A stretch of 64,000 nt of DNA from Vicinamibacteria bacterium. GTDB lineage: Bacteria; Acidobacteriota; Vicinamibacteria; Marinacidobacterales; Marinacidobacteraceae. Made by a program: the position numbers and the translations under genes. Position 1 is the stretch's first letter; each line of letters begins with the position of its first letter. The DNA lies in contig OZ241322.1 of assembly GCA_965199715.1 (NCBI GenBank), positions 544,001 through 608,000 on the forward strand, given 5' to 3'. Shown piece after piece: positions 1 through 64,000 of the stretch. The notes beneath the pieces are model-generated. The model did not search any database. It worked only from the letters and a program-made list of their open reading frames with translations, and was not told the origin of the DNA.

Positions 1-3000
1 ATCGAGGGCGGCGAGGCGACTCGGATCATGGGCGGCATCTCGTTCGAGAGCCAGCCGGTCTTCTCGCCGGACGGCAGCCTCATCGCGTTCCTCAGCGACC
101 GAACCGGAGTCGAGAACCTGTGGGTGGCGGACGCCGACGGCAGCGACCCCCGCGCCCTCACCGAGGACGGACCGACGAACGACCGCCCCCAGCTCATGGT
201 CTCGCCAAGCTGGACGGAGGACGGCCAGTACATCCTCGTCTCAAGGAGCCGGCCCCCCGAACGCACCGCGAGCGTCTTCCTCGTGCATCGGGACGGCGGG
301 AGCGGCGTGCGCCTCGGCGAGCCGCCGGGCGAGCCCGCTCCCGGCGGGCCGCAGCCGCTCAACCGACTCGGCGCGGTCGCGTCGCCGGACGGACGCTTCG
401 TGTACTTCTCCGAGCGGCGCGGGGCCTTCAACTACAACGCGCAGTTCCCGATCTGGCAGGTGGTGCGGTTCGACCGCTGGACCGGGGACGAGACCACGAT
501 CACGAGCGCCCCCGGAAGCGCGATGCGCCCGGTCCTGAGCCCCGATGGCCGGAGCCTCGTGTACGCGACCCGTCATCGGACCAAGACCGCGCTCCGGGCG
601 CGCGACCTCGAGACCGGCGAGGAGCGCTGGCTGCTGACCGGAGTGACGCGGGACGACCAGGAGTCGCGCGCCAGCCGCGACACGATGCCCGGCTACGCCT
701 TCACGCCCGACGGCGACGAAATCATCGCGAGCGTCGGCGGCGGCATTCACCGGATCGACTTCCGAACCGGCGCGACGACCGAAATCCCGTTCTCGGCGAA
801 GGTCGAGGCCGAGGTGGCTCCCCGGCTCTACTACCCGCGCCGGGTCGAGGACGGCCCCACGGTGACCGCCCGCATGGTCCGTTGGCCGCGCATCTCGCCG
901 GACGGGAGCGCCGTCGTCTTCACGGCGTTCAGCCAGCTCTACCGCATGGAGCTTCCCGCCGGGACCCCGGAGCGGCTCACCGACTCCGACGAGGACGAGT
1001 TCATGCCCGCGTGGTCCCCGGACGGGAGCCGGATCGCGTACGTCACGTGGTCCACGGGCGGCGGCCACCTCAAGACCGTGTCCGCATCCGGCGGTTCGGG
1101 AACGGCGTTCACGACCGAGCCGGCGTTCTATGCCGAGCCCGCGTGGAATCCCTCGGGCGACGCCATCGTGCTCCGGCGGGCTCCGGTGAAGGAGCACCTC
1201 TACTCGGTGCCCGACGAGGAAGAGATCGGCGGGATGCGCCCGGCCGAGCTCAGCGAGCTGCTGCTGATTCCGGCGGCCGGCGGCGGCCTCACCGTGATCG
1301 GCCCGTCGGAAGGCGGGCGGTTCCCCCATTTCGCCCACCTCCCGGACCGGGTGTATCTGACGGAGCGCGATGGGCTCCACTCGGTGCGGACCGACGGCTC
1401 CGACAGGCGCCACCACCTCAAGCTCACCGGGAGGGGCGCGGGGCGTAACCCGCCTCCGGCGAGCGAGATCCGACTTTCCCCGGACGGAACCCGGGCGTTT
1501 TTCGAGCTGCAGAACCGCCACTTCCTCGTCGAACTCCCGGGCGCGGGCAAGGAGGTGATCGAGGTCAAGGTGACCGGTGGGCCGACTCCCGTTCCGGTCC
1601 GCGAGATCGCGCCCGAGGGCGGCTTCCATCTCGACTGGGCCGCTGACGGATCCAGCGTGATCTGGTCGCTCGGCAACACGATTTTCCGTCAGGAGATCGC
1701 GGCCGAATCCACCCCCGAGACGTTCCGGGCGGTGGTCGAAGCGCCGAGAGCCCGCCCGAAGGGGACGATCCTGCTGGCCGGGGCCGCGCAGGTCATCACC
1801 ATGGAAGGCGACGAAATCCTCCCGGGCGGCGATGTGCTCGTCGAGGACAACCGCATCGTCGCCGTCGGGACCGATCTGGACGCGCCGGACGGGGCACGGG
1901 TGTTCGACGTTTCCGGCAAGACCGTGCTGCCGGGCTACGTGGACGCCCACGCGCACATGTGGGCGCCTCGGGGCGTGCACCAGCGGCAGGTGTTCCAGCA
2001 CCTCGCGAACCTTGCCTACGGCGTGACGACGACCCGAGACCCGCAGACCTCCACCGCCGACGTCTTCACCTACCGCGACATGCAGGAGGCCGGGCGCATC
2101 CTCGCTCCCCGGATCTACGCGACCGGTCCCGGGATCTTCTCGCGCTCCGGGGTTTACGACGCGGAGGCGGCGGACCTCTTCCTGAAACGGTACGCGGATG
2201 CGTGGAACGCGATCACGCTGAAGCAGTACGTCGTCGGCGACCGCATCGTCCGTCAGTGGGTCGCGATGGCGTCCGCGAAACACAAGCTGATCCCGACCAC
2301 CGAGGGGGCGCTCGACCTGAAGCTGGATTTGACTCAGATGGCCGACGGCTACTCGGGCAACGAGCACAGCCTCCCGATCATCCCGATCTACGACGACGTG
2401 GCCCAGTACGCCGCCCGGACGGACCAGTACTACACGCCGACGATCCTCGTCGCCTACGGCGGCCCGTGGAGCGAGAACTTCTTCTTCCAGAACACCGACG
2501 TGGCAGGCGACGAGAAGCTGGCCCGCTTCATCCCCGCCTCCATCCTCGACAACATGGTCCGTCGCCGCGGCCAGTGGTTTCTGGAGGAGGAGTACGTCCA
2601 CGTCGGGATCGCCGAGGGCTGCGCGAGGATCGTCCGCGCCGGCGGGCGATGCACGCTCGGAAGCCACGGCCAGCTACAGGGGCTCGGGGCCCACTGGGAG
2701 ATATGGGCGATGGGCTCCGGCGGCCTCACGCCGCACGAGACCCTGCGGGCCTCGACGCTGCATGCGGCGGAGGCGATCGGTCTCGCCGAGGATCTCGGCT
2801 CGCTCGCACCCGGCAAGCTGGCGGACATCCAGATCCTTGACGCCGACCCGCTGACCGACCTGCGGAACACGAACTCGGTGCGATGGGTGATGTTGAACGG
2901 CGAGCTCTTCGACGCGAGCACGCTGGAGACGCTCTACCCGGTGCCGAAGCCCGCGCCCGAACTCTTCTGGGACGAGGACCCGCCCCCGGTCGCGCCGGGA

Positions 3001-3006
3001 CGCTGA
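1..3006 (+). CDS. Amidohydrolase with N-terminal TolB/PD40 beta-propeller repeats (5'-partial)
   Basis: Repeated (F/W)SPDG propeller motifs, then PGYVDAHAH metal motif and GKLADI C-terminal motif; frame is open from base 1, so the start lies upstream of the window. Confidence 0.88.
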   Translation: MEGGEATRIMGGISFESQPVFSPDGSLIAFLSDRTGVENLWVADADGSDPRALTEDGPTNDRPQLMVSPSWTEDGQYILVSRSRPPERTASVFLVHRDGGSGVRLGEPPGEPAPGGPQPLNRLGAVASPDGRFVYFSERRGAFNYNAQFPIWQVVRFDRWTGDETTITSAPGSAMRPVLSPDGRSLVYATRHRTKTALRARDLETGEERWLLTGVTRDDQESRASRDTMPGYAFTPDGDEIIASVGGGIHRIDFRTGATTEIPFSAKVEAEVAPRLYYPRRVEDGPTVTARMVRWPRISPDGSAVVFTAFSQLYRMELPAGTPERLTDSDEDEFMPAWSPDGSRIAYVTWSTGGGHLKTVSASGGSGTAFTTEPAFYAEPAWNPSGDAIVLRRAPVKEHLYSVPDEEEIGGMRPAELSELLLIPAAGGGLTVIGPSEGGRFPHFAHLPDRVYLTERDGLHSVRTDGSDRRHHLKLTGRGAGRNPPPASEIRLSPDGTRAFFELQNRHFLVELPGAGKEVIEVKVTGGPTPVPVREIAPEGGFHLDWAADGSSVIWSLGNTIFRQEIAAESTPETFRAVVEAPRARPKGTILLAGAAQVITMEGDEILPGGDVLVEDNRIVAVGTDLDAPDGARVFDVSGKTVLPGYVDAHAHMWAPRGVHQRQVFQHLANLAYGVTTTRDPQTSTADVFTYRDMQEAGRILAPRIYATGPGIFSRSGVYDAEAADLFLKRYADAWNAITLKQYVVGDRIVRQWVAMASAKHKLIPTTEGALDLKLDLTQMADGYSGNEHSLPIIPIYDDVAQYAARTDQYYTPTILVAYGGPWSENFFFQNTDVAGDEKLARFIPASILDNMVRRRGQWFLEEEYVHVGIAEGCARIVRAGGRCTLGSHGQLQGLGAHWEIWAMGSGGLTPHETLRASTLHAAEAIGLAEDLGSLAPGKLADIQILDADPLTDLRNTNSVRWVMLNGELFDASTLETLYPVPKPAPELFWDEDPPPVAPGR

Positions 3007-3734
3007 TCCGCGTCGACCGCCTCGGCCATCGCAGCGAGCGTCGGGAACACGAAGTCGGTCTCGGGGAGCGTCTCGAGCGGCGCGGTCGCGCCCCAGCTTC
3101 CCCCTTCGGAGAGACGCTGGCGATCGATCCAGGCATTGCGGAGGCCGAGGCGTTTCGCCGGAACGTGGTCGTGGTGGAGGCTCTGCGCGGTGTGGAGCAC
3201 GTCTTCCGGCCCGAATCCGAAGTCGGATTGAAGTCGCTCCAGCAGGAAACGGAAGTTCGTCAGCGACGGTTTGTAATCGCCGATGTCCTCGGCCGTCCAG
3301 ACCGCATCGAACCGTGCTCCCAGCTTCCGCTGCGAGGCGGCGATGCCGTCCCGGTGGACGTTGGAGAGGATGACCAGCCGGTAGCGCCGGGCCAGACGGC
3401 GGAGCGCGTCGGCGGTGTCCGGGAAGGCCGGCCACTGCCCGACCGAGGCTCCGAACGCCGCATCCAGCGCCGGAGTCGTCTCCATGGCGAAGGTCCCGGC
3501 GAGATCCCGGTGGACGCGCTCAAGGAGCTCGGGATACCGGAGGCCGGGGTTCGCGGCCTCGTTCCGCCCCTCGACTTCGGCGAACGCCCGGAGCGCGATG
3601 TCCCGCGTCACCTCGACCGCGCCGCTGCGCATCAGGAGCGGCTGGAGAGCGTCCCAGATGCCGGTCTCCCAGTCGATGAGGGTGCCGTAGCAATCGAACG
3701 TCAGAATCCGGAAGTCGGAGAGGCGCGGCTTCAT
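2934..3734 (-). CDS. HAD-superfamily hydrolase (haloacid dehalogenase type II-like)
   Basis: TFDCYGTLIDWE, ILSNV, DYKPS, HTAQSLHHDHVPA motifs; ATG at 3734 overlaps upstream stop (ATGA). Confidence 0.88.
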   Translation of the reverse strand: MKPRLSDFRILTFDCYGTLIDWETGIWDALQPLLMRSGAVEVTRDIALRAFAEVEGRNEAANPGLRYPELLERVHRDLAGTFAMETTPALDAAFGASVGQWPAFPDTADALRRLARRYRLVILSNVHRDGIAASQRKLGARFDAVWTAEDIGDYKPSLTNFRFLLERLQSDFGFGPEDVLHTAQSLHHDHVPAKRLGLRNAWIDRQRLSEGGSWGATAPLETLPETDFVFPTLAAMAEAVDADQRPGATGGGSSSQKSSGAGFGTG

Positions 3735-4699
3735 TCTGGATCCGGGAGATACCGCTTGGGGAACATCGCGACCACGGTGTAGTTCGGATCGACGACGTTT
3801 CCGATGCGGGCCTTTCCGAGCTGGGACAGAAGCTGCAGCGCCTCCCAGCGGTCGAAGCCGTAGTCCGCCTCCAGCCAGAGGATGATCTCGGTGTGGGCGA
3901 TCCGGAACGCGTCCATGAGCGGGCGGACCGAACCCGCAACCATGATGTAGTCGTCGTTCTCGATGCGCGGCCACGAGATGGTCTCGCCCGAACGCACCTC
4001 GAAGCGGAACGTGATCTCCGCGGTGGTCTCGAGCCCGGTGCCGGTGATCTCGCCCTCGCCCTGCAGCGCGTGCACGTCGCCGAAGTAGAAGTACGCCCCG
4101 TCCTCGAACACGGGCAGATGGACGCTCACCCCCTCACGGATCTCGGGCGTGTCCATGTTGCCGCCGAACCGGCCCGGCGCGGCCACCCAGATGACCTCGC
4201 CCCGGTCGGGCGCGACGGCGACCCGGCCGATCATGGGTTCCAGATCCACCGTGATCGGCGGCTTGCCGCTCGCCGGCAGATCGAGCGTGCCGGTGCCCGC
4301 CTCCCGGTCGAGCCGCCACTCGAACCGCCGCTGCGGCACCGGATCGTGCAGCATCGGCGTCTCGGGCGTCATCGTGAGGGCCGCGAAACCGGCGGAAGTG
4401 CCGGAGATGGCGAGATCCCGGTTCAGCGCGAGCCGTTCCACATGGACGACGAGGGTGTCCCCGCGCTTCGCCCCCTCGATCCAGATCGGGCCGACCTCGC
4501 CGGCGCGATGGCGCTCGGACTCCGGCATGAACGCCGCGCCCATGGTCTCGGTGACGAGGGTGTCGCCGGCGTCGATGCGCAGCACCGGCTCCCGCACGGC
4601 GAAGGTCTGATAACCGTGGTCGGGCACGAAGTGATGCGTGCGTTGGGCGATCGCCGGCGCGGCGACGACGACGAGAGTGAAGAGAAGCAGGATGGGCAT
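3731..4699 (-). CDS. Acetamidase/formamidase family protein with signal peptide
   Basis: GPIWIEGAKRGD, FGGNMD, FGDVHALQGEGE motifs. Confidence 0.88.
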   Translation of the reverse strand: MPILLLFTLVVVAAPAIAQRTHHFVPDHGYQTFAVREPVLRIDAGDTLVTETMGAAFMPESERHRAGEVGPIWIEGAKRGDTLVVHVERLALNRDLAISGTSAGFAALTMTPETPMLHDPVPQRRFEWRLDREAGTGTLDLPASGKPPITVDLEPMIGRVAVAPDRGEVIWVAAPGRFGGNMDTPEIREGVSVHLPVFEDGAYFYFGDVHALQGEGEITGTGLETTAEITFRFEVRSGETISWPRIENDDYIMVAGSVRPLMDAFRIAHTEIILWLEADYGFDRWEALQLLSQLGKARIGNVVDPNYTVVAMFPKRYLPDPE

Positions 4700-4726
4700 G
4701 TTGCGATTGTCTCCCGAAAGCTCAAG

Positions 4727-4750
4727 CCATAGTTATGATATTATGGGTAT
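4727..4750 (+). promoter_or_regulatory. AT-rich -10 box and probable autoregulatory operator of the TA pair
   Basis: CCATA-N10-TATGG inverted repeat (4727-4746); TATTAT at 4739-4744, 6 nt before ATG 4751. Confidence 0.5.
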
Positions 4751-4966
4751 ATGCCAAACCGGAAGGTAACCTTCAGCCTCGACGAGCGAACCGCGAGCCG
4801 CATCGGGGCGCTGGCCGACGAGCTCGGGATCGCCCGCAGCGCCGTCGTTCGGGAGGCCGTGGCGTTCTATCGGAAACACGCCGATCAGGTCAGCGAAGAG
4901 GAGCGCGACGAGCGCGTGCGCGCCTTTCGGAAGTTCCTCCGCGACGCGTCCGACAAGCCATCATGA
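4751..4966 (+). CDS. Ribbon-helix-helix (CopG-like) antitoxin
   Basis: KVTFSLDE...ARSAVVREAV pattern; ATGA-coupled to a PIN gene. Confidence 0.8.
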   Translation: MPNRKVTFSLDERTASRIGALADELGIARSAVVREAVAFYRKHADQVSEEERDERVRAFRKFLRDASDKPS

Positions 4967-5367
4967 TCGTTCTGGATACTTCCGTCCTTGTGGACGCGCT
5001 CTCGGGTTCAAGGTCGCTGGCCACTACCTTCGCGAAGGTCCTCGCGACTGGCGAGCGCCTGCGGCTGCCCGCTCCCGTCCTCTACGAGTGGCTGTGCGGC
5101 CAGCGGACCGTGCCCGAGCTCGCGCTCCAGCGGGTGCTCTTCCCGGACGAGCGCACGCTGGCGTTCGGGCCGGTTGAAGCGCGGGTTGCCGCCGATCTTC
5201 ACCTCAGCGTCGCCGGGCTCGGCGAGCGGCAGGCGGCCATCGCGGCGTGCGCGCTCACCCGGGAGGGGCAGCTCTGGACCACGCGGCAACCGGACTTCGC
5301 GGAAATTCCCGGGCTCGCGCTCTTCCGGCCGGCGCCCCCCGGCAACGGAGCACCGGAACCGCGCTAG
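4963..5367 (+). CDS. vapC: PIN-domain (VapC-like) toxin, possibly inactive
   Basis: MIVLDTSVLVD, VLYEW, AIAACA, DFAEIPGL; third acidic residue appears absent. Confidence 0.75.
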   Translation: MIVLDTSVLVDALSGSRSLATTFAKVLATGERLRLPAPVLYEWLCGQRTVPELALQRVLFPDERTLAFGPVEARVAADLHLSVAGLGERQAAIAACALTREGQLWTTRQPDFAEIPGLALFRPAPPGNGAPEPR

Positions 5368-5393
5368 CATCGCTCGCCCATCAGGAGGCGACC

Positions 5394-7526
5394 ATGAGAA
5401 TCCTGCTCGTCCCGGGCGCTCTGCTGCTGGCGTTGGCCGGCTGCGGCGGGGGCCTCGACTACCCGTATTCCGACAAGGGAGACGTCACCGAGGACATGCA
5501 CGGCGTCACGATTCCCGATCCCTACCGGTGGCTCGAGGACGACCACGACCCCGAGGTTCTGGAATGGGTGGACGCCCAGAACGAAGTCACCCGCGAGTAC
5601 CTCGACGCGCTCCCCGCCCGGGAAGCGCTTCTGGGCCGCCTGACCGAGCTCCGCGACTACGCCCGCCAGAGCGCGCCGTTCCGCTGGGGCGACCGGTGGT
5701 TCCTTCGGGCGAACGACGGCCTGCAGGATCAGGACGTGCTCTACCGGCTGACCGACCCCGACCAGCCGCAGTCCGAATGGGAGGTGCTGCTGGATCCGAA
5801 CCGGCTCTCGGAGGACGGCACCGTCAGCCTCGAGACGACCGCCTTCACCGAGGACGGGTCACTGATGGCCTATGGGCTCGGGCAGTCCGGTTCCGACTGG
5901 CGCGAGTTCCACGTCATGGACGCGGGGACCGGCGAGAAGCTGGACGACCACCTCCGCTGGATCAAGTTCTCCGGCGCGGCGTGGACCCACGACAACGGCG
6001 GCTTCCTGTACAGCCGCTATCCCGAGCCGGATCCCGACGCCGCGCAGGGCGGCGTGAACCGGAACCAGACCGTCTGGTACCACCGGCTCGGCACGCCGCA
6101 GGACAGCGACGAGATCGTGTACTCCCGTCCCGACCAACCGGACTGGCTCACCGGGGCGCAGGTCTCGGACGACGGTCGCTACGCCATCTTCGACATCCAG
6201 GAAGGAACGGACCACCGGAGCCGTATCCACGTGCTGGACCTCAAGGACGCCGCCAGCCCGGACTTCAGCGGCGAGGTGAACCCGCTGCTCGACGAGTTCG
6301 ACGCCGCCTACGATTTCCTCGGCAACGACGGCCCGGTCTTCTACTTCCTCACGAACCTCGACGCCCCGCGCTACCGGGTGATCGCCTTGGACCTCCGGCG
6401 GCCCGACCCGGCGCACTTCCGCGAGGTCGTGGCCGAGGGGCGGGAGACGCTTCTCGGGGCGCGCATGTTCGGAGATCGCTTCTTGCTGTCGTACCTCACA
6501 GACGCCAGCAGCCGTCTCGCCGTGCACGCGCTCGACGGCACTTTCGAGCGTGACGTGCCGCTGCCCGGCATCGGCTCGGTGGATCAGGTCAGCGGCAAGC
6601 GGAACGACCCGACGATGCACTTCGTGTTCTCGTCGTTCCTGTTCCCGCCGTCCGTGTACCGCTACGACTTCGAGACCGGCGAGGCGGACCTCGAGTGGGA
6701 GCCGGACATCCCCTTCGACCGGGAAGCGTTCGAGACGAATCAGGTGTTCTTCGCCTCGGCGGACGGAACCCAGATCCCCATGTTCCTGACCCACCGGAAG
6801 GACCTGTCCCGCGACGGGGACAACCCCACGCTGCTCTATGGCTACGGCGGGTTCAACATCAGCCTGACGCCGGGATTCAATCCGGCGAACCTCGTATTCC
6901 TCGAACACGGCGGCGTGTACGCCCAGGCGAACCTGCGGGGTGGAGGCGAGTACGGCGAGGAGTGGCACAACGCCGGGCGGCTGCTGAACAAGCAGAACGT
7001 GTTCGACGACTTCATCGCGGCGGCCGAGTTCCTCATCCACGACTCGGTCACGCAGCCCTCACGGCTCGCGATCGCGGGCGGCTCCAACGGCGGGCTGCTG
7101 GTGGGCGCGGTGCTGAACCAGCGACCCGAGCTCTTCGGCGCGGCGCTTCCGGCCGTGGGAGTGATGGACATGCTGCGCTTCCACCGATTCACGATCGGCT
7201 GGGCGTGGATCTCCGACTACGGCGATCCCGAGGACGCCGAGATGTTCGAGGTCCTCCATGCGTACTCGCCGTACCACAACATTGCGCCGTCAGAGACTTT
7301 TCCGCCGGTTCTCGTGACCACCGCCGATCACGACGATCGGGTCGCCCCGGGGCACTCCTTCAAGTACGCCGCCCGGCTTCAGGAAGTCCACGGCGGCGGT
7401 CCTGCCCCGATCCTGATCCGCATCCAGAAGAGCGCCGGCCACGGTTCCGGCATGCCGGTCTCGATGCGGCTGGCGCTGGACGCCGACCGGTTCGCGTTCC
7501 TCTTCCACAGCCTGCGCATGGACTGA
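5394..7526 (+). CDS. Prolyl oligopeptidase (S9A), predicted lipoprotein
   Basis: DPYRWLED, GYGGF, GGSNGGLL, DHDDRV, AGHG; lipobox LALAGC; AGGAGG RBS. Confidence 0.93.
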   Translation: MRILLVPGALLLALAGCGGGLDYPYSDKGDVTEDMHGVTIPDPYRWLEDDHDPEVLEWVDAQNEVTREYLDALPAREALLGRLTELRDYARQSAPFRWGDRWFLRANDGLQDQDVLYRLTDPDQPQSEWEVLLDPNRLSEDGTVSLETTAFTEDGSLMAYGLGQSGSDWREFHVMDAGTGEKLDDHLRWIKFSGAAWTHDNGGFLYSRYPEPDPDAAQGGVNRNQTVWYHRLGTPQDSDEIVYSRPDQPDWLTGAQVSDDGRYAIFDIQEGTDHRSRIHVLDLKDAASPDFSGEVNPLLDEFDAAYDFLGNDGPVFYFLTNLDAPRYRVIALDLRRPDPAHFREVVAEGRETLLGARMFGDRFLLSYLTDASSRLAVHALDGTFERDVPLPGIGSVDQVSGKRNDPTMHFVFSSFLFPPSVYRYDFETGEADLEWEPDIPFDREAFETNQVFFASADGTQIPMFLTHRKDLSRDGDNPTLLYGYGGFNISLTPGFNPANLVFLEHGGVYAQANLRGGGEYGEEWHNAGRLLNKQNVFDDFIAAAEFLIHDSVTQPSRLAIAGGSNGGLLVGAVLNQRPELFGAALPAVGVMDMLRFHRFTIGWAWISDYGDPEDAEMFEVLHAYSPYHNIAPSETFPPVLVTTADHDDRVAPGHSFKYAARLQEVHGGGPAPILIRIQKSAGHGSGMPVSMRLALDADRFAFLFHSLRMD

Positions 7527-7598
7527 CGAACACAGAATCTGCGCGCTTCGCACTCAAATAAAGCTGCGGTGCATCTCGATATATGTTCGCGGCGCGCC

Positions 7599-7627
7599 TT
7601 GACTTTTTTCCGGCGATGGCCTAGTGT
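7599..7627 (+). promoter_or_regulatory. Sigma70-type promoter of groESL
   Basis: TTGACT-N17-TAGTGT. Confidence 0.6.
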
Positions 7628-7768
7628 TCGCGCCGTCTGGAGCCCGGTCTTCGCCCCCAAGGACCGAAACGGGCATGCGGCCTTCCCCAGTCGGAAGGAT
7701 CGTCCGGGCGGTTCGTATTCACGTGCGCTGGCGGCGTACGTTTCGCGAGAGAGGAGACCCATTCCGCG

Positions 7769-9738
<1,970 letters not shown>

Positions 9739-9753
9739 TCCACCGCCCCTCCC

Positions 9754-9788
9754 GGCCCCCCGGACGGCGACGTTCGGGGGGCCTTTTT
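9754..9788 (+). terminator. Rho-independent terminator
   Basis: GGCCCCCCGGAC...GTTCGGGGGGCC stem followed by TTTTT, just after groEL. Confidence 0.85.
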
Positions 9789-9831
9789 CGTCCGCGCGTG
9801 CGCCCGCCCCCTTCGCTACACTCCGCCGACG

Positions 9832-10149
9832 ATGTCCGCAAGCCACCTCGAGAGCCGTGCGGCCGGCGGCCTCACCGTCGTGGACGAGATCGAGAACGGC
9901 CTGCACTACGAGCTGCTTCCGGATCTCTGGCGACGGCTGAAAGCCATGGCCGAGGCGTCGGAGGTCCAGCTCTTCGTAACGACGCACAGCGATGAGTGCA
10001 CTCAGGCGGCGATCGCGGCGTTCGAGGGCGACCTGGACGAATTGGCGGTGCACACTCTTTCGCGACACAGCGACGGGAGAGCGCGCGCAGGTACGTACCG
10101 GTCGGAGGCGCTCAAGAGCGCGAGACGCTTCAATCTCGACCTGCGATGA
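9832..10149 (+). pseudogene. Internally deleted ABC-type (AAA_21-like) ATPase remnant
   Basis: Walker B/D-loop VVDEIENGLH and H-loop QLFVTTHS present; no Walker A; only ~15 aa precede Walker B. Confidence 0.75.
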
Positions 10150-10774
10150 CGGACGGCGGCAGGGACAGACGAACCGCTCGGACCGACTCCTTCTCGTCGA
10201 GGGAAAGGACGAAGTGCTCTTCTTCGGATCGCTCCTGAAGCGAGAACGCGATCCGCCGCAGATCCTTGAGGTCGGCAAGGATGGCTTCCGTACCGATCTG
10301 GATGCCGTCCTGAGGAGAGCTCAGGATAGTGGCGTCGAACTCGCCTCCATCGGGATCGTTCGCGACGCTGGCGAGAACCCGCGCGGCGCCCTCCAGAGCG
10401 TCCAGGACGCTGTTCGCGCAGTGGGGCTCACGCCGCCGGCGACGCACGGCGCGTTCTCGGACGCAGCGCCGCGAGTCGGAGTCTTCGTCATGGCGGACGG
10501 CGAGAACCCGGGGGCGCTCGAGACGCTTTGCCGGCGGCCCGTCGAGACGAGCGCGGAGGGCCGGTGGACCGACTACCTCAAGTGCCTCGACGGGCTCCGC
10601 GCCGATCGCAACGCCGCGCAGCGGGACAAGTCGTTCACGCACGCCTGGCTGGCCTCCATCAAGAACCCCGTAGCCCGCGTCGGCGAGGGCGCGGCGCAGG
10701 GAGCTTGGGACTTCGCCCATCGCGCCTTCGCCCAAATCGCCGACTTCGTGGGCCGCCTCGCAGCCGATGATTGA
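10146..10774 (+). pseudogene. DUF3226-like (TOPRIM-related) protein with probable 5' frameshift
   Basis: LLLVEGKDE, GIVRDA, GALETLC, WDFAH motifs; coupled ATG at 10146 is out of frame with the domain. Confidence 0.6.
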
Positions 10775-10783
10775 GGTCACGCC

Positions 10784-11578
10784 ATGACCATGGACCGCGA
10801 AACCGAACGCCGGCCGCTGCGCGAGCGGTCAAGCGGCCAGCTCGGCCGACTGGCGGGCATGTTCCTGTCTCCGGGAGCCGTCTTCGAGTCCATCGCCGTC
10901 GCTCCGACCGTGGCCGCGGCCCTCGTCGCGACCAGCCTCGCCGGCGCGCTGGGCGCGACCGCGGTGAGCCGCGCCGCCGACGTCGACGCCATGGCCCGCT
11001 TCGCGTTCGAGCGGCAGCAGGAGGCGATGCCGGGCCTCGTCTCGCGCAACATGTCGGACGCCGATCGCGAGCGGGCGTTCGAGGCGGCGCGCACGGGACT
11101 CCGGATCAGCCGCAACTTCGCCCCGATCATCGGGGCGATCGGCGGGGCGGCGGCGCCGCTCGTCGCCTCGGCGGCGCTGCTGCTGGGGTTCGGGGTGCTT
11201 GGCGCCTCGGGAAGCTACCGCACGATCCTCTCCACCGTGACCCACGCCTGGTGGCCCGCCGCCGCGACCTCGAGCGTCCTCACCGCGGTCGTGGTCTGGA
11301 CCTCGTGGCCGATGGCTCCCGAACGCGCCGCCGCGCCCCTGCGAACCAGCCTCGCCGCGCTCGTCCCCGACGCCGACCGCGCCGCGGCCGCCTTCGCCGG
11401 CCGGGTGGAGCTCTTCCTCGGCTGGGAGATCGCGCTCCTCGGAATCGGCCTGGCCACGACCCTCGGCGTCTCGCGCAAGCTCTCGTTCGGCGCCGCGACC
11501 GCGCTCTGGGCGCTCGCCACCGCCGCGGCGGTCGGGGTCGCGGCCGCGACGCGCTTCATCGGGTTCACCGCGGCGTGA
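10784..11578 (+). CDS. Yip1-like integral membrane protein
   Basis: MFLSPGAVF motif, several TM segments, precedes efflux adaptor. Confidence 0.65.
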   Translation: MTMDRETERRPLRERSSGQLGRLAGMFLSPGAVFESIAVAPTVAAALVATSLAGALGATAVSRAADVDAMARFAFERQQEAMPGLVSRNMSDADRERAFEAARTGLRISRNFAPIIGAIGGAAAPLVASAALLLGFGVLGASGSYRTILSTVTHAWWPAAATSSVLTAVVVWTSWPMAPERAAAPLRTSLAALVPDADRAAAAFAGRVELFLGWEIALLGIGLATTLGVSRKLSFGAATALWALATAAAVGVAAATRFIGFTAA

Positions 11579-12834
11579 TCCGGAAGCTTCTCATCGGCGC
11601 TGCGGCGCTCGCATTGGCCGTCGTCCTCGTGTTCCTCAACGCGGAGCCCGCGGACGAGCGGCCCCGCGTGGAGGCCCGCACCGTCTCGCCCCGCGATTTC
11701 GTGGCCACGGTGGACGCCTCGGGGGTCGTCCGTCCCGGCGAGAGCGTGGACATCTCGGCCGAAGTCGTGGGCCGCCTCCTCGAGATCGCGGTCGGGCCCG
11801 GCGACGCGGTCGCGCCCGGTCACGTCGTCGCGCTGATCGACGACGCCACCCAGCGCGCGATCGTCGAGGAGCAGCGGGCCGTCGTCCGCGAGGCCGAGAC
11901 CGCGCTCGAAGGCGCCCGCATCGAGGAGGAAGACGCGCGGCGCGAGGCGGAGCGCGCCGCCCGGCTCCACGCCGAGGGCGTCGTGAGCGCCCGCGGCGTC
12001 GAAGAAGCCGAGGTCGCCCGCGACCGCGCCGCGAACGCCCGCAGCCGCGCCGGCCTGACCATCGAGCGGGCGCGCTCGGCGCTGCGCCGCGCCGAGGAGG
12101 ACCTGGCCAAGACCGTCGTCCGCTCTCCGATCCGGGGCACGGTCCTCGCGGTGGATCTGGAGCCGGGCGAGCTGGTCGTCGCGAGCAGCCAGAACCTTCC
12201 CGGGAGCAAGATCATGACTCTCGGCGGCGACGACGAGCTTCTCGTCGAGGCCGACGTCCCCGAAGTGGACGTGGTCCAGGTCGAGGAAGGTCAGACGGCG
12301 GAGATCACGCTCGCCGCGCTCGGGGACGCGACGCTTTCCGGCGAAGTGACCGAGATCCAGCGGGTCGGCCAGCGCGACGAGTCCGCCCGCCTCGGCGGCG
12401 CGTCTCCCGGGGCCGAGTTCCGGGCGCGCATCCGCCTTCTGGATCCGCCGGCGGCGGTGCGGCCCTCGATGAGCGCGCTGGCCCGCATCGAGACCGAGCG
12501 GCGGGCGGACGCGCTCGCGGTTCCCATCGGCGCGCTCGTCCGCCGCTTCCCCGAGTCCGCCGCGCCGACCCGCACCGTGGCCATCAGCGTCGGCGGAAGC
12601 GGCACGAACGTCTCGGGGAGCGCGACGCCGCAGGGCGCCGGCTGGCAGGTCGCCTTCGTCGTGAAGGACGGGCGGGTGGAGGAGCGCCGGGTCACGACTG
12701 GCCTTTCGGACCTGCTGGAGGTGGAGATCGTCGAGGGGCTGGCGGCCGGCGAGGACGTCGTGATCGGGCCGCCGCTCGTGCTGCGAACGCTCGAGGACGG
12801 GCTGGAGGTCGTCGCGGCGGGCGAGAGCCGGTGA
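11575..12834 (+). CDS. Efflux periplasmic adaptor (HlyD/MacA-like)
   Basis: ISAEVVGRL, VRSPIRGTV, GLSDLLEVEIVEGL; GTG at 11575 overlaps upstream TGA. Confidence 0.88.
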   Translation: MIRKLLIGAAALALAVVLVFLNAEPADERPRVEARTVSPRDFVATVDASGVVRPGESVDISAEVVGRLLEIAVGPGDAVAPGHVVALIDDATQRAIVEEQRAVVREAETALEGARIEEEDARREAERAARLHAEGVVSARGVEEAEVARDRAANARSRAGLTIERARSALRRAEEDLAKTVVRSPIRGTVLAVDLEPGELVVASSQNLPGSKIMTLGGDDELLVEADVPEVDVVQVEEGQTAEITLAALGDATLSGEVTEIQRVGQRDESARLGGASPGAEFRARIRLLDPPAAVRPSMSALARIETERRADALAVPIGALVRRFPESAAPTRTVAISVGGSGTNVSGSATPQGAGWQVAFVVKDGRVEERRVTTGLSDLLEVEIVEGLAAGEDVVIGPPLVLRTLEDGLEVVAAGESR

Positions 12835-14048
12835 TCCGCGAGAGCCTGCGGATGGGGTTCTCCTCCATCCGCCGCAACCCGCTCCGGTCGTTCCTGAGCA
12901 CGCTCGGGGTCGCGATCGGGATCGCGTCGGTGGTCGCCGTCGCGTCGGTCTCGGACGGGCTCTCCCAGTCGATCCGGGGCGAGTTCGGCGATCTGGGCGC
13001 CGAGTACATCACCGTCATGTGGAGCCCTCCCCGCGACGACGTGATCCGGCGGCGCTCCTTCCTGACGGTGGCCGACGGCGAGGCCGCGTTCCGCGAGGCC
13101 ACGGCCGTCGCGGCGTTCGATCCGGTGATGAAACTGCGGCCGACCGCCCGCCTCGACGAGGAGGAGCTGGAGATGGCCGTCGAGGGAGTGGGGCCGTCGC
13201 ACCTCGAGGTCGGGGGCAAGACGCTGGCGCGGGGCCGGTTCCTGAACCCGGGCGACATGAGCCGCCGCAGCCGCGCCGCGGTCGTGGGCGCGGGGGTCAT
13301 GGACGAGCTCGGCGGACCCGCAGACCCGGTGGGCGAGCGGGTGCTTCTGGACGGGGTCCTCTTCACGATCGTCGGCGAGCTCGCCCCGAAGGAGCGCGGC
13401 GCGTTCTCCATGGGCGGCGAGCCGGACGAAACGATCCTCGTCCCGGTCACGACCGCCGAGGACCGGTTCGGACGGGGACGCTCCACGCCGGTCCAGCTCC
13501 ACTTCCGCGCTCGCTCGCTCGAGGAGGTCGAACTCGCCGAGGAGCAGCTTCGCGAGGGGCTGCGCCGGGCGCGGGATCTGCCCGACCGGGCGGAGGACGA
13601 CTTCCAGATCCTCTCGCTGGACGCGCTCCTGAGTTCGGTCCGGGCCGCCGTGCTCGCGGTCGTGACCGTCGGCGTGGCGCTCGCCGCGATCAGCCTGCTG
13701 GCGGGCGGAATCGGCGTCATGAACGTGATGCTCGTGGTCGTACGCGAGCGCGGGCGCGAGATCGGGATCCGCAAGGCGATCGGCGCGAGCCACCAGCACC
13801 TCGTGCTCCAGTTCCTGGTCGAGGCGGTGCTGCTGTCGCTCTCGGGCGGCCTGCTCGGAGCCGCCATCGGGGCGATCCTGCGCCTGCTCGCGCCCGCGTT
13901 CGCCCCTTCCCTGCCCGTGGGCGCGCCGCCGCTCATGGCGTTCGCGGTGGCGTTCGTGTTCTCGGTGGCGGTGGGGGTGGTGTTCGGGATCTACCCGGCG
14001 GTGATCGCGGCGCGCCGCGAGCCGTGGTCGGCGCTGCGCTCGGACTGA
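12831..14048 (+). CDS. MacB/FtsX-type ABC permease
   Basis: RSFLSTLGVAIG, GGIGVMNVML, EIGIRKAIGA, FGIYPA. Confidence 0.92.
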   Translation: MIRESLRMGFSSIRRNPLRSFLSTLGVAIGIASVVAVASVSDGLSQSIRGEFGDLGAEYITVMWSPPRDDVIRRRSFLTVADGEAAFREATAVAAFDPVMKLRPTARLDEEELEMAVEGVGPSHLEVGGKTLARGRFLNPGDMSRRSRAAVVGAGVMDELGGPADPVGERVLLDGVLFTIVGELAPKERGAFSMGGEPDETILVPVTTAEDRFGRGRSTPVQLHFRARSLEEVELAEEQLREGLRRARDLPDRAEDDFQILSLDALLSSVRAAVLAVVTVGVALAAISLLAGGIGVMNVMLVVVRERGREIGIRKAIGASHQHLVLQFLVEAVLLSLSGGLLGAAIGAILRLLAPAFAPSLPVGAPPLMAFAVAFVFSVAVGVVFGIYPAVIAARREPWSALRSD

Positions 14049-14141
14049 CTTCCCCCGGCTCGAGCGGGGCTCCCCGCCGGAATTCGTCGGTCTCCAGCGC
14101 CGGCGCCTCGACGTCCACGCCGCGCGCGGCCGGCGACTCCG

Positions 14142-14435
14142 TCAGCCGCGAACTTCCGACGAACTGGAGAGGCGCGGAAACGAGTCCTTCCGCATCTGGC
14201 GCGCGTCGCGCCGCCAGGCGTCGAAGTGCACGCCGCGGGCCGCCATCGAGTCCTAGCGCTCGTTGAGCGCTTGCATGCGTCGCTCCCGGCGGGACGGCTG
14301 CCGGAACGAGGCGGATCGAATCGCCCTCCGTACGGCTTCGACCTTCGGAACGTTCCAGCGCCGCGCGAGCCGTTCGATCTCCTCGGCGGTCGCCAAGTCC
14401 AGCGAGAACGTCATCTTGACGGCAGGTTGGGCCAT
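14142..14435 (-). pseudogene. RHH antitoxin interrupted by in-frame TAG; no toxin downstream
   Basis: MAQPAVKMTFSLD...KVEAVRRAI; TAG at 14253-14255, frame continues DSMAARGVHFDAWRRDARQMRK to TGA at 14142. Confidence 0.6.
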
Positions 14436-14460
14436 GCCGTCACCGTAGAGTTTCGACGGG

Positions 14461-15796
14461 CTACTCTGGCGCGGTCCACGCCGGCCCCCGCAGCGACCGG
14501 CCCGGGAGCGCCCGGGTGTACTCCCCCTCGTCCACGACCGGGACGCCGTTGACCAGGACGTAGCGCATCCCAACGGAGTAGTGGAACGGATCCTCGAAGG
14601 TCGCCACGCCCCGGATCGTCTCTGGATCGAAGATCGCGAGATCGGCGAAGTGGCCTTCCTCGACCGTCCCGCGGTCCTCGAGCCGGAGGATCTCGGCGGG
14701 CAGGCCGCTGAGCCTCCGGATCGCCTCCTCCCAGGTCAGCAGGCCCTCGTCGCGGACGTAGGTTCCGAGCAGGCGCGGCACGGTTCCGAGGTGGCGCGGG
14801 TGCACCAACGGCGGGAGGTTCTCCGAATCCAGGTCGAGGGCCCCGCCGTCGGTTCCCCCGGCCACATACGGCGGCGCGAGCACGTGCCGGAGGGTGTCCT
14901 CCTCGTTGTTCCAGTCGATGACGACGCCCCGGCCCTCCTGCTCCAGCACCACGTCCATGAAGACCTCCTCCGGCGGCTGGCTGCGGATCTCGGAGACCTC
15001 CTCGACCAGCTTCCCGTTGACCTCGGGGTCGTCCACCCCGAGCCGGACCCGATGCCAGCCGATGTTGGCGAGGTAGGGCGGCTCGGTCACGAAGTCGCCG
15101 GCGATGCGCTCGCGCTCCGCCGGATCGCCGAGATGCGCCAGCATCGCCTCCGTTCCGCCCTCCTGCGCCCACGCCGGGATGTAGCTGGCGAGTCCGGTGA
15201 TGCCCCAAGTGTAGGTGTAGCTGTCGCCGGTGATCTCCACGCCTCGGGCGCGGGCCTCGTCGATGATCCCGAGGAAGACGTCGGCTTCGGTCGAGGAGGT
15301 CGAGTTGAGGTGGAAGAAGTGGATGCGGGCGCCGGCGGCCTCACCGATCGCGGGCGCCGGCGACCTCACCGATCGCGAGCGCCTCGCGGATGGCCTCGGG
15401 GTCGGTCCCGTTCATCGTGCGGGCGTGGTTCGCGAAGAGCCCGCCCATCGCCGCCGCCTCGCCCGCGATCGCCGCGAGCTCCTCGGTGGACATGTAGATG
15501 TTGGGCACGTAGCTCAGACCCGCCGAGACCCCGAAGGCTCCTTCCTCCATCGCCTCCCGCGTGAGCCGCAGCATCTTGTCCATCTCGCCGTCGGTGGGCG
15601 GGCGGGCCTCGTAGCCCATGACGTACGCCCGGACCGCGCCCGACCCTACGTAGGACGCGACGTTGATCGCGGTTCCGGTCCGCTCCACGTAGTCGAGAAA
15701 ACCGCCGAGCGTGTCCCACTGGTCCCCCACGATCCCCACGTCCGCGACGACTCCCGGCGCGCCGCGCCCGTCGAAGACCGTGCCGCCCCGGATCAC
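14461..15796 (-). pseudogene. N-acyl-D-amino-acid deacylase pseudogene
   Basis: VIRGGTVFDG...ADVGI N-terminus joined directly to WDTLGGFL; HPRHLGTVPR and ADLAIFDP C-terminus; frameshift at a 25-bp duplication. Confidence 0.85.
15325..15374. repeat. 25-bp tandem duplication (1 mismatch)
   Basis: gcgggcgccggcggcctcaccgatc / gcgggcgccggcgacctcaccgatc. Confidence 0.9.
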
Positions 15797-15801
15797 CGCC
15801 G

Positions 15802-16176
15802 GAGGACCGTGCCTTCTGGGAGAAAAAGGCCTCGAAGGCGACACTCGCCTTGGCCGATGAGATGCTGAAGCCATTCCACGAGATCAATCGAGACTTGAAG
15901 CTGAGGTACACCAAGCAATATCTCGGTATGGAGCTGCGCGGGGCCGCATACAACTTTGTCGGTCTTGTACCGCAGAAAACCAATCTGGTCTTGCGATTTC
16001 GTCACCCTAAGGACGCCGACCTCGACCAGCGGCTCGCGGCGGAAGATCTGGAAACCTCCGCATACAACAAGCCCTGGGAGTACGGCATCAGCCTGACGCC
16101 GAACCAGTTTCGGGAGAAGAGAGCGCTGGTGAAGGATCTCGGGAGGTTGGCGTACGAGTACTACACCAAAGGCTGA
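15802..16176 (+). pseudogene. Lower-GC C-terminal fragment of a hypothetical (DUF5655-like) protein
   Basis: EDRAFWEKKASKATLALADEML...LKLRYTKQYLG...YNFV; no N-terminal part; abuts the deacylase remnant head-to-head. Confidence 0.45.
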
Positions 16177-16243
16177 CATCGGGGGTCCGACGCACGCTTT
16201 GGCTTTGCGCTCACGTCCGGCCCCCCGACTAGGATCGGGCGAC

Positions 16244-16612
16244 TCACTCCTCCTCCAGCGCCGCGCGCCGGAACAGCCACCCCGACCCGGCCCAGAAACC
16301 CGCGAAAACGTGGTTCGAGATCAGGATCTCCGGGATCGAACTCACCGGGACGAGGTGCTTGCCGATCATCAGCCCGTACCAGGCCACGAGGATCTGCGCG
16401 AACGCCGCCGCGAAGAGCGCGTAGGCGGTTCCCCGTGACCGGAACCGCGCCAGGGCTGATCCGACGAGCGCGGTGGCGATGACCCCGAAGTAGATGCGGT
16501 CGAAGGGATCGCCCTCGACGCCGATGAGGCCCACGGCCCCGATCACGACGAGCAGCAGGAGCCCGGTCGCGAACGCGGCCGCCGCGCCGAGACGGCGGGT
16601 TCGGACGGCCAC
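16244..16612 (-). CDS. Small membrane protein
   Basis: Hydrophobic helices, GAVGLIGVEGDP, WLFRRAA; adjacent to upstream gene. Confidence 0.65.
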   Translation of the reverse strand: MAVRTRRLGAAAAFATGLLLLVVIGAVGLIGVEGDPFDRIYFGVIATALVGSALARFRSRGTAYALFAAAFAQILVAWYGLMIGKHLVPVSSIPEILISNHVFAGFWAGSGWLFRRAALEEE

Positions 16613-17959
16613 CTACCGGAACCCGAAGATCAGCGGGAACAGCGTAGCGACGACCGCGCCCCACCCGGCGTAGACCAGCAGATACCCCATCTGCCAACGC
16701 TCGAGCGCCCCGAATCCCCTGCCCGAGTGCAGGAAGCGGGCGTAGAACCCCGCCGATCCGGCGAGGCTCACGAGCAGCACGAGGTTCTCCCCGAGCGCCG
16801 CGACTCGGTTCGGCGTGAATCCGAATTCGCCGATGCGTCCGAGGATCGCGCCGAGCGCGAGGAGGTCGGCGGCCAGCGCGGCGACTGCGAGCAGCAGCGC
16901 GAGCGCGTCGAACAGGCCGGGCGGCGCGGCCGGATCGCGGGCCGAGACGTTGTAGAGGATCAGGCCCGCCACGAGCACCAGCACCGCGTCGAACAGGATG
17001 AGCACCTCGCGCTCGATCCCGACCGGGTTGCCGGTGAGGAGACCGGTCGCGAGGAACGCGAGCAGCGCGAGCGTGAACAGCGGCGTGAAGATGCGGGCCA
17101 GCACCGGGGCCATGTTCTCGACGACGCTCTTCTTCATTTCGACGAGGCCCGAAGCGACGACGATCGCGCCGGCGACTCCGCACGGGACGATCCAGTTGCC
17201 GATGAGCCACTCGGCGTCCACGCCGATGGCCTCGAAGCTGAGCACGGTGACCGCGGTGAACACCATGCCGCCGAGCCCGATGAGCACGAGGTAGATGAAG
17301 AGTTCGCCCGAGAAGCGGACGAAATCCATGCGGGCGCCGCCGGCGAACCAGCGCCCGCCGGCGTAGGCGATCCCGACGAGCAGCCACGCGGCGATGGGAG
17401 CGTGGAAGACGAACAGCACCTCGGTGTCGCCGCCCGGCTGGAACGGCCAGAGGTTCGCGGCGAGCGCCACGAGCGCGAACCCGCCGCCCAGAAGCAGGAT
17501 CGTCCGCCGGCTCAGCTCCCGCTTCCACGCGAGGAACGCGGCGACCCCGGGAAACAGGAACAGGCTCATGTTCCGGGCGTAGAAGTGCCCGCCCGCGTCG
17601 TCGAAGCCAAGGCCGAAGAGGCTCGGGAGCTTGATGAGCGCCGCCGCGAGCACGGCGATCCCGAGGGCGACGAGGGGCTCCCGTCCCGCCGCCTCGGCGG
17701 GCGGCGGCGAGACGAGCTGTTTCCACAGCCGCTCCGAGTGCTCCCGGGCGAACTCACGGGAGATTTCGTCAAGGGCGCCCATCCGCTTGATGGCCACGAG
17801 GAACGCCTCGTCGGGCGTAAGGCCGGCTTCGGTGAGTGCCGCGATGCGCTCCCGCAGGTGCCCCTCCAGCTCCTCGGCGTCCGGGCCGCTGACCGCCGGG
17901 CGCCGCCGGAGGAAATCCCGCCAGCGGGCGATCAGCTCTTCGACCGGCGGGGCGTTCAT
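16613..17959 (-). CDS. Membrane protein with 'permease prefix domain 1'
   Basis: ELEGHLRE...DEAFLVAIKRMG N-terminus, many TM segments, TPNRVAALGEN; ATGA-coupled to PadR. Confidence 0.8.
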   Translation of the reverse strand: MNAPPVEELIARWRDFLRRRPAVSGPDAEELEGHLRERIAALTEAGLTPDEAFLVAIKRMGALDEISREFAREHSERLWKQLVSPPPAEAAGREPLVALGIAVLAAALIKLPSLFGLGFDDAGGHFYARNMSLFLFPGVAAFLAWKRELSRRTILLLGGGFALVALAANLWPFQPGGDTEVLFVFHAPIAAWLLVGIAYAGGRWFAGGARMDFVRFSGELFIYLVLIGLGGMVFTAVTVLSFEAIGVDAEWLIGNWIVPCGVAGAIVVASGLVEMKKSVVENMAPVLARIFTPLFTLALLAFLATGLLTGNPVGIEREVLILFDAVLVLVAGLILYNVSARDPAAPPGLFDALALLLAVAALAADLLALGAILGRIGEFGFTPNRVAALGENLVLLVSLAGSAGFYARFLHSGRGFGALERWQMGYLLVYAGWGAVVATLFPLIFGFR

Positions 17960-18303
17960 GCGGGCACCGCCGACATTTCCGACCAGAGGCCCCGCAGCGT
18001 GTCCTCGACGATACGCCACTGGCGGCGTTGGGCCGCGAGCTGGGTCCGCCCGGACGGCGTGATCCGGTAGTACTTGCGCCGCCGTCCGCTCTCCGTTCTT
18101 TCCCAGCGGGCGGTCACGTGGCCCAGGCGTTCGAGCCGATGCAGGATCGGATACAGCATGCCGTCGGTCCACTGCAGCTCGCCGCCGGAGAGTTCGGCGA
18201 CGCGCTTCAGGATCGCGTAGCCGTAGCTGTCCGCCTCGGCGAGGATCGAGAGCACGAGGGGCGTGGCGGAAGCCGCCACGAGGTCCTTGCCGATGCCGTT
18301 CAT
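17956..18303 (-). CDS. PadR-family transcriptional regulator
   Basis: SYGYAI, GMLYPILHRLE, RRRKYYRIT. Confidence 0.93.
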   Translation of the reverse strand: MNGIGKDLVAASATPLVLSILAEADSYGYAILKRVAELSGGELQWTDGMLYPILHRLERLGHVTARWERTESGRRRKYYRITPSGRTQLAAQRRQWRIVEDTLRGLWSEMSAVPA

Positions 18304-18338
18304 ACCTAGAGGCATTATGCGTCACGCCTCTAGGTATG
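18301..18338. promoter_or_regulatory. Perfect 13-bp inverted repeat, probable PadR operator
   Basis: CATACCTAGAGGC-N12-GCCTCTAGGTATG overlapping the padR start codon. Confidence 0.7.
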
Positions 18339-18866
18339 TCAACCTCCCGAGTAGAACTTCGCGGTGCGGGCCGCCGCCTGGGCGGCCGCTTCGGGGTCCG
18401 CCCCGCCCTCCACCGCCGCCTGCTCCCATCCGGTGGCGCTCTCGTGGATGTCGGTCGGCGCCAACGACTCCCCGAAGTGCACGGCCAGTTCCCGGAACGA
18501 CATCTCCCAGCCCACGCCGGTCGCGGCCGGCCCGTACCGGTCCCAGTGCTCGGACGGGTTCGAGGCGTGGGTCAGCGTCAACCGGGAATCCGGCCCGATC
18601 TTCACCTCCACCCAGCTCACGTCGCCGCCGAACTCCCACGTGAGCGAAAGGCGCGACGGCGGCTCGCACCGGGTGATCCGCCCGCCCGCATTGCCCTCAA
18701 GCTGGAAGCGCCCGCCTTCCTCGAGGCGGACCGGCAGGAACCAGCGAGCGAGCCGCTCCGGGCGCGTGAGCGCGTCCCAGATGTCCTCCGGCGAACCCGA
18801 GAAGCACCGCGACAGCGTGACGAAGTGCCGCGCCCCGAGCGTGACCGAGCGCGTGAGCTCAGGCAT
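18339..18866 (-). CDS. SRPBCC/AHSA1-family protein
   Basis: WDALTRPERLARWF, GRFQLEGNAGG, GPAATGVGWE. Confidence 0.85.
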   Translation of the reverse strand: MPELTRSVTLGARHFVTLSRCFSGSPEDIWDALTRPERLARWFLPVRLEEGGRFQLEGNAGGRITRCEPPSRLSLTWEFGGDVSWVEVKIGPDSRLTLTHASNPSEHWDRYGPAATGVGWEMSFRELAVHFGESLAPTDIHESATGWEQAAVEGGADPEAAAQAAARTAKFYSGG

Positions 18867-19815
18867 CGCCGGCGAGCTTCACCGCCTCGGGCACCGGGCG
18901 CAGATCGCGGACGAGGCCGAGCCACGACATGACGACGAGCGCGTAGTAAGTCGGGTCGAGCTCCCACCAGAAGAACCCCTGCCGGGTCGCCGCGGGGTAT
19001 CGGTGGTGGTTGTTGTGCCAGCCCTCGCCGAGCGTCAGCAGCGCGAGAACGAGGCTGTTGCGGCTGTCGTCGCGGGTCTTGTAGCGCTGGCGGCCCATCC
19101 GGTGCGCCGCCGAGTTGATGAGCGAGGTCGCGTGGAAGAGCGCCACCGTCGAGATGAAGAAACCCCAGACCAGCATCTGCGGCCCGGTGGTTTCGACCCC
19201 GGCGGCTCCGAGCGCCGATCCGAGCGCGTAGAGGCCCCCCGCGAGCGCCAGCGGAACCGCGGTGTCGAAGCGGTCGAGCAGGCGCAGTTCCGGATAGCGG
19301 GCGAGGTCCGACACGACGTCCAGCCGGGTCGGGAAGTTGGCCGGCGCGGTGATCCAGCCCATGTGGCTCCACAAGAAGCCGTGCTGGCGCGGCGAGTGGA
19401 CATCCTTCGGGCCGTCGGAATAGCGGTGATGGAGCCGGTGGTGCGCCGCCCACCACAGCGGCCCGCGCTGGACCGCCGACGCGCCGAGCACGGCGAACGC
19501 GAACTGCCCGACGCGCGACGTCCGGTACGTCATGTGCGAGAAGTACCGGTGGTAGAACCCGGTGATCGCGAACGCCCGGATCCAGTAGAGCGCGAGCGCG
19601 ACCCCCACCGCGGCCCAGCTCCAGCCCACGAGGATCGGGCCGAGGCACGCCACGTGAACCGCGATGAAGGGAAGGACGCGGGTCCACTCCACGCGCATCG
19701 CGCGCTCGCCGGAGATAGGCTCGTAGGACCAACTGTCGAACCAGACGGTGGCGATCCGCAGGAAGGACGCGGCCGCGCTCAGGAAACCGCTCGCAGGTTC
19801 GTCATCGGTGCGCAA
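18859..19815 (-). CDS. Acyl-CoA (delta-9-type) fatty acid desaturase; start uncertain
   Basis: His boxes HRYFSH, HHRLHH, WHNNHH. Confidence 0.92.
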   Translation of the reverse strand: MRTDDEPASGFLSAAASFLRIATVWFDSWSYEPISGERAMRVEWTRVLPFIAVHVACLGPILVGWSWAAVGVALALYWIRAFAITGFYHRYFSHMTYRTSRVGQFAFAVLGASAVQRGPLWWAAHHRLHHRYSDGPKDVHSPRQHGFLWSHMGWITAPANFPTRLDVVSDLARYPELRLLDRFDTAVPLALAGGLYALGSALGAAGVETTGPQMLVWGFFISTVALFHATSLINSAAHRMGRQRYKTRDDSRNSLVLALLTLGEGWHNNHHRYPAATRQGFFWWELDPTYYALVVMSWLGLVRDLRPVPEAVKLAGDA

Positions 19816-19825
19816 CTATACGCCC

Positions 19826-20590
19826 ATGAACGCCGCGCTGGCCGGGCTCTTAGCCGTTTTCGGCCTCGCGTTCTCGCTGTGGCTGCTCAGCCTCGCGAAG
19901 CGGGACGCCTCCATCGTGGACATTTTCTGGGGCCTCGGGTTCGCGGCGCTCGCGTGGCTCTACCACGAGCGGACCGGCGCGGAGTCATTCCGCGCGGTCC
20001 TCGTCCCGGCGCTCGTCACGCTGTGGGGCGTCCGCCTGGCGGCGCACATCGGGCTGCGCCACCGCGGCGAGGACCCGCGCTACCAGGCGATGCGGCGGAA
20101 GTGGGGAGCGCGTTTCGGGGCGGTCTCGCTGTTCACCGTGTTCTGGCTGCAAGCGGCGATCATGTGGATCGTCGCGATGCCGCTGCTCCAGGCGCAGCTC
20201 GCCGACGCCCCGTGGTCGCGGCTCGACTGGCTCGGAACCGCGCTCTTCGCCGGGGGCTTCCTTGTCGAGGCGACCGCGGATCTCCAGCTCCGCAGGTTCC
20301 GCGCCGACCCGGCGAACCGGGGCCGCGTGATGGAGGGCGGCCTGTGGCGGTACTCCCGGCATCCCAACTACTTCGGGGACGCGGTCGCGTGGTGGGGCCT
20401 CGGCTGCCTCGCGCTCGCGACGCCGGGCGGAGCGTGGACCCTCTTCGCACCCGCGATCATGACGTTCCTGCTGCTGCGCGTGTCGGGGGTCCCGCTGCTC
20501 GAAAAGGGCCTCCGGGCGAGCCGCCCCGGTTACGCCGAATACGCCCGGCGCACGAGCGCCTTCGTCCCGTGGCCGCCCCGCCCCGCCTGA
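19826..20590 (+). CDS. DUF1295 / steroid 5-alpha-reductase-like membrane protein
   Basis: SIVDIFWG, EDPRY, GLWRYSRHPNYFG. Confidence 0.9.
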   Translation: MNAALAGLLAVFGLAFSLWLLSLAKRDASIVDIFWGLGFAALAWLYHERTGAESFRAVLVPALVTLWGVRLAAHIGLRHRGEDPRYQAMRRKWGARFGAVSLFTVFWLQAAIMWIVAMPLLQAQLADAPWSRLDWLGTALFAGGFLVEATADLQLRRFRADPANRGRVMEGGLWRYSRHPNYFGDAVAWWGLGCLALATPGGAWTLFAPAIMTFLLLRVSGVPLLEKGLRASRPGYAEYARRTSAFVPWPPRPA

Positions 20591-21426
20591 TGCTCCGCTT
20601 CGCGATCCTGCTGCTCGCTCCGGCGTGCGCCGCGCCCCCGGCGGCCCCGCCCGCCCCCGAGGGGGTCGAGCGGAGCGTCTGGATCGGCCGCGCGAACGGA
20701 GAAGTCCTCTACGCCGAGGCGGCCGACGTTCCCCGCCCCGCCGCCAGCTCCATCAAGGTCTCCTATCTCGTTGAGCTCTTCGCCGAACTCGAGGGCGCGC
20801 TGGACCGGCCGGTTCCCGGCGCCGCGGCGATCGTGGGGGACCCGGCGCATCCGGCGATCGCGCACTTCGATCCCGAGACGCAGGCCGAGATCCGGGACGC
20901 GCTCGAAACCGCCGACGTCCGGACCGTGGGCCGGCGCATGATCCGGGGGACCGGCGTCTCGAACGCCGTGTACAACGCCGCGGCGAACCTGACCACGGCG
21001 TTCCTCGGGGGGCCGGCGGCGCTCACCGAGCGCATCCACGCCCGCCACCCCGACTTCGCCGGAATCCGCTCTCGCCGCTACATGCTCGCGGCGCGGAACG
21101 TCACCGGCGACAACACGGCGACCGCCGAGTCGCTCGCGGCCGTGCTCGCCGCAATCGCCCGCGACGACTTCCCGGGCGCGTCCGAGCTGCGGGAGGTCCT
21201 GTTCCTCGAGGACACGCCCCGGGGGCGGCACTTCTACAAGGGCGGCTCGCTGAACAGCCTCCCGGTGACGCGGGTGCTCTCCGGATTCTTCGAGCGGGCC
21301 GGGGAACGGGCGGGCGCGCAGCTCGTCTATGCATTCATGGGCGAGATCGCAGAGGTCCCAGATCCGGGTGCGGCCGGGGCCGCGCTCCAGCGGCATCTCG
21401 AAGAGCTGGCCGAGGCGCTTCCGTGA
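20590..21426 (+). CDS. Class A beta-lactamase-related serine hydrolase
   Basis: AASSIK (SxxK), NTATA, YKGG; signal peptide; start overlaps upstream stop. Confidence 0.7.
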   Translation: MLRFAILLLAPACAAPPAAPPAPEGVERSVWIGRANGEVLYAEAADVPRPAASSIKVSYLVELFAELEGALDRPVPGAAAIVGDPAHPAIAHFDPETQAEIRDALETADVRTVGRRMIRGTGVSNAVYNAAANLTTAFLGGPAALTERIHARHPDFAGIRSRRYMLAARNVTGDNTATAESLAAVLAAIARDDFPGASELREVLFLEDTPRGRHFYKGGSLNSLPVTRVLSGFFERAGERAGAQLVYAFMGEIAEVPDPGAAGAALQRHLEELAEALP

Positions 21427-22643
21427 CGCTGCTGCTCGTTCTCGCGCTCCTCCCCGCGGGCGAGGACTGGCCGCAGTGGCGGGGGCCGGCGCGCGACGGC
21501 GTGTCGAACGAGACGGGCCTTCTGGAAGCGTGGCCCGAGGGCGGGCCGCGCCTCGACTTTCGCGCGGACGGACTCGGCGAGGGGTACTCCTCGATCGCGG
21601 TCGCCGACGGGCGCATCCACACGCTGGGAATGCTGTCGGGGCGCGAGTGGGTCTTCGCGCTCGACGAGGAGACCGGCGCGACGCTGTGGTCCACCCCGCA
21701 CGCCGACGAGTTCAACGACTGGCGCGGCGACGGCCCGCGCAGCGTCCCCACGGTCGCGCACGGCCGCGTCCACGCGCTCGGCGCGAGCGGGCGCCTCAGC
21801 GTGCTCGAGGCCGCGACCGGGCAACTCGTGTGGAGCCGCAACCTGCTCGACGACTTCGGGGCGCGCAACATCAGTTGGGGGATCAGCGAGTCGCCGCTCG
21901 TGCTCGACGACCGCATCCTCGTCTCGCCGGGCGCGCGGCGCGCCGGGTTCGCGGCGCTCGACCGCCGCACCGGCGAGACGCTGTGGACCGCCGCCGGCGA
22001 CGAGGCCGGCTACGCCTCGCCGATCCCGGTGGACCTCGAGGGGGCTCCGCACGTCGCGTTCTTCAGCGGCGAGCGGGCGGTCGGGATCCGGGCGAGTGAC
22101 GGCGAGATCCTGTGGAGCTACGACCGCGCCTCGAACGGGACCGCGAACATCGCGACCCCGATCCTGGTCTCGAACGCGGGCGGGACGGCGCGCCTGTTCG
22201 TGACCTCCGACTACGGCGCCGGCGGCGGACTGATCGAGCTGCGGGCCGGCCCGGACGGCTCGGTCGCGGCCTCCGAGCTCTGGTTCACCCGGAACCTGCG
22301 GGCGCACCACGCGACCCCTATCCTGCATGACGGGACGCTGTACGGCTTCTCCGGCTCGATCCTGACCGCGCTCGGCGCCGGCGACGGCGAAATCCGCTGG
22401 CGCGACCGCGGCTTCCCCAAGGGAGCGCTCGCGTTCGCCGACGGGCGGTTCTTCCTGGTGAGCGAGCGCGGCGACGTGGCGCTGATGGAGCCGTCGAGGT
22501 CCGGCTACGTCGAGCGCGGGCGGTTCCGGTTCCCCGAAGCGGACCGGTCGCGCCGGGACTTGTGGTCGCACCCGGTCGTCGCGAACGGACGGCTCTACGT
22601 CCGGGACCAGGACGCGCTGCTCGGCTGGAGCGTGCGACGATGA
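21423..22643 (+). CDS. PQQ-binding-like beta-propeller protein
   Basis: DWPQWRGP, GYSS, GPRSVP, WSHPVVANGRLYVRD. Confidence 0.88.
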   Translation: MTLLLVLALLPAGEDWPQWRGPARDGVSNETGLLEAWPEGGPRLDFRADGLGEGYSSIAVADGRIHTLGMLSGREWVFALDEETGATLWSTPHADEFNDWRGDGPRSVPTVAHGRVHALGASGRLSVLEAATGQLVWSRNLLDDFGARNISWGISESPLVLDDRILVSPGARRAGFAALDRRTGETLWTAAGDEAGYASPIPVDLEGAPHVAFFSGERAVGIRASDGEILWSYDRASNGTANIATPILVSNAGGTARLFVTSDYGAGGGLIELRAGPDGSVAASELWFTRNLRAHHATPILHDGTLYGFSGSILTALGAGDGEIRWRDRGFPKGALAFADGRFFLVSERGDVALMEPSRSGYVERGRFRFPEADRSRRDLWSHPVVANGRLYVRDQDALLGWSVRR

Positions 22644-22663
22644 GGGGTCCGTAGGATTCGCGG

Positions 22664-23401
22664 GTGGCCCAGTACGACCGCATCGCGAGCGCGTACCGGG
22701 AGTCCAAGCGCCTGCGGTTCCGGACTGCGATCGAGCGGTTCACGCTCTTCGAGACTCTCGGCGACGTCCGCGGGCGGACCGTGCTGGATCTCGCGTGCGG
22801 CGAGGGCCACTACGCCCGCCTGCTCCTGCGGGCGGGCGCGACGGCGGTCACCGGCGTGGATGTCTCGCCGGGGATGATCGCGCTGGCGAAGGCCGAGGAG
22901 CGCCGGGAGCCGCTCGGCGCGCGGTACGTGCGCGCCGGCGCGGCGGACTACCGGGCGGACGAACCGGCGGACTTCGTGATCGCGATGTTCCTGCTCTCCT
23001 ACGCCGGGACGAAGGAGAAGCTCGTCCGATTCCTGGAGGCGTGCCACGACTCCCTCAAGCCGGGCGGTCGGCTGGTCGGCTTCAACGACAACGTCCTCCG
23101 GCCGCCGAGCGGAACCGAGTCGCGGCGCAAGTACGGGTTCGAGCGGACCGGTCCGGCGGTCGCGATGGCGGGCTCCCCGATCCGCTACCGCTTCTACGCC
23201 GCGGACGGGAGCTTCTTCGAATTCGAGAACGTCTTCCTGCCGCCGGCGACATGGAAGGAGGCGTTCGAGGAGGCCGGGTTCCCCGATCTCCGGTGGCCTA
23301 TCGTGCGCCTTGATCCCGAGGAGCGCGGCGACCCGTTCTGGGACGACTTCCTGGCCAACCCGCCGATCATCGGCTTCACGGCCTCCCGACCGGCGATCTG
23401 A
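22664..23401 (+). CDS. Class I SAM-dependent methyltransferase (ToxA-like), paralog 1
   Basis: VLDLACGEG, GVDVSPGMI, LKPGGRL. Confidence 0.88.
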   Translation: MAQYDRIASAYRESKRLRFRTAIERFTLFETLGDVRGRTVLDLACGEGHYARLLLRAGATAVTGVDVSPGMIALAKAEERREPLGARYVRAGAADYRADEPADFVIAMFLLSYAGTKEKLVRFLEACHDSLKPGGRLVGFNDNVLRPPSGTESRRKYGFERTGPAVAMAGSPIRYRFYAADGSFFEFENVFLPPATWKEAFEEAGFPDLRWPIVRLDPEERGDPFWDDFLANPPIIGFTASRPAI

Positions 23402-23427
23402 GAGGCGCCGGGCCTTACGATTGGCCT

Positions 23428-24171
23428 GTGGCGCACTACGACAGCATCGCGATGGCCTACCGGGACTCCAAGCGCCTGCCGTTCCGGGACGCCATCGAAC
23501 GGCACACGCTCTTCCGGTTGCTCGGGGACGTCCGCGGGCGGACCGTGCTCGACCTCGCGTGCGGCGAGGGGCACTACGCCCGCCAGATCAAGAAGGCCGG
23601 CGCGGCGGCGGTCACCGGCGTGGACGTATCCCCGGCGATGATCGTGCTGGCGCGGGCGCAGGACCGGCTGACGCGGCTGGACGTGCGCTACGCCGTGTCG
23701 GACGCGGCGGACTACCGACCGGACGAACCGGTGGATCTGGTCGTGGCGATGTACCTCCTGTCCTACGCGAAGACGCAGGGGAGGCTTCTGCGCTTCCTCA
23801 AGGCGTGCCACCGCGCCCTGAAGCCGGGCGGCAAGCTCGTCGGCTTCGTGGACAACGTCTTCGATCCGCCGGGAAGCGGGGAGACCCACAGGTGGCGGAG
23901 GCACGGTTTCGACAAGATCGGGCCGGCGGAACTGAAACCGGGGGCGCCCGTCCTCTACCGGTTCTACCCCCAGGGCGGCGAGCCGTTCGAGTTCACGAAC
24001 ATCTACTACCCGCCGCCGACGTGGGAGGAGGCGTTCCGGCGGGCCGGCTTCCCGGACCTCCGCTGGCCGATCCTCAAGCTGGAGCCCAAGGCGCGCGGCA
24101 ACCCGCTGTTCGCCCAGTTCATGGCGAGGCCACCGGTCATCGCCTTCACGGCCACCCGCCCCACCGCCTGA
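23428..24171 (+). CDS. Class I SAM-dependent methyltransferase (ToxA-like), paralog 2
   Basis: VLDLACGEG; colinear with paralog 1. Confidence 0.88.
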   Translation: MAHYDSIAMAYRDSKRLPFRDAIERHTLFRLLGDVRGRTVLDLACGEGHYARQIKKAGAAAVTGVDVSPAMIVLARAQDRLTRLDVRYAVSDAADYRPDEPVDLVVAMYLLSYAKTQGRLLRFLKACHRALKPGGKLVGFVDNVFDPPGSGETHRWRRHGFDKIGPAELKPGAPVLYRFYPQGGEPFEFTNIYYPPPTWEEAFRRAGFPDLRWPILKLEPKARGNPLFAQFMARPPVIAFTATRPTA

Positions 24172-24718
24172 CGCGGCCTGCGGGAATTCCCTTCGCCGGG
24201 GAACTTTCTTGCATTTCGCATCGTTATTGTGTACCGGGCACTATTCGATTCGGCGATCGTTTCGCGAGGGAGGAAGCAGCGCATGGGGTACCAACAGTTC
24301 GAATCCAACGAGGATTGGTTCCAGTGGCTCGGGGAGTGCTGCTTCGGGGGTCCGGAGCGGAAGCCTCGACCCGCCGCCGGGACCATCGGGAACGTCCGCG
24401 GTTGGATCCGGGTGAGCTTGCCCCGCTTTCGTGGACAGTTGACTATTTTGGATCCGCGGCGTGACGCGAGCTTCGTTCCCGCCGCCGGGCCGTGTTCCCG
24501 AGAGCCGGCCCCGCTGACGTGGACGGCTTCGAGAGCGAGGTCACACTCGGCGGCGCGGGCGGCCCCGAGACCGGAACCGACCGCCCGGATCGGCGAGGTT
24601 GCGTCTCCCCGCCAACCGCGCCTCGGCCCGAAGCGCCGCGCCCGCACCCCGCCAGGGGTGCGGCGCGCAGGGCCGAGGCCCGTCGCCCGCTCGTCCCGCG
24701 GCTGCGCTCCCGACCCGC

Positions 24719-25567
24719 TCATGCCGGCCCCCCGAAGCGCCGCTCGCACTCCATCGGCGACTCGTACCCCAGCGCCGAGCGCCGACGCCGCGGGTCGCGC
24801 CACCCCTCGATGAACGCGAACGCCTCACGCCGCGCCGCCTCCGGGTCCGCCAGCGGAACCACCTCCAGCAGCTCGCACTCCAGCGTCGCGAAGAACGACT
24901 CCGCCATCGCGTTGTCGTAGCAGTCCCCCGCCGACCCCATCGACGGACGCACCCCCGCCCGCCGGCACAACGCCCCGAACGCCGCCGACGCGCACTGGCT
25001 CCCCTGGTCCGAGTGGCGGACCGCTTCCGTGGGACGCCGCCGCGCTGCCGCCATCTCCAGCGCGTCCAGCACCAGCGACGAGAACAGCCGCAGCCTCATC
25101 GCCCGGCCCACCACCCGCCGGCTGAAGGCGTCCACCACCGCCGCCAGGCACATCGTCCCTCTCCCCGTAGGGACATACGTCACGTCCGCCACCCACGGCC
25201 GGTTCGGCCCCTCCGCCCGGAAGTCCCGGTCCACGAGGTCCGGCGCCGGACGAGCCGCCGCCCCCCGCACCGTCGTGATCTCCCGCTTCCGCCGCGACGC
25301 GCCCCGAAGCCCCAGCGCCCGCATCAGCCGCGCCGCCCGCTTCCGACTCGCCCGCTCCCCCCGCGCCTGAAGCTCCGCGTGGACTCGCGGCGCCCCGTAC
25401 GCCTCCCGGTTGTCCCGTTGGATCGCGCCGATCTCCTCCTTCAACGCCGCGTCCCCGAGCGCCCGCGCCGACGGCTCCCGGTCCAGCGAGGCGTGGAACC
25501 CGCTGCGGGAGACCTCCAGCACGCGGGCCGTCGTCGCGGTCGGATACACGGCCTGGCGCGCCTTCAT
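24719..25567 (-). CDS. IS3 transposase OrfB (DDE), eroded motifs
   Basis: YGAPRV, WVADVTY, HSDQGSQ, DNAMAESFF. Confidence 0.88.
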   Translation of the reverse strand: MKARQAVYPTATTARVLEVSRSGFHASLDREPSARALGDAALKEEIGAIQRDNREAYGAPRVHAELQARGERASRKRAARLMRALGLRGASRRKREITTVRGAAARPAPDLVDRDFRAEGPNRPWVADVTYVPTGRGTMCLAAVVDAFSRRVVGRAMRLRLFSSLVLDALEMAAARRRPTEAVRHSDQGSQCASAAFGALCRRAGVRPSMGSAGDCYDNAMAESFFATLECELLEVVPLADPEAARREAFAFIEGWRDPRRRRSALGYESPMECERRFGGPA

Positions 25568-25872
25568 GAACCTCCATCCTCGGAGATGGTCTCCCGGGCG
25601 AACCAGGCCGCGGCTTTTTTCAGGATCTCCAGCTCCAGCGCCTGCTGGGCGACCTTCCGGCGCAGGGCGCGGTTCTCCTCGCGCTCCGCCCGCGTCCAGC
25701 CCGCGGCGTCGCGGCCCTCAGCCGCGTCCGCCGCCCGCACCCAGTCGCGGATGGTCCCCGCCGTCGGCTCGAACTCCCGCGCCAGAGCCTCCGGACTCCG
25801 GCCCGAACGCGCCAGCTCCACCAGCCGCGCCCGGTGCTCCGCCGCGTACCGCGGCCGCTTCTTCGTGCTCAT
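25564..25872 (-). CDS. IS3 transposase OrfA (HTH)
   Basis: RYAAEHRARLVEL, LELEILKKAAAWFARE; CTGAAAAAAGCC -1 frameshift signal near 25614-25621 leads into the orfB frame. Confidence 0.9.
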   Translation of the reverse strand: MSTKKRPRYAAEHRARLVELARSGRSPEALAREFEPTAGTIRDWVRAADAAEGRDAAGWTRAEREENRALRRKVAQQALELEILKKAAAWFARETISEDGGS

Positions 25873-26062
25873 CGGGGACTCCTCCTCCAAAGAAGTTAGG
25901 CGTCCACGAAACCGGGGCAACTCCAGTGGGGTAAAGAAGGGCCCTCAGGGCGTGCCGGGGAAGACTCCAAGCGTCGCGGCGACGATCCTCAAATAGAGAG
26001 TCCTCGTCGCCCCGGGCTGAGCCGTCTTGTCCCCTGCCCGACCCTCGGCTACTGTCGCCGGC

Positions 26063-27284
<1,222 letters not shown>

Positions 27285-27304
<20 letters not shown>

Positions 27305-28004
27305 CGGCCTCCTCCCCGAGCGCCCGCTCGCCGACGCGGCCAAGCCAGCGAACCAGCGGGATCGTCGCCGCGATCCCGACGATCGTCAGCGCCCCCGAGA
27401 GCGTCGCGCCGCCGCGGGCCATCTCGACCCCGGCCCGTCCGGCGGCCCCGAGATGCGCGAACAGCAGCGCCCCCGGCCCGACGCCGAGCGCGGTTCCGAG
27501 CACGTAGTCGCGGACGCGCACCCGGGTGAACGCCCAGCCGAAGTTCTGCACCGCGAACGGGAACACCGGCGAGAGCCGGGCGAGGAACACCGTTCCCGGC
27601 CCGGCCGAGCCAAACGCCCGGGAGAGCGCCTCGAACCGGGGGAACCGGCGGAGCAGCCAGCGGCGCAGTCGCCCGAGGAGCAGCCGCCCGAGCGCGAAGG
27701 CGATGAGCGCCCCGACTCCGTTCCCGATCCACGCCGCCGCGAGGCCCTTCGAGAAGCCGAAGAGATAGCCCGCCGCGACGCAAAACGGCGAGCTCGGCAG
27801 CGCGAACCCCACCGCGATCGCCATGACCAGCGCGAAGGCGGGCAGGCTCTTCGGCGCCCATTCGAGCACCGAGCCCCCGTCGGCGTCGCCGCGCACAAGC
27901 AGCGGCAGCGCGACCGCGTTCAGGCAGAACAGCAGCAGCAGCCAGAAGCGCCAGTCGCGCAAGCGCCCGCTCGACGCGAGACGCTCAGAACCGACGGGAG
28001 GCAT
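27285..28004 (-). CDS. TVP38/TMEM64 (VTT domain) membrane protein
   Basis: [24 protein letters not shown]. Confidence 0.82.
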
Positions 28005-29463
28005 CGCGGGGCCAGCGCTCCACCACCACCTTGGTCTGGGTGTAGAATTCCACCGCGTGCGCGCCTTGGGCGTGCAGGTCGCCGAAGAAGCTGCCGCGCC
28101 AGCCGCTGAACGGGAAGAACGCCATCGGCGCCGCCACCCCGACGTTGATCCCGACGTTGCCGGTGAGCACTTCGCGCCGGAACCGCCGGGCGGTGCGGCC
28201 GTCGCCGGTGAACACGGAAGCCATGTTCCCGTAGTCGCCGCCGTTCACGAAGCGGATCGCCTCCTCCACGTCCGGCGCGCGGATCACGCCGAGCACCGGG
28301 CCGAAAATTTCGGTCCCGGCCACGTCGCCGTCGGGGGACAGGTCGTCCAGCACCGTGGGGCCGACGAAGTACCCCCGCAGGCCCTCGACCCGGAAGCCGC
28401 GCCCGTCCACGGCCGCCTCGGCCCCCTCGCCTTCCACGGCCGCGCCGATCAGCGACTCGATCCGGTCCCGGCTCTCGCCCCGGATCACCGGCCCCATGTC
28501 CACCGAGTCGTCGAGACCGGAACCCACCACGCGGGTGCGGGCGGCCTCGGCGATCGCGTCGCGGAAGGGCTCGTGGGCGTCCCCGACCGTCACCGCCAGC
28601 GAGGCGGCGAGGCAACGCTGGCCGGCGCAGCCGAAGGCGCTGTCCGCCACCGCGCTCACGACCGAATCCACCTCGGCGTCGGGAAGGATCACCACCGGAT
28701 TCTTGGCGCCGCCCTGGCACTGGACCCGCTTCCCGTTCGCCGCGGCCCGCGCATAGACGGCGCGCGCCACGTCGGAGGAGCCGACGAAGCTGACCGCCGC
28801 CACGTCGGGATGGTCGAGCAGCGACTCCACGGCCGCCCGCCCGCCGTGCACGAGCTGCACCACCCCCCGGGGCAGATCCGCCTCCTCGAGCAGCCGCGCG
28901 ACGAACTCCATCGTGAGCGGGGTTTTCTCGGAAGGCTTGAGCACGACCGCGTTCCCGCAGGCCACCGCGTACGGCAGGAACCAGAACGGGATCATCGCCG
29001 GGAAGTTGAACGGCGCGATCACCGCCACGACGCCCACCGGCTGGCGCACCATGAACTCATCGATCCCGCGGGCGACGTCCTCGAGCATGCGCCCTTGCAT
29101 CAGCGTCGGGATCCCGCAGGCCACCTCCACGTTCTCGACGGCGCGGCGCACCTCGCCCCGGGACTCGGCGAGGGTCTTTCCGCACTCGCGGGTCACCAGG
29201 CGCGCGATCTCCTCGAAGTCCCGCTCGAGGAGCGCCTTGAGTCGGAACAGCGGCTGCACCCGGTCGGTCGGGGGCGCGTCCCGCCATGCGGGGAGCGCGG
29301 CGGAAGCGGCCTCGACCGCCCGCCCCACGTCCTCGGGACCGCCGAGCGGCGTGCGGGCGAGCAGGCGCCCGGTGGCGGGATCCCGGACGTCGAGGGCGTC
29401 GGTGGCCGCGGACGGCGTCCAGCCTCCGGAGATGTAGTTGCGAAGCGTCCGAATCCGGGACAT
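27985..29463 (-). CDS. mmsA: CoA-acylating methylmalonate-semialdehyde dehydrogenase
   Basis: [40 protein letters not shown]. Confidence 0.9.
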
Positions 29464-29489
29464 GGGCCACGCATAGGATACGCGGCGGC

Positions 29490-31745
29490 ATGACTTTCTT
29501 GCTCCTCGCCCTCGCGTCCGCGTCGGCTCCCGAGGTCGGCTTGCTGCCCCAAGGCGCCGACGCTCCGATCGTGGACGGGATCGTGGACGACGCCGCTTGG
29601 GCGGGGCTGGATCCGTTCACCGGCTTCATCCAGCAGGAGCCGGACAACGGGGCGCCGGCGACCGAGCGCACCGAGGTGCGGCTGCTGCTGTCCGAGACCG
29701 CGCTCTACGTCGGGATCATCGCGTTCGACCGCGATCCCGACGGCGTGCTGGTCTCCGAGAGCCGGCGCGACGGAGACCTGAACGAATCGGACTCGGTGCA
29801 GATTGTCCTCGACACGTTCAACGACAGCCAGAACGGGTTCCTCTTCGGCACGAATCCCGAGGGGATCGAGTACGACGGCCAGATCGCCGGCGAGGGCGCC
29901 ACCGGCGGCTACAACCCGAGACCCGGGCAACGCGGCTCGCAGCGCGGCGGGGTCACCGGTTTCAACGCGAACTGGGACGGCGACTGGACCGTGCGGTCGA
30001 GGACCACGGCCCGCGGCTGGGAGACCGAGTTCGCGATCCCGCTGCGGACGCTGCGGTACCAGCCGGGAGACGAGCGCACCTGGGGCCTGAACGTGATGCG
30101 GAACATCCGGCGCAAGAACGAGCAGTCGTTCCTCGCGCCGATCCCCCGCGGCTCGAACATCTACCGCGTCTCGCTCGCCCGGAGGGTCCACGGCCTGCGG
30201 CTGCCGGGCCGGCGCGACGTCAAGGTGACCCCGTTCGCGCTCGGCGACGCGACCCGGAACGCGCTCGCGGTCAGCGAGGAAGCCCGCTCCAACGAGGGGT
30301 TCGACGCGGGGCTCGACGTCAAGTGGGGAGTCACCCCCAACCTGACGATCGATCTCACCGCGAACACCGACTTCGCTCAGGTGGAGGCCGACGACCAGCA
30401 GGTCAACCTGACCCGGTTCCCGCTCTTCTTCCCCGAGAAGCGGCCGTTCTTCCTCGAGAACGCCTCGACCTTCCAGTTCGGGGCGCCGCAGGAGGTGGAC
30501 CTCTTCTTCAGCCGGCGCATCGGGCTGAACGCCGGGCAGGCGGTCCCGATCCTCGGCGGCGCCCGGCTGTCCGGGAAGATGGGCGCGTTCAACATCGGCC
30601 TGATGAACATGCAGACCGGCGCCGCGTTCGACGCCGAGACCGGCGCGCTCTCGCTCGCCGCGAACAACTACGGGGTGGCGCGGATCCAGCGCGAGGTGGG
30701 CCGCTCCAACTTCGGCGGCATCCTCGTGAACCGGCAGGCGAACGGCGACTGGGCCGAGGGGGACGACTGGAACCGGGCGTTCGGGGCGGATGCGGCGATC
30801 CAGTTGGCCGAGAACACCCGCTTCTTCAGCTTCCTCGCGAAGACCAGCTCGCCGGGCGCAACCGACGGCGGCGATGTCGCCGGGCGGGCGTTCCTGAACC
30901 ACATCGGACCGCTCCACCAGGGCCACGTCGGGTTCACGCAGGTCGGCGAAAACTTCAATCCCGAGGTCGGCTTCGTGCCGCGCCGGGGCTATCGGAAGTA
31001 CCAGTGGCGCTATTTCCTCGACTACCAGCCCACGGGGATCGAGGCCCTGTCGTGGTTGCGGCGGTACTCCCCGCACGTCACCTGGAACGCCTTCTACGAC
31101 TTCGACGGCCAGATCCAGTCAGGGCGCGGACACTTCCACTTCATCGAGTTCCAGCCCAACTCGGGAGGGCGCTTCGGGTACTGGTTCGACACCATGGTGG
31201 ACGCGCCGACCCGGAACTTCCCCGTGTTCTCCGGCGCGGACGGGAACGAGGTGGTCATCGCGCCGGGCGAGCACCGCTGGCTCGTCCACAACGTGAACTA
31301 CATCGGCAACGCGAGCGCCCGCTTCTACCCGACGATCTACTGCCAGACCGGCGGGTTCTACGACGGGAACCAGCGGGGCTGCAACGTGAGCGTGAACGGC
31401 CGCGTGGGCGCCGTTTTCCAAGCGAGCGTCGGCTGGCGCCGGGACGTCGTCGAACTCCCCCACGGCGAGTTCACGAGCGACCTCGTGCCGATCCGGCTGA
31501 ACTACTCGTTCACGCCGCTGCGCCGGCTCGAGGCGCTCATCCAGTACAACAGCCAGACGGCCTCGGTCTCGTCGAACGTCCGCCTCGTGATGCTCGACCG
31601 GAGCGGAACGGGCCTGTTCCTCGTGTACAACGACATCCGGAACACGGCCTCGTTCGACCGGTTCGACTACGAGACGGGCTTGGAGTATCCGAACGTGCTC
31701 GGGCGCTCGTTCATCGTCAAGTACACCCGGCTGTTCGACTTCTGA
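29490..31745 (+). CDS. DUF5916 / CBM9-like exported (probable outer-membrane) protein
   Basis: [41 protein letters not shown]-terminal Phe. Confidence 0.82.
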
Positions 31746-31749
31746 GCCG

Positions 31750-31974
31750 TCAGGATCCCGAGGGGATCCGGTCGAGCACTTCCGCGTGCTCCGGGAACCG
31801 GCTCGTCTCGTACTTCGAGTAGATGAGCTCGCCGTCGAGCTTGACGTCGAAGATCCCCTTCGAGCCCTCGATCAGCTCCGACTCGAGGCCGCGCCCTTCC
31901 TTGATGGCGGCCGCCAGACCGGCGGCCTGCGGAAGGTAGTTTCAAACGACGCAGTAGGTGATGGAAACCCGCAC
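31750..31974 (-). CDS. Rdx-family (SelT/SelW/SelH) selenoprotein, CxxU
   Basis: MRVSITYCVV-U(TGA 31942-31944)-NYLPQAAGL...GIFDV...IYSK...RFP; AAGGAGG RBS; hairpin after TGA. Confidence 0.9.
31911..31932 (-). promoter_or_regulatory. Putative bacterial SECIS element
   Basis: CCGC-AGGCC-GCC-GGTCT-G-GCGG stem-loop starting 9 nt after the UGA, G first in the apical loop. Confidence 0.65.
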
Positions 31975-32032
31975 GACACCCTCCTTCGGCCCCCTCGCGG
32001 GAACCCGGTGAAACGCTCCGCGCCGCCGGGGA

Positions 32033-32111
32033 TGGCGGGGCCGACGGGGCTCGAACCCGCGACCTCCGGCGTGACAGGCCGGCGCTCTGGACCAAACTGA
32101 GCTACGACCCC
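32033..32111 (-). tRNA. tRNA-Asp (GTC)
   Basis: GGGGTCG acceptor stem, CCGGC-CTGTCAC-GCCGG anticodon arm, GGTTCGAG T-loop, CCA end. Confidence 0.97.
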
Positions 32112-32227
32112 GGCTGTTGCCGGCGCGAAGCGAGCGAGGATTCTAGCAGCGCCGGGCCGGCGCGCTAAGCGAAATGCGTGCCAGAGGCGGCAAATCCCGG
32201 AGGCGTGGTACTATAGCCGGCCGCCCC

Positions 32228-32506
32228 ATGCGCCTGACCCGGAACCAAATCCATTTTCTTGGATACAAGATCACCGATCAGTTGCACGTGAAGGGGCTGA
32301 TCGAGCCGGAGGATCCGGACGCGCTGGTGGAGTCGGTCGTGGAGCTCATCACCGAGAACCTGCGTCAGGAGGACGAGCTGAACGAGGAGGTCCGCAAGCT
32401 GCTCGACAAGTACGGGGAGCAGATCCGGACGGGGGGCGCCGAGTACCGCGAGATGTTCAAACTCGTCAAGAAGCGCATGGCGCGGGAGCAGGGAATCATC
32501 CTCTGA
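32228..32506 (+). CDS. DUF507 family protein
   Basis: MRLTRNQI...EDELNEEVRKLL...MFKLVKK. Confidence 0.8.
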   Translation: MRLTRNQIHFLGYKITDQLHVKGLIEPEDPDALVESVVELITENLRQEDELNEEVRKLLDKYGEQIRTGGAEYREMFKLVKKRMAREQGIIL

Positions 32507-32513
32507 CGGCCCC

Positions 32514-32816
32514 ATGCGACTCACGAACGGCAAGATCAACGACCTCGCGAACCAGATCCTCGACCTGCTGCGGGCCGACGACAGCGTCGAGTTCTACGCC
32601 GAGGACCGCGAGATCCGCCGCGAGGTGACGCAGGTGATCAACAAGGAGCTCGAGGACGACGAGCGCATCGACCAGATCGTCCGGCGCAAGATCGACAGCC
32701 AGGGCCGGGCCGTCCAGCAGGGCACCGAGAACTGGGAGATCCTCTACCGGCGCTACTACGACGAGGAAATGGTGAAGTCGCGGCGCTACGTCCCCGGCGA
32801 GGAGCGCGAGGAGTAG
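32514..32816 (+). CDS. DUF507 family protein (second of pair)
   Basis: MRLTNGKI...VRRKIDSQ...GTENWEILYRRYYDEE. Confidence 0.82.
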   Translation: MRLTNGKINDLANQILDLLRADDSVEFYAEDREIRREVTQVINKELEDDERIDQIVRRKIDSQGRAVQQGTENWEILYRRYYDEEMVKSRRYVPGEEREE

Positions 32817-32861
32817 CGCCGCCGGGACGCCGGCCCGAAGACCGGCGCCCTCTTCCCGGGG

Positions 32862-33311
32862 TCAGTGGACGCTGACCTCGATCCTCCGCGGCTGCGCCTT
32901 CTCCAGCTTCGGCAGGGAGACGGTGAGCACGCCGTCCTTCGACTCCGCCCGGATGCGCGACGCGTCCACGGTCTCCGGGATGCGGAACGAACGGCGGAAC
33001 GTGGCCGCGGCCCGCTCGCGCCGGGTCCAGCGCACGGCGGCGGGCGCCGCGCCCGGAGCCCGCTTCGCCTCCACGGTCAGGCGACCGTCGTGGAACTCGA
33101 CCGTGGCGGCGTCCTTCGGCACGCCCGGCAGGTCCACCTCGATCAGGAACTCGCTTCCGGCGTCGCGGACGTCCACGGCCGGAGCGCAGACGCAGTCGCC
33201 GATTTCGGGCGCGTCGTCCTTGCGGATCGCCCGGGGAAGGAGCGGCCAGCCGAACAGCGGCTGCGCGCGGAAGCCCCCGAGGGGGCGGTTGAACAGGGTC
33301 AATTCGGTCAT
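32862..33311 (-). CDS. Hsp20/alpha-crystallin small heat-shock protein
   Basis: PAVDV, DLPGV, FRRSFRIP, DGVLTVSLPK; AAAGGAGG RBS. Confidence 0.9.
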   Translation of the reverse strand: MTELTLFNRPLGGFRAQPLFGWPLLPRAIRKDDAPEIGDCVCAPAVDVRDAGSEFLIEVDLPGVPKDAATVEFHDGRLTVEAKRAPGAAPAAVRWTRRERAAATFRRSFRIPETVDASRIRAESKDGVLTVSLPKLEKAQPRRIEVSVH

Positions 33312-33522
33312 CGGTAGTGGCCTCCTTTTCGGGCTTGTCCGAAACCTTGGAAATCACCGGCGTTCTCGCCGACACGAGAACTATAGACGCGTAAGCACAT
33401 GATATCAACTCATCGCATATAGATGATCTTATGGCATTCGACGCATATACGGCCGATTGAACGGCCGCGCCTCGGTTTCTATACTCCGCGACCGTGGCGG
33501 GCCGCCCGCCGGGGAGGCTGCC

Positions 33523-34527
33523 TTGCGCATCGGCATCAACGGATTCGGACGGATCGGACGGAACATCTTCCGGGTCGCGCTGGACGATCCCGACATCGAG
33601 ATCGTCGCGGCGAACGACCTCACGAGCCCCGAAACGCTCGCCCACCTGCTGCAGCACGACTCGGTGTCCGGCCCGTTCGACGGGAAAGTCACGGCCGAGG
33701 GCGGCGAGCTGGTCATCCGGCGCGACTCCGGGGAGAGCCGGCTCAAGGTGCTGAGCGAGCGCGATCCGGCGAAGCTCCCGTGGGGCGAACTCGGGGTCGA
33801 GGTCGTGGTCGAATCCACAGGCATCTTCACGGAGCGCGAGGACGCCGGGAAGCACCTCGCGGCGGGCGCGCGCAAGGTGATCGTCTCCGCTCCGGCGAGG
33901 GGCGAGGACCTGACGGTCGTGATGGGGGTGAACGACGACCGCTACGACCCCAACTCCCACCACGTGATCTCGAACGCGTCGTGCACCACGAACTGCCTCG
34001 CGCCGGTCGTGAAGGTGCTGCACGAGCGGTTCGGGCTCAAGAAGGGGGTGATGACCACGGTCCACTCGTACACGAACGACCAGCGGCTTCTCGACCTGCC
34101 CCACTCGGACCTCCGCCGCGCGCGCGCCGCCGGGGTGAACATGATCCCGACCTCCACCGGCGCGGCGAAGGCGGTCACCAAGGTGCTTCCCGAACTCGAG
34201 GGCCGGCTCGACGGGATCGCGGTCCGGGTGCCGACGCCCAACGTGTCCCTGACCGACTTCACCGCGTTCCTCGACCAGCCGGCCTCGGCCGAGGACGTGA
34301 ACCGGGCCCTGGAGGAGGCCGCCGACGGCCCGCTCCGGGGCGTCCTGCAGGTCTCGCACGACCCGCTCGTCTCGGTGGACTTCCTCGGGAACCCGCACTC
34401 GTCCATCGTGGACGCGCCCTTCACGAAGGTCGTGGACGGCGACGCCGTGAAGATCCTCGCCTGGTACGACAACGAGTGGGGCTTCTCCTGCCGGGTCGTG
34501 GACCTGATCCGCAAGATCGCCGCCTGA
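33523..34527 (+). CDS. gap: Type I glyceraldehyde-3-phosphate dehydrogenase
   Basis: INGFGRIGR, NASCTTNC, WYDNEWG; TTG start after GGAGG. Confidence 0.97.
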   Translation: MRIGINGFGRIGRNIFRVALDDPDIEIVAANDLTSPETLAHLLQHDSVSGPFDGKVTAEGGELVIRRDSGESRLKVLSERDPAKLPWGELGVEVVVESTGIFTEREDAGKHLAAGARKVIVSAPARGEDLTVVMGVNDDRYDPNSHHVISNASCTTNCLAPVVKVLHERFGLKKGVMTTVHSYTNDQRLLDLPHSDLRRARAAGVNMIPTSTGAAKAVTKVLPELEGRLDGIAVRVPTPNVSLTDFTAFLDQPASAEDVNRALEEAADGPLRGVLQVSHDPLVSVDFLGNPHSSIVDAPFTKVVDGDAVKILAWYDNEWGFSCRVVDLIRKIAA

Positions 34528-34528
34528 C

Positions 34529-36709
34529 GTGCGCCTGCTCGCCGTCCTTCTCGTCGCGGCGGCCGCCAGCGCGCAGACCGAACCGCTGGAGCTGCGCCAC
34601 ATCTACGGCCCGGACGCGCTCGAGTTCTCTCCGGCCCTGCCGAGCGTCGAGTGGCTTCCGGGCGGAACCCATTACCTGACCGCCGACGGCGAGGGCGCCG
34701 AACGCCAGTGGCTCGTCGTCGAGGCGGCGACGGGCGACCGGCGGCCGCTCTACGACGCCGAGGCGCTCGCCGCAGCGATCGCGGAGACCCTCGCGATTCC
34801 CGCCGAGGAGGCGGCGCGCGAAGCCCGGCCGGCGAGCCTCGAAATGGCGCCGGGCGGCGAGTGGATCCTCCTGAATCTCGCGTCCGACGTCTTCGTCTGG
34901 GAGACCGGAGCGAACGAACTCGCGCGCCTCACCCGGGGGCCGGAAGCCGAGGAGCTGCCGCGCTTCTCGCCGGACGGGAAGCGGATCGCCTTCGTCCGCG
35001 GGAACGATCTGCACGTCGTCGATATGGAGGGCGGCGAGCTGCGGCTGACCACCGGCGGCGGCCCCGACCGGCTCCACGGCAAGCTGGACTGGGTGTACCA
35101 GGAGGAGATCTACGGGCGCGGCGACTTCCTTGCGCACTGGTGGAGCCCCGACGGCAGCCGGATCGCCTTCCTCGAGAGCGACGAGAGCGCCGTTCCCCGG
35201 TTCACGGTGGTCGATCACGTCCCGATCCATCAGGAACTGGAGGTCTATCCCTACCCCAAGGCCGGCGACCCGAACCCGACGGTCCGGATCGGCGTCGTGC
35301 CCGCGTCGGGCGGCTCGATTTCGTGGATGGAGCCCCGGGGCTACGGGAACGCCGAGACGCTGGTCGTGAACGTGGCCTTCGCGCCGGACGGACAGCTCTG
35401 GTTCCAGATCCAGGACCGGACCCAGACGGTGCTGGACCTCCACCGGGCCGATCCGCGCACCGGGGAGACGGTGCGCGTCCTGCGCGAGGACGCCGGCCCG
35501 TGGGTGAACGTTCACGGGCCGCCGCGCTTCCTGAGCGACGGGGGCTTCCTCTGGTTCAGCGAGCGGACCGGCTTCAAGCACCTGTACCGCTACGCCGCCG
35601 ACGGCTCCGAGGTCGGGCCGCTCACCGAGGGCCGGTACGAGGCGCGCCGGCTCCACGCCGTCGATGAGGAAGCGGGTGTCGCATACGTTTCCGGGACGTG
35701 GCGCTCGTCGCTCGAGGACGAGGTGCTGCGGATCGCGCTCGACGGCTCGGGAACCGCCCCGCTCGGAGGGGGCGGCGGAACCCACCAGGGGAACTTTCCC
35801 GAGGACGGTCCGGTGACCCACTGGGCCTCGGTGTTCCATGACCTCGAGAGCCCGCCCACGATGACGCTTCGCGACGCCGGCGGAGCGGTAGTGCGCGAGC
35901 TCGGCGGCGGAACGGTCCCGGCGCTCGCGCGGTTCGAGATCGTCCCGCCGGAGCTGCTCACGGTTCCGGCGCGGGACGGAGTCGAACTGGACGCGATGAT
36001 GATCCGGCCGCATGGGTTCGATCCCGACGCGGGCTATCCGGCGTGGGTGCACGTGTACGGAGGACCGCACGCGCCGCAGGTGCGCAACCACTGGCTCGGC
36101 GCCCGCGGGATGTGGTTCCAGCACCTCGCGCAGCAGGGCGTGGTCGTCTTCGTCGTGGACAACCGGATCGCCTCCGGCAAGGGCGTGGAATCGACGTGGC
36201 CGGTGTACGGCAACTTCGGCGAGCAGGAGCTCGCGGACCTGGTGGACGCGGTGGACTGGCTCGCCGGCCTCGACTACGTGGATGCAACGCGCATCGGCGT
36301 GGACGGCTGGAGCTTCGGCGGCTACATGACGCTGACGGCGCTCACCAAGTCGGACCGCTTCCGCGCCGGGATCGCCGGCGGCAGCGTCGTGGACTGGCGG
36401 GACTACGACTCGATCTACACCGAGCGGTACATGAGCACGCCCGACGAGAACCCGAGCGGCTACGCCAAATCTTCGGTCCGGGGGTCCGCCGCCGACCTGA
36501 CCGGCGACCTGCTCCTCATCCACGGCACGATGGACGACAACGTCCACATGCAGAACACGATCCAGTTCGCGTGGGACCTCCAGAAGGCCGGCAAGCCCTT
36601 CGAGCTGATGGTCTATCCGAAGTCGCGCCACGGCGTCCGCGACGAGGATCTCGTGCTGCACCTGCGGGAGACGATGGCGGCGTTCATCCTGAAGACGATC
36701 GCCCCGTAG
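34529..36709 (+). CDS. Dipeptidyl peptidase IV (S9B)
   Basis: DWVYQEE, YPKAG, GWSFGG, YTERYM, DDNVH. Confidence 0.93.
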   Translation: MRLLAVLLVAAAASAQTEPLELRHIYGPDALEFSPALPSVEWLPGGTHYLTADGEGAERQWLVVEAATGDRRPLYDAEALAAAIAETLAIPAEEAAREARPASLEMAPGGEWILLNLASDVFVWETGANELARLTRGPEAEELPRFSPDGKRIAFVRGNDLHVVDMEGGELRLTTGGGPDRLHGKLDWVYQEEIYGRGDFLAHWWSPDGSRIAFLESDESAVPRFTVVDHVPIHQELEVYPYPKAGDPNPTVRIGVVPASGGSISWMEPRGYGNAETLVVNVAFAPDGQLWFQIQDRTQTVLDLHRADPRTGETVRVLREDAGPWVNVHGPPRFLSDGGFLWFSERTGFKHLYRYAADGSEVGPLTEGRYEARRLHAVDEEAGVAYVSGTWRSSLEDEVLRIALDGSGTAPLGGGGGTHQGNFPEDGPVTHWASVFHDLESPPTMTLRDAGGAVVRELGGGTVPALARFEIVPPELLTVPARDGVELDAMMIRPHGFDPDAGYPAWVHVYGGPHAPQVRNHWLGARGMWFQHLAQQGVVVFVVDNRIASGKGVESTWPVYGNFGEQELADLVDAVDWLAGLDYVDATRIGVDGWSFGGYMTLTALTKSDRFRAGIAGGSVVDWRDYDSIYTERYMSTPDENPSGYAKSSVRGSAADLTGDLLLIHGTMDDNVHMQNTIQFAWDLQKAGKPFELMVYPKSRHGVRDEDLVLHLRETMAAFILKTIAP

Positions 36710-36749
36710 CCGGGCGAACCCGGCGCCCGGTCGGGACGTTCTACCGGGT

Positions 36750-37391
36750 ATGCGAGCTTCCCGAAGAGCGATCCTGCTGGCCGTCTCGCTGTCCGTGGTC
36801 GCGACCTCGGGCGCGGCGCTTCCCGACGTGGACGGGTGGCGGGACCATCTCGCCGCGGCGGCGCCCGAAGCGCCGGTCCGGGTGCGGCTCTTCGATCCCT
36901 ACCGGCTTCTTCCCGGCGAGACTCGGGCGTGGGTCGAGCGCGAAGTCAAGGCCGCGTTCGGTCGGAGCGGGGTCGAAGTGCGCTTCGTCCGGAACGCGGG
37001 CGGTCCGGTGGTCCCGGCCACGCTCTTCCCGGAAATCCCCGAGCGGTGGGGCGTGGACCCGGACGCCATCGGGGTCTCGATCGGCTCCCCCGGCGACCGG
37101 CGCTCGGTGTTCCTGTCGCTGCTCGCGGCGAAGCGGGCGATCGGAATCTCGAGCGGATCCGGCGACGGAGGGACGACCGCGCCGCGGGACCGCCGCCGGC
37201 TCGGAGTCGCCCTCGGCCGCGTGCTCGCCCACGAGATCACCCACACGATCGCGCCGGACTGCCCGCACACCGCGACCGGACTCATGGCGAAGCGGCTGAG
37301 CCGCCGCATGCTGACCGCGCCGGGCGTGGGCTTCGACGAGACGGCGACCCGGCACGTCCAGCGCGGCGCGCAGGCGTTCGGCGAATCGTAG
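36750..37391 (+). CDS. Secreted putative zinc metallopeptidase
   Basis: Signal peptide; LAHEITH...H-TATGLM (HExxH, third His, Met-turn-like). Confidence 0.6.
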   Translation: MRASRRAILLAVSLSVVATSGAALPDVDGWRDHLAAAAPEAPVRVRLFDPYRLLPGETRAWVEREVKAAFGRSGVEVRFVRNAGGPVVPATLFPEIPERWGVDPDAIGVSIGSPGDRRSVFLSLLAAKRAIGISSGSGDGGTTAPRDRRRLGVALGRVLAHEITHTIAPDCPHTATGLMAKRLSRRMLTAPGVGFDETATRHVQRGAQAFGES

Positions 37392-37401
37392 TTCGGCTGA
37401 C

Positions 37402-37530
37402 TCAGGCGGCTCGCGGGAGGAACGCGAACCGCGGCTCCTCGACTTGCTCCTCGGTCCACGGGTTCACGACACGCACGCCGGCTTCGATGAGCGCGGACGC
37501 GAAGTTCGTTTCGATTACGTGTGCGGCGAG
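37402..37530 (-). pseudogene. Collapsed PIN (FitB/VapC-like) toxin remnant
   Basis: VIETNFASAL (like PIN N-terminal vlDTNvvS) joined to AGVRVVNPW (PIN C-terminal motif). Confidence 0.6.
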
Positions 37531-37787
37531 TCAGCGGGAGTCGGGCGAATCGCCTCCCGACCGAGGCCGACCACCGCCGAGCATGCGCGCCGAGCCCCCG
37601 CGCCGTCCTCCTCGTCCTCTTCGCTCCAGATCTCGTGCATTCTGCGGATGTTCTCCGACGTGCCCAGCATGGCGTCCTCCACGAGGATGCGCGCCGCTTC
37701 CTCCGGAGTGCGGTCACGCTCCCTGGCGCACATGCGCAAAATCGCCATCGCCTCCCCGTCCATGTCGTCGATCGTGATGCTCGCCAT
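37515..37787 (-). CDS. FitA/Arc-like RHH antitoxin
   Basis: MASITIDDMD...LRMCARERDRTPEEAARIL; AAGGG RBS. Confidence 0.72.
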   Translation of the reverse strand: MASITIDDMDGEAMAILRMCARERDRTPEEAARILVEDAMLGTSENIRRMHEIWSEEDEEDGAGARRACSAVVGLGREAIRPTPADSPHT

Positions 37788-37833
37788 GGCCCTGCCCTTC
37801 TGGGGGCGCCGGCAGTCCAGGACGAAGAACGCG

Positions 37834-40410
37834 CTACTCGCCCATCAGCGCGTTGAAGAACAGCTTGAACGTGCCGTGGGTCTGCGCCCGGTGCTGGGCG
37901 CGGAAGCCGATCATGACGATCGTTCCCTCGCCGTGCTCCACCGAGACCATCGCCGCCTTGCTCGCGATGGCTTCCTCGCCGAGCAGCCAGCCGCTTTCGA
38001 GAAGGTCGCGGTCCGCGTAGGTCACGACCCGCCGCACGCCCGCGCTTCGCGCTCCGGGAACGGTCTCGTACACCTGCCCGCCGGCCAGATAGGCGACCAG
38101 CGCCTCGTCGGGCATGCCCTGGGCGTAGGGGCTTGACGCGTCCACCCTCGCCCGCAGCGTCGAGCCCGGCGCCCAGAAGTCGGCGCCCCACTTCCCGGCG
38201 ACGGCGTCGCGCACCGGAACGTCGAACTCGTCGAGGACGAGCTGGCCCGCCTGCGCGAAGGTCACGAGCGTGCCGCCGTTTCGCACGAACGCGTCGAGCG
38301 CCTCCACGCCGTCCGCGCCGAAGCCGCTGCGGTACTCGGGCGGAATCTCGTCGGGGTTCCACCGCGACTCGCCCGCCTTCGGCCCGAGCATCATCTCCTT
38401 GGAGTCCGCCGGCAGGACGATCACGTCCCAGCGCTCGTGGAGGTCGCCCGCGAGAATTTCCTCGTCGAAGAGGCTCGTGTATGCGAACTCGAAGTCCTCG
38501 AGCAGCCAGCGGGTCCAGCCCTCGTCCATGTTGCCGCCGTAGTAGCGCTGGTACATCCCGATCCGCTGGCGGGACAGCGGCCGGGATGCGGCCGACGGAT
38601 CGGCGTCCAGCGCCGTGAAGCTGACTCCGGTGGCTTCCGCCGCTTCGGCGAGCGTCGCCTCCGGAGTCCCCGCCGCCACGAGCAAGTCCCCCGGTTTCGC
38701 GCCGGCGATCTCCCCGGTCGCCCGGGCCAGCGAGACGCCGGCGGCGAACAGCATGTTGGCCGCGCGGAACGAGTCGTTCAGCGCGCCGTCGAACGCATGC
38801 CCGTGAGGGGCCTCGGAGGCGACCGATCCGGCGGGAACGGCTCGCTCGGCGACGACCTCGAGGTCCGCCTCCACGGGCTCCCGCGCCTCATGCACTCGAA
38901 CTCCCATGAACTCGGCGAGCACGTCCCCGGACATGTCGTAGGGGCGGATCGGCTCCCCGTCCCGGGAGCGCGTGTAGGTGTTGTCCGGATAAAGCGTGCG
39001 ACCGAGAAGCCACCGGATGACGCCGCGCTTGGGCTGCGCCGACGAGATCACCCACGTCCCCGGCCCGTAGACGCGTCCTTCGTGGGTGAACCCGCCGGCG
39101 GATCGCTCCACCGTGATCCCCTGGAGCAGCAGCTTGTCCACCATCTTGCCCATGGTGAGCGGATCGTGCTGATCGGCGGGCACGATGTACGCCTTCACCT
39201 CGTCGGCGGCTCCCCGCTCGATCTGGCGGCTCGACTTGTTCCACGCGTTCCGCAGCACGATCTCGCGGTTGCGGGCGGCGATCTCCAGCGGCGAGAACGT
39301 CGCCACGATCTGCCGGTCCACAATGTCCCGCACGCGCCACCAGCCGCCCGGCCACGGATTGGGGAACGTCGTCTGCGCCTCGTACTCGGGCAACTGTCGC
39401 GAACCCCGGAGCTGGTCCGGATGCACGTACAGCGGAGTCGCGAGCCGGGCGCTCGCCGACTCGGTGAGCATCCCGGCGATGTTGTGGAAGGGGGTGATCC
39501 AGTGGAAGCCGAAATGTCCCCAACCGGAGTAGATCGCCGCGTTCACCGTCCCCTCGAACCCCATCTCCTCCATCCGGTACGCCATGTGCGCACCGTACCA
39601 GGCCATTTCCCGCCACACGATGGGATCTCCGCCGGGGCGGATCGGCTCGGCGTAGGGCGGCAGGTAGATCCGGGCCGTGTACGCGCCCATCTGGTGGTGG
39701 TCGATGAACGCCTGCGGGATCCACTCCCGGAACATGATCCGCGCTCCGTACTGCGACTCCACGGTGTTCTGCATGAAGGCGTCGCGGTTGTTGTCGTGAC
39801 CGATGTAGTGGTGGTAGAGGCCGGGCGGGCCGGCGCCCTCGTACTGGGTGCCGACCCAGCGGTCGTACCACTCGTTCACGAGGTCCACGCCGTCCGGGTT
39901 GAACCCGGGGATCAGGATCGAAATCGTGTTGTCGAGGATTTCGTGGACGCCCGGATCGTCGCGGGTCGCGAAGAGCCACGCGATTTCCGCCGCCGACTGC
40001 GCCGCGGCGACCTCGGTGGAATGCAGCGCATAGGCCTGGACGAAAACGACCTTGCCCTCCGCGATCGCGCGCTCCACCTCGGCCTCGGAGTGACCGCGCG
40101 GGTCCTGCAGCACGGCGTTCATCCGCTGGAGCTCGTCGAGCCGGGCTAGGTTCTCCGGCGACGAGACGTAGAGCGCGAGGAAGGGCCGTCCCAGCGTCGA
40201 AGGCCCCATCTTCACGACTTCGACCCGGTCGCTGGCCTCGCCGATCAGCTCGTACCACTCCACCAGGCGGTCCCAGTGGGCGAGCTTGCGGTCCGCGCCG
40301 AGGCGGTGTCCGAAGAATTCCTCGGGATCGGGGATCTGGGCCGCCGCCGGGCGGAGGAAGCAGGCGGCGAGAAGGACGAGGAGAGTGGTTCGAATGCGCA
40401 CGACGGGCAA
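37834..40410 (-). CDS. M14 zinc carboxypeptidase-family protein
   Basis: LHSTE, NPDG, HDNNRD, DHHQMG; C-terminal MDEGWTRW and HRAQTHGTFK. Confidence 0.88.
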   Translation of the reverse strand: MPVVRIRTTLLVLLAACFLRPAAAQIPDPEEFFGHRLGADRKLAHWDRLVEWYELIGEASDRVEVVKMGPSTLGRPFLALYVSSPENLARLDELQRMNAVLQDPRGHSEAEVERAIAEGKVVFVQAYALHSTEVAAAQSAAEIAWLFATRDDPGVHEILDNTISILIPGFNPDGVDLVNEWYDRWVGTQYEGAGPPGLYHHYIGHDNNRDAFMQNTVESQYGARIMFREWIPQAFIDHHQMGAYTARIYLPPYAEPIRPGGDPIVWREMAWYGAHMAYRMEEMGFEGTVNAAIYSGWGHFGFHWITPFHNIAGMLTESASARLATPLYVHPDQLRGSRQLPEYEAQTTFPNPWPGGWWRVRDIVDRQIVATFSPLEIAARNREIVLRNAWNKSSRQIERGAADEVKAYIVPADQHDPLTMGKMVDKLLLQGITVERSAGGFTHEGRVYGPGTWVISSAQPKRGVIRWLLGRTLYPDNTYTRSRDGEPIRPYDMSGDVLAEFMGVRVHEAREPVEADLEVVAERAVPAGSVASEAPHGHAFDGALNDSFRAANMLFAAGVSLARATGEIAGAKPGDLLVAAGTPEATLAEAAEATGVSFTALDADPSAASRPLSRQRIGMYQRYYGGNMDEGWTRWLLEDFEFAYTSLFDEEILAGDLHERWDVIVLPADSKEMMLGPKAGESRWNPDEIPPEYRSGFGADGVEALDAFVRNGGTLVTFAQAGQLVLDEFDVPVRDAVAGKWGADFWAPGSTLRARVDASSPYAQGMPDEALVAYLAGGQVYETVPGARSAGVRRVVTYADRDLLESGWLLGEEAIASKAAMVSVEHGEGTIVMIGFRAQHRAQTHGTFKLFFNALMGE

Positions 40411-40422
40411 GAATAATCCCGA

Positions 40423-40935
40423 TCAGCGCAGGCCCTCCGCCGTCCCGGCCTCGATCTCCACGATCCGTCCGTAGAGCCAGAGCAGGTCGGAGATCCGGTT
40501 GACCCACGACAGCACCTCGGGGGCCGCCTCCCCGTAGCGGACGAGCTCCCGTTCCGCCCGCCGGCAGACGGTGCGCGCCAGATCGAACGCGGCTCCGCCG
40601 GCGTGCCGGCCCGGCAGCGCCCAGTCGAACGTGATCCGCTTGTCCTTCTCGAGCTCGCGCACCTCGGCGGTGACCGCGTCCAACTGCTCGGCGGTGATCC
40701 CGGACGGCGAGCCGGGCGGACCCCCGATCCCCGCCAGCACCCCGAACAACGCCCGCTGGAGCGACTCGGCGCGGTCGGCGATCGGACCCGGCCCGCTGAG
40801 AGCGCGGGCGAGGGCGATCGCCGAACCGAGCTCGTCGAGCGTCCCGAGAACCTCCACCGCCGGCGATCCCTTGGACTCGCGGCGGCGGCGGACCTGGGTC
40901 GTCCCGCCGTCGCCGCGGGTGGTCGAGATGCTCAT
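40423..40935 (-). CDS. pduO: Cob(I)alamin adenosyltransferase, PduO type
   Basis: TTRGDGGTT, GTLDEL, ARTVCRRAER, NRISDLL. Confidence 0.88.
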   Translation of the reverse strand: MSISTTRGDGGTTQVRRRRESKGSPAVEVLGTLDELGSAIALARALSGPGPIADRAESLQRALFGVLAGIGGPPGSPSGITAEQLDAVTAEVRELEKDKRITFDWALPGRHAGGAAFDLARTVCRRAERELVRYGEAAPEVLSWVNRISDLLWLYGRIVEIEAGTAEGLR

Positions 40936-43256
40936 CGGAAGCGGTATTGAACCCCGACCTCGAGAAGCCGGCCCAGCGGTCGGAAGCCGTTGCTCTCGAA
41001 CGCGCGGTCGTCGAAGAGGTCACGAACCTGCAGCCGCAGCCGGAGATCGTCGAGCGCATCCCAGCCGGCGACGAGATCCACGCGCCGCATCCCGGAGAAC
41101 TGGAACACCCGGCTCGAGAAATCGGTCGGATCGAAGAGCGGCCCGTACTTGTCGGAGCTCAGGTGCGCGTCCACCGCCCAGGCGAACCGCGCCGCCCGTC
41201 CGGAGAGGACGACGCTTCCCTCGTACTCCGGGAGCAACCATGCGCGGGGGAGTTCGTCGGGGGCGTTGTCGGGCGGGTCGGCGTCGGTCCAGGTGAACGA
41301 GCCCCGGACGCGGGTCGCGCCCGGAAGCGCGACGCGCGCGCTGGCCTCGATTCCCCGCGCCGCTCCCGCGCTCTCGTTCTCGTAGCCGGAGAAGCGTCCG
41401 AACGGGTCGGTCGCGGAGTCGATGGGCCCGAAGGCGATGACCTGCGGACGCTCGGAGCGGAACCAGGCCGCCTCGGCGGCGAACCCGCCGTCGAGGGAGG
41501 ACGCGGCGAAGCCCAGGTCCTGAACGGTCGTGAACTCGGGTTCGAGGCGCGGGTCGCCGTACACGGAGTAACCGAAGGACGAGTACCACGTCCCGAACCG
41601 CTCGTAGAGCGAGGGCGCCCGGAAGCCGCGAGCCCACGAACCCCGGAGCCGGAAGGAATCGGTGACCGCGAACGCTGCGGCTGCGTCGCCGCTCCAGCCG
41701 CGGCCGCCTTCGGGAGACGGAACGTCCGACCACGGGCCGCCGGCGGCGGGGCGGAGGTCCGGGGCGTCGGTCGCGAACCCCTGCATCCGAATCGCGCCCC
41801 GGATCCGGGCGCGGTCCGACAGGGCGAATTCTTCCTGGGCGAAGAACCCGATCGACGATTGCCGCGCCTCCACGCCCGCGAGCGGATTGGCCGTTTCCAT
41901 CCGTTCCACGTGCGCCTCGCCGCCGAGCGTGAGGTCATGCGCGCCGGCGGCGGCGATCCGCGCCGTCGCGCCCCGGACGCCGCCGTCCCAGGTCGAGGTC
42001 TGGAGCGAAGCCGGATCCCACGGGCTCGTCCCGAGCGGCCCGTCCTCGTTCTCGCGGACGGTCACGAGCTCCTGAAACCGCACGTCCCACGCCGCCCGGG
42101 CGCCCAGAGCGCCGGAGAGCGACGCCTGGGCGGCGAAGTAGCGGGTCCGCTGGGTGGCGTCCGGATCGACGAGATCCGGCACGAAGGTGGCTCCGCCGAA
42201 GTCAAGGTCGTCGTGCGGCGTTCCCGCCTCCAGCGCCTCGACCTGCGCGGGCGACGCAGCGTTCGCCGGGACGATTCCGGCGGGCGCGCCCGGAAGCGCG
42301 CCCGGGCTCTCGGCCAGGCCCAGACTCGCGGCCGAGCCGAGAATCCGGCCGGTGATCCGGACGCCGCCCGCTTCCAGCGACGCGCGGGCGAGGCCGCCGA
42401 GGTTCGCGTAGCGGTCGTCCCCGGTCGGGCCCTCGCGGAACCCGGTCCGGGTCAGTCCGCCCGAGACGTCGATCCCCTGCCCGTTCGTCGCGAGAAGGGC
42501 GCCGGCGCGGGACTTCCCGAGCCCTCCGAGTCCGGCGTCCAGCGTGACCCGGGGGCCGGTTTCGGCCGATCGGGTGACGATGTGGATCACGCCTCCCATG
42601 CCGTTCGTGCCGTAGAGCGAGGATCCGCCGCCGCGACGCAGCTCGACCCGATCGATCCCCAAGGTCGGGATCGCAGGCAGGATGCTGGCGGCGGAGGCCT
42701 GGGGCGCCGCCGTGTCGCGAAGCGGCGCTCCGTCCACGATCACCGCCGTGCCCGGACCGGGAAGGCCCCGCACCGACGCCGACATGACGCGGCCCGGCCC
42801 CCCGTTCTGCCGGAGGTGGAGCCCGGGAAGGCCGCGAAGCGCTTCGGCGAGCAGCCACTCGCCCCGCTCGTCCAGTTCCTCGGACGAGACGACGGACACG
42901 AGCGCGGCCGCGTCCGCCCTCGGCGCTCCGGCGGCCGAGACCACGACCTCCTCGCGCACGGCGCGGAACCGCAGCGTGAGTTCCTGCGCGGGACCGCCGG
43001 GCGCGACTTCCACCGGCGCGGACGTGAGGTCCCCGAGGCGGGCGCTCGCGAGGTAGCGGGACTCGGATAGCGCGTCGAACGAGACCGCGCCGTCGGGGTC
43101 GGCGGTCCGGCGCAGCGCATGCCCGCCGAGCATCGACTCGAGGCGCACCACGCTGCCGCCGACGGGCGCGCCGTCCTCGTCGAGGACGCGGAAGGTGAGC
43201 GATTCGCCGGCGAGCAGCGGGGGAATCGAGAGGATGAAGGAAAGAAGGAAGGCCAT
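40932..43256 (-). CDS. TonB-dependent receptor, probable cobalamin transporter (BtuB-like)
   Basis: EEVVVSA TonB-box region, SSLYGTNGMGGVI, GFRAPSLYE, LEPE; under a cobalamin riboswitch. Confidence 0.85.
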   Translation of the reverse strand: MAFLLSFILSIPPLLAGESLTFRVLDEDGAPVGGSVVRLESMLGGHALRRTADPDGAVSFDALSESRYLASARLGDLTSAPVEVAPGGPAQELTLRFRAVREEVVVSAAGAPRADAAALVSVVSSEELDERGEWLLAEALRGLPGLHLRQNGGPGRVMSASVRGLPGPGTAVIVDGAPLRDTAAPQASAASILPAIPTLGIDRVELRRGGGSSLYGTNGMGGVIHIVTRSAETGPRVTLDAGLGGLGKSRAGALLATNGQGIDVSGGLTRTGFREGPTGDDRYANLGGLARASLEAGGVRITGRILGSAASLGLAESPGALPGAPAGIVPANAASPAQVEALEAGTPHDDLDFGGATFVPDLVDPDATQRTRYFAAQASLSGALGARAAWDVRFQELVTVRENEDGPLGTSPWDPASLQTSTWDGGVRGATARIAAAGAHDLTLGGEAHVERMETANPLAGVEARQSSIGFFAQEEFALSDRARIRGAIRMQGFATDAPDLRPAAGGPWSDVPSPEGGRGWSGDAAAAFAVTDSFRLRGSWARGFRAPSLYERFGTWYSSFGYSVYGDPRLEPEFTTVQDLGFAASSLDGGFAAEAAWFRSERPQVIAFGPIDSATDPFGRFSGYENESAGAARGIEASARVALPGATRVRGSFTWTDADPPDNAPDELPRAWLLPEYEGSVVLSGRAARFAWAVDAHLSSDKYGPLFDPTDFSSRVFQFSGMRRVDLVAGWDALDDLRLRLQVRDLFDDRAFESNGFRPLGRLLEVGVQYRFR

Positions 43257-43386
43257 GACGAGTCCTCGCGGCGAAGCCGGGCGGACTCGTCCTTCCACGT
43301 TCGCGCGCACGAACCCCAAGGGAACCAAGGGGCAATGGCGGCGGAGCATGAAGGAGGGTTCTTCCCGACGAAGAAACTCCCGCAAT

Positions 43387-43595
43387 GGGCTTCGGGCAGG
43401 TCTCCTGACTTACGGATCGGACGCGGGGCATCCACCCGGCCCTCCCTTCCCGCCGGCCAAGGCCGGCAGTGGGCGCCGGACCGAAGTCCGGCGCGGGCTG
43501 GGCAATCCGATTCACAGTGGCGCGGGCCGTCCGGGATTCGCACCCGGTTCCCTCTTCGTCGGCGACCGCTGGCGGCCGCCGAAACCTGAAGCCGT
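43387..43595 (-). ncRNA. Cobalamin (AdoCbl) riboswitch
   Basis: AGGGAACCGGGTGCGAATCCCGG...GCCACTGTGA...CACTG...GGGAAGG...AGTCAGGAGACCTGCC (B12 box). Confidence 0.95.
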
Positions 43596-43627
43596 GTGTG
43601 GAAGGCGGGCCGAGTATAGCGGCGGCT

Positions 43628-44800
43628 ATGGTTCCCGCCGTGCTTCGCGGCCTCGAGGATCTGGATCTCTCCGGACGGAGGCTCCTGCTGCGCGCCGACC
43701 TCAACGTCCCGCTGGATGGGGGGCGCATCGCCGACGACAGCCGCATCCGAGCCGCCGAGCCGGGCCTGCGGGCGGCGCTGGACGCCGGGGCCTCGGTCGT
43801 CCTCGCGTCGCATCTCGGGCGACCGAAGGGCGTGGATCCTGATCTCAGCCTGCTCCCGGTCGCCGAGCGTCTCGGGGCGCGGCTCGCGCCGGACGCGGGC
43901 GGCCCCCGCTCCGCCGAGCTGGCGGCGGCGCTGCGCCCCGGCGAAGTCCTGCTTCTCGAGAACCTGCGCTTCGACCGGGGCGAGACGTCGAACGATCCGC
44001 GCTTCGCCCGGCGGCTGCGCGGGCTCGCCGACGAGTACGCGCTGGACGCCTTCGGGGCCGCGCACCGGGCGCACGCCTCGGTGGACGCCTGCGCCCGACT
44101 CTTCCCGAGGCCGGCGGCCGGCTCGCTGCTGCGGCGCGAACTCGCCGCGCTCGGCCGCCTGCTCGACGATCCGCCGCGCCCGTTCGTCGCGATCCTCGGC
44201 GGCGCCAAGGTCTCGGACAAGCTCCCGGTTCTGGACGCGCTGCTGCGCCGCGCCGACCGAGTGCTGGTGGGAGGCGCGATGCAGTACACGTTCTTCGCCG
44301 CGCGGGGCCTCCCCGTCGGCGACTCGCGCCTGGAGCCGGAATTGATTCCGCGGGCGCGGGATCTGCTCGCCGCGGCCGGAGACGGGCTGATGCTCCCCGA
44401 GGACCACCGCGTCGCCCCGGCGACTTCCGCCGAGCGGGCCGACGAGCTCGCGATCGGCGAGGACGCTCCCCGGCCGTGGATGGGCCTCGACGTCGGGGGC
44501 GCGACCGTGCGGCGGTGGACCGACGTGATCGCCGGGGCGCGGACCGTCGTCTGGAACGGCCCGCTCGGGCTGTTCGAAAATCCGTGCTTCGCCCGGGGGA
44601 CGGTCGCGATCGCGGGCGCAGTCGCTCGCGCGCACGACCGGGGCGCCCTCACCGTCGTCGGCGGGGGGGATTCGCTGGCCGCGATCCGGGCGGCGGGCGC
44701 GGAAGGCCGCATCGGACATCTCTCGACCGGCGGCGGCGCGACGCTCGCGTTTCTCGCCGGCGACCGACTCCCCGGAGTGGAGGCGCTTTCCCGTGGCTGA
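43628..44800 (+). CDS. pgk: Phosphoglycerate kinase
   Basis: RADLNVP, SHLGRP, LLENLRF, GGAKVSDK, STGGGA. Confidence 0.96.
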   Translation: MVPAVLRGLEDLDLSGRRLLLRADLNVPLDGGRIADDSRIRAAEPGLRAALDAGASVVLASHLGRPKGVDPDLSLLPVAERLGARLAPDAGGPRSAELAAALRPGEVLLLENLRFDRGETSNDPRFARRLRGLADEYALDAFGAAHRAHASVDACARLFPRPAAGSLLRRELAALGRLLDDPPRPFVAILGGAKVSDKLPVLDALLRRADRVLVGGAMQYTFFAARGLPVGDSRLEPELIPRARDLLAAAGDGLMLPEDHRVAPATSAERADELAIGEDAPRPWMGLDVGGATVRRWTDVIAGARTVVWNGPLGLFENPCFARGTVAIAGAVARAHDRGALTVVGGGDSLAAIRAAGAEGRIGHLSTGGGATLAFLAGDRLPGVEALSRG

Positions 44801-45551
44801 ATCCCGCCGTCCCCTCGTGATCGGCAACTGGAAAATGCATCGGACTCCCGACGAGGCCGGGGCGCTGGCGCGGGCGATCCGAGCCGGGCTGGACCATCCG
44901 GGCGTGGACCTCGGGGTGGCGCCTACGTTTCTCGCGATCCCCGCGGTCGCGCACGCGCTGCGGGGAAGCCTTGTCGAGGTCGGGGCGCAGGACTTCCACC
45001 ACGAACCCGAGGGGGCGTTCACGGGGGCGGTCTCGGCGCCCATGCTGCGGGCGGCTGGATGTTCGTTCGTGCTGGCGGGGCATTCGGAACGGCGCCAACT
45101 GTTCGGCGAGACCGACGCGGACGTGGCCCGGAAGACGCGGGCGGCGCTCGCGGCCGGGCTGGCGCCCGTGGTCTGCGTGGGCGAGACCGCCAGCGAACGC
45201 GACGGCGGGGTCGCGGAAGCGGTCGTGCGCCGCCAGCTCGGCGCGCTCGAGGGGCTGGGCGACGCGTACGCCCGAATCGCGGTCGCCTACGAACCGGTGT
45301 GGGCCATCGGTACGGGCCGGGCGGCCACCGCCGAGACCGCGCAAGACATGCACGCCGTCATCCGCGCCCGCCTCGGCGAGATCGCCGGCGAGGCCGCCGG
45401 CGGCATGCGCATCCTTTACGGGGGCTCGGTTAAGGGCGATAATGCCCGTTCCATGACCGAAGGCGCCGATGTGGACGGCGTCCTCGTAGGCGGCGCGAGT
45501 CTCCGCGCCAATTCCTTCCTCGCGATCGTTTCCGAGATCAGCCCGACATGA
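44793..45551 (+). CDS. tpiA: Triosephosphate isomerase
   Basis: GNWKM, GHSERR, AYEPVWAIGTG, LVGGASL. Confidence 0.97.
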   Translation: MAESRRPLVIGNWKMHRTPDEAGALARAIRAGLDHPGVDLGVAPTFLAIPAVAHALRGSLVEVGAQDFHHEPEGAFTGAVSAPMLRAAGCSFVLAGHSERRQLFGETDADVARKTRAALAAGLAPVVCVGETASERDGGVAEAVVRRQLGALEGLGDAYARIAVAYEPVWAIGTGRAATAETAQDMHAVIRARLGEIAGEAAGGMRILYGGSVKGDNARSMTEGADVDGVLVGGASLRANSFLAIVSEISPT

Positions 45552-45859
45552 CCATCCTCGTGACCGTCCTGCACGTGTTCGTGTGCATCTTCCTCGTGCT
45601 GGTCGTCCTCACCCAGCAGGGCAAGGGCCAGGATCTCGCGAGCGCGTTCGGCGGAGCCGGCACACAGGCGGCCTTCGGCGCCCGGGGCACCGCGACCCTG
45701 CTGACCAAGATCACGACGGTCGTCGCGGCCATCTTCATGATCACGTCGCTGACGCTCGGATACCTGAGCCCCTCGACCGGCGAGATCACGGTTCTGGACG
45801 ACGCGCCGGCGCAGACCGCGCCCGTGGAAGCGGAAGAACCGGCCGAAGACCCCTCCTGA
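45548..45859 (+). CDS. secG: Preprotein translocase subunit SecG
   Basis: VLTQQGKG...AFGG...LTKIT, two TM helices, follows tpiA. Confidence 0.93.
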   Translation: MTILVTVLHVFVCIFLVLVVLTQQGKGQDLASAFGGAGTQAAFGARGTATLLTKITTVVAAIFMITSLTLGYLSPSTGEITVLDDAPAQTAPVEAEEPAEDPS

Positions 45860-45910
45860 CCGTTTGGTCTAGAATTCCCCGCCCGGTCCGGACGGATCGG
45901 GCGCGTCACC

Positions 45911-45998
45911 GCCGAAGTGGTGGAATCTGGTAGACACGTGCGCTTGAGGGGCGTATGGGCTCACGCCCGTGGGGGTTCGAATCCCCCCTTCGGCACCA
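45911..45998 (+). tRNA. tRNA-Leu (GAG)
   Basis: GCCGAAG acceptor stem, TGCGC-TTGAGGG-GCGTA anticodon arm, long variable arm, GGTTCGAAT, CCA. Confidence 0.96.
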
Positions 45999-46010
45999 GA
46001 CTCAAGGAGG

Positions 46011-46634
46011 TCATGCGCCGCGCCTGGCGTGGCGCACGTGGTGGAAGACTCCCTCGTCGTCCCGCACTCGCTCGAGCCGGATCTCCCGGAATCCGAGCGC
46101 GTTGAGCCAATCCCCGACCTCCGGGGAACCCGCGTGGACCGGCTCCACGGTCGCGGCCTCCCGATGAAACCGCGTGTGCCGATGGCCCTTCGGGAAGTCC
46201 TCGTCCGCGAGCATCACCCTCCCACCGGGCGCGAGCACCCGGCGAACCTCGCCGAGCCCCGCCTTCGGATCCGCCCAGTGGTGGAACGCCTTGATCGAGA
46301 TCGCCACGGTCGCCCAGCCGTCGGGCACGGGGAGGCGCTCCGCCCCTCCCCGTCGGACCCGGACCCGGCCGAGCAGCGGCAGCGAGCGGACGCGCACGGC
46401 GAGGAGGCACGGCCAGGCCGGATCCACGGCCCGCACCTCGACTCGCGAAGCGCTCCGGGCGGCGAGAACCGCCGACTCCCCCGGGCCGCAGCCGATGTCC
46501 ACGACGCGATCCCCCGCCTCGATTCCGGCGCGGGGAACGAGCGCGTGGTTCCACGCGCCGCGGAACCGCCGGACCACGTAGCCGATCGCCGCCGTGGTGC
46601 GGAACTTCTTCCACCACGGGCGGCGGCCGGCCAT
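46011..46634 (-). CDS. Class I SAM-dependent methyltransferase
   Basis: VVDIGCGPG, AFHHWAD, RVLAPGG. Confidence 0.85.
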   Translation of the reverse strand: MAGRRPWWKKFRTTAAIGYVVRRFRGAWNHALVPRAGIEAGDRVVDIGCGPGESAVLAARSASRVEVRAVDPAWPCLLAVRVRSLPLLGRVRVRRGGAERLPVPDGWATVAISIKAFHHWADPKAGLGEVRRVLAPGGRVMLADEDFPKGHRHTRFHREAATVEPVHAGSPEVGDWLNALGFREIRLERVRDDEGVFHHVRHARRGA

Positions 46635-46681
46635 GAGCGCACCCTACCAGCCGGGCCGCTCGATTCGGTATCTTCGGGCGC

Positions 46682-47590
46682 ATGACCAAGACCGCGAATC
46701 GCACCGGCCTCGTGTACCGCGACGCCTTCCTCCGCCACGAGATCCGACCCGGACATCCCGAGTCGCCGCTCCGCCTGATCCGAATGATGGAGGCGTTCCG
46801 CGCCGCCGGGCTCCTCGAAGCGGTGGTCCCGGTGGAGAACTGGCCCGACGCGTTCGCCTCGATTCGGGGGCGGCACGAGGCCGGACACGTGGACCGGATC
46901 CGCCGCATTCCGCGCTCCGGCGAGATCGCCGAACTGGCGGTCTCGGGGGCGCTGGCCGCCTTGCGCGACGTCTCGCGCGGCGAGCTCCGCAACGCCTTTT
47001 GCGCCGTCCGCCCGCCGGGCCACCACGCGAACGACACCGGAGCCGAGGAAGGGTTCTGCTACTACTCGAACGCCGCCATCGCCGCCGACTACGCCCGGCG
47101 CGAGTGCGGGCATGAGCGGGTCCTGGTCGTGGACTGGGACTACCACCACGGAAACGCCACCCAGAACGCGTTCTACGCGGATCCGACGGTCCTCTTCTTC
47201 TCGACCCACAACCAGTACGACTACCCGGGGACGGGCGATCCGAGGCTCACCGGTCGCGGCGACGGCTCGGGAACCAACTTCAACGTCCATCTGGGGCCCG
47301 GCGCCACCGACCGCGACATGCTGAGCGCGTGGGATCGGCTGCTCCTGCCGGCGGTGGAGCGGTTCCGCCCCGACTTCGTGATCGTCTCGGCCGGCTTCGA
47401 CAGCCGGAAGGACGACCTGCTCGGCTCGTTCGACGTGACCGACGACGCCTTCCGGCGCATGACCCGCACGCTGATGGACGTGGCGGAGCACTACTGCGGC
47501 GGACGGCTGGTCTCGCTGCTCGAGGGCGGCTACAACGTGGACGGTTCGGCGCGGGCCGCCGCGACGCACCTCGCCACGCTCACCGACTGA
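46682..47590 (+). CDS. Histone deacetylase-family amidohydrolase
   Basis: HPESP, RPPGHHA, GFC, DWDYHHGN, SAGFD, LEGGY. Confidence 0.92.
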   Translation: MTKTANRTGLVYRDAFLRHEIRPGHPESPLRLIRMMEAFRAAGLLEAVVPVENWPDAFASIRGRHEAGHVDRIRRIPRSGEIAELAVSGALAALRDVSRGELRNAFCAVRPPGHHANDTGAEEGFCYYSNAAIAADYARRECGHERVLVVDWDYHHGNATQNAFYADPTVLFFSTHNQYDYPGTGDPRLTGRGDGSGTNFNVHLGPGATDRDMLSAWDRLLLPAVERFRPDFVIVSAGFDSRKDDLLGSFDVTDDAFRRMTRTLMDVAEHYCGGRLVSLLEGGYNVDGSARAAATHLATLTD

Positions 47591-47603
47591 TCGGAGGACG
47601 ATC

Positions 47604-50600
47604 GTGACCCGACTCCTGCTTCTTCTGGCGCTTCTTCCCGCGACCGCGTTCGCCCAGGAACCCGCCGTCACCGAGGACCTGCTGTCGGGGCTGAAGCTCC
47701 GGGGGATCGGGCCGGCGTCGCGCTCGGGGCGCATCGCCGACGTGGCGATCGACCCGACGAACCGCTCGGTCTGGTACGTCGCGGTGGCCTCGGGGAACGC
47801 CTTCAAGACGGTGAACCGGGGCACGACGTGGGAGCCGATCTTCGAGAACTATCCGGTGTACTCCACCTCCTCGGTGGTCGTGGTTCCCTCGAATCCCAAC
47901 GTGATCTGGCTGGGCACCGGCGAGAACAACGGGCAGCGTTCGGTCCCGTGGGGGAACGGCGTGTACCGCAGCCGGGACGCCGGGCGCACCTTCGAGCACA
48001 TGGGCCTCGACGAATCGGAGCACATCGGGAAGATCGTGCTCCACCCCGAGGACAGCGACACGATCTGGGTCGCGGCGCAGGGGCCGCTGTGGCGGTCGGG
48101 CGGCGATCGCGGCCTGTATCGTTCCACCGACGGGGGCGCGAACTGGGAGCGCGTCCTCCACGTCTCGGACGACACCGGCGTCAGCGACGTGGTCCTCGAT
48201 CCGAGGAATCCCGACGTCCTCTACGCGAGCGCCTGGCAGCGCCGCCGGCACACCGGGCTCCAGATCGCGGGCGGTCCGGAAGGCGGAATCCACAAGTCGG
48301 AGGACGGCGGAACGACGTGGCGGCAGGTCACCCGCGGCCTCCCGACCGCGCCCAGGCAGGACATCGGACGCATCGGCCTCGCCGTCTCTCCGCACGACCC
48401 GGACGTGGTGTACGCCCAGGTCGCGGCCAGCGACGGGGGCAACGGCTTCTACGCCTCGACCGACCGGGGCGAGAGCTGGGAGAAGCGCAGCGACTACTTC
48501 GTCACCGACCCCCAGTACTACATGGAGATCTTCCCGGATCCGCACCATCCGGGCCGGATCTACTCGATGGACACGTGGACGCACGTCTCGGACGACGACG
48601 GCCGGACGTGGCGGCGGCACGAGAGCGAGTGGAAGCACGTGGACAACCACGACCTGGAGTTCGACCCCGACGATCCCGACTACCTGATGATGAGCAACGA
48701 CGGAGGGATCTACGAAAGCTGGGACCAGGGGAAGACCTGGAAATTCCACGCGAACCAGGCCCTCACCCAGTTCTACCGGGTGGGGATCGACAACGAGTTC
48801 CCCTTCTACAACGTCTATGGCGGCACGCAGGACAACGCGACGATGATGGGGCCGTCGCGCACCACCCACGTGCACGGAATCCGCAACAGCGACTGGGTGG
48901 ACGTGCTCGGGGGCGACGGGTTCCAGGCGCGGGTCGATCCCGAGGACCCGAACATCGTGTACGCGCAGTACCAGTACGCCGGGATCGTCCGGTACGACCG
49001 CCGCACCGGCGAGCGGGTGGACATCCAGCCGCAGCCCGAACCCGAAGACGAGCCGCTGAAGTGGAACTGGGACTCGCCGCTCATCATCTCCCCGCACGAC
49101 GCCGCGCGCATCTACTTCGGCGCCAACCGGCTCTACCGGAGCGACGACCGGGCGAACACGTGGACCGCGATCAGCGGCGATCTCACGCGGGGGATCGACC
49201 GCGCGGATCGCCTCGTCATGGGCCGCACCTGGAGCGTGGACGCGGTGTGGCGGAACCTCGCGACCTCGACCTACGGCAACATGGTCGCGCTCGACGAGTC
49301 GCGCTTCGTCGAGGGGCTGATCTACACCGGGATGGACGACGGGCGGATCCAGATCACCGGCGACGGCGGTCTCGAGTGGCGCGCGGTGGACGAGATCCCG
49401 GGCGTGCCGGAGTTCACCTACGTGGCCGACGTCCACACGTCCCGGCACCGCCCGGACCGGGTGTACGCGGTGTTCAACAACCACAAGGCGGGCGACTTCC
49501 GGCCCTACGTCGTGCGCAGCGACGACCGCGGGGTCACGTGGACGAGCATCGTCGGCGACCTTCCCGACGACCAGACCGCGTGGACCATCGTGGAGGATCA
49601 CGAGCGCGAGGGACTGCTGTTCCTCGGGACCGAGTTCGGACTCTTCGTGACGCTCGACGGGGGCGAGCGGTGGATCCGCATGAAGGGCGGCCTTCCGACC
49701 ATCGCGATCCGCGATCTCGAGATCCAGGAGCGCGAGGACGACCTTGTGCTCGCGTCCTTCGGGCGGAGCTTCTTCATCCTCGACGACTACGCGCCGCTGC
49801 GCCGGCTCGCCGAGGACGGTCTCGCCGAAGGCGGAACGGCGTTCCCGGTGAAGGACCCGTGGATGTTCATCGAGACCAATCCGCTCGGCGGCGGCGAGAA
49901 GTCGCAGCGGGGGCACGCCTTCTACACGGCGCCGAACCCTCCGTTCGGCGCGGTCGTGACGTTCGTTCTCTACGAGGGCGTCCAGTCGCTGCGCGAACGA
50001 CGGCGCGAACGCGAGCGGGCGATGGTCTCCGCCGGAGAGCCGCTCCCCTACCCCGGCTGGGAAGAGCTGCGCGCCGAGGATCGGGCCGAGGATCCGGCGG
50101 TGCAGGTCGTGATCCGCAACGAGCGGGGAGAGGTCGTCCGCCGGATTCCGGCGCCGCGGACCAAGGGCCTCCACCGGGTCGCCTGGGACCTGCGCTACCC
50201 CGACGCGGCGGGCGGCGAGCGGGGAGGACCGCTCGCGATGCCCGGAACCTACACGGCGGAAGTCGTGCGGCGGGACCACGAGGGAACGACGCGCGTCGGC
50301 GAGCCGCAGACGTTCACGCCGCGGGTGCTGGTCCGGGAAGGAACGCCGCCGGTCGATGAGGAGGCTCGCCACGCCTTCCAGGTCGAAGTCGCCGCGCTCC
50401 AGCGCCGCGTCTTCGGAGCCGTTTCGGCGCTCGAGGCCGCGATCGAGCGCGCGGAGGCGCTGGCCCGCGCCATCGAGGGGTCGGTCGCTCCCGGCGACCT
50501 GCGCGGCCGGGCGGCGGAGATTCGGGTCGCGCTGCTCGACCTCCGGGTTCGGTTCCTCGGCGACGACACCGTCCGCCGGCGCGCCGAAGCGGCGCTCCCG

Positions 50601-50816
50601 GGGATGCGCCAACGCCTCCAGCGGGTCGTCGGCGCGTTCTGGTCCACCGCCGACCCGACCGCGACCCATCGCCGCCAGCTCGAGATCGTCGAGGAGCAGT
50701 TCGGCGCGGCGGGCGCGGAACTGCGGGAGCTGGTCGAGACCCGGCTGGCGGCGCTGGAGGCGGACGCCGACGCCGCGGGCGTTCCCTGGACTCCGGGCCG
50801 CCCGGTCCCGCGCTGA
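47604..50816 (+). CDS. Secreted BNR/VPS10-like beta-propeller protein (glycosyl hydrolase-like)
   Basis: Repeated SxDGGxTW Asp-boxes, GGTQDN, GGDGF, ASFGRSF. Confidence 0.82.
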   Translation: MTRLLLLLALLPATAFAQEPAVTEDLLSGLKLRGIGPASRSGRIADVAIDPTNRSVWYVAVASGNAFKTVNRGTTWEPIFENYPVYSTSSVVVVPSNPNVIWLGTGENNGQRSVPWGNGVYRSRDAGRTFEHMGLDESEHIGKIVLHPEDSDTIWVAAQGPLWRSGGDRGLYRSTDGGANWERVLHVSDDTGVSDVVLDPRNPDVLYASAWQRRRHTGLQIAGGPEGGIHKSEDGGTTWRQVTRGLPTAPRQDIGRIGLAVSPHDPDVVYAQVAASDGGNGFYASTDRGESWEKRSDYFVTDPQYYMEIFPDPHHPGRIYSMDTWTHVSDDDGRTWRRHESEWKHVDNHDLEFDPDDPDYLMMSNDGGIYESWDQGKTWKFHANQALTQFYRVGIDNEFPFYNVYGGTQDNATMMGPSRTTHVHGIRNSDWVDVLGGDGFQARVDPEDPNIVYAQYQYAGIVRYDRRTGERVDIQPQPEPEDEPLKWNWDSPLIISPHDAARIYFGANRLYRSDDRANTWTAISGDLTRGIDRADRLVMGRTWSVDAVWRNLATSTYGNMVALDESRFVEGLIYTGMDDGRIQITGDGGLEWRAVDEIPGVPEFTYVADVHTSRHRPDRVYAVFNNHKAGDFRPYVVRSDDRGVTWTSIVGDLPDDQTAWTIVEDHEREGLLFLGTEFGLFVTLDGGERWIRMKGGLPTIAIRDLEIQEREDDLVLASFGRSFFILDDYAPLRRLAEDGLAEGGTAFPVKDPWMFIETNPLGGGEKSQRGHAFYTAPNPPFGAVVTFVLYEGVQSLRERRRERERAMVSAGEPLPYPGWEELRAEDRAEDPAVQVVIRNERGEVVRRIPAPRTKGLHRVAWDLRYPDAAGGERGGPLAMPGTYTAEVVRRDHEGTTRVGEPQTFTPRVLVREGTPPVDEEARHAFQVEVAALQRRVFGAVSALEAAIERAEALARAIEGSVAPGDLRGRAAEIRVALLDLRVRFLGDDTVRRRAEAALPGMRQRLQRVVGAFWSTADPTATHRRQLEIVEEQFGAAGAELRELVETRLAALEADADAAGVPWTPGRPVPR

Positions 50817-50824
50817 GCGCGCGC

Positions 50825-52233
50825 ATGACTCCGGAGGCGGCGCCGCGTCCCTTCGGGGGCGGCCTGTTCACCGGCGACTTCCTCGTTCGCGAGGCGGCCG
50901 CGGCCCCGGTTCCCGACGCGTTCGAGAGCGGACTGCGGGCCGTCTTTTCGGGTTTTCCGACCGACCGGGAGCCGAACGAGAGCCAGACCGAGGACGACCT
51001 GATCTGGCCGGTCCTGAAACTGCTCGGTTGGGACTCGAGCCTGCGGCAACAGAACCTCGCCCCGAAAGGCGACCGCCAGGTCCCCGACGGCCTCCTCTTC
51101 ACGGACGCGGCCGCCAAGGGGGACGCCAACGCGCTGGCGGAGTGGGAGCGCTGCGCGGTCGGGCTGGCTATCGTGGAGTCGAAGCGGTGGAAGGCGCCCC
51201 TCGACGGGACCGCGACCGCTCGCACCGCCGGGCGCCGCCGGTCGGCGATACATCAACTACAGCGAGCTCAGCGTCCAGCACCTCGGCTCCATCTACGAGC
51301 GGTTGCTGGAGCAAGAGCTGGTCCGGGACGGCGCACGGGTCGCCCTGCGCCTGAATCCTTACGCCCGGAGGGGGTCCGGCAGCTACTTCACGCCCCCCGA
51401 GCTCGTCCGGCTCGCGCTCCGGGAGACGGTCGGCCCGCTGGCGCAGCAGGGTCTCGACCGATTCGCGGACGCCGTCGCCGAGCTTGCGGAGCAGGGCCGG
51501 AGCGGAAGTGAGGCGATCGCCGCCCTGCGCGACGCGGATCCGGCGGAAGGCATGCTGCGTCTGCGAATCTGCGATCCGGCCATGGGATCCGGGCACTTCC
51601 TCGTCGGCCTCGTGGATTGGCTCGCGGACCGGGTGATCGCGGCGATGGCGGAAGCCGAGGCCGCCGTCCCCGGGTACGTGTCCTCGCTGGCCGAACGCAT
51701 CCGCGACGCGCGCTTCACGATCGTGACGAGCGCCAGGAGGCAAGGCTGGGACATCGACCCGGAGGGGCTGAACGACCGGCGCCTGGCGCGGCGCATCGTG
51801 CTCAAGCGCTGCGTGTACGGCGTGGACAGCAATCCGATGGCCGTGGAACTGAGCAAGGTGTCGCTCTGGCTCCACACCTTCACCGCCGGGGGGCCGCGCA
51901 GTTTCCTGGACCAACACGTCAAGTGCGGCGATCTCCCACGACCTCGAGGGATTCGCCCGTGACCTCGGGCACGTGGACGCGGCCGGCGCGGTCCATCCGC
52001 CGTTCGCGTGGGACGACGACTGGCGGCTCCATCTCCGGGCGAAGCTCGACGCGGCGTTCTTCCACCTCTACGGCGTGACCGATCCAGACGACATGAACTA
52101 CGTCTGGTCCACCTTCCCGATCGTGGAGAAGAACGAGGTCGAGGCTTACGGACACTATCTGTCGCGCGACCTCTGCCTCGAGTACATGAACGCGCTGGCC
52201 GCGGGACGGCCGGATGCGGTTCCGCATGGCTGA
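50825..52233 (+). pseudogene. Fragmented type IIG (Eco57I-like) restriction-modification gene
   Basis: Three frames: VPDGLLF...IVESKRW; INYSELSVQHLGSIYERLLE, GSYFTP, DPAMGSGHFL, YGVD; RAKLDAAFFHLYG tail; no NPPY/W motif. Confidence 0.85.
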
Positions 52234-53212
52234 GCGCCGCCGCATCGTCACCGTCGGCAACGCGCTCGTGGACGCGATCGCGCGGATCCCCGACGAGCGG
52301 CTCGCCGCGGTCGGCTATCCCAAGGGGCACATGAGCCTCGTCAGCGGCGAGGAGCAGGCGACCGCGCTGGCGCGGCTCGAGGGAACCCGCGTCGGGCTCG
52401 CGCCCGGCGGATCCGCGGCCAACACCGCCGTGGGAGCGGCCCGGCTCGGCGCCGAGGCGGCGTTCTTCGGCCGGGTGGCCGACGACGCGACCGGCCGGCT
52501 GTTCCGCGACGAGCTCGTGCGGGCCGGGGTCCGACCGGGGTCGCGGCTGGTCGTGGCCGGGGCCGAGCGGACCGGCGTGAGTCTGGTCATGACGACTCCC
52601 GACGGGCAACGCACGATGCTGACCAACCTCGGCGCAGCCCCCGACATCGGCCCGGGCGCCTTCGACGCCGAGCTGGTGCGGGACGCCCGCTTCCTCTACT
52701 TCGAGGGATACCTGCTGACCAACCCCGTGGCCCGCCAGACGGTTGTCGAGACATCCCGCCGGGCGGCCGCGGACGGGGTGACCGTGGCGCTTTCCGCATC
52801 CGACGGATTCGTGATGGACGTGGCCGGAGATGTCGTGCGGGAGCTGCTGGACGGACCGGTGAGCCTCCTGTTCGCGAATCTGGACGAGGCCCGGCACCTG
52901 ACCGGCCTCGTCGATCCCGCCCGGGTCGCCGCGAGCCTCGCCGAGTGGGACGGCCTCACCGCGCTCACGCTCGGCGGCGACGGCTCGATCCTGATCCGGG
53001 GCGCGGAGCGCATCCGGATTCCGCCGGTCCGCGTCCCGGTCGTCGATACGAGCGGGGCCGGGGATCTCTACGCCGCCGGACTGCTCGCGGGCCTCGCCCG
53101 GGGGTCGTCGCTCGAGGAGGCGGGGCGGCTCGCGTCACGCGCCGCGGCGCAGGTCGTGACCGTGCACGGGCCGAGGCTGCCGGAGGGCTTCAGAGTCGGA
53201 ACAAACGGGTGA
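52226..53212 (+). CDS. PfkB-family carbohydrate/adenosine kinase
   Basis: GNALVD, GGSAANT, FEGYL, DTSGAGDLYAAG. Confidence 0.92.
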   Translation: MAERRRIVTVGNALVDAIARIPDERLAAVGYPKGHMSLVSGEEQATALARLEGTRVGLAPGGSAANTAVGAARLGAEAAFFGRVADDATGRLFRDELVRAGVRPGSRLVVAGAERTGVSLVMTTPDGQRTMLTNLGAAPDIGPGAFDAELVRDARFLYFEGYLLTNPVARQTVVETSRRAAADGVTVALSASDGFVMDVAGDVVRELLDGPVSLLFANLDEARHLTGLVDPARVAASLAEWDGLTALTLGGDGSILIRGAERIRIPPVRVPVVDTSGAGDLYAAGLLAGLARGSSLEEAGRLASRAAAQVVTVHGPRLPEGFRVGTNG

Positions 53213-55439
53213 ACTTCACGACCAGCGCGCGGTCGGTGAGCCCGCTGAGCCCGTCGTCGCCGTCCCGGTTGCTGCTGAACACGACGAAGAGGTCGCTGCC
53301 CGGCGAGTACTCCCAGCGGAAGCGCACGTTCGCCGAGAAGAGCTCCGCCGCCGAGTTGTACTGGACCAGCGCGCCCACGAAGCTGCGCGGCGACACGGTG
53401 AACGTGCCCCGCAGCCGCGAGACCAGCGCGTCCACGTCTCCCTGGGGAGTCCGAATCCAATTGAAGCTCAGGTTCGGCTCGAGCGAGAAGCGCTCGTTGA
53501 CGTCGGTGCGCCCCCAATAGCTGGCCTCCCTCCGGGTTCCGCCGAAGAAGTCGCCCCACTCGTAGCGGGCGTATCCCGAGACCGGGCGGTGGCTTCCCAT
53601 CCACACGCGAAGACTGGTGCGGTGGAACCGGTAGTCCCCGGCGAGGACCGCCACGTCCTCGGAGAGGTCGAAGCCCTCGAGCAGCCGCTCCTCGGTCAGG
53701 CTGTGCGTGAACACGAGGCGATCGCTCGTCTCGAGCACGGCCCGGGCCTCGAGGTTGTACTCGCGGGTCTCGAGTTCGCCGTCGAGGCGGTCGTAGTTGT
53801 TCGCCTCCACCTTGAACTCGAACTGGCGGATCCGGTCGATCCCCCGAGGCCGCGGCGCCAACTGGAACGAACCCCCCGTCTTCGTGAAGTCCCGGCGCCG
53901 CGCGAACCCCATCTCCGGGTTGAAGTCCTCCCCCAGGTACATCCGCTCCGCCGTCACGTCGATCAGGTCCGTGTCGTAACGGAACTGACCCATGTAGCTC
54001 GCCGCCCGGTGCGACAGCTCGCGCTCCGTGTCCCGCGTCGCCATGTAGAACGCGTTCACGTTCACGTGCTCCGTCGGGTTGAACACCCCGTCCATCCCCA
54101 CCAGCGAGTTCGTCCCCGTCTCCGCCGCGTTCACGTTCCGGTGCGTCGCGATCAGCCCCACGCTCGAGCGCGCGAACACGTCCCGCTTCACCCGCACCGC
54201 GCTGTAGTTCGTCGCCGAGGCGTCCACCCCCGAAGCCTCCCCCGTCTGGATGTTCATCAGCCCCAACTGGTACGCGCCCACCCGACCGTGCACCCGCGCG
54301 CCCCCCGCGATCGGCACCGAGCGCCCGCCCGACAGCCCGATCGTCCGGCTGAAGAACGGGATCGGCGCGTCCGAAGGCCCCTGCCCCCCGAACGCCCGCG
54401 TCTGACGCCCCCCGAAGTCGAACACCCCCTGCCCCTCGAGGAAGAACTCCCGCTTCTCCGGGAAGAACAGGCTGAACCGCGACAGGTTCACCTGCGTCTC
54501 GTCGTCCTCCACCTGCGCGAAGTCCGTGTTCCACGTCAGGTCCGCCGTCAGCCCGTCCGTGATCCCGAACTTGAAGTCCGCCCCGAAGTCCCCCGACCAC
54601 TCGTTGTCCACCTCGTTCAGCGGCGCGTGGCTCTGCGACCCGATCGCGTACGGCTTGAACTCCATCCGGCGCGAACTCGGCGGGGCCTCCAGCCCCACCA
54701 GCGTCGCCGCGTTCGACAGCCGGATCAGCCCGTCGCGGTCGTAGGCTTGCGGCGTGGGGGTGAAGAACACCCGCTCGTTGCGGTGCTTGATGTTGCGCTG
54801 GAAATTGATCCCCCACGTCTGGGGGCCTCCGGCGGCGTAGCGCAGCGAACGGAACGGAATCCGGATCTCCAGCGTCCAGCCCCGCTCCGTGTCCCGGGTC
54901 TCGGACCACCAGACGGTGTTCCAGTCGCTGTTCGTGTTGCGCTCGTCGGTGACCTGCGCGTCGTACAGCGCCCCGAGCGGATTCGTGTGGAAGAGGAACC
55001 CGTTGCGTCCGTCGTGGAAGGTGTCGAGCACGAACTGGAAGCTGTCGTTCCAGCCGATCCGCATGTTGTCCCGGCGCATCTCGTTCGCGATCCGCCGCCC
55101 CCCGCCGGCCTCGTCCAGCTCGGCCGCGACGTAGAGGTTGTCCGCGTCGTAGAACACCCACACGCGGGTCTCCTCCGAAGCCGGCGCGCCCTCGTTCGGC
55201 TCCTGCTGAAGGAATCCCCCGGCGGCCGGGACCTCGTCGTACACCGGGTCGTCCAGCGCCCCGTCCACGTTCAGGGGCGCGGCGAGCCGGAACGCGCGCA
55301 GCGTGACGCTCCCGTCGGCTTCCCGGCTCACGGCCGCTTCCGGAAGCGCCCGGCCCGACGCGGCGGAAACGTCGCCGTCCTGGGCGCCGGCGTCGGTCAG
55401 GCCGGCGACCAGCGCGGCGGCCAGAAAGGCGCGGGACAT
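53190..55439 (-). CDS. DUF5916 / CBM9-like exported protein, tandem copy B
   Basis: [45 protein letters not shown]. Confidence 0.85.
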   Translation of the reverse strand: MSRAFLAAALVAGLTDAGAQDGDVSAASGRALPEAAVSREADGSVTLRAFRLAAPLNVDGALDDPVYDEVPAAGGFLQQEPNEGAPASEETRVWVFYDADNLYVAAELDEAGGGRRIANEMRRDNMRIGWNDSFQFVLDTFHDGRNGFLFHTNPLGALYDAQVTDERNTNSDWNTVWWSETRDTERGWTLEIRIPFRSLRYAAGGPQTWGINFQRNIKHRNERVFFTPTPQAYDRDGLIRLSNAATLVGLEAPPSSRRMEFKPYAIGSQSHAPLNEVDNEWSGDFGADFKFGITDGLTADLTWNTDFAQVEDDETQVNLSRFSLFFPEKREFFLEGQGVFDFGGRQTRAFGGQGPSDAPIPFFSRTIGLSGGRSVPIAGGARVHGRVGAYQLGLMNIQTGEASGVDASATNYSAVRVKRDVFARSSVGLIATHRNVNAAETGTNSLVGMDGVFNPTEHVNVNAFYMATRDTERELSHRAASYMGQFRYDTDLIDVTAERMYLGEDFNPEMGFARRRDFTKTGGSFQLAPRPRGIDRIRQFEFKVEANNYDRLDGELETREYNLEARAVLETSDRLVFTHSLTEERLLEGFDLSEDVAVLAGDYRFHRTSLRVWMGSHRPVSGYARYEWGDFFGGTRREASYWGRTDVNERFSLEPNLSFNWIRTPQGDVDALVSRLRGTFTVSPRSFVGALVQYNSAAELFSANVRFRWEYSPGSDLFVVFSSNRDGDDGLSGLTDRALVVKFTRLFRL
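53755..54731. repeat. ~977-bp skewed direct repeat, copy 1
   Basis: Matches 56036-57012 (offset 2281); one mismatch seen (54651 c vs 56932 a). Confidence 0.92.
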
Positions 55440-55470
55440 GGGCGTCCGCAGTCTAGCCCCGCAGCCCGCG

Positions 55471-57792
55471 TCAGAACCGGAACAGCCGGGTGAACTTGAC
55501 GACGAGCGTGCGGTCGGTCAGGCCGCTGAGCGCGTCGTCCCCGTCCCGGCTGCTGCTGAACACGACGAAGAGGTCGCTGCCGGGCGAGTACTCCCAGCGG
55601 AAGCGCACGTTCGCCGAGAAGAGCTCCGCCGCCGAGTTGTACTGGACCAGCGCGCCCACGAAGCTGCGCGGCGACACGGTGAACGTGGTGCGAAGGTAGG
55701 TCACCGTCGCCCTCACGTCGCCCGCCGGCACGGTGATCCAGTTGAGGCTGACGTTGGGCTCGAGGATGAGGCGGTTCCCGGCCGCGGCGCGCCCCATGTA
55801 GCTGACCTCGCGCCGGGTTCCGCCGAAGAAGTCGCCCCACTCGTAGCGCAGGAACCCCGACACCCGCCGGTGCGATCCCATCCGGAAGCGGACCCCGGTG
55901 CGGGCGAACCGGTAGTTCCCGGCGAGGACCGCCACGTCCTCGGAGAGGTCGAAGCCCTCTTGCAGCCGCTCCTCGGTGATCGTGTGGTCGAGGAAGATGC
56001 GGTCGCTGCTCTCGAAGATCGCGCGGGCGTCGAACTTGTACTCGCGGGTCTCGAGTTCGCCGTCGAGGCGGTCGTAGTTGTTCGCCTCCACCTTGAACTC
56101 GAACTGGCGGATCCGGTCGATCCCCCGAGGCCGCGGCGCCAACTGGAACGAACCCCCCGTCTTCGTGAAGTCCCGGCGCCGCGCGAACCCCATCTCCGGG
56201 TTGAAGTCCTCCCCCAGGTACATCCGCTCCGCCGTCACGTCGATCAGGTCCGTGTCGTAACGGAACTGACCCATGTAGCTCGCCGCCCGGTGCGACAGCT
56301 CGCGCTCCGTGTCCCGCGTCGCCATGTAGAACGCGTTCACGTTCACGTGCTCCGTCGGGTTGAACACCCCGTCCATCCCCACCAGCGAGTTCGTCCCCGT
56401 CTCCGCCGCGTTCACGTTCCGGTGCGTCGCGATCAGCCCCACGCTCGAGCGCGCGAACACGTCCCGCTTCACCCGCACCGCGCTGTAGTTCGTCGCCGAG
56501 GCGTCCACCCCCGAAGCCTCCCCCGTCTGGATGTTCATCAGCCCCAACTGGTACGCGCCCACCCGACCGTGCACCCGCGCGCCCCCCGCGATCGGCACCG
56601 AGCGCCCGCCCGACAGCCCGATCGTCCGGCTGAAGAACGGGATCGGCGCGTCCGAAGGCCCCTGCCCCCCGAACGCCCGCGTCTGACGCCCCCCGAAGTC
56701 GAACACCCCCTGCCCCTCGAGGAAGAACTCCCGCTTCTCCGGGAAGAACAGGCTGAACCGCGACAGGTTCACCTGCGTCTCGTCGTCCTCCACCTGCGCG
56801 AAGTCCGTGTTCCACGTCAGGTCCGCCGTCAGCCCGTCCGTGATCCCGAACTTGAAGTCCGCCCCGAAGTCCCCCGACCACTCGTTGTCCACCTCGTTCA
56901 GCGGCGCGTGGCTCTGCGACCCGATCGCGTAAGGCTTGAACTCCATCCGGCGCGAACTCGGCGGGGCCTCCAGCCCCACCAGCGTCGCCGCGTTCGACAG
57001 CCGGATCAGCCCATTGCGCCCGTAGGCCTGCGGAGTGGGGGTCAGGAAGGACTGCTCGTTGCGGTGCTTCAGCCGGCGGCGGAAATTGATCCCCCAGGTC
57101 TGGGCTCCTCCCGCCGGATAGCGGAGCGAACGGAACGGGATCCGCATCTCGACGGTCCAGCGGTCCTCGAGGCTGGACGCCTTCACCCGCCAGACGGTGT
57201 TCCAGTCGCTGTTCGTGTTGCGCTCGTCGGTGACCTGCGCGTCGTACAGCGCCCCGAGCGCGTTCGTGTGGAAGAGGAACCCGTTGCGTCCGTCGTGGAA
57301 CGTGTCGAGGATGACCGAGAAGCTGTCTCCCCAGTCGATGTTCCGCTGGTCGCGGCGCATCTCGTTGGCCATCCGGCGCTCGGGATAGTGGTCTTCGAGC
57401 TCCGCCGCCACGTACAGGCTGTCCGCGTCGTAGAAGACCCAGACCCGCGTCGCCTCCGAGGACGGCTCGCCCTCGTTCGGCTCCATCTGGGTGAATCCCT
57501 CGGCCGACGGCGCCTCGTCGTACACGGGATCGTCGAGCACGCCATCGACGGCGAGCGGTTCGGCGAGCCGGAACGCGCGCAGCGTGACGCTTCCGTCGGC
57601 CTCCCGGCTCACGGCCGCTTCCGGAAGCGGTCGGCTCGCGACCGAGGATGCGTCGCCGTCCTGCTGGTCGAGGGCGAGCCGACCGCCCTGCCCCGAGGCC
57701 GCCGGCGCGACGAGCGCGACGCCCAATGCGACCGCAGCGCCGCCTATTCGATGCCTGACCAATGAACCGCCCCGTATACCAAGCGCAAGCAT
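55471..57792 (-). CDS. DUF5916 / CBM9-like exported protein, tandem copy A; start uncertain
   Basis: Same motifs; colinear with copy B. Confidence 0.85.
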   Translation of the reverse strand: MLALGIRGGSLVRHRIGGAAVALGVALVAPAASGQGGRLALDQQDGDASSVASRPLPEAAVSREADGSVTLRAFRLAEPLAVDGVLDDPVYDEAPSAEGFTQMEPNEGEPSSEATRVWVFYDADSLYVAAELEDHYPERRMANEMRRDQRNIDWGDSFSVILDTFHDGRNGFLFHTNALGALYDAQVTDERNTNSDWNTVWRVKASSLEDRWTVEMRIPFRSLRYPAGGAQTWGINFRRRLKHRNEQSFLTPTPQAYGRNGLIRLSNAATLVGLEAPPSSRRMEFKPYAIGSQSHAPLNEVDNEWSGDFGADFKFGITDGLTADLTWNTDFAQVEDDETQVNLSRFSLFFPEKREFFLEGQGVFDFGGRQTRAFGGQGPSDAPIPFFSRTIGLSGGRSVPIAGGARVHGRVGAYQLGLMNIQTGEASGVDASATNYSAVRVKRDVFARSSVGLIATHRNVNAAETGTNSLVGMDGVFNPTEHVNVNAFYMATRDTERELSHRAASYMGQFRYDTDLIDVTAERMYLGEDFNPEMGFARRRDFTKTGGSFQLAPRPRGIDRIRQFEFKVEANNYDRLDGELETREYKFDARAIFESSDRIFLDHTITEERLQEGFDLSEDVAVLAGNYRFARTGVRFRMGSHRRVSGFLRYEWGDFFGGTRREVSYMGRAAAGNRLILEPNVSLNWITVPAGDVRATVTYLRTTFTVSPRSFVGALVQYNSAAELFSANVRFRWEYSPGSDLFVVFSSSRDGDDALSGLTDRTLVVKFTRLFRF
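56036..57012. repeat. ~977-bp skewed direct repeat, copy 2
   Basis: Matches 53755-54731; C-rich on + strand. Confidence 0.92.
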
Positions 57793-57845
57793 ACGCGAAA
57801 CGCCGGGCCGGAACCTCCGCGCCGCCGTTTCCGTTAGGGGTGGAC

Positions 57846-58928
57846 ATGAAGCGCACTCTGGTCATCCTGATCGCGGGCGCGGCCGTCGTCGGCAGCGCCG
57901 CGGTCGCCGCCAGCCTCCTCTCCGACTCCGAACCCACGGTCGCCGAGGCGGCCGCGGAGGAACCCGCCCCCACTCCGGTGAGCGTGGCCGCCGCCGGGGT
58001 CGGTCCGGTCGCCGTGCGCCTCGCGACCACTTCCGCGATCGAGGCGGAGCGCACCGCGCAGGTGCTTTCCGAGACCTCCGGCGTGGTCACCGGGATCCTC
58101 GTCGGCGAAGGCCAGCGGGTCGCCGAGGGGGCCGTCCTCGCCCACGTGGACGCGCGGGACCGCCGCCTCTCCTTCGAGCAGGCCGAGCTGCGGCTCTCGC
58201 GGGCGGAAGCCGAGCTCTCGCGCCAGCGGCGCGCTTTCGAGCAGGATCTGGTCGCCGAGTACGAATACGAGAAGGCCCGCTTCGACCGCGATCTCGCCGC
58301 CTCCGAACGGGAGACCGCCCGGCTGGAGCTCGAGCGGACCGAGATCCGGGCGCCCTTCGCCGGGACGATCACCGAGCTTGCGGTCGTGGCCGGAGCGCGG
58401 CTCGAGCCGGCGCAGCACCTGCTCACGCTCGCCGACTTCGACACCCTGATCGCGCGCCTCTACATCCCCGAGCGCGACGTCGCAGGCCTCGTGCCCGGCC
58501 AGCGCGCCCGGATCCACCCCGAATCCGATCCTCGGGGCGCGGGGCGCGACGGCGCGGTGCGCGAGATCGGCCCGGTCGTGGACCGCTCCACCGGGACCGT
58601 CAAGGTGACCGTGGCCATTCCGCACGGCGGCGGGGGCGCGGTGCGGCCCGGCTCGTTCGCCCGGGTGGTCATCGAGACCGGCGTGCGCGAGAACGCGGTG
58701 CTGACCCCGAAGCGGGCGGTGATGCGCGGCAACGGCCAGAGCCACGTGTTCGTGGTCGAGAACGGCCGCGCGGTCCGGCGCGACGTCACGCTCGGCGCGG
58801 AGATCGAGGGCCCCTCGGGCGCGCTGCTGGAAGTCGCCGGGGGACTCGCCGAGGGCGAGCAGGTCGTCGTCGCCGGACAGGGATCGCTCGCGCCCGGCGC
58901 GGCGGTCGAAGTCCTGAACGGCCTCTGA
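57846..58928 (+). CDS. RND efflux periplasmic adaptor
   Basis: IRAPFAGTI, VDRSTGTVKV, RPGSFARV, GLAEGEQVV. Confidence 0.9.
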   Translation: MKRTLVILIAGAAVVGSAAVAASLLSDSEPTVAEAAAEEPAPTPVSVAAAGVGPVAVRLATTSAIEAERTAQVLSETSGVVTGILVGEGQRVAEGAVLAHVDARDRRLSFEQAELRLSRAEAELSRQRRAFEQDLVAEYEYEKARFDRDLAASERETARLELERTEIRAPFAGTITELAVVAGARLEPAQHLLTLADFDTLIARLYIPERDVAGLVPGQRARIHPESDPRGAGRDGAVREIGPVVDRSTGTVKVTVAIPHGGGGAVRPGSFARVVIETGVRENAVLTPKRAVMRGNGQSHVFVVENGRAVRRDVTLGAEIEGPSGALLEVAGGLAEGEQVVVAGQGSLAPGAAVEVLNGL

Positions 58929-58953
58929 TCGCGCTCCGCCCGCAGGAGCCGCC

Positions 58954-61900
58954 ATGAAGTCCCTGATCGCCGCCTGCATCCGGCGGCCGGTGAGCGTGAC
59001 CATGTTCACGGTCGCCGCCTGCGTGTTCGGGCTTGTCGCCCTCGGGCGGCTGCCGGTCACCCTGCTTCCGGAGATCTCGTACCCGACGCTCACCGTGGAG
59101 ACCCGGATGCCGGGCGCCGCTCCGATCGAGGTGGAGACGCTCGTGACCCGGCCGATCGAGGAGGCCGCCTCGGTCGTTCCGGGCCTCAGCCGGATCACCT
59201 CGCGCTCCCGCGCCGGAGCCTCGGAGGTGACCCTCGAGTTCGTCTGGGAGACCGAGATGAACTTCGCCGCGCTGGACGTGCGGGAGAAGATCGACGGGGT
59301 CCAGCTTCCCGAGGACGCCGAGCGGCCGCGCCTCTTGCGGTTCGATCCGTCTTCCGACGCGATCTTCCGCCTCGGCGTCTCGGGCGAGACGCCGCTCGCC
59401 CAGCTCCGCGAGTGGACCGAAGAGGACCTGAAGAAGGACCTGGACGCCGTGGCCGGGGTCGCCGCGATCTGGATCGAGGGCGGGCTCACCCGCGAGATCC
59501 AAGTGGACGTGGACGACGGCCGACTCGCCGCCTACGGCGTCACCGTGGCCGAGATCTCGGACGCGATCGGGGCGGCGAACGTGAACCTGGCCGGCGGCAG
59601 CGTCCATGAGGACGAGGCCCGCTACCTCGTGCGCACGCTGAACGAGCTGGACACGCTCGACCGCATCCGCGCGGTGATCGTCAAGGACGCGGCGGACCGG
59701 CGCGTGCGCCTCGAGGACGTCGCGGAGGTTCGATCGGGCTTCCGGGATCAGGAGGTCATCCTCCGGGAGAACGGCGCGGAGGGCGTCGAGGTCCGCATCT
59801 TCCGCGAGGGCGACGCGAACGCCGTCCAGGTCGCCGAGGGGATCCGGGCGCGGCTCGCCGAGATCGGGGACGCGGTTCCCGCCGGCGTGACCCTCACGAC
59901 GCTGTTCGACCAGTCCGAATTCATCGAGGGCGCGATTTCGGAAGTGATCCGCAACGCGCTCGAGGGCGGATTGCTCGCGATCCTCGTGATCGCGCTCTTC
60001 CTGCGCGACCGGGGGGCGACCTCGGTCGTGGCGCTCGCGATTCCGGTTTCGGTCGTGGCCACCTTCTTCGTGATGCAGCAGATGGGACTGTCGCTGAACA
60101 TCATGTCGCTCGGCGGGCTGGCGCTCGGGGTCGGCATGCTGCTCGATGACTCGATCGTGGTGCTCGAGGCGATCCACCGCCGCCGGACCGGAGGCGAGAC
60201 CGCGCCGGTCGCCGCGGCTAGCGGGACCGTGGAGGTCGCCGGCCCGGTCATCGCATCCACGCTCACCACGGTCGCCGTGTTCCTGCCGATCGTGTTCGTC
60301 GAGGGCGTGGCCGGGCAGCTCTTCCGCGACCAGGCGCTCACCGTCTCGATCTCGATCCTCGCCTCGCTCGCGTTCTCGCTGGCGCTCATCCCGGTGCTGG
60401 CGTCGCGCGGCGGCGAACCGGCTTCCGGCGGCGGCGTCCCCGGCCTCGGAGCGCGGACGCTCCGGTCCGGGCGCGCCGGCCTCGGCGCGGCGGGCCGAGC
60501 CTTGATGTGGCCGTTTCGACCGGCGCTCAAGGGATTCACGGCGGCCGAGAACGCGCTCGCCCGCGCCTATCCGGTCGCGCTGCGGGCCTCGCTGCGTCAT
60601 CCGGTCGCGGTGTTCCTGTTCGCGGGCGGTCTCCTTGCTGGCTCGCTCGCCGCCGGTCGGGACGCCATCGGCGTGGAGCTCATCCCCGCGCTCTCGCAGG
60701 GCGAGTTCCATTTCGACCTGCACCTGCCCGAGGGCTCCGCCGTGGACGCGACCGACGCAGTCGCCGAGGAGGCGGCCGCCGCACTACGAGCCGATCCCTC
60801 GGTGCTGCGGGTGACGACCGAGGCCGGGGTCGGCGGATCCGTCGGATTCGCGGGGAGCGCCGGCCGCGCCGAGCACCGGGGCCGCGTGGGAGTCGTCATG
60901 GCCGACCGCGGCGACGAGGACGCCGAGGCCGCGGCCATCGAGGCGCTGCGCGCCGAGCTGGCCAGCCGGCCGGGGCTGCGGTACGAGTTCGGCCGCCCGT
61001 CCTACTTCAGCTTCCGGCAGCCGGTCGAGGTGGAGGTCTATTCGGAGGACCGCGAGCTGCTGGCTCCGAGCGCGCGGCGCATCCGCGACGCCGTGGCGAC
61101 GGTCCCCGGGCTCGCCGACGTGCGCTCCACGACCGACGCGGGCAACCCGGAGATCCGGGTCCGTTTCGAGGCCGACCGGCTGGCGCGGCTCGGCCTTTCG
61201 GTGGACCAAGCCTCGGAGGCCCTGCGCTCCCGGCTGCGCGGGCAAGTGGCCACGCGGCTCGACGAGGGCGACCGGTGGGTGGACGTCGTCGTCCGGGGCG
61301 ACGACTCGGTGCGGACCCGCACCGCCGCCGTCTCCGAGATGATCGTCCACGCGGCGGATTCCCGGACGGTGCCGCTGCGCGCGCTCGGCGCGGCCGAAGT
61401 GAGCGAGGGGCCGGCGGAGCTGCGGCGGGTGGCGCAGCGTCCGGCCGTCGTGATCTCCGGCAGCCTCGACGGCGCCGACCTCGCCGGCGCCACCGCGGCG
61501 ATTTCGGATCGGGTCGCCGGGCTCGGGCTGCCGGCGGGGGTGGAGACCCGGTTCGGCGGCCAGCGCGAGGAGATGGAGCGGTCGTTCCGGAGCCTCGCCC
61601 TAGCCATCGGGCTGGCGATCTTCCTCGTGTACTTCGTGATGGCGAGCCAGTTCGAGTCGCTGCTCCATCCCTTCCTGATCCTCTTCACGATCCCGCTGGG
61701 CGCCATCGGAGTGATCTGGGCGCTCATCCTCTCCGGCTCCACGCTGAGCGTCATCGTGCTCATCGGAGTCGTGATGCTCGCGGGGATCGTGGTGAAGAAC
61801 GCGATCGTGCTGGTGGACTGCGTGAACCGCCTCCGCCGGGCCGGCATGGAACGGACCGAGGCCATCGTCTCCGCCAGCCGGATCCGCCTGCGGCCGATCC

Positions 61901-62085
61901 TGATGACGACGCTCACCACGATCCTCGGGCTTACCCCGATGGCGCTCGGGATCGGCGAGGGCGCCGAGGTCCGGGGCCCGATGGCGATCACCGTGATCGG
62001 AGGGCTTCTGGTCTCGACCGCGCTCACGCTGGTCGTGATCCCGACCGCCTACTCGGTCTTCGACCGAAAGCGATTCGCCGCATGA
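58954..62085 (+). CDS. RND efflux permease (AcrB/MdtB family)
   Basis: RRPVSV, GMLLDDSIVVLE, GIVVKNAIVLVD, RLRPILMT. Confidence 0.95.
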   Translation: MKSLIAACIRRPVSVTMFTVAACVFGLVALGRLPVTLLPEISYPTLTVETRMPGAAPIEVETLVTRPIEEAASVVPGLSRITSRSRAGASEVTLEFVWETEMNFAALDVREKIDGVQLPEDAERPRLLRFDPSSDAIFRLGVSGETPLAQLREWTEEDLKKDLDAVAGVAAIWIEGGLTREIQVDVDDGRLAAYGVTVAEISDAIGAANVNLAGGSVHEDEARYLVRTLNELDTLDRIRAVIVKDAADRRVRLEDVAEVRSGFRDQEVILRENGAEGVEVRIFREGDANAVQVAEGIRARLAEIGDAVPAGVTLTTLFDQSEFIEGAISEVIRNALEGGLLAILVIALFLRDRGATSVVALAIPVSVVATFFVMQQMGLSLNIMSLGGLALGVGMLLDDSIVVLEAIHRRRTGGETAPVAAASGTVEVAGPVIASTLTTVAVFLPIVFVEGVAGQLFRDQALTVSISILASLAFSLALIPVLASRGGEPASGGGVPGLGARTLRSGRAGLGAAGRALMWPFRPALKGFTAAENALARAYPVALRASLRHPVAVFLFAGGLLAGSLAAGRDAIGVELIPALSQGEFHFDLHLPEGSAVDATDAVAEEAAAALRADPSVLRVTTEAGVGGSVGFAGSAGRAEHRGRVGVVMADRGDEDAEAAAIEALRAELASRPGLRYEFGRPSYFSFRQPVEVEVYSEDRELLAPSARRIRDAVATVPGLADVRSTTDAGNPEIRVRFEADRLARLGLSVDQASEALRSRLRGQVATRLDEGDRWVDVVVRGDDSVRTRTAAVSEMIVHAADSRTVPLRALGAAEVSEGPAELRRVAQRPAVVISGSLDGADLAGATAAISDRVAGLGLPAGVETRFGGQREEMERSFRSLALAIGLAIFLVYFVMASQFESLLHPFLILFTIPLGAIGVIWALILSGSTLSVIVLIGVVMLAGIVVKNAIVLVDCVNRLRRAGMERTEAIVSASRIRLRPILMTTLTTILGLTPMALGIGEGAEVRGPMAITVIGGLLVSTALTLVVIPTAYSVFDRKRFAA

Positions 62086-64000
62086 GCCTCCCCCGCCTCG
62101 CGGTCGGCCGCCCGATCACCACCGCCATGATCCTGCTCAGCGTGCTGGTGCTCGGCGCGCTCTCGTTCGGACGCATCCCGCTCGCGTTCCTGCCCGACGT
62201 GGACTTCCCCGGCGTCTTCGTGAGCGTCCCCTACCCGAACTCCAACCCGGCGCAGATCGAGCGCGAGATCGTGAAGCCGCTGGAGGAGGCGCTCGCCACA
62301 ATTCCCGGCACGAGGCGCATCAGCGCGACCGCCACGGCCGACAGCGCCGAGCTCCAGTTGGACTTCACCTGGGGCGAGACGGTGGACCTGGCCCGGGCCA
62401 AGGTCTTCGAGGCGGTCGAGGACGCCCGCGACCAGTTGCCGGCGGACGTGCGCGACATCCGCGTCGCCACCTTCTCGACGACGCAGATCCCGATCGTCGA
62501 GGCCCGCATCTCCGCACCGGGCATCGACCTGCCCGCCAACTACCCGCGGCTGGAGCGGCGGATCGTGGACCCGATCCGCCGGGTTCCCGGCGTCGCCCGG
62601 GTCGAACTCAGCGGCGTGGAGCCGCGCGAGATCCGGATCAACCTGCGGCTCGACCAGGTCGCGGCCCACCGGGTCGATCTGGGCGAGGTCGCGGACCGCG
62701 TCCAGAACATGAACCGCAACGTCGCGTTGGGGTGGATCCGCTCGGCGGACGGAGTCACGCCGGTGCGCGGCTTCGGGGCGCTCTCGGCGGTCGAGGAGAT
62801 TGGCGGCCTGCCGCTGAACGAGCGCGGGCTCGTCGTCGAGGACGTCGCCGACGTGACCTATCGGGAGCCGCCGATTCCCTTCGGGCGGCGGCTGAACGAC
62901 GACGCGGCGGTCGGGCTCACCGTGTACAGGTCCGCGGAAGCCAACACCGTCGAGGTGGCGACGCAGGTCTCGGAAGTGATCGAGAACGACATCGCGAACG
63001 ATCCGGCGCTCGCCGGCGTCACCGTGTTCGTCTGGGACGACATGGCCCGCCAGATCACCTCCGGTCTCGCCGGAATCCGCACCGAGGGGCTGCTCGGAGC
63101 CGGGCTCGCGGTCCTCGTGCTGCTGCTCTTCCTGCGTCGGCTGGACACGACCTCGATCGTCAGCCTGACGATCCCGATGTCGATCATCGCGACGGCGATC
63201 GTGCTCCATTTCGGGGGCCGCTCGCTGAACGTGCTGTCGATGATGGGGATGATGATCGGGATCGGGCTCCTCGTGGACGACGCCATCGTGGTGCTCGAGT
63301 CCATCGTGCGCGAGCACGGCCGCGGCCTCGCGGCGAAGGCGGCGGCGATCACCGGCGCCCACGCGGTGTCGGGCGCGGTGATCGCCTCCACGGTCACCAC
63401 CGCGGTGGTGTTCCTGCCGACCGTAGTGGGGGCCAAGAACCAGATGTCGATCTGGCTCGGCGAGATCGGACTCGCGATCTCGCTCACGATTTTCGCCTCG
63501 CTGTTCATCTCGCTGACGCTCATCCCGCTCGTGGGATCGCGCCTGCTCGCCCGCAAGCCGAGCGAGCCGCCGGCGTGGACCGAGCGCCTCGGAGCGCTCT
63601 ACCAGCGCGCGCTCCGCTTCACCCTGCGGCGCCGCTGGATCACCGCCGGGATCGCGGTCGTCTTCCTCGGAACCGCGATCCTGCCGTTCGTCCTCGGGCT
63701 CTCGACGGCGCTGTTCTCGGGAGTGAACCGGAACCGCATCTTCCTCATGTACGAGTTCGCCGACTTCCACTACAAGGAGGACGCACGGCTCGCCGTGCTC
63801 GCAGTGGAGCGCGAGCTCGCCCGCCTGCGGGACGAACTCGGGATCGAGTCGGTGTACAGCTACTACGCCGAGAACGAGGCGCAGACCGTGATCTCGTTCG
63901 GGGCCGAGCACGTCAGCGACGAAGCCGGACGCGCCATCAAGGACCGGGTGCGGGAGACGCTCCCAGCGCTTCCCGGCACGCGGATCGTCTTCGGGGACGA
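62082..64000 (+). CDS. Second RND efflux permease (3'-partial)
   Basis: ATG at 62082 (ATGA overlap); MSLPRLAVGRPIT, GLLVDDAIVVLE; open to window end, so absent from the ORF track. Confidence 0.92.
   Translation, partial: MSLPRLAVGRPITTAMILLSVLVLGALSFGRIPLAFLPDVDFPGVFVSVPYPNSNPAQIEREIVKPLEEALATIPGTRRISATATADSAELQLDFTWGETVDLARAKVFEAVEDARDQLPADVRDIRVATFSTTQIPIVEARISAPGIDLPANYPRLERRIVDPIRRVPGVARVELSGVEPREIRINLRLDQVAAHRVDLGEVADRVQNMNRNVALGWIRSADGVTPVRGFGALSAVEEIGGLPLNERGLVVEDVADVTYREPPIPFGRRLNDDAAVGLTVYRSAEANTVEVATQVSEVIENDIANDPALAGVTVFVWDDMARQITSGLAGIRTEGLLGAGLAVLVLLLFLRRLDTTSIVSLTIPMSIIATAIVLHFGGRSLNVLSMMGMMIGIGLLVDDAIVVLESIVREHGRGLAAKAAAITGAHAVSGAVIASTVTTAVVFLPTVVGAKNQMSIWLGEIGLAISLTIFASLFISLTLIPLVGSRLLARKPSEPPAWTERLGALYQRALRFTLRRRWITAGIAVVFLGTAILPFVLGLSTALFSGVNRNRIFLMYEFADFHYKEDARLAVLAVERELARLRDELGIESVYSYYAENEAQTVISFGAEHVSDEAGRAIKDRVRETLPALPGTRIVFGD

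What the first reader, a model, noticed from the sequence alone, without database searches (positions are those of the whole stretch)
53755..57012. GRINS-like skewed, recoded repeat inside tandem DUF5916 genes
Seen: the two paralogs share ~977 bp with only one synonymous mismatch that I could find, and codon usage in this block is recoded. From MEFKPY (54665) to REFF in copy B, 31 consecutive four-fold-degenerate codons end in G (GGG, GCG, ACG, TCG, GTG, CCG). The homologous stretch of the single DUF5916 gene near 30300-30450 uses mixed CTC/GTC/ACC/GCC codons. Established: ~1-kb repeats with intense nucleotide skew (GRINS) are described mainly in actinobacterial assembly-line PKS genes and linked to gene conversion. 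Inference: a similar strand-biased conversion or mutation process acts on a probable surface protein pair in a likely non-actinobacterial genome. This is the best candidate here for an undescribed diversification system.
Basis: partly seen in the sequence, partly recalled or inferred. Interest (0 to 1): 0.85.

Follow-up and report, generated by a model that had tools for sequence, protein, structure and literature searches.

The report
G-skewed gene-conversion tract in paralogs
Two neighbouring outer-membrane-type genes of an uncultured Acidobacteriota bacterium share a 977-base identical core in which nearly every freely choosable codon ends in G, a clean non-actinobacterial example of the poorly understood "skewed repeat" (GRINS) phenomenon.

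Summary
Two tandem minus-strand genes (53190-55439 and 55471-57792; CBM9-like domain plus DUF5916 beta-barrel) share 977 bp (53755-54731 = 56036-57012) with one synonymous mismatch. Inside it, 154 of 180 four-fold sites are G (86%), against 48% in the flanks and 44% genome-wide.

The skew tract (54729-53832) starts within 2 nt of the 5' identity edge and lies inside the identical block. In 29 of 29 relatives' best homologs, and in 67 of 67 paralog copies from 16 relatives, the same region is unskewed. None of the 16 arrays holds a homogenised tract. Flank trees place A and B with different orthologs (AU p=0.017), so the block is a gene-conversion tract, not a young duplication.

The recoding is synonymous only. 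The genome has further such blocks: a 1,406-bp, 100% identical DUF1552 pair, DUF1156 methylase copies, IS elements and a single-copy rpoC segment. Across relatives, DUF1552 skew is high where the two copies are at least 97.5% identical and low where they are 89-91% identical.

It behaves like GRINS but fails the formal bulk TA-skew criterion. It homogenises rather than diversifies. GRINS outside actinobacteria were already reported. Verdict: a new variant of a known kind; mechanism unknown but now better constrained.

The parts
53190..55439 (-). Gene A, 749 aa: signal-peptide-like N-terminus, CBM9-like domain, DUF5916 beta-barrel
   Evidence: ORF. Pfam DUF5916 E=1.3e-17 and CBM9_1 E=2.8e-4, the latter below its cut-off. 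AlphaFold model with pLDDT 75.7. Fold matches to CBM9 (TM on target 0.67-0.69) and, weakly, to large outer-membrane barrels.
55471..57792 (-). Gene B, 773 aa, tandem paralog of A
   Evidence: ORF. Pfam DUF5916 E=4.1e-18 and CBM9_1 E=7.8e-8. 86% aa identity to A overall. 75-76% in the flanks and 100% in the block.
53755..54731 (-). Identity block, copy A (aa 237-562: interdomain linker plus the first half of the barrel)
   Evidence: 977 nt with one mismatch to copy B. Four-fold sites G154 C18 T8 A0.
56036..57012 (-). Identity block, copy B
   Evidence: G153 C18 T9 A0.
53832..54729 (-). Skew tract in A by maximum-likelihood change points: 152 of 171 four-fold sites are G, against 119 of 253 outside
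56113..57010 (-). Skew tract in B: 151 of 171 four-fold sites are G, against 117 of 270 outside
54651..54651 (-). The only difference inside the block (CCG in A; CCT in B at 56932), synonymous
53302..53406 (-). Second exact A/B tract (105 nt, equal to 55583-55687) near the 3' ends, not skewed. This shows conversion-like identity without skew.
   Evidence: GC skew +0.03
55924..55961 (-). Patch in B's 3' flank with 11 clustered differences from the strain of runs X4 and X5. At 9 of these sites the window's B equals the window's A. At the other 2, the other strain's B carries A's letters. I read this as a recent conversion tract that differs between strains.
29286..31745 (+). Third, distant DUF5916 paralog (32% aa identity to A), an unskewed comparator

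Best explanation
The 977-bp block is a gene-conversion tract between two old tandem paralogs. B-type sequence probably overwrote the centre of A. Its synonymous sites have been driven almost completely to G on the coding strand. T is also favoured over A at four-fold sites, and GC3 is close to 100%. The protein sequence is unaffected.

The block is one of several such blocks in this genome. It behaves like the GRINS elements described in Streptomyces polyketide synthase genes: skew and intragenomic homogenisation go together.

Shown here:
- the identity and its boundaries;
- the synonymous-only recoding;
- that the skew is specific to this lineage;
- conversion, from the flank phylogeny;
- the genome-wide link between skew and repeats.

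Inferred: the skew is made at the DNA level by a recombination- or repair-linked fixation bias. This bias acts while the copies are kept identical. It favours complementary transversions (net C to G, and A to T) plus GC-ward changes. It is not selection on translation, mRNA folding or the protein.

The consequence is homogenisation of the conserved barrel core. The CBM9-like domain and the C-terminal third stay divergent.
For: (1) Block, skew and edges are documented.

(2) The skew is lineage-specific. The homologous region has four-fold G of 0.32-0.49 in 29 of 29 relatives' best homologs, against 0.87 here. In 67 of 67 copies from 16 relatives' arrays, no 40-site window exceeds 0.72, against 0.95 here.

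(3) Conversion rather than young duplication. In the N-flank tree A sits in an 8-row set of 'copy-1' orthologs (SH-aLRT 95) and B sits elsewhere. In the C-flank tree B joins two orthologs (98). An A+B clade is rejected for the joined flanks (AU p=0.017). Flank aa identity between A and B is 0.75-0.76, as low as to orthologs in other genera (0.73-0.81). A strain from another study differs at 11 clustered sites, at 9 of which this genome's B equals its A.

(4) The recoding is synonymous only. Block aa identity to homologs is 0.77-0.80, the same as the flanks (for the six homologs of other genera). At conserved four-fold sites, C>G numbers 53-70 and G>C numbers 2-6. In the flanks the two directions are about equal. 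At codon positions 1 and 2 in the block, C>G is 4 and G>C is 6 of 52 changes.

(5) Coupling to repeats. Repeats of at least 500 bp and 85% identity make up 2.03% of the genome but hold 42 of 87 strongly skewed windows. The windows overlap, so the test overstates significance.

(6) A second case. The DUF1552 gene is 100% identical over 1,406 bp in two cassettes, with four-fold sites G216 C25 T22 A2, while its neighbour genes are unskewed. In 9 genomes with both copies, pairs 97.5-100% identical have G of 0.69-0.86. The two pairs at 89-91% (one genus) have 0.51-0.59. Copies from genomes of two other families (f2, f3) have 0.30-0.41.

(7) No conversion, no skew. None of the 16 relatives' DUF5916 arrays has a tract of at least 150 bp at 93% identity or more.

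(8) GC-ward shift at two-fold sites in the block: T at Y sites is 1 of 76 (genome 10.7%) and A at R sites is 0 of 34 (genome 13.0%).

(9) Independent data. Block pieces show 0 differences in runs of two studies. Flank contigs end 30 nt inside the block. Block contigs have about twice the depth of flank contigs.
Against: - Eleven of the 21 skew islands are single-copy in this genome. They include a lineage-specific segment of rpoC (G 0.74, against 0.39-0.46 in the same genus) and an IS256-type transposase. So skew does not need an intragenomic partner.
- A 105-nt exact A/B tract is unskewed.
- Some long repeats are unskewed, for example two at 85-91% identity.
- The AU test is not significant for either flank alone (p=0.077 and 0.23).
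- A fixation bias should also touch tolerant non-synonymous sites. None is seen in this block. The DUF1552 lineages do show C>T and A>G excesses, but those rows are not independent.
- The DUF1552 comparison amounts to about one independent contrast.
- No enzyme or pathway is identified.
- No contig spans both copies, so the tandem arrangement rests on the assembly.
- The gene calls used for the genome background come from a home-made ORF scorer (1,528 genes, 74% of bases) that missed the DUF1552 genes.
Confidence: 0.6

Rival explanations
1. Skew first, conversion second (the model in the GRINS paper). A local process skews one copy. The skewed stretch is then copied into the paralog, and identity is a later by-product.
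For: Single-copy skew islands exist: 11 of 21. One is in rpoC and is specific to this genome. Another is a single-copy IS256-type transposase with G201 C39. The paper's discussion proposes this order (PMC8256042, section 11).
Against: Recoding about 90 of 180 four-fold sites in one copy would lower homology to the partner before any transfer. A random conversion tract would not be expected to start within 2 nt of the skew edge. DUF1552 skew is lower where the copies have drifted apart. These are my inferences, not tests.
Confidence: 0.2
2. The block is foreign. A skewed homologous segment from another organism or a mobile element replaced the centre of both genes.
For: The strongest other G-skewed genes are transposases. 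A and B are closer to genes of other genera (72-80%) than to the same-genus homolog (65%). The chromosomal slot is variable, and in G001 it holds unrelated tandem lipoprotein genes.
Against: The block's aa identity to family homologs equals that of the flanks. The block groups, weakly (SH-aLRT 85), with the orthologs that B's N-flank also joins. No third copy exists in the genome. No sampled relative has a skewed copy that could serve as donor. A genome whose normal codon usage is 86% G at four-fold sites is not known to me (recalled).
Confidence: 0.07
3. Selection on synonymous codons for function (translation speed, mRNA or DNA structure, avoidance of restriction sites) in these particular genes.
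For: The change is strictly synonymous. Both the DUF5916 and the DUF1552 proteins are exported.
Against: Presumed highly expressed genes near rpoB have four-fold G of 0.33-0.47. Transposases and a methylase share the skew. 4- and 6-nt palindromes are as frequent as in unskewed homologs (87.8 against 76.3, and 20.0 against 19.6 per kb). There are no canonical G-quadruplex motifs. The mean folding energy is no weaker (-61.9, against -57.3 in homologs and -63 to -67 in flanks). Orthologs work without the skew.
Confidence: 0.06
4. Artefact: repeat collapse or polishing made the two cores identical. Alternatively, the pair is simply a very recent duplication.
For: No contig or read laid here spans both copies. 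Short-read polishing can homogenise repeats (recalled).
Against: An artefact cannot create the skew. Block pieces with 0 differences and roughly doubled depth occur in runs of two studies, and flank contigs branch at the identity edges. The flanks are only 75-76% identical in protein and group with different orthologs. The same pattern recurs in the DUF1552 pairs of 8 other assemblies.
Confidence: 0.04

Closest known systems
[quoted passage not shown] 2021, PMC8256042 (outline and sections 5, 6, 10, 11 and 12 read; supplements not seen)
   Same: A duplicated stretch of about 1 kb, almost identical within one locus. Intense GC skew with abrupt edges, strongest at third codon positions. It encodes a functional-looking protein and is tied to gene conversion. 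It is specific to one lineage among homologous loci. Single-copy skewed regions and skewed transposases occur in the same genome.
   Different: Bulk TA skew is at background level (0.137 against 0.145), and the GC-TA correlation is r=0.19 against about 0.70. There is one sign only across the tract, with G on the coding strand. I saw no shift in amino-acid composition. The host is an Acidobacteriota MAG, a phylum not among the five surveyed. The genes are outer-membrane-type DUF5916 and DUF1552, not PKS genes or transposases. Purines at four-fold sites rise from 48% to 86%, which the transition-only tautomer idea in the paper's discussion cannot produce (my inference).
GC-biased gene conversion in bacteria (recalled: Lassalle et al. 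2015; not read here)
   Same: A recombination-linked fixation bias at synonymous sites. In the block, A and T are nearly purged at two-fold sites.
   Different: Classical gBGC favours G and C equally and gives no strand asymmetry. Here G replaces C on one strand.
Concerted evolution of tandem bacterial paralogs by gene conversion (for example tuf and rRNA genes; recalled)
   Same: Old duplicates are kept identical over a bounded tract while the flanks diverge.
   Different: Those cases are not reported to carry strand-skewed recoding.
Diversity-generating retroelements and cassette-based antigenic variation
   Same: Repeated segments inside genes for surface proteins.
   Different: There is no reverse transcriptase in the genome and no adenine-specific differences. 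Both copies are full-length genes. The shared part is the conserved core, not a variable region.

Membership tests
GRINS (definition in PMC8256042, sections 5 and 12) | Duplicated region longer than 500 bp | tested here: met
   977 bp
GRINS | More than 80% DNA identity to another region of the same locus or genome | tested here: met
   976 of 977 nt identical
GRINS | Mean absolute GC skew above 0.15 (150-nt windows, step 30) | tested here: met
   0.219 and 0.218. Background 977-nt segments average 0.073 (sd 0.023), and 1.2% exceed 0.15.
GRINS | Mean absolute TA skew above 0.15 | tested here: not met
   0.137 and 0.135. The background is 0.145, and 34% of random segments exceed 0.15, so the criterion carries little information at 71.5% GC. 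At four-fold sites alone T:A is 8:0 here and 22:2 in the DUF1552 block, against 1.17:1 genome-wide.
GRINS | GC and TA skews correlated along the element (r about 0.70 in the paper) | tested here: not met
   r=0.19
GRINS | Skew most marked at third codon positions | tested here: met
   G3 is 0.58-0.70 in the block and 0.28-0.54 outside, with no comparable shift at positions 1 and 2. At four-fold sites G is 86%.
GRINS | Association with gene conversion between homologous regions | tested here: met
   Flank trees, and the AU test on joined flanks (p=0.017; single flanks not significant). A strain-specific converted patch.
Diversity-generating retroelement | Reverse transcriptase, with template and variable repeats that differ at adenines | tested here: not met
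   No RVT_1 match in the genome, which is 93% complete. The only difference between the copies is G/T.
DUF5916 / CBM9-like outer-membrane protein (the protein family of the host genes) | Pfam DUF5916 above its cut-off; CBM9-like N-terminal domain; beta-barrel | tested here: met
   DUF5916 scores 64.2 and 65.9 bits (cut-off 22.6), although only the first 86 of 572 profile positions match. CBM9_1 is above its cut-off in B only. The model and fold matches agree. There was no PDB sequence match and no NCBIfam match.

The most novel reading that the evidence does not exclude
The family of sponge- and coral-associated Vicinamibacteria has a recombination-coupled, strand-asymmetric fixation bias, a 'keto-biased' gene conversion. 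Its net effect is C to G and A to T at synonymous sites. The bias builds up while paralogs, or alleles, keep exchanging, and it decays when exchange stops.

The two-copy DUF5916 and DUF1552 loci would then be a natural time series of the GRINS life cycle. They would show that GRINS arise from biased repair of heteroduplex DNA, not from the transition-type tautomer errors proposed so far.
Probability: 0.3. Interest if true: 0.8.

Novelty: new variant of a known kind. Interest (0 to 1): 0.6.

Why it matters
GRINS were described in 2021 with no mechanism. In the paper library searched here, only 5 papers use the phrase 'intense nucleotide skews', all on polyketide or non-ribosomal peptide synthases.

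This locus is a much simpler case: two copies, one tract, sharp edges, purely synonymous change, and unskewed orthologs for comparison. The sister case (DUF1552) gives several genera at different stages.

Together they put limits on the cause:
- Transversions are required.
- Translation, mRNA folding, palindromes and G-quadruplexes are not supported as explanations.
- Two-fold sites move GC-ward, not T-ward, in this genome.

For annotation, such blocks can look like foreign DNA or like assembly errors, and they distort codon-usage and dN/dS analyses.

Tried and rejected
- G-quadruplex or R-loop idea: 0 canonical motifs in the block. G runs are twice as frequent as in homologs (42 against 22 per kb), which is only what the skew itself gives.
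- Restriction-site or palindrome avoidance: densities are the same as in homologs.
- Weaker self-structure: the mean MFE per 150 nt is not weaker.
- Translational selection: genes next to rpoB show no G preference.
- Replication-strand effect: the chromosome-wide skew is weak (|0.045| or less per 50 kb) and irregular. No origin or terminus could be placed, so the orientation test is inconclusive.
- Chi site: the octamer GCTGGTGG (recalled as the E. coli Chi sequence) occurs twice on the coding strand of the block. It occurs 209 times in the genome, rank 35 of 168 octamers of the same composition, so it is no evidence.
- Escape of C:C mismatches from mismatch repair (recalled property of MutS) as the source of the bias: rejected on logic. 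With T:T escape it predicts G+A enrichment on one strand, not the G+T seen.
- Coding-strand rule: G is on the coding strand in 31 regions and C in 5. One real C-rich case is a lipoprotein gene, so the rule is not absolute.
- Synteny: none of the 10 flanking-gene queries of the window matched any of the 16 relatives' array loci.
- A home-made ORF caller missed genes, so a frame-free phase scan was added.
- Searches that found nothing: PDB by sequence, NCBIfam, papers on DUF5916, and a broad paper search on conversion and skew.
- Reads: no laid contig spans the locus, and bins without cover prove nothing. RNA-library contigs cover parts of both genes, but the tool warns that this does not show transcription.
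- Supplements of PMC8256042 (Tables S1 and S6, Fig. S7) were not seen. They may list other phyla or gene families that bear on the novelty claim.
- Rows dropped: 36 of the 70 paralog copies (under 64% identity to A) were left out of the trees. Copies under 70% were left out of the consensus used, which kept 28. Loci L057-L105 were used only for their record titles.
- Genome G033 is unpublished.
Full report
**The locus.** The window is bases 544001-608000 of contig 1 of a 2.66-Mb, two-contig genome with 71.5% GC. Two minus-strand ORFs lie head to tail: A at 53190-55439 (749 aa) and B at 55471-57792 (773 aa). Both match Pfam DUF5916 and, more weakly, CBM9_1.

An AlphaFold model of A built on 28 homologs has mean pLDDT 75.7 and pTM 0.75. 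It shows an N-terminal beta-sandwich followed by about 30 antiparallel strands. Against the PDB, the N-terminal part matches CBM9 modules (TM on target 0.67-0.69). The rest matches large outer-membrane barrels such as LptD, TonB-dependent receptors and AlgE, but only loosely (TM 0.26-0.37). 'Probable outer-membrane or surface protein' is therefore reasonable, at fold level only. Public records with the closest homologs are titled Acidobacteriota, Vicinamibacteria or 'Candidatus Marinacidobacterium' MAGs.

- At an offset of 2281 nt, 53755-54731 equals 56036-57012 except at 54651. This is a synonymous CCG/CCT difference.
- Four-fold degenerate sites inside the block are G154 C18 T8 A0 in A. Outside the block in the same gene they are G117 C111 A8 T8. 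B gives the same picture.
- The genome-wide four-fold composition from 1,528 ORFs called by my own scorer is G 44.2%, C 47.5%, T 4.5%, A 3.8%. Windows of 40 such sites average 0.444 G (sd 0.102).
- A two-change-point fit places the skew at 54729..53832 in A and 57010..56113 in B. The 5' edge coincides with the identity edge to within 2 nt. The skew ends 77 nt before the identity does.
- The distant third DUF5916 gene in the window is unskewed.

**The skew is not a property of the protein family.**
- In the best homolog of each of 29 related genomes, the region aligned to the block has four-fold G of 0.32-0.49, against 0.87 here.
- In 16 relatives I fetched whole tandem arrays. None of the 67 copies has a 40-site window above 0.72 G, against 0.95 in A and B.
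- None of the 16 arrays contains a tract of at least 150 bp at 93% identity or more between copies.
- So among those sampled, homogenisation and skew occur together, and only in this genome.

**Conversion rather than recent duplication.** Trees were built from 34 copies with at least 64% identity to A; the other 36 were left out.
- In the N-terminal flank, A falls in an 8-row set of 'copy-1' orthologs of other genera (SH-aLRT 95) and B falls elsewhere.
- In the C-terminal flank, B joins two orthologs (98).
- In the block, A and B are identical and sit, with weak support (85), next to the orthologs that B's N-flank also joins.
- Holding A+B together is rejected for the joined flanks (AU p=0.017). 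It is not rejected for either flank alone (0.077 and 0.23).
- A and B share only 75-76% of residues in the flanks. That is no more than either shares with orthologs.
- The flanks are themselves mosaics. They contain short exact tracts, for example 105 nt at 53302-53406, which are unskewed.

**Independent sequencing data.** Contigs of four public runs from two studies were laid on 52500-58500.
- Pieces inside the block show 0 differences.
- Their own depth is about twice that of flank pieces: X1 111-123 against 48-74, X4 97-104 against 48-61, X5 30-35 against 7-16.
- Flank pieces stop 30 nt inside the block, as a k-mer graph does at a two-copy repeat. This last point is my inference, and the tool warns that depth is not a copy number.
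- No piece spans the locus.
- The strain in study P2 differs from the window at 11 clustered positions, 55924-55961, in B's flank. At 9 of them the window's B equals the window's A. At the other 2, and at the 2 matching positions in A, the states are swapped. I read this as conversion tracts that differ between strains.

**The recoding is synonymous.**
- Against six homologs from other genera, block aa identity is 0.77-0.80 and flank identity is 0.73-0.81.
- At four-fold sites with the same amino acid, C>G numbers 53-70 and G>C numbers 2-6 in the block. In the flanks the two directions are about equal.
- Against the consensus (70% or more) of 28 homologs, the 52 changes at codon positions 1 and 2 in the block include 4 C>G and 6 G>C. 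Swaps between Y-ending and G-ending amino-acid pairs are 2 each way.
- At two-fold sites the block is more GC-rich than the genome. T is 1 of 76 at Y sites (genome 10.7%) and A is 0 of 34 at R sites (genome 13.0%).
- Purines at four-fold sites rise from 48% to 86%. Transitions alone cannot do this (inference).

**The genome has more such blocks.** Among 600-nt windows, 87 of 26,555 have |GC skew| of 0.2 or more, and they merge into 21 islands. Ten islands lie mostly in repeats. Repeats make up 2.03% of bases but hold 42 of the 87 windows (the windows overlap).

The repeated islands are:
- the DUF5916 pair;
- an IS3-family element (window 24719-25920, second copy elsewhere; G153 C23 T10 A3);
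- copies of a DUF1156 methyltransferase gene;
- a pair of DUF1552 genes.

A frame-free phase scan finds 31 regions with G-rich and 5 with C-rich coding-strand third positions. One C-rich case is a real lipoprotein gene.

Single-copy islands include an IS256-type transposase, part of coaBC and a 900-bp stretch of rpoC. The rpoC stretch has four-fold G of 0.74 here, 0.39-0.46 in the three same-genus genomes, and 0.26-0.56 in all 16 relatives.

**The DUF1552 case.** In two diverged three-gene cassettes (DUF1592-family, DUF1552, ankyrin), the middle gene is 100% identical over 1,406 bp and has G216 C25 T22 A2. Its neighbours are unskewed, and the flanking regions align at about 72-84%. The ratios G/C = 8.6 and T/A = 11 match each other. 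G/T = 9.8 and C/A = 12.5 equal the genome's values (9.9 and 12.4). This looks like a single bias of about 9-fold between complementary bases, laid over an unchanged GC preference.

Across nine genomes with both copies, pair identity and four-fold G are as follows:

| Genome | Pair nt identity | Four-fold G |
|---|---|---|
| G000 | 1.000 | 0.82 |
| G002 | 0.991 | 0.69-0.70 |
| G006 | 0.989 | 0.76-0.77 |
| G003 | 0.988 | 0.72-0.73 |
| G007 | 0.986 | 0.85-0.86 |
| G014 | 0.980 | 0.84 |
| G001 | 0.975 | 0.72-0.76 |
| G004 (genus g2) | 0.910 | 0.51-0.58 |
| G010 (genus g2) | 0.891 | 0.54-0.59 |

Copies from genomes of two other families (f2, f3) have 0.30-0.41. This is about one independent contrast. 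In some relatives T also rises at two-fold Y sites (27-33%), and derived non-synonymous changes lean towards C>T and A>G. That is the G+T pattern of classical GRINS.

**Comparison with GRINS.** The paper defines GRINS as duplicated regions longer than 500 bp, more than 80% identical, with mean |GC| and mean |TA| skews above 0.15 in 150-nt windows (PMC8256042, sections 5 and 12).
- Here length, identity and GC skew (0.219) are met.
- Bulk TA skew (0.137) is not met. It equals the background (0.145), which itself exceeds the threshold in 34% of random segments. The correlation is r=0.19.
- At four-fold sites, T:A is 8:0.
- The paper surveyed five phyla, not Acidobacteriota. Outside Streptomyces it found transposases to be the commonest carriers (section 10). 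It leaves the mechanism open (section 11).
- I therefore file this as working like GRINS while failing one formal criterion.

**Mechanism.** Tested and not supported:
- G-quadruplexes, palindrome avoidance and weaker folding;
- translational selection;
- a retroelement.

Replication orientation could not be judged.

The data fit best with a DNA-level bias linked to recombination or repair, acting while the copies stay identical. The supporting points are:
- the skew tract is nested in the identity tract and shares one edge with it;
- there is no skew where there is no conversion;
- skew is lower where the copies have drifted apart;
- two-fold sites are purged GC-ward.

The single-copy islands argue that an intragenomic partner is not required. 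Exchange between strains could play that role, but this is untested. No enzyme is identified.

**Context.** In the same-genus genome G001, the slot between the acrA-like and pfkB genes holds three unrelated tandem lipoprotein paralogs instead. A and B are closer to genes of other genera (72-80%) than to the same-genus homolog (65%). The pair may therefore have moved into this position. This does not explain the skew.

Noticed in passing
window 24719-25920 (-); second copy at G000 C1 1698192-1699370: IS3-family element (HTH_Tnp_1 ORF plus rve integrase ORF), 97.5% identical to the second copy. Four-fold sites of orfB are G153 C23 T10 A3, and the mean GC skew is -0.22. It is a formal GRINS by the paper's thresholds in copy 1.
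   Followed up: partly
G000 C1 2122506-2123911 and 2128424-2129829 (L003): A DUF1552 gene is 100% identical over 1,406 bp in two otherwise diverged three-gene cassettes (DUF1592-family, DUF1552, ankyrin). It has 82% G at four-fold sites. The pairs are also nearly identical and skewed in most related genera.
   Followed up: yes
G000 C1 1812961-1813860 (L005 2462-3361): A single-copy rpoC segment has four-fold G of 0.74, against 0.39-0.46 in the three same-genus genomes and 0.26-0.56 in all 16 relatives. This is skew without an intragenomic repeat.
   Followed up: partly
G000 C1 757846-758925 and 762751-763650; C2 8416-9360, 13006-14310 and 304021-305100: Five copies of the 5' part of a DUF1156/MethyltransfD12 gene, 90-96% identical, G-skewed on the coding strand in both orientations. 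Both ends of contig C2 lie in multi-kb repeats: one end (1-7847) is an inverted repeat within C2, and the other (304133-308411) matches contig 1, so the two-contig break may be a repeat problem.
   Followed up: no
G000 C1 936059-937948 (L006 60-1949, -): A lipoprotein-like gene with an (AP)n/(EP)n repeat and a long C-rich run at four-fold sites. The sign is opposite to all the other large islands. It is homologous (36-38%) to the three tandem genes that fill the A/B slot in G001.
   Followed up: partly
G000 C1 940636-942615 (L006 4637-6616): A 2-kb single-copy island with GC skew of +0.26, covering the 3' part of coaBC and a following 188-aa ORF with no Pfam match.
   Followed up: no
window 54098-54105 and 54695-54702 (and the same places in copy B): The octamer GCTGGTGG (the E. 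coli Chi sequence, recalled) lies twice on the coding strand of the block, once 29 nt from the 5' edge. It is not over-represented in the genome (209 occurrences, rank 35 of 168 octamers of the same composition).
   Followed up: partly
L141 (G001 C1 436000-450000) compared with window 52214-58928: The slot between pfkB and the acrA-like gene is variable within the genus. G001 carries three tandem paralogs of unknown family (638, 751 and 731 aa; 61-77% identical to each other; unskewed) where this genome carries A and B.
   Followed up: partly
window 51303-51962 (+): A 219-aa ORF with weak Eco57I/MmeI methyltransferase matches, both below their cut-offs. It may be a gene remnant, 1.2 kb from gene A.
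   Followed up: no
gene A residues 306-354 (window about 54378-54524): The most conserved stretch of the family, with many invariant residues (D306 to E335), is the least confident part of the model (pLDDT below 50). It may be an in-barrel plug or loop. It lies inside the block.
   Followed up: no
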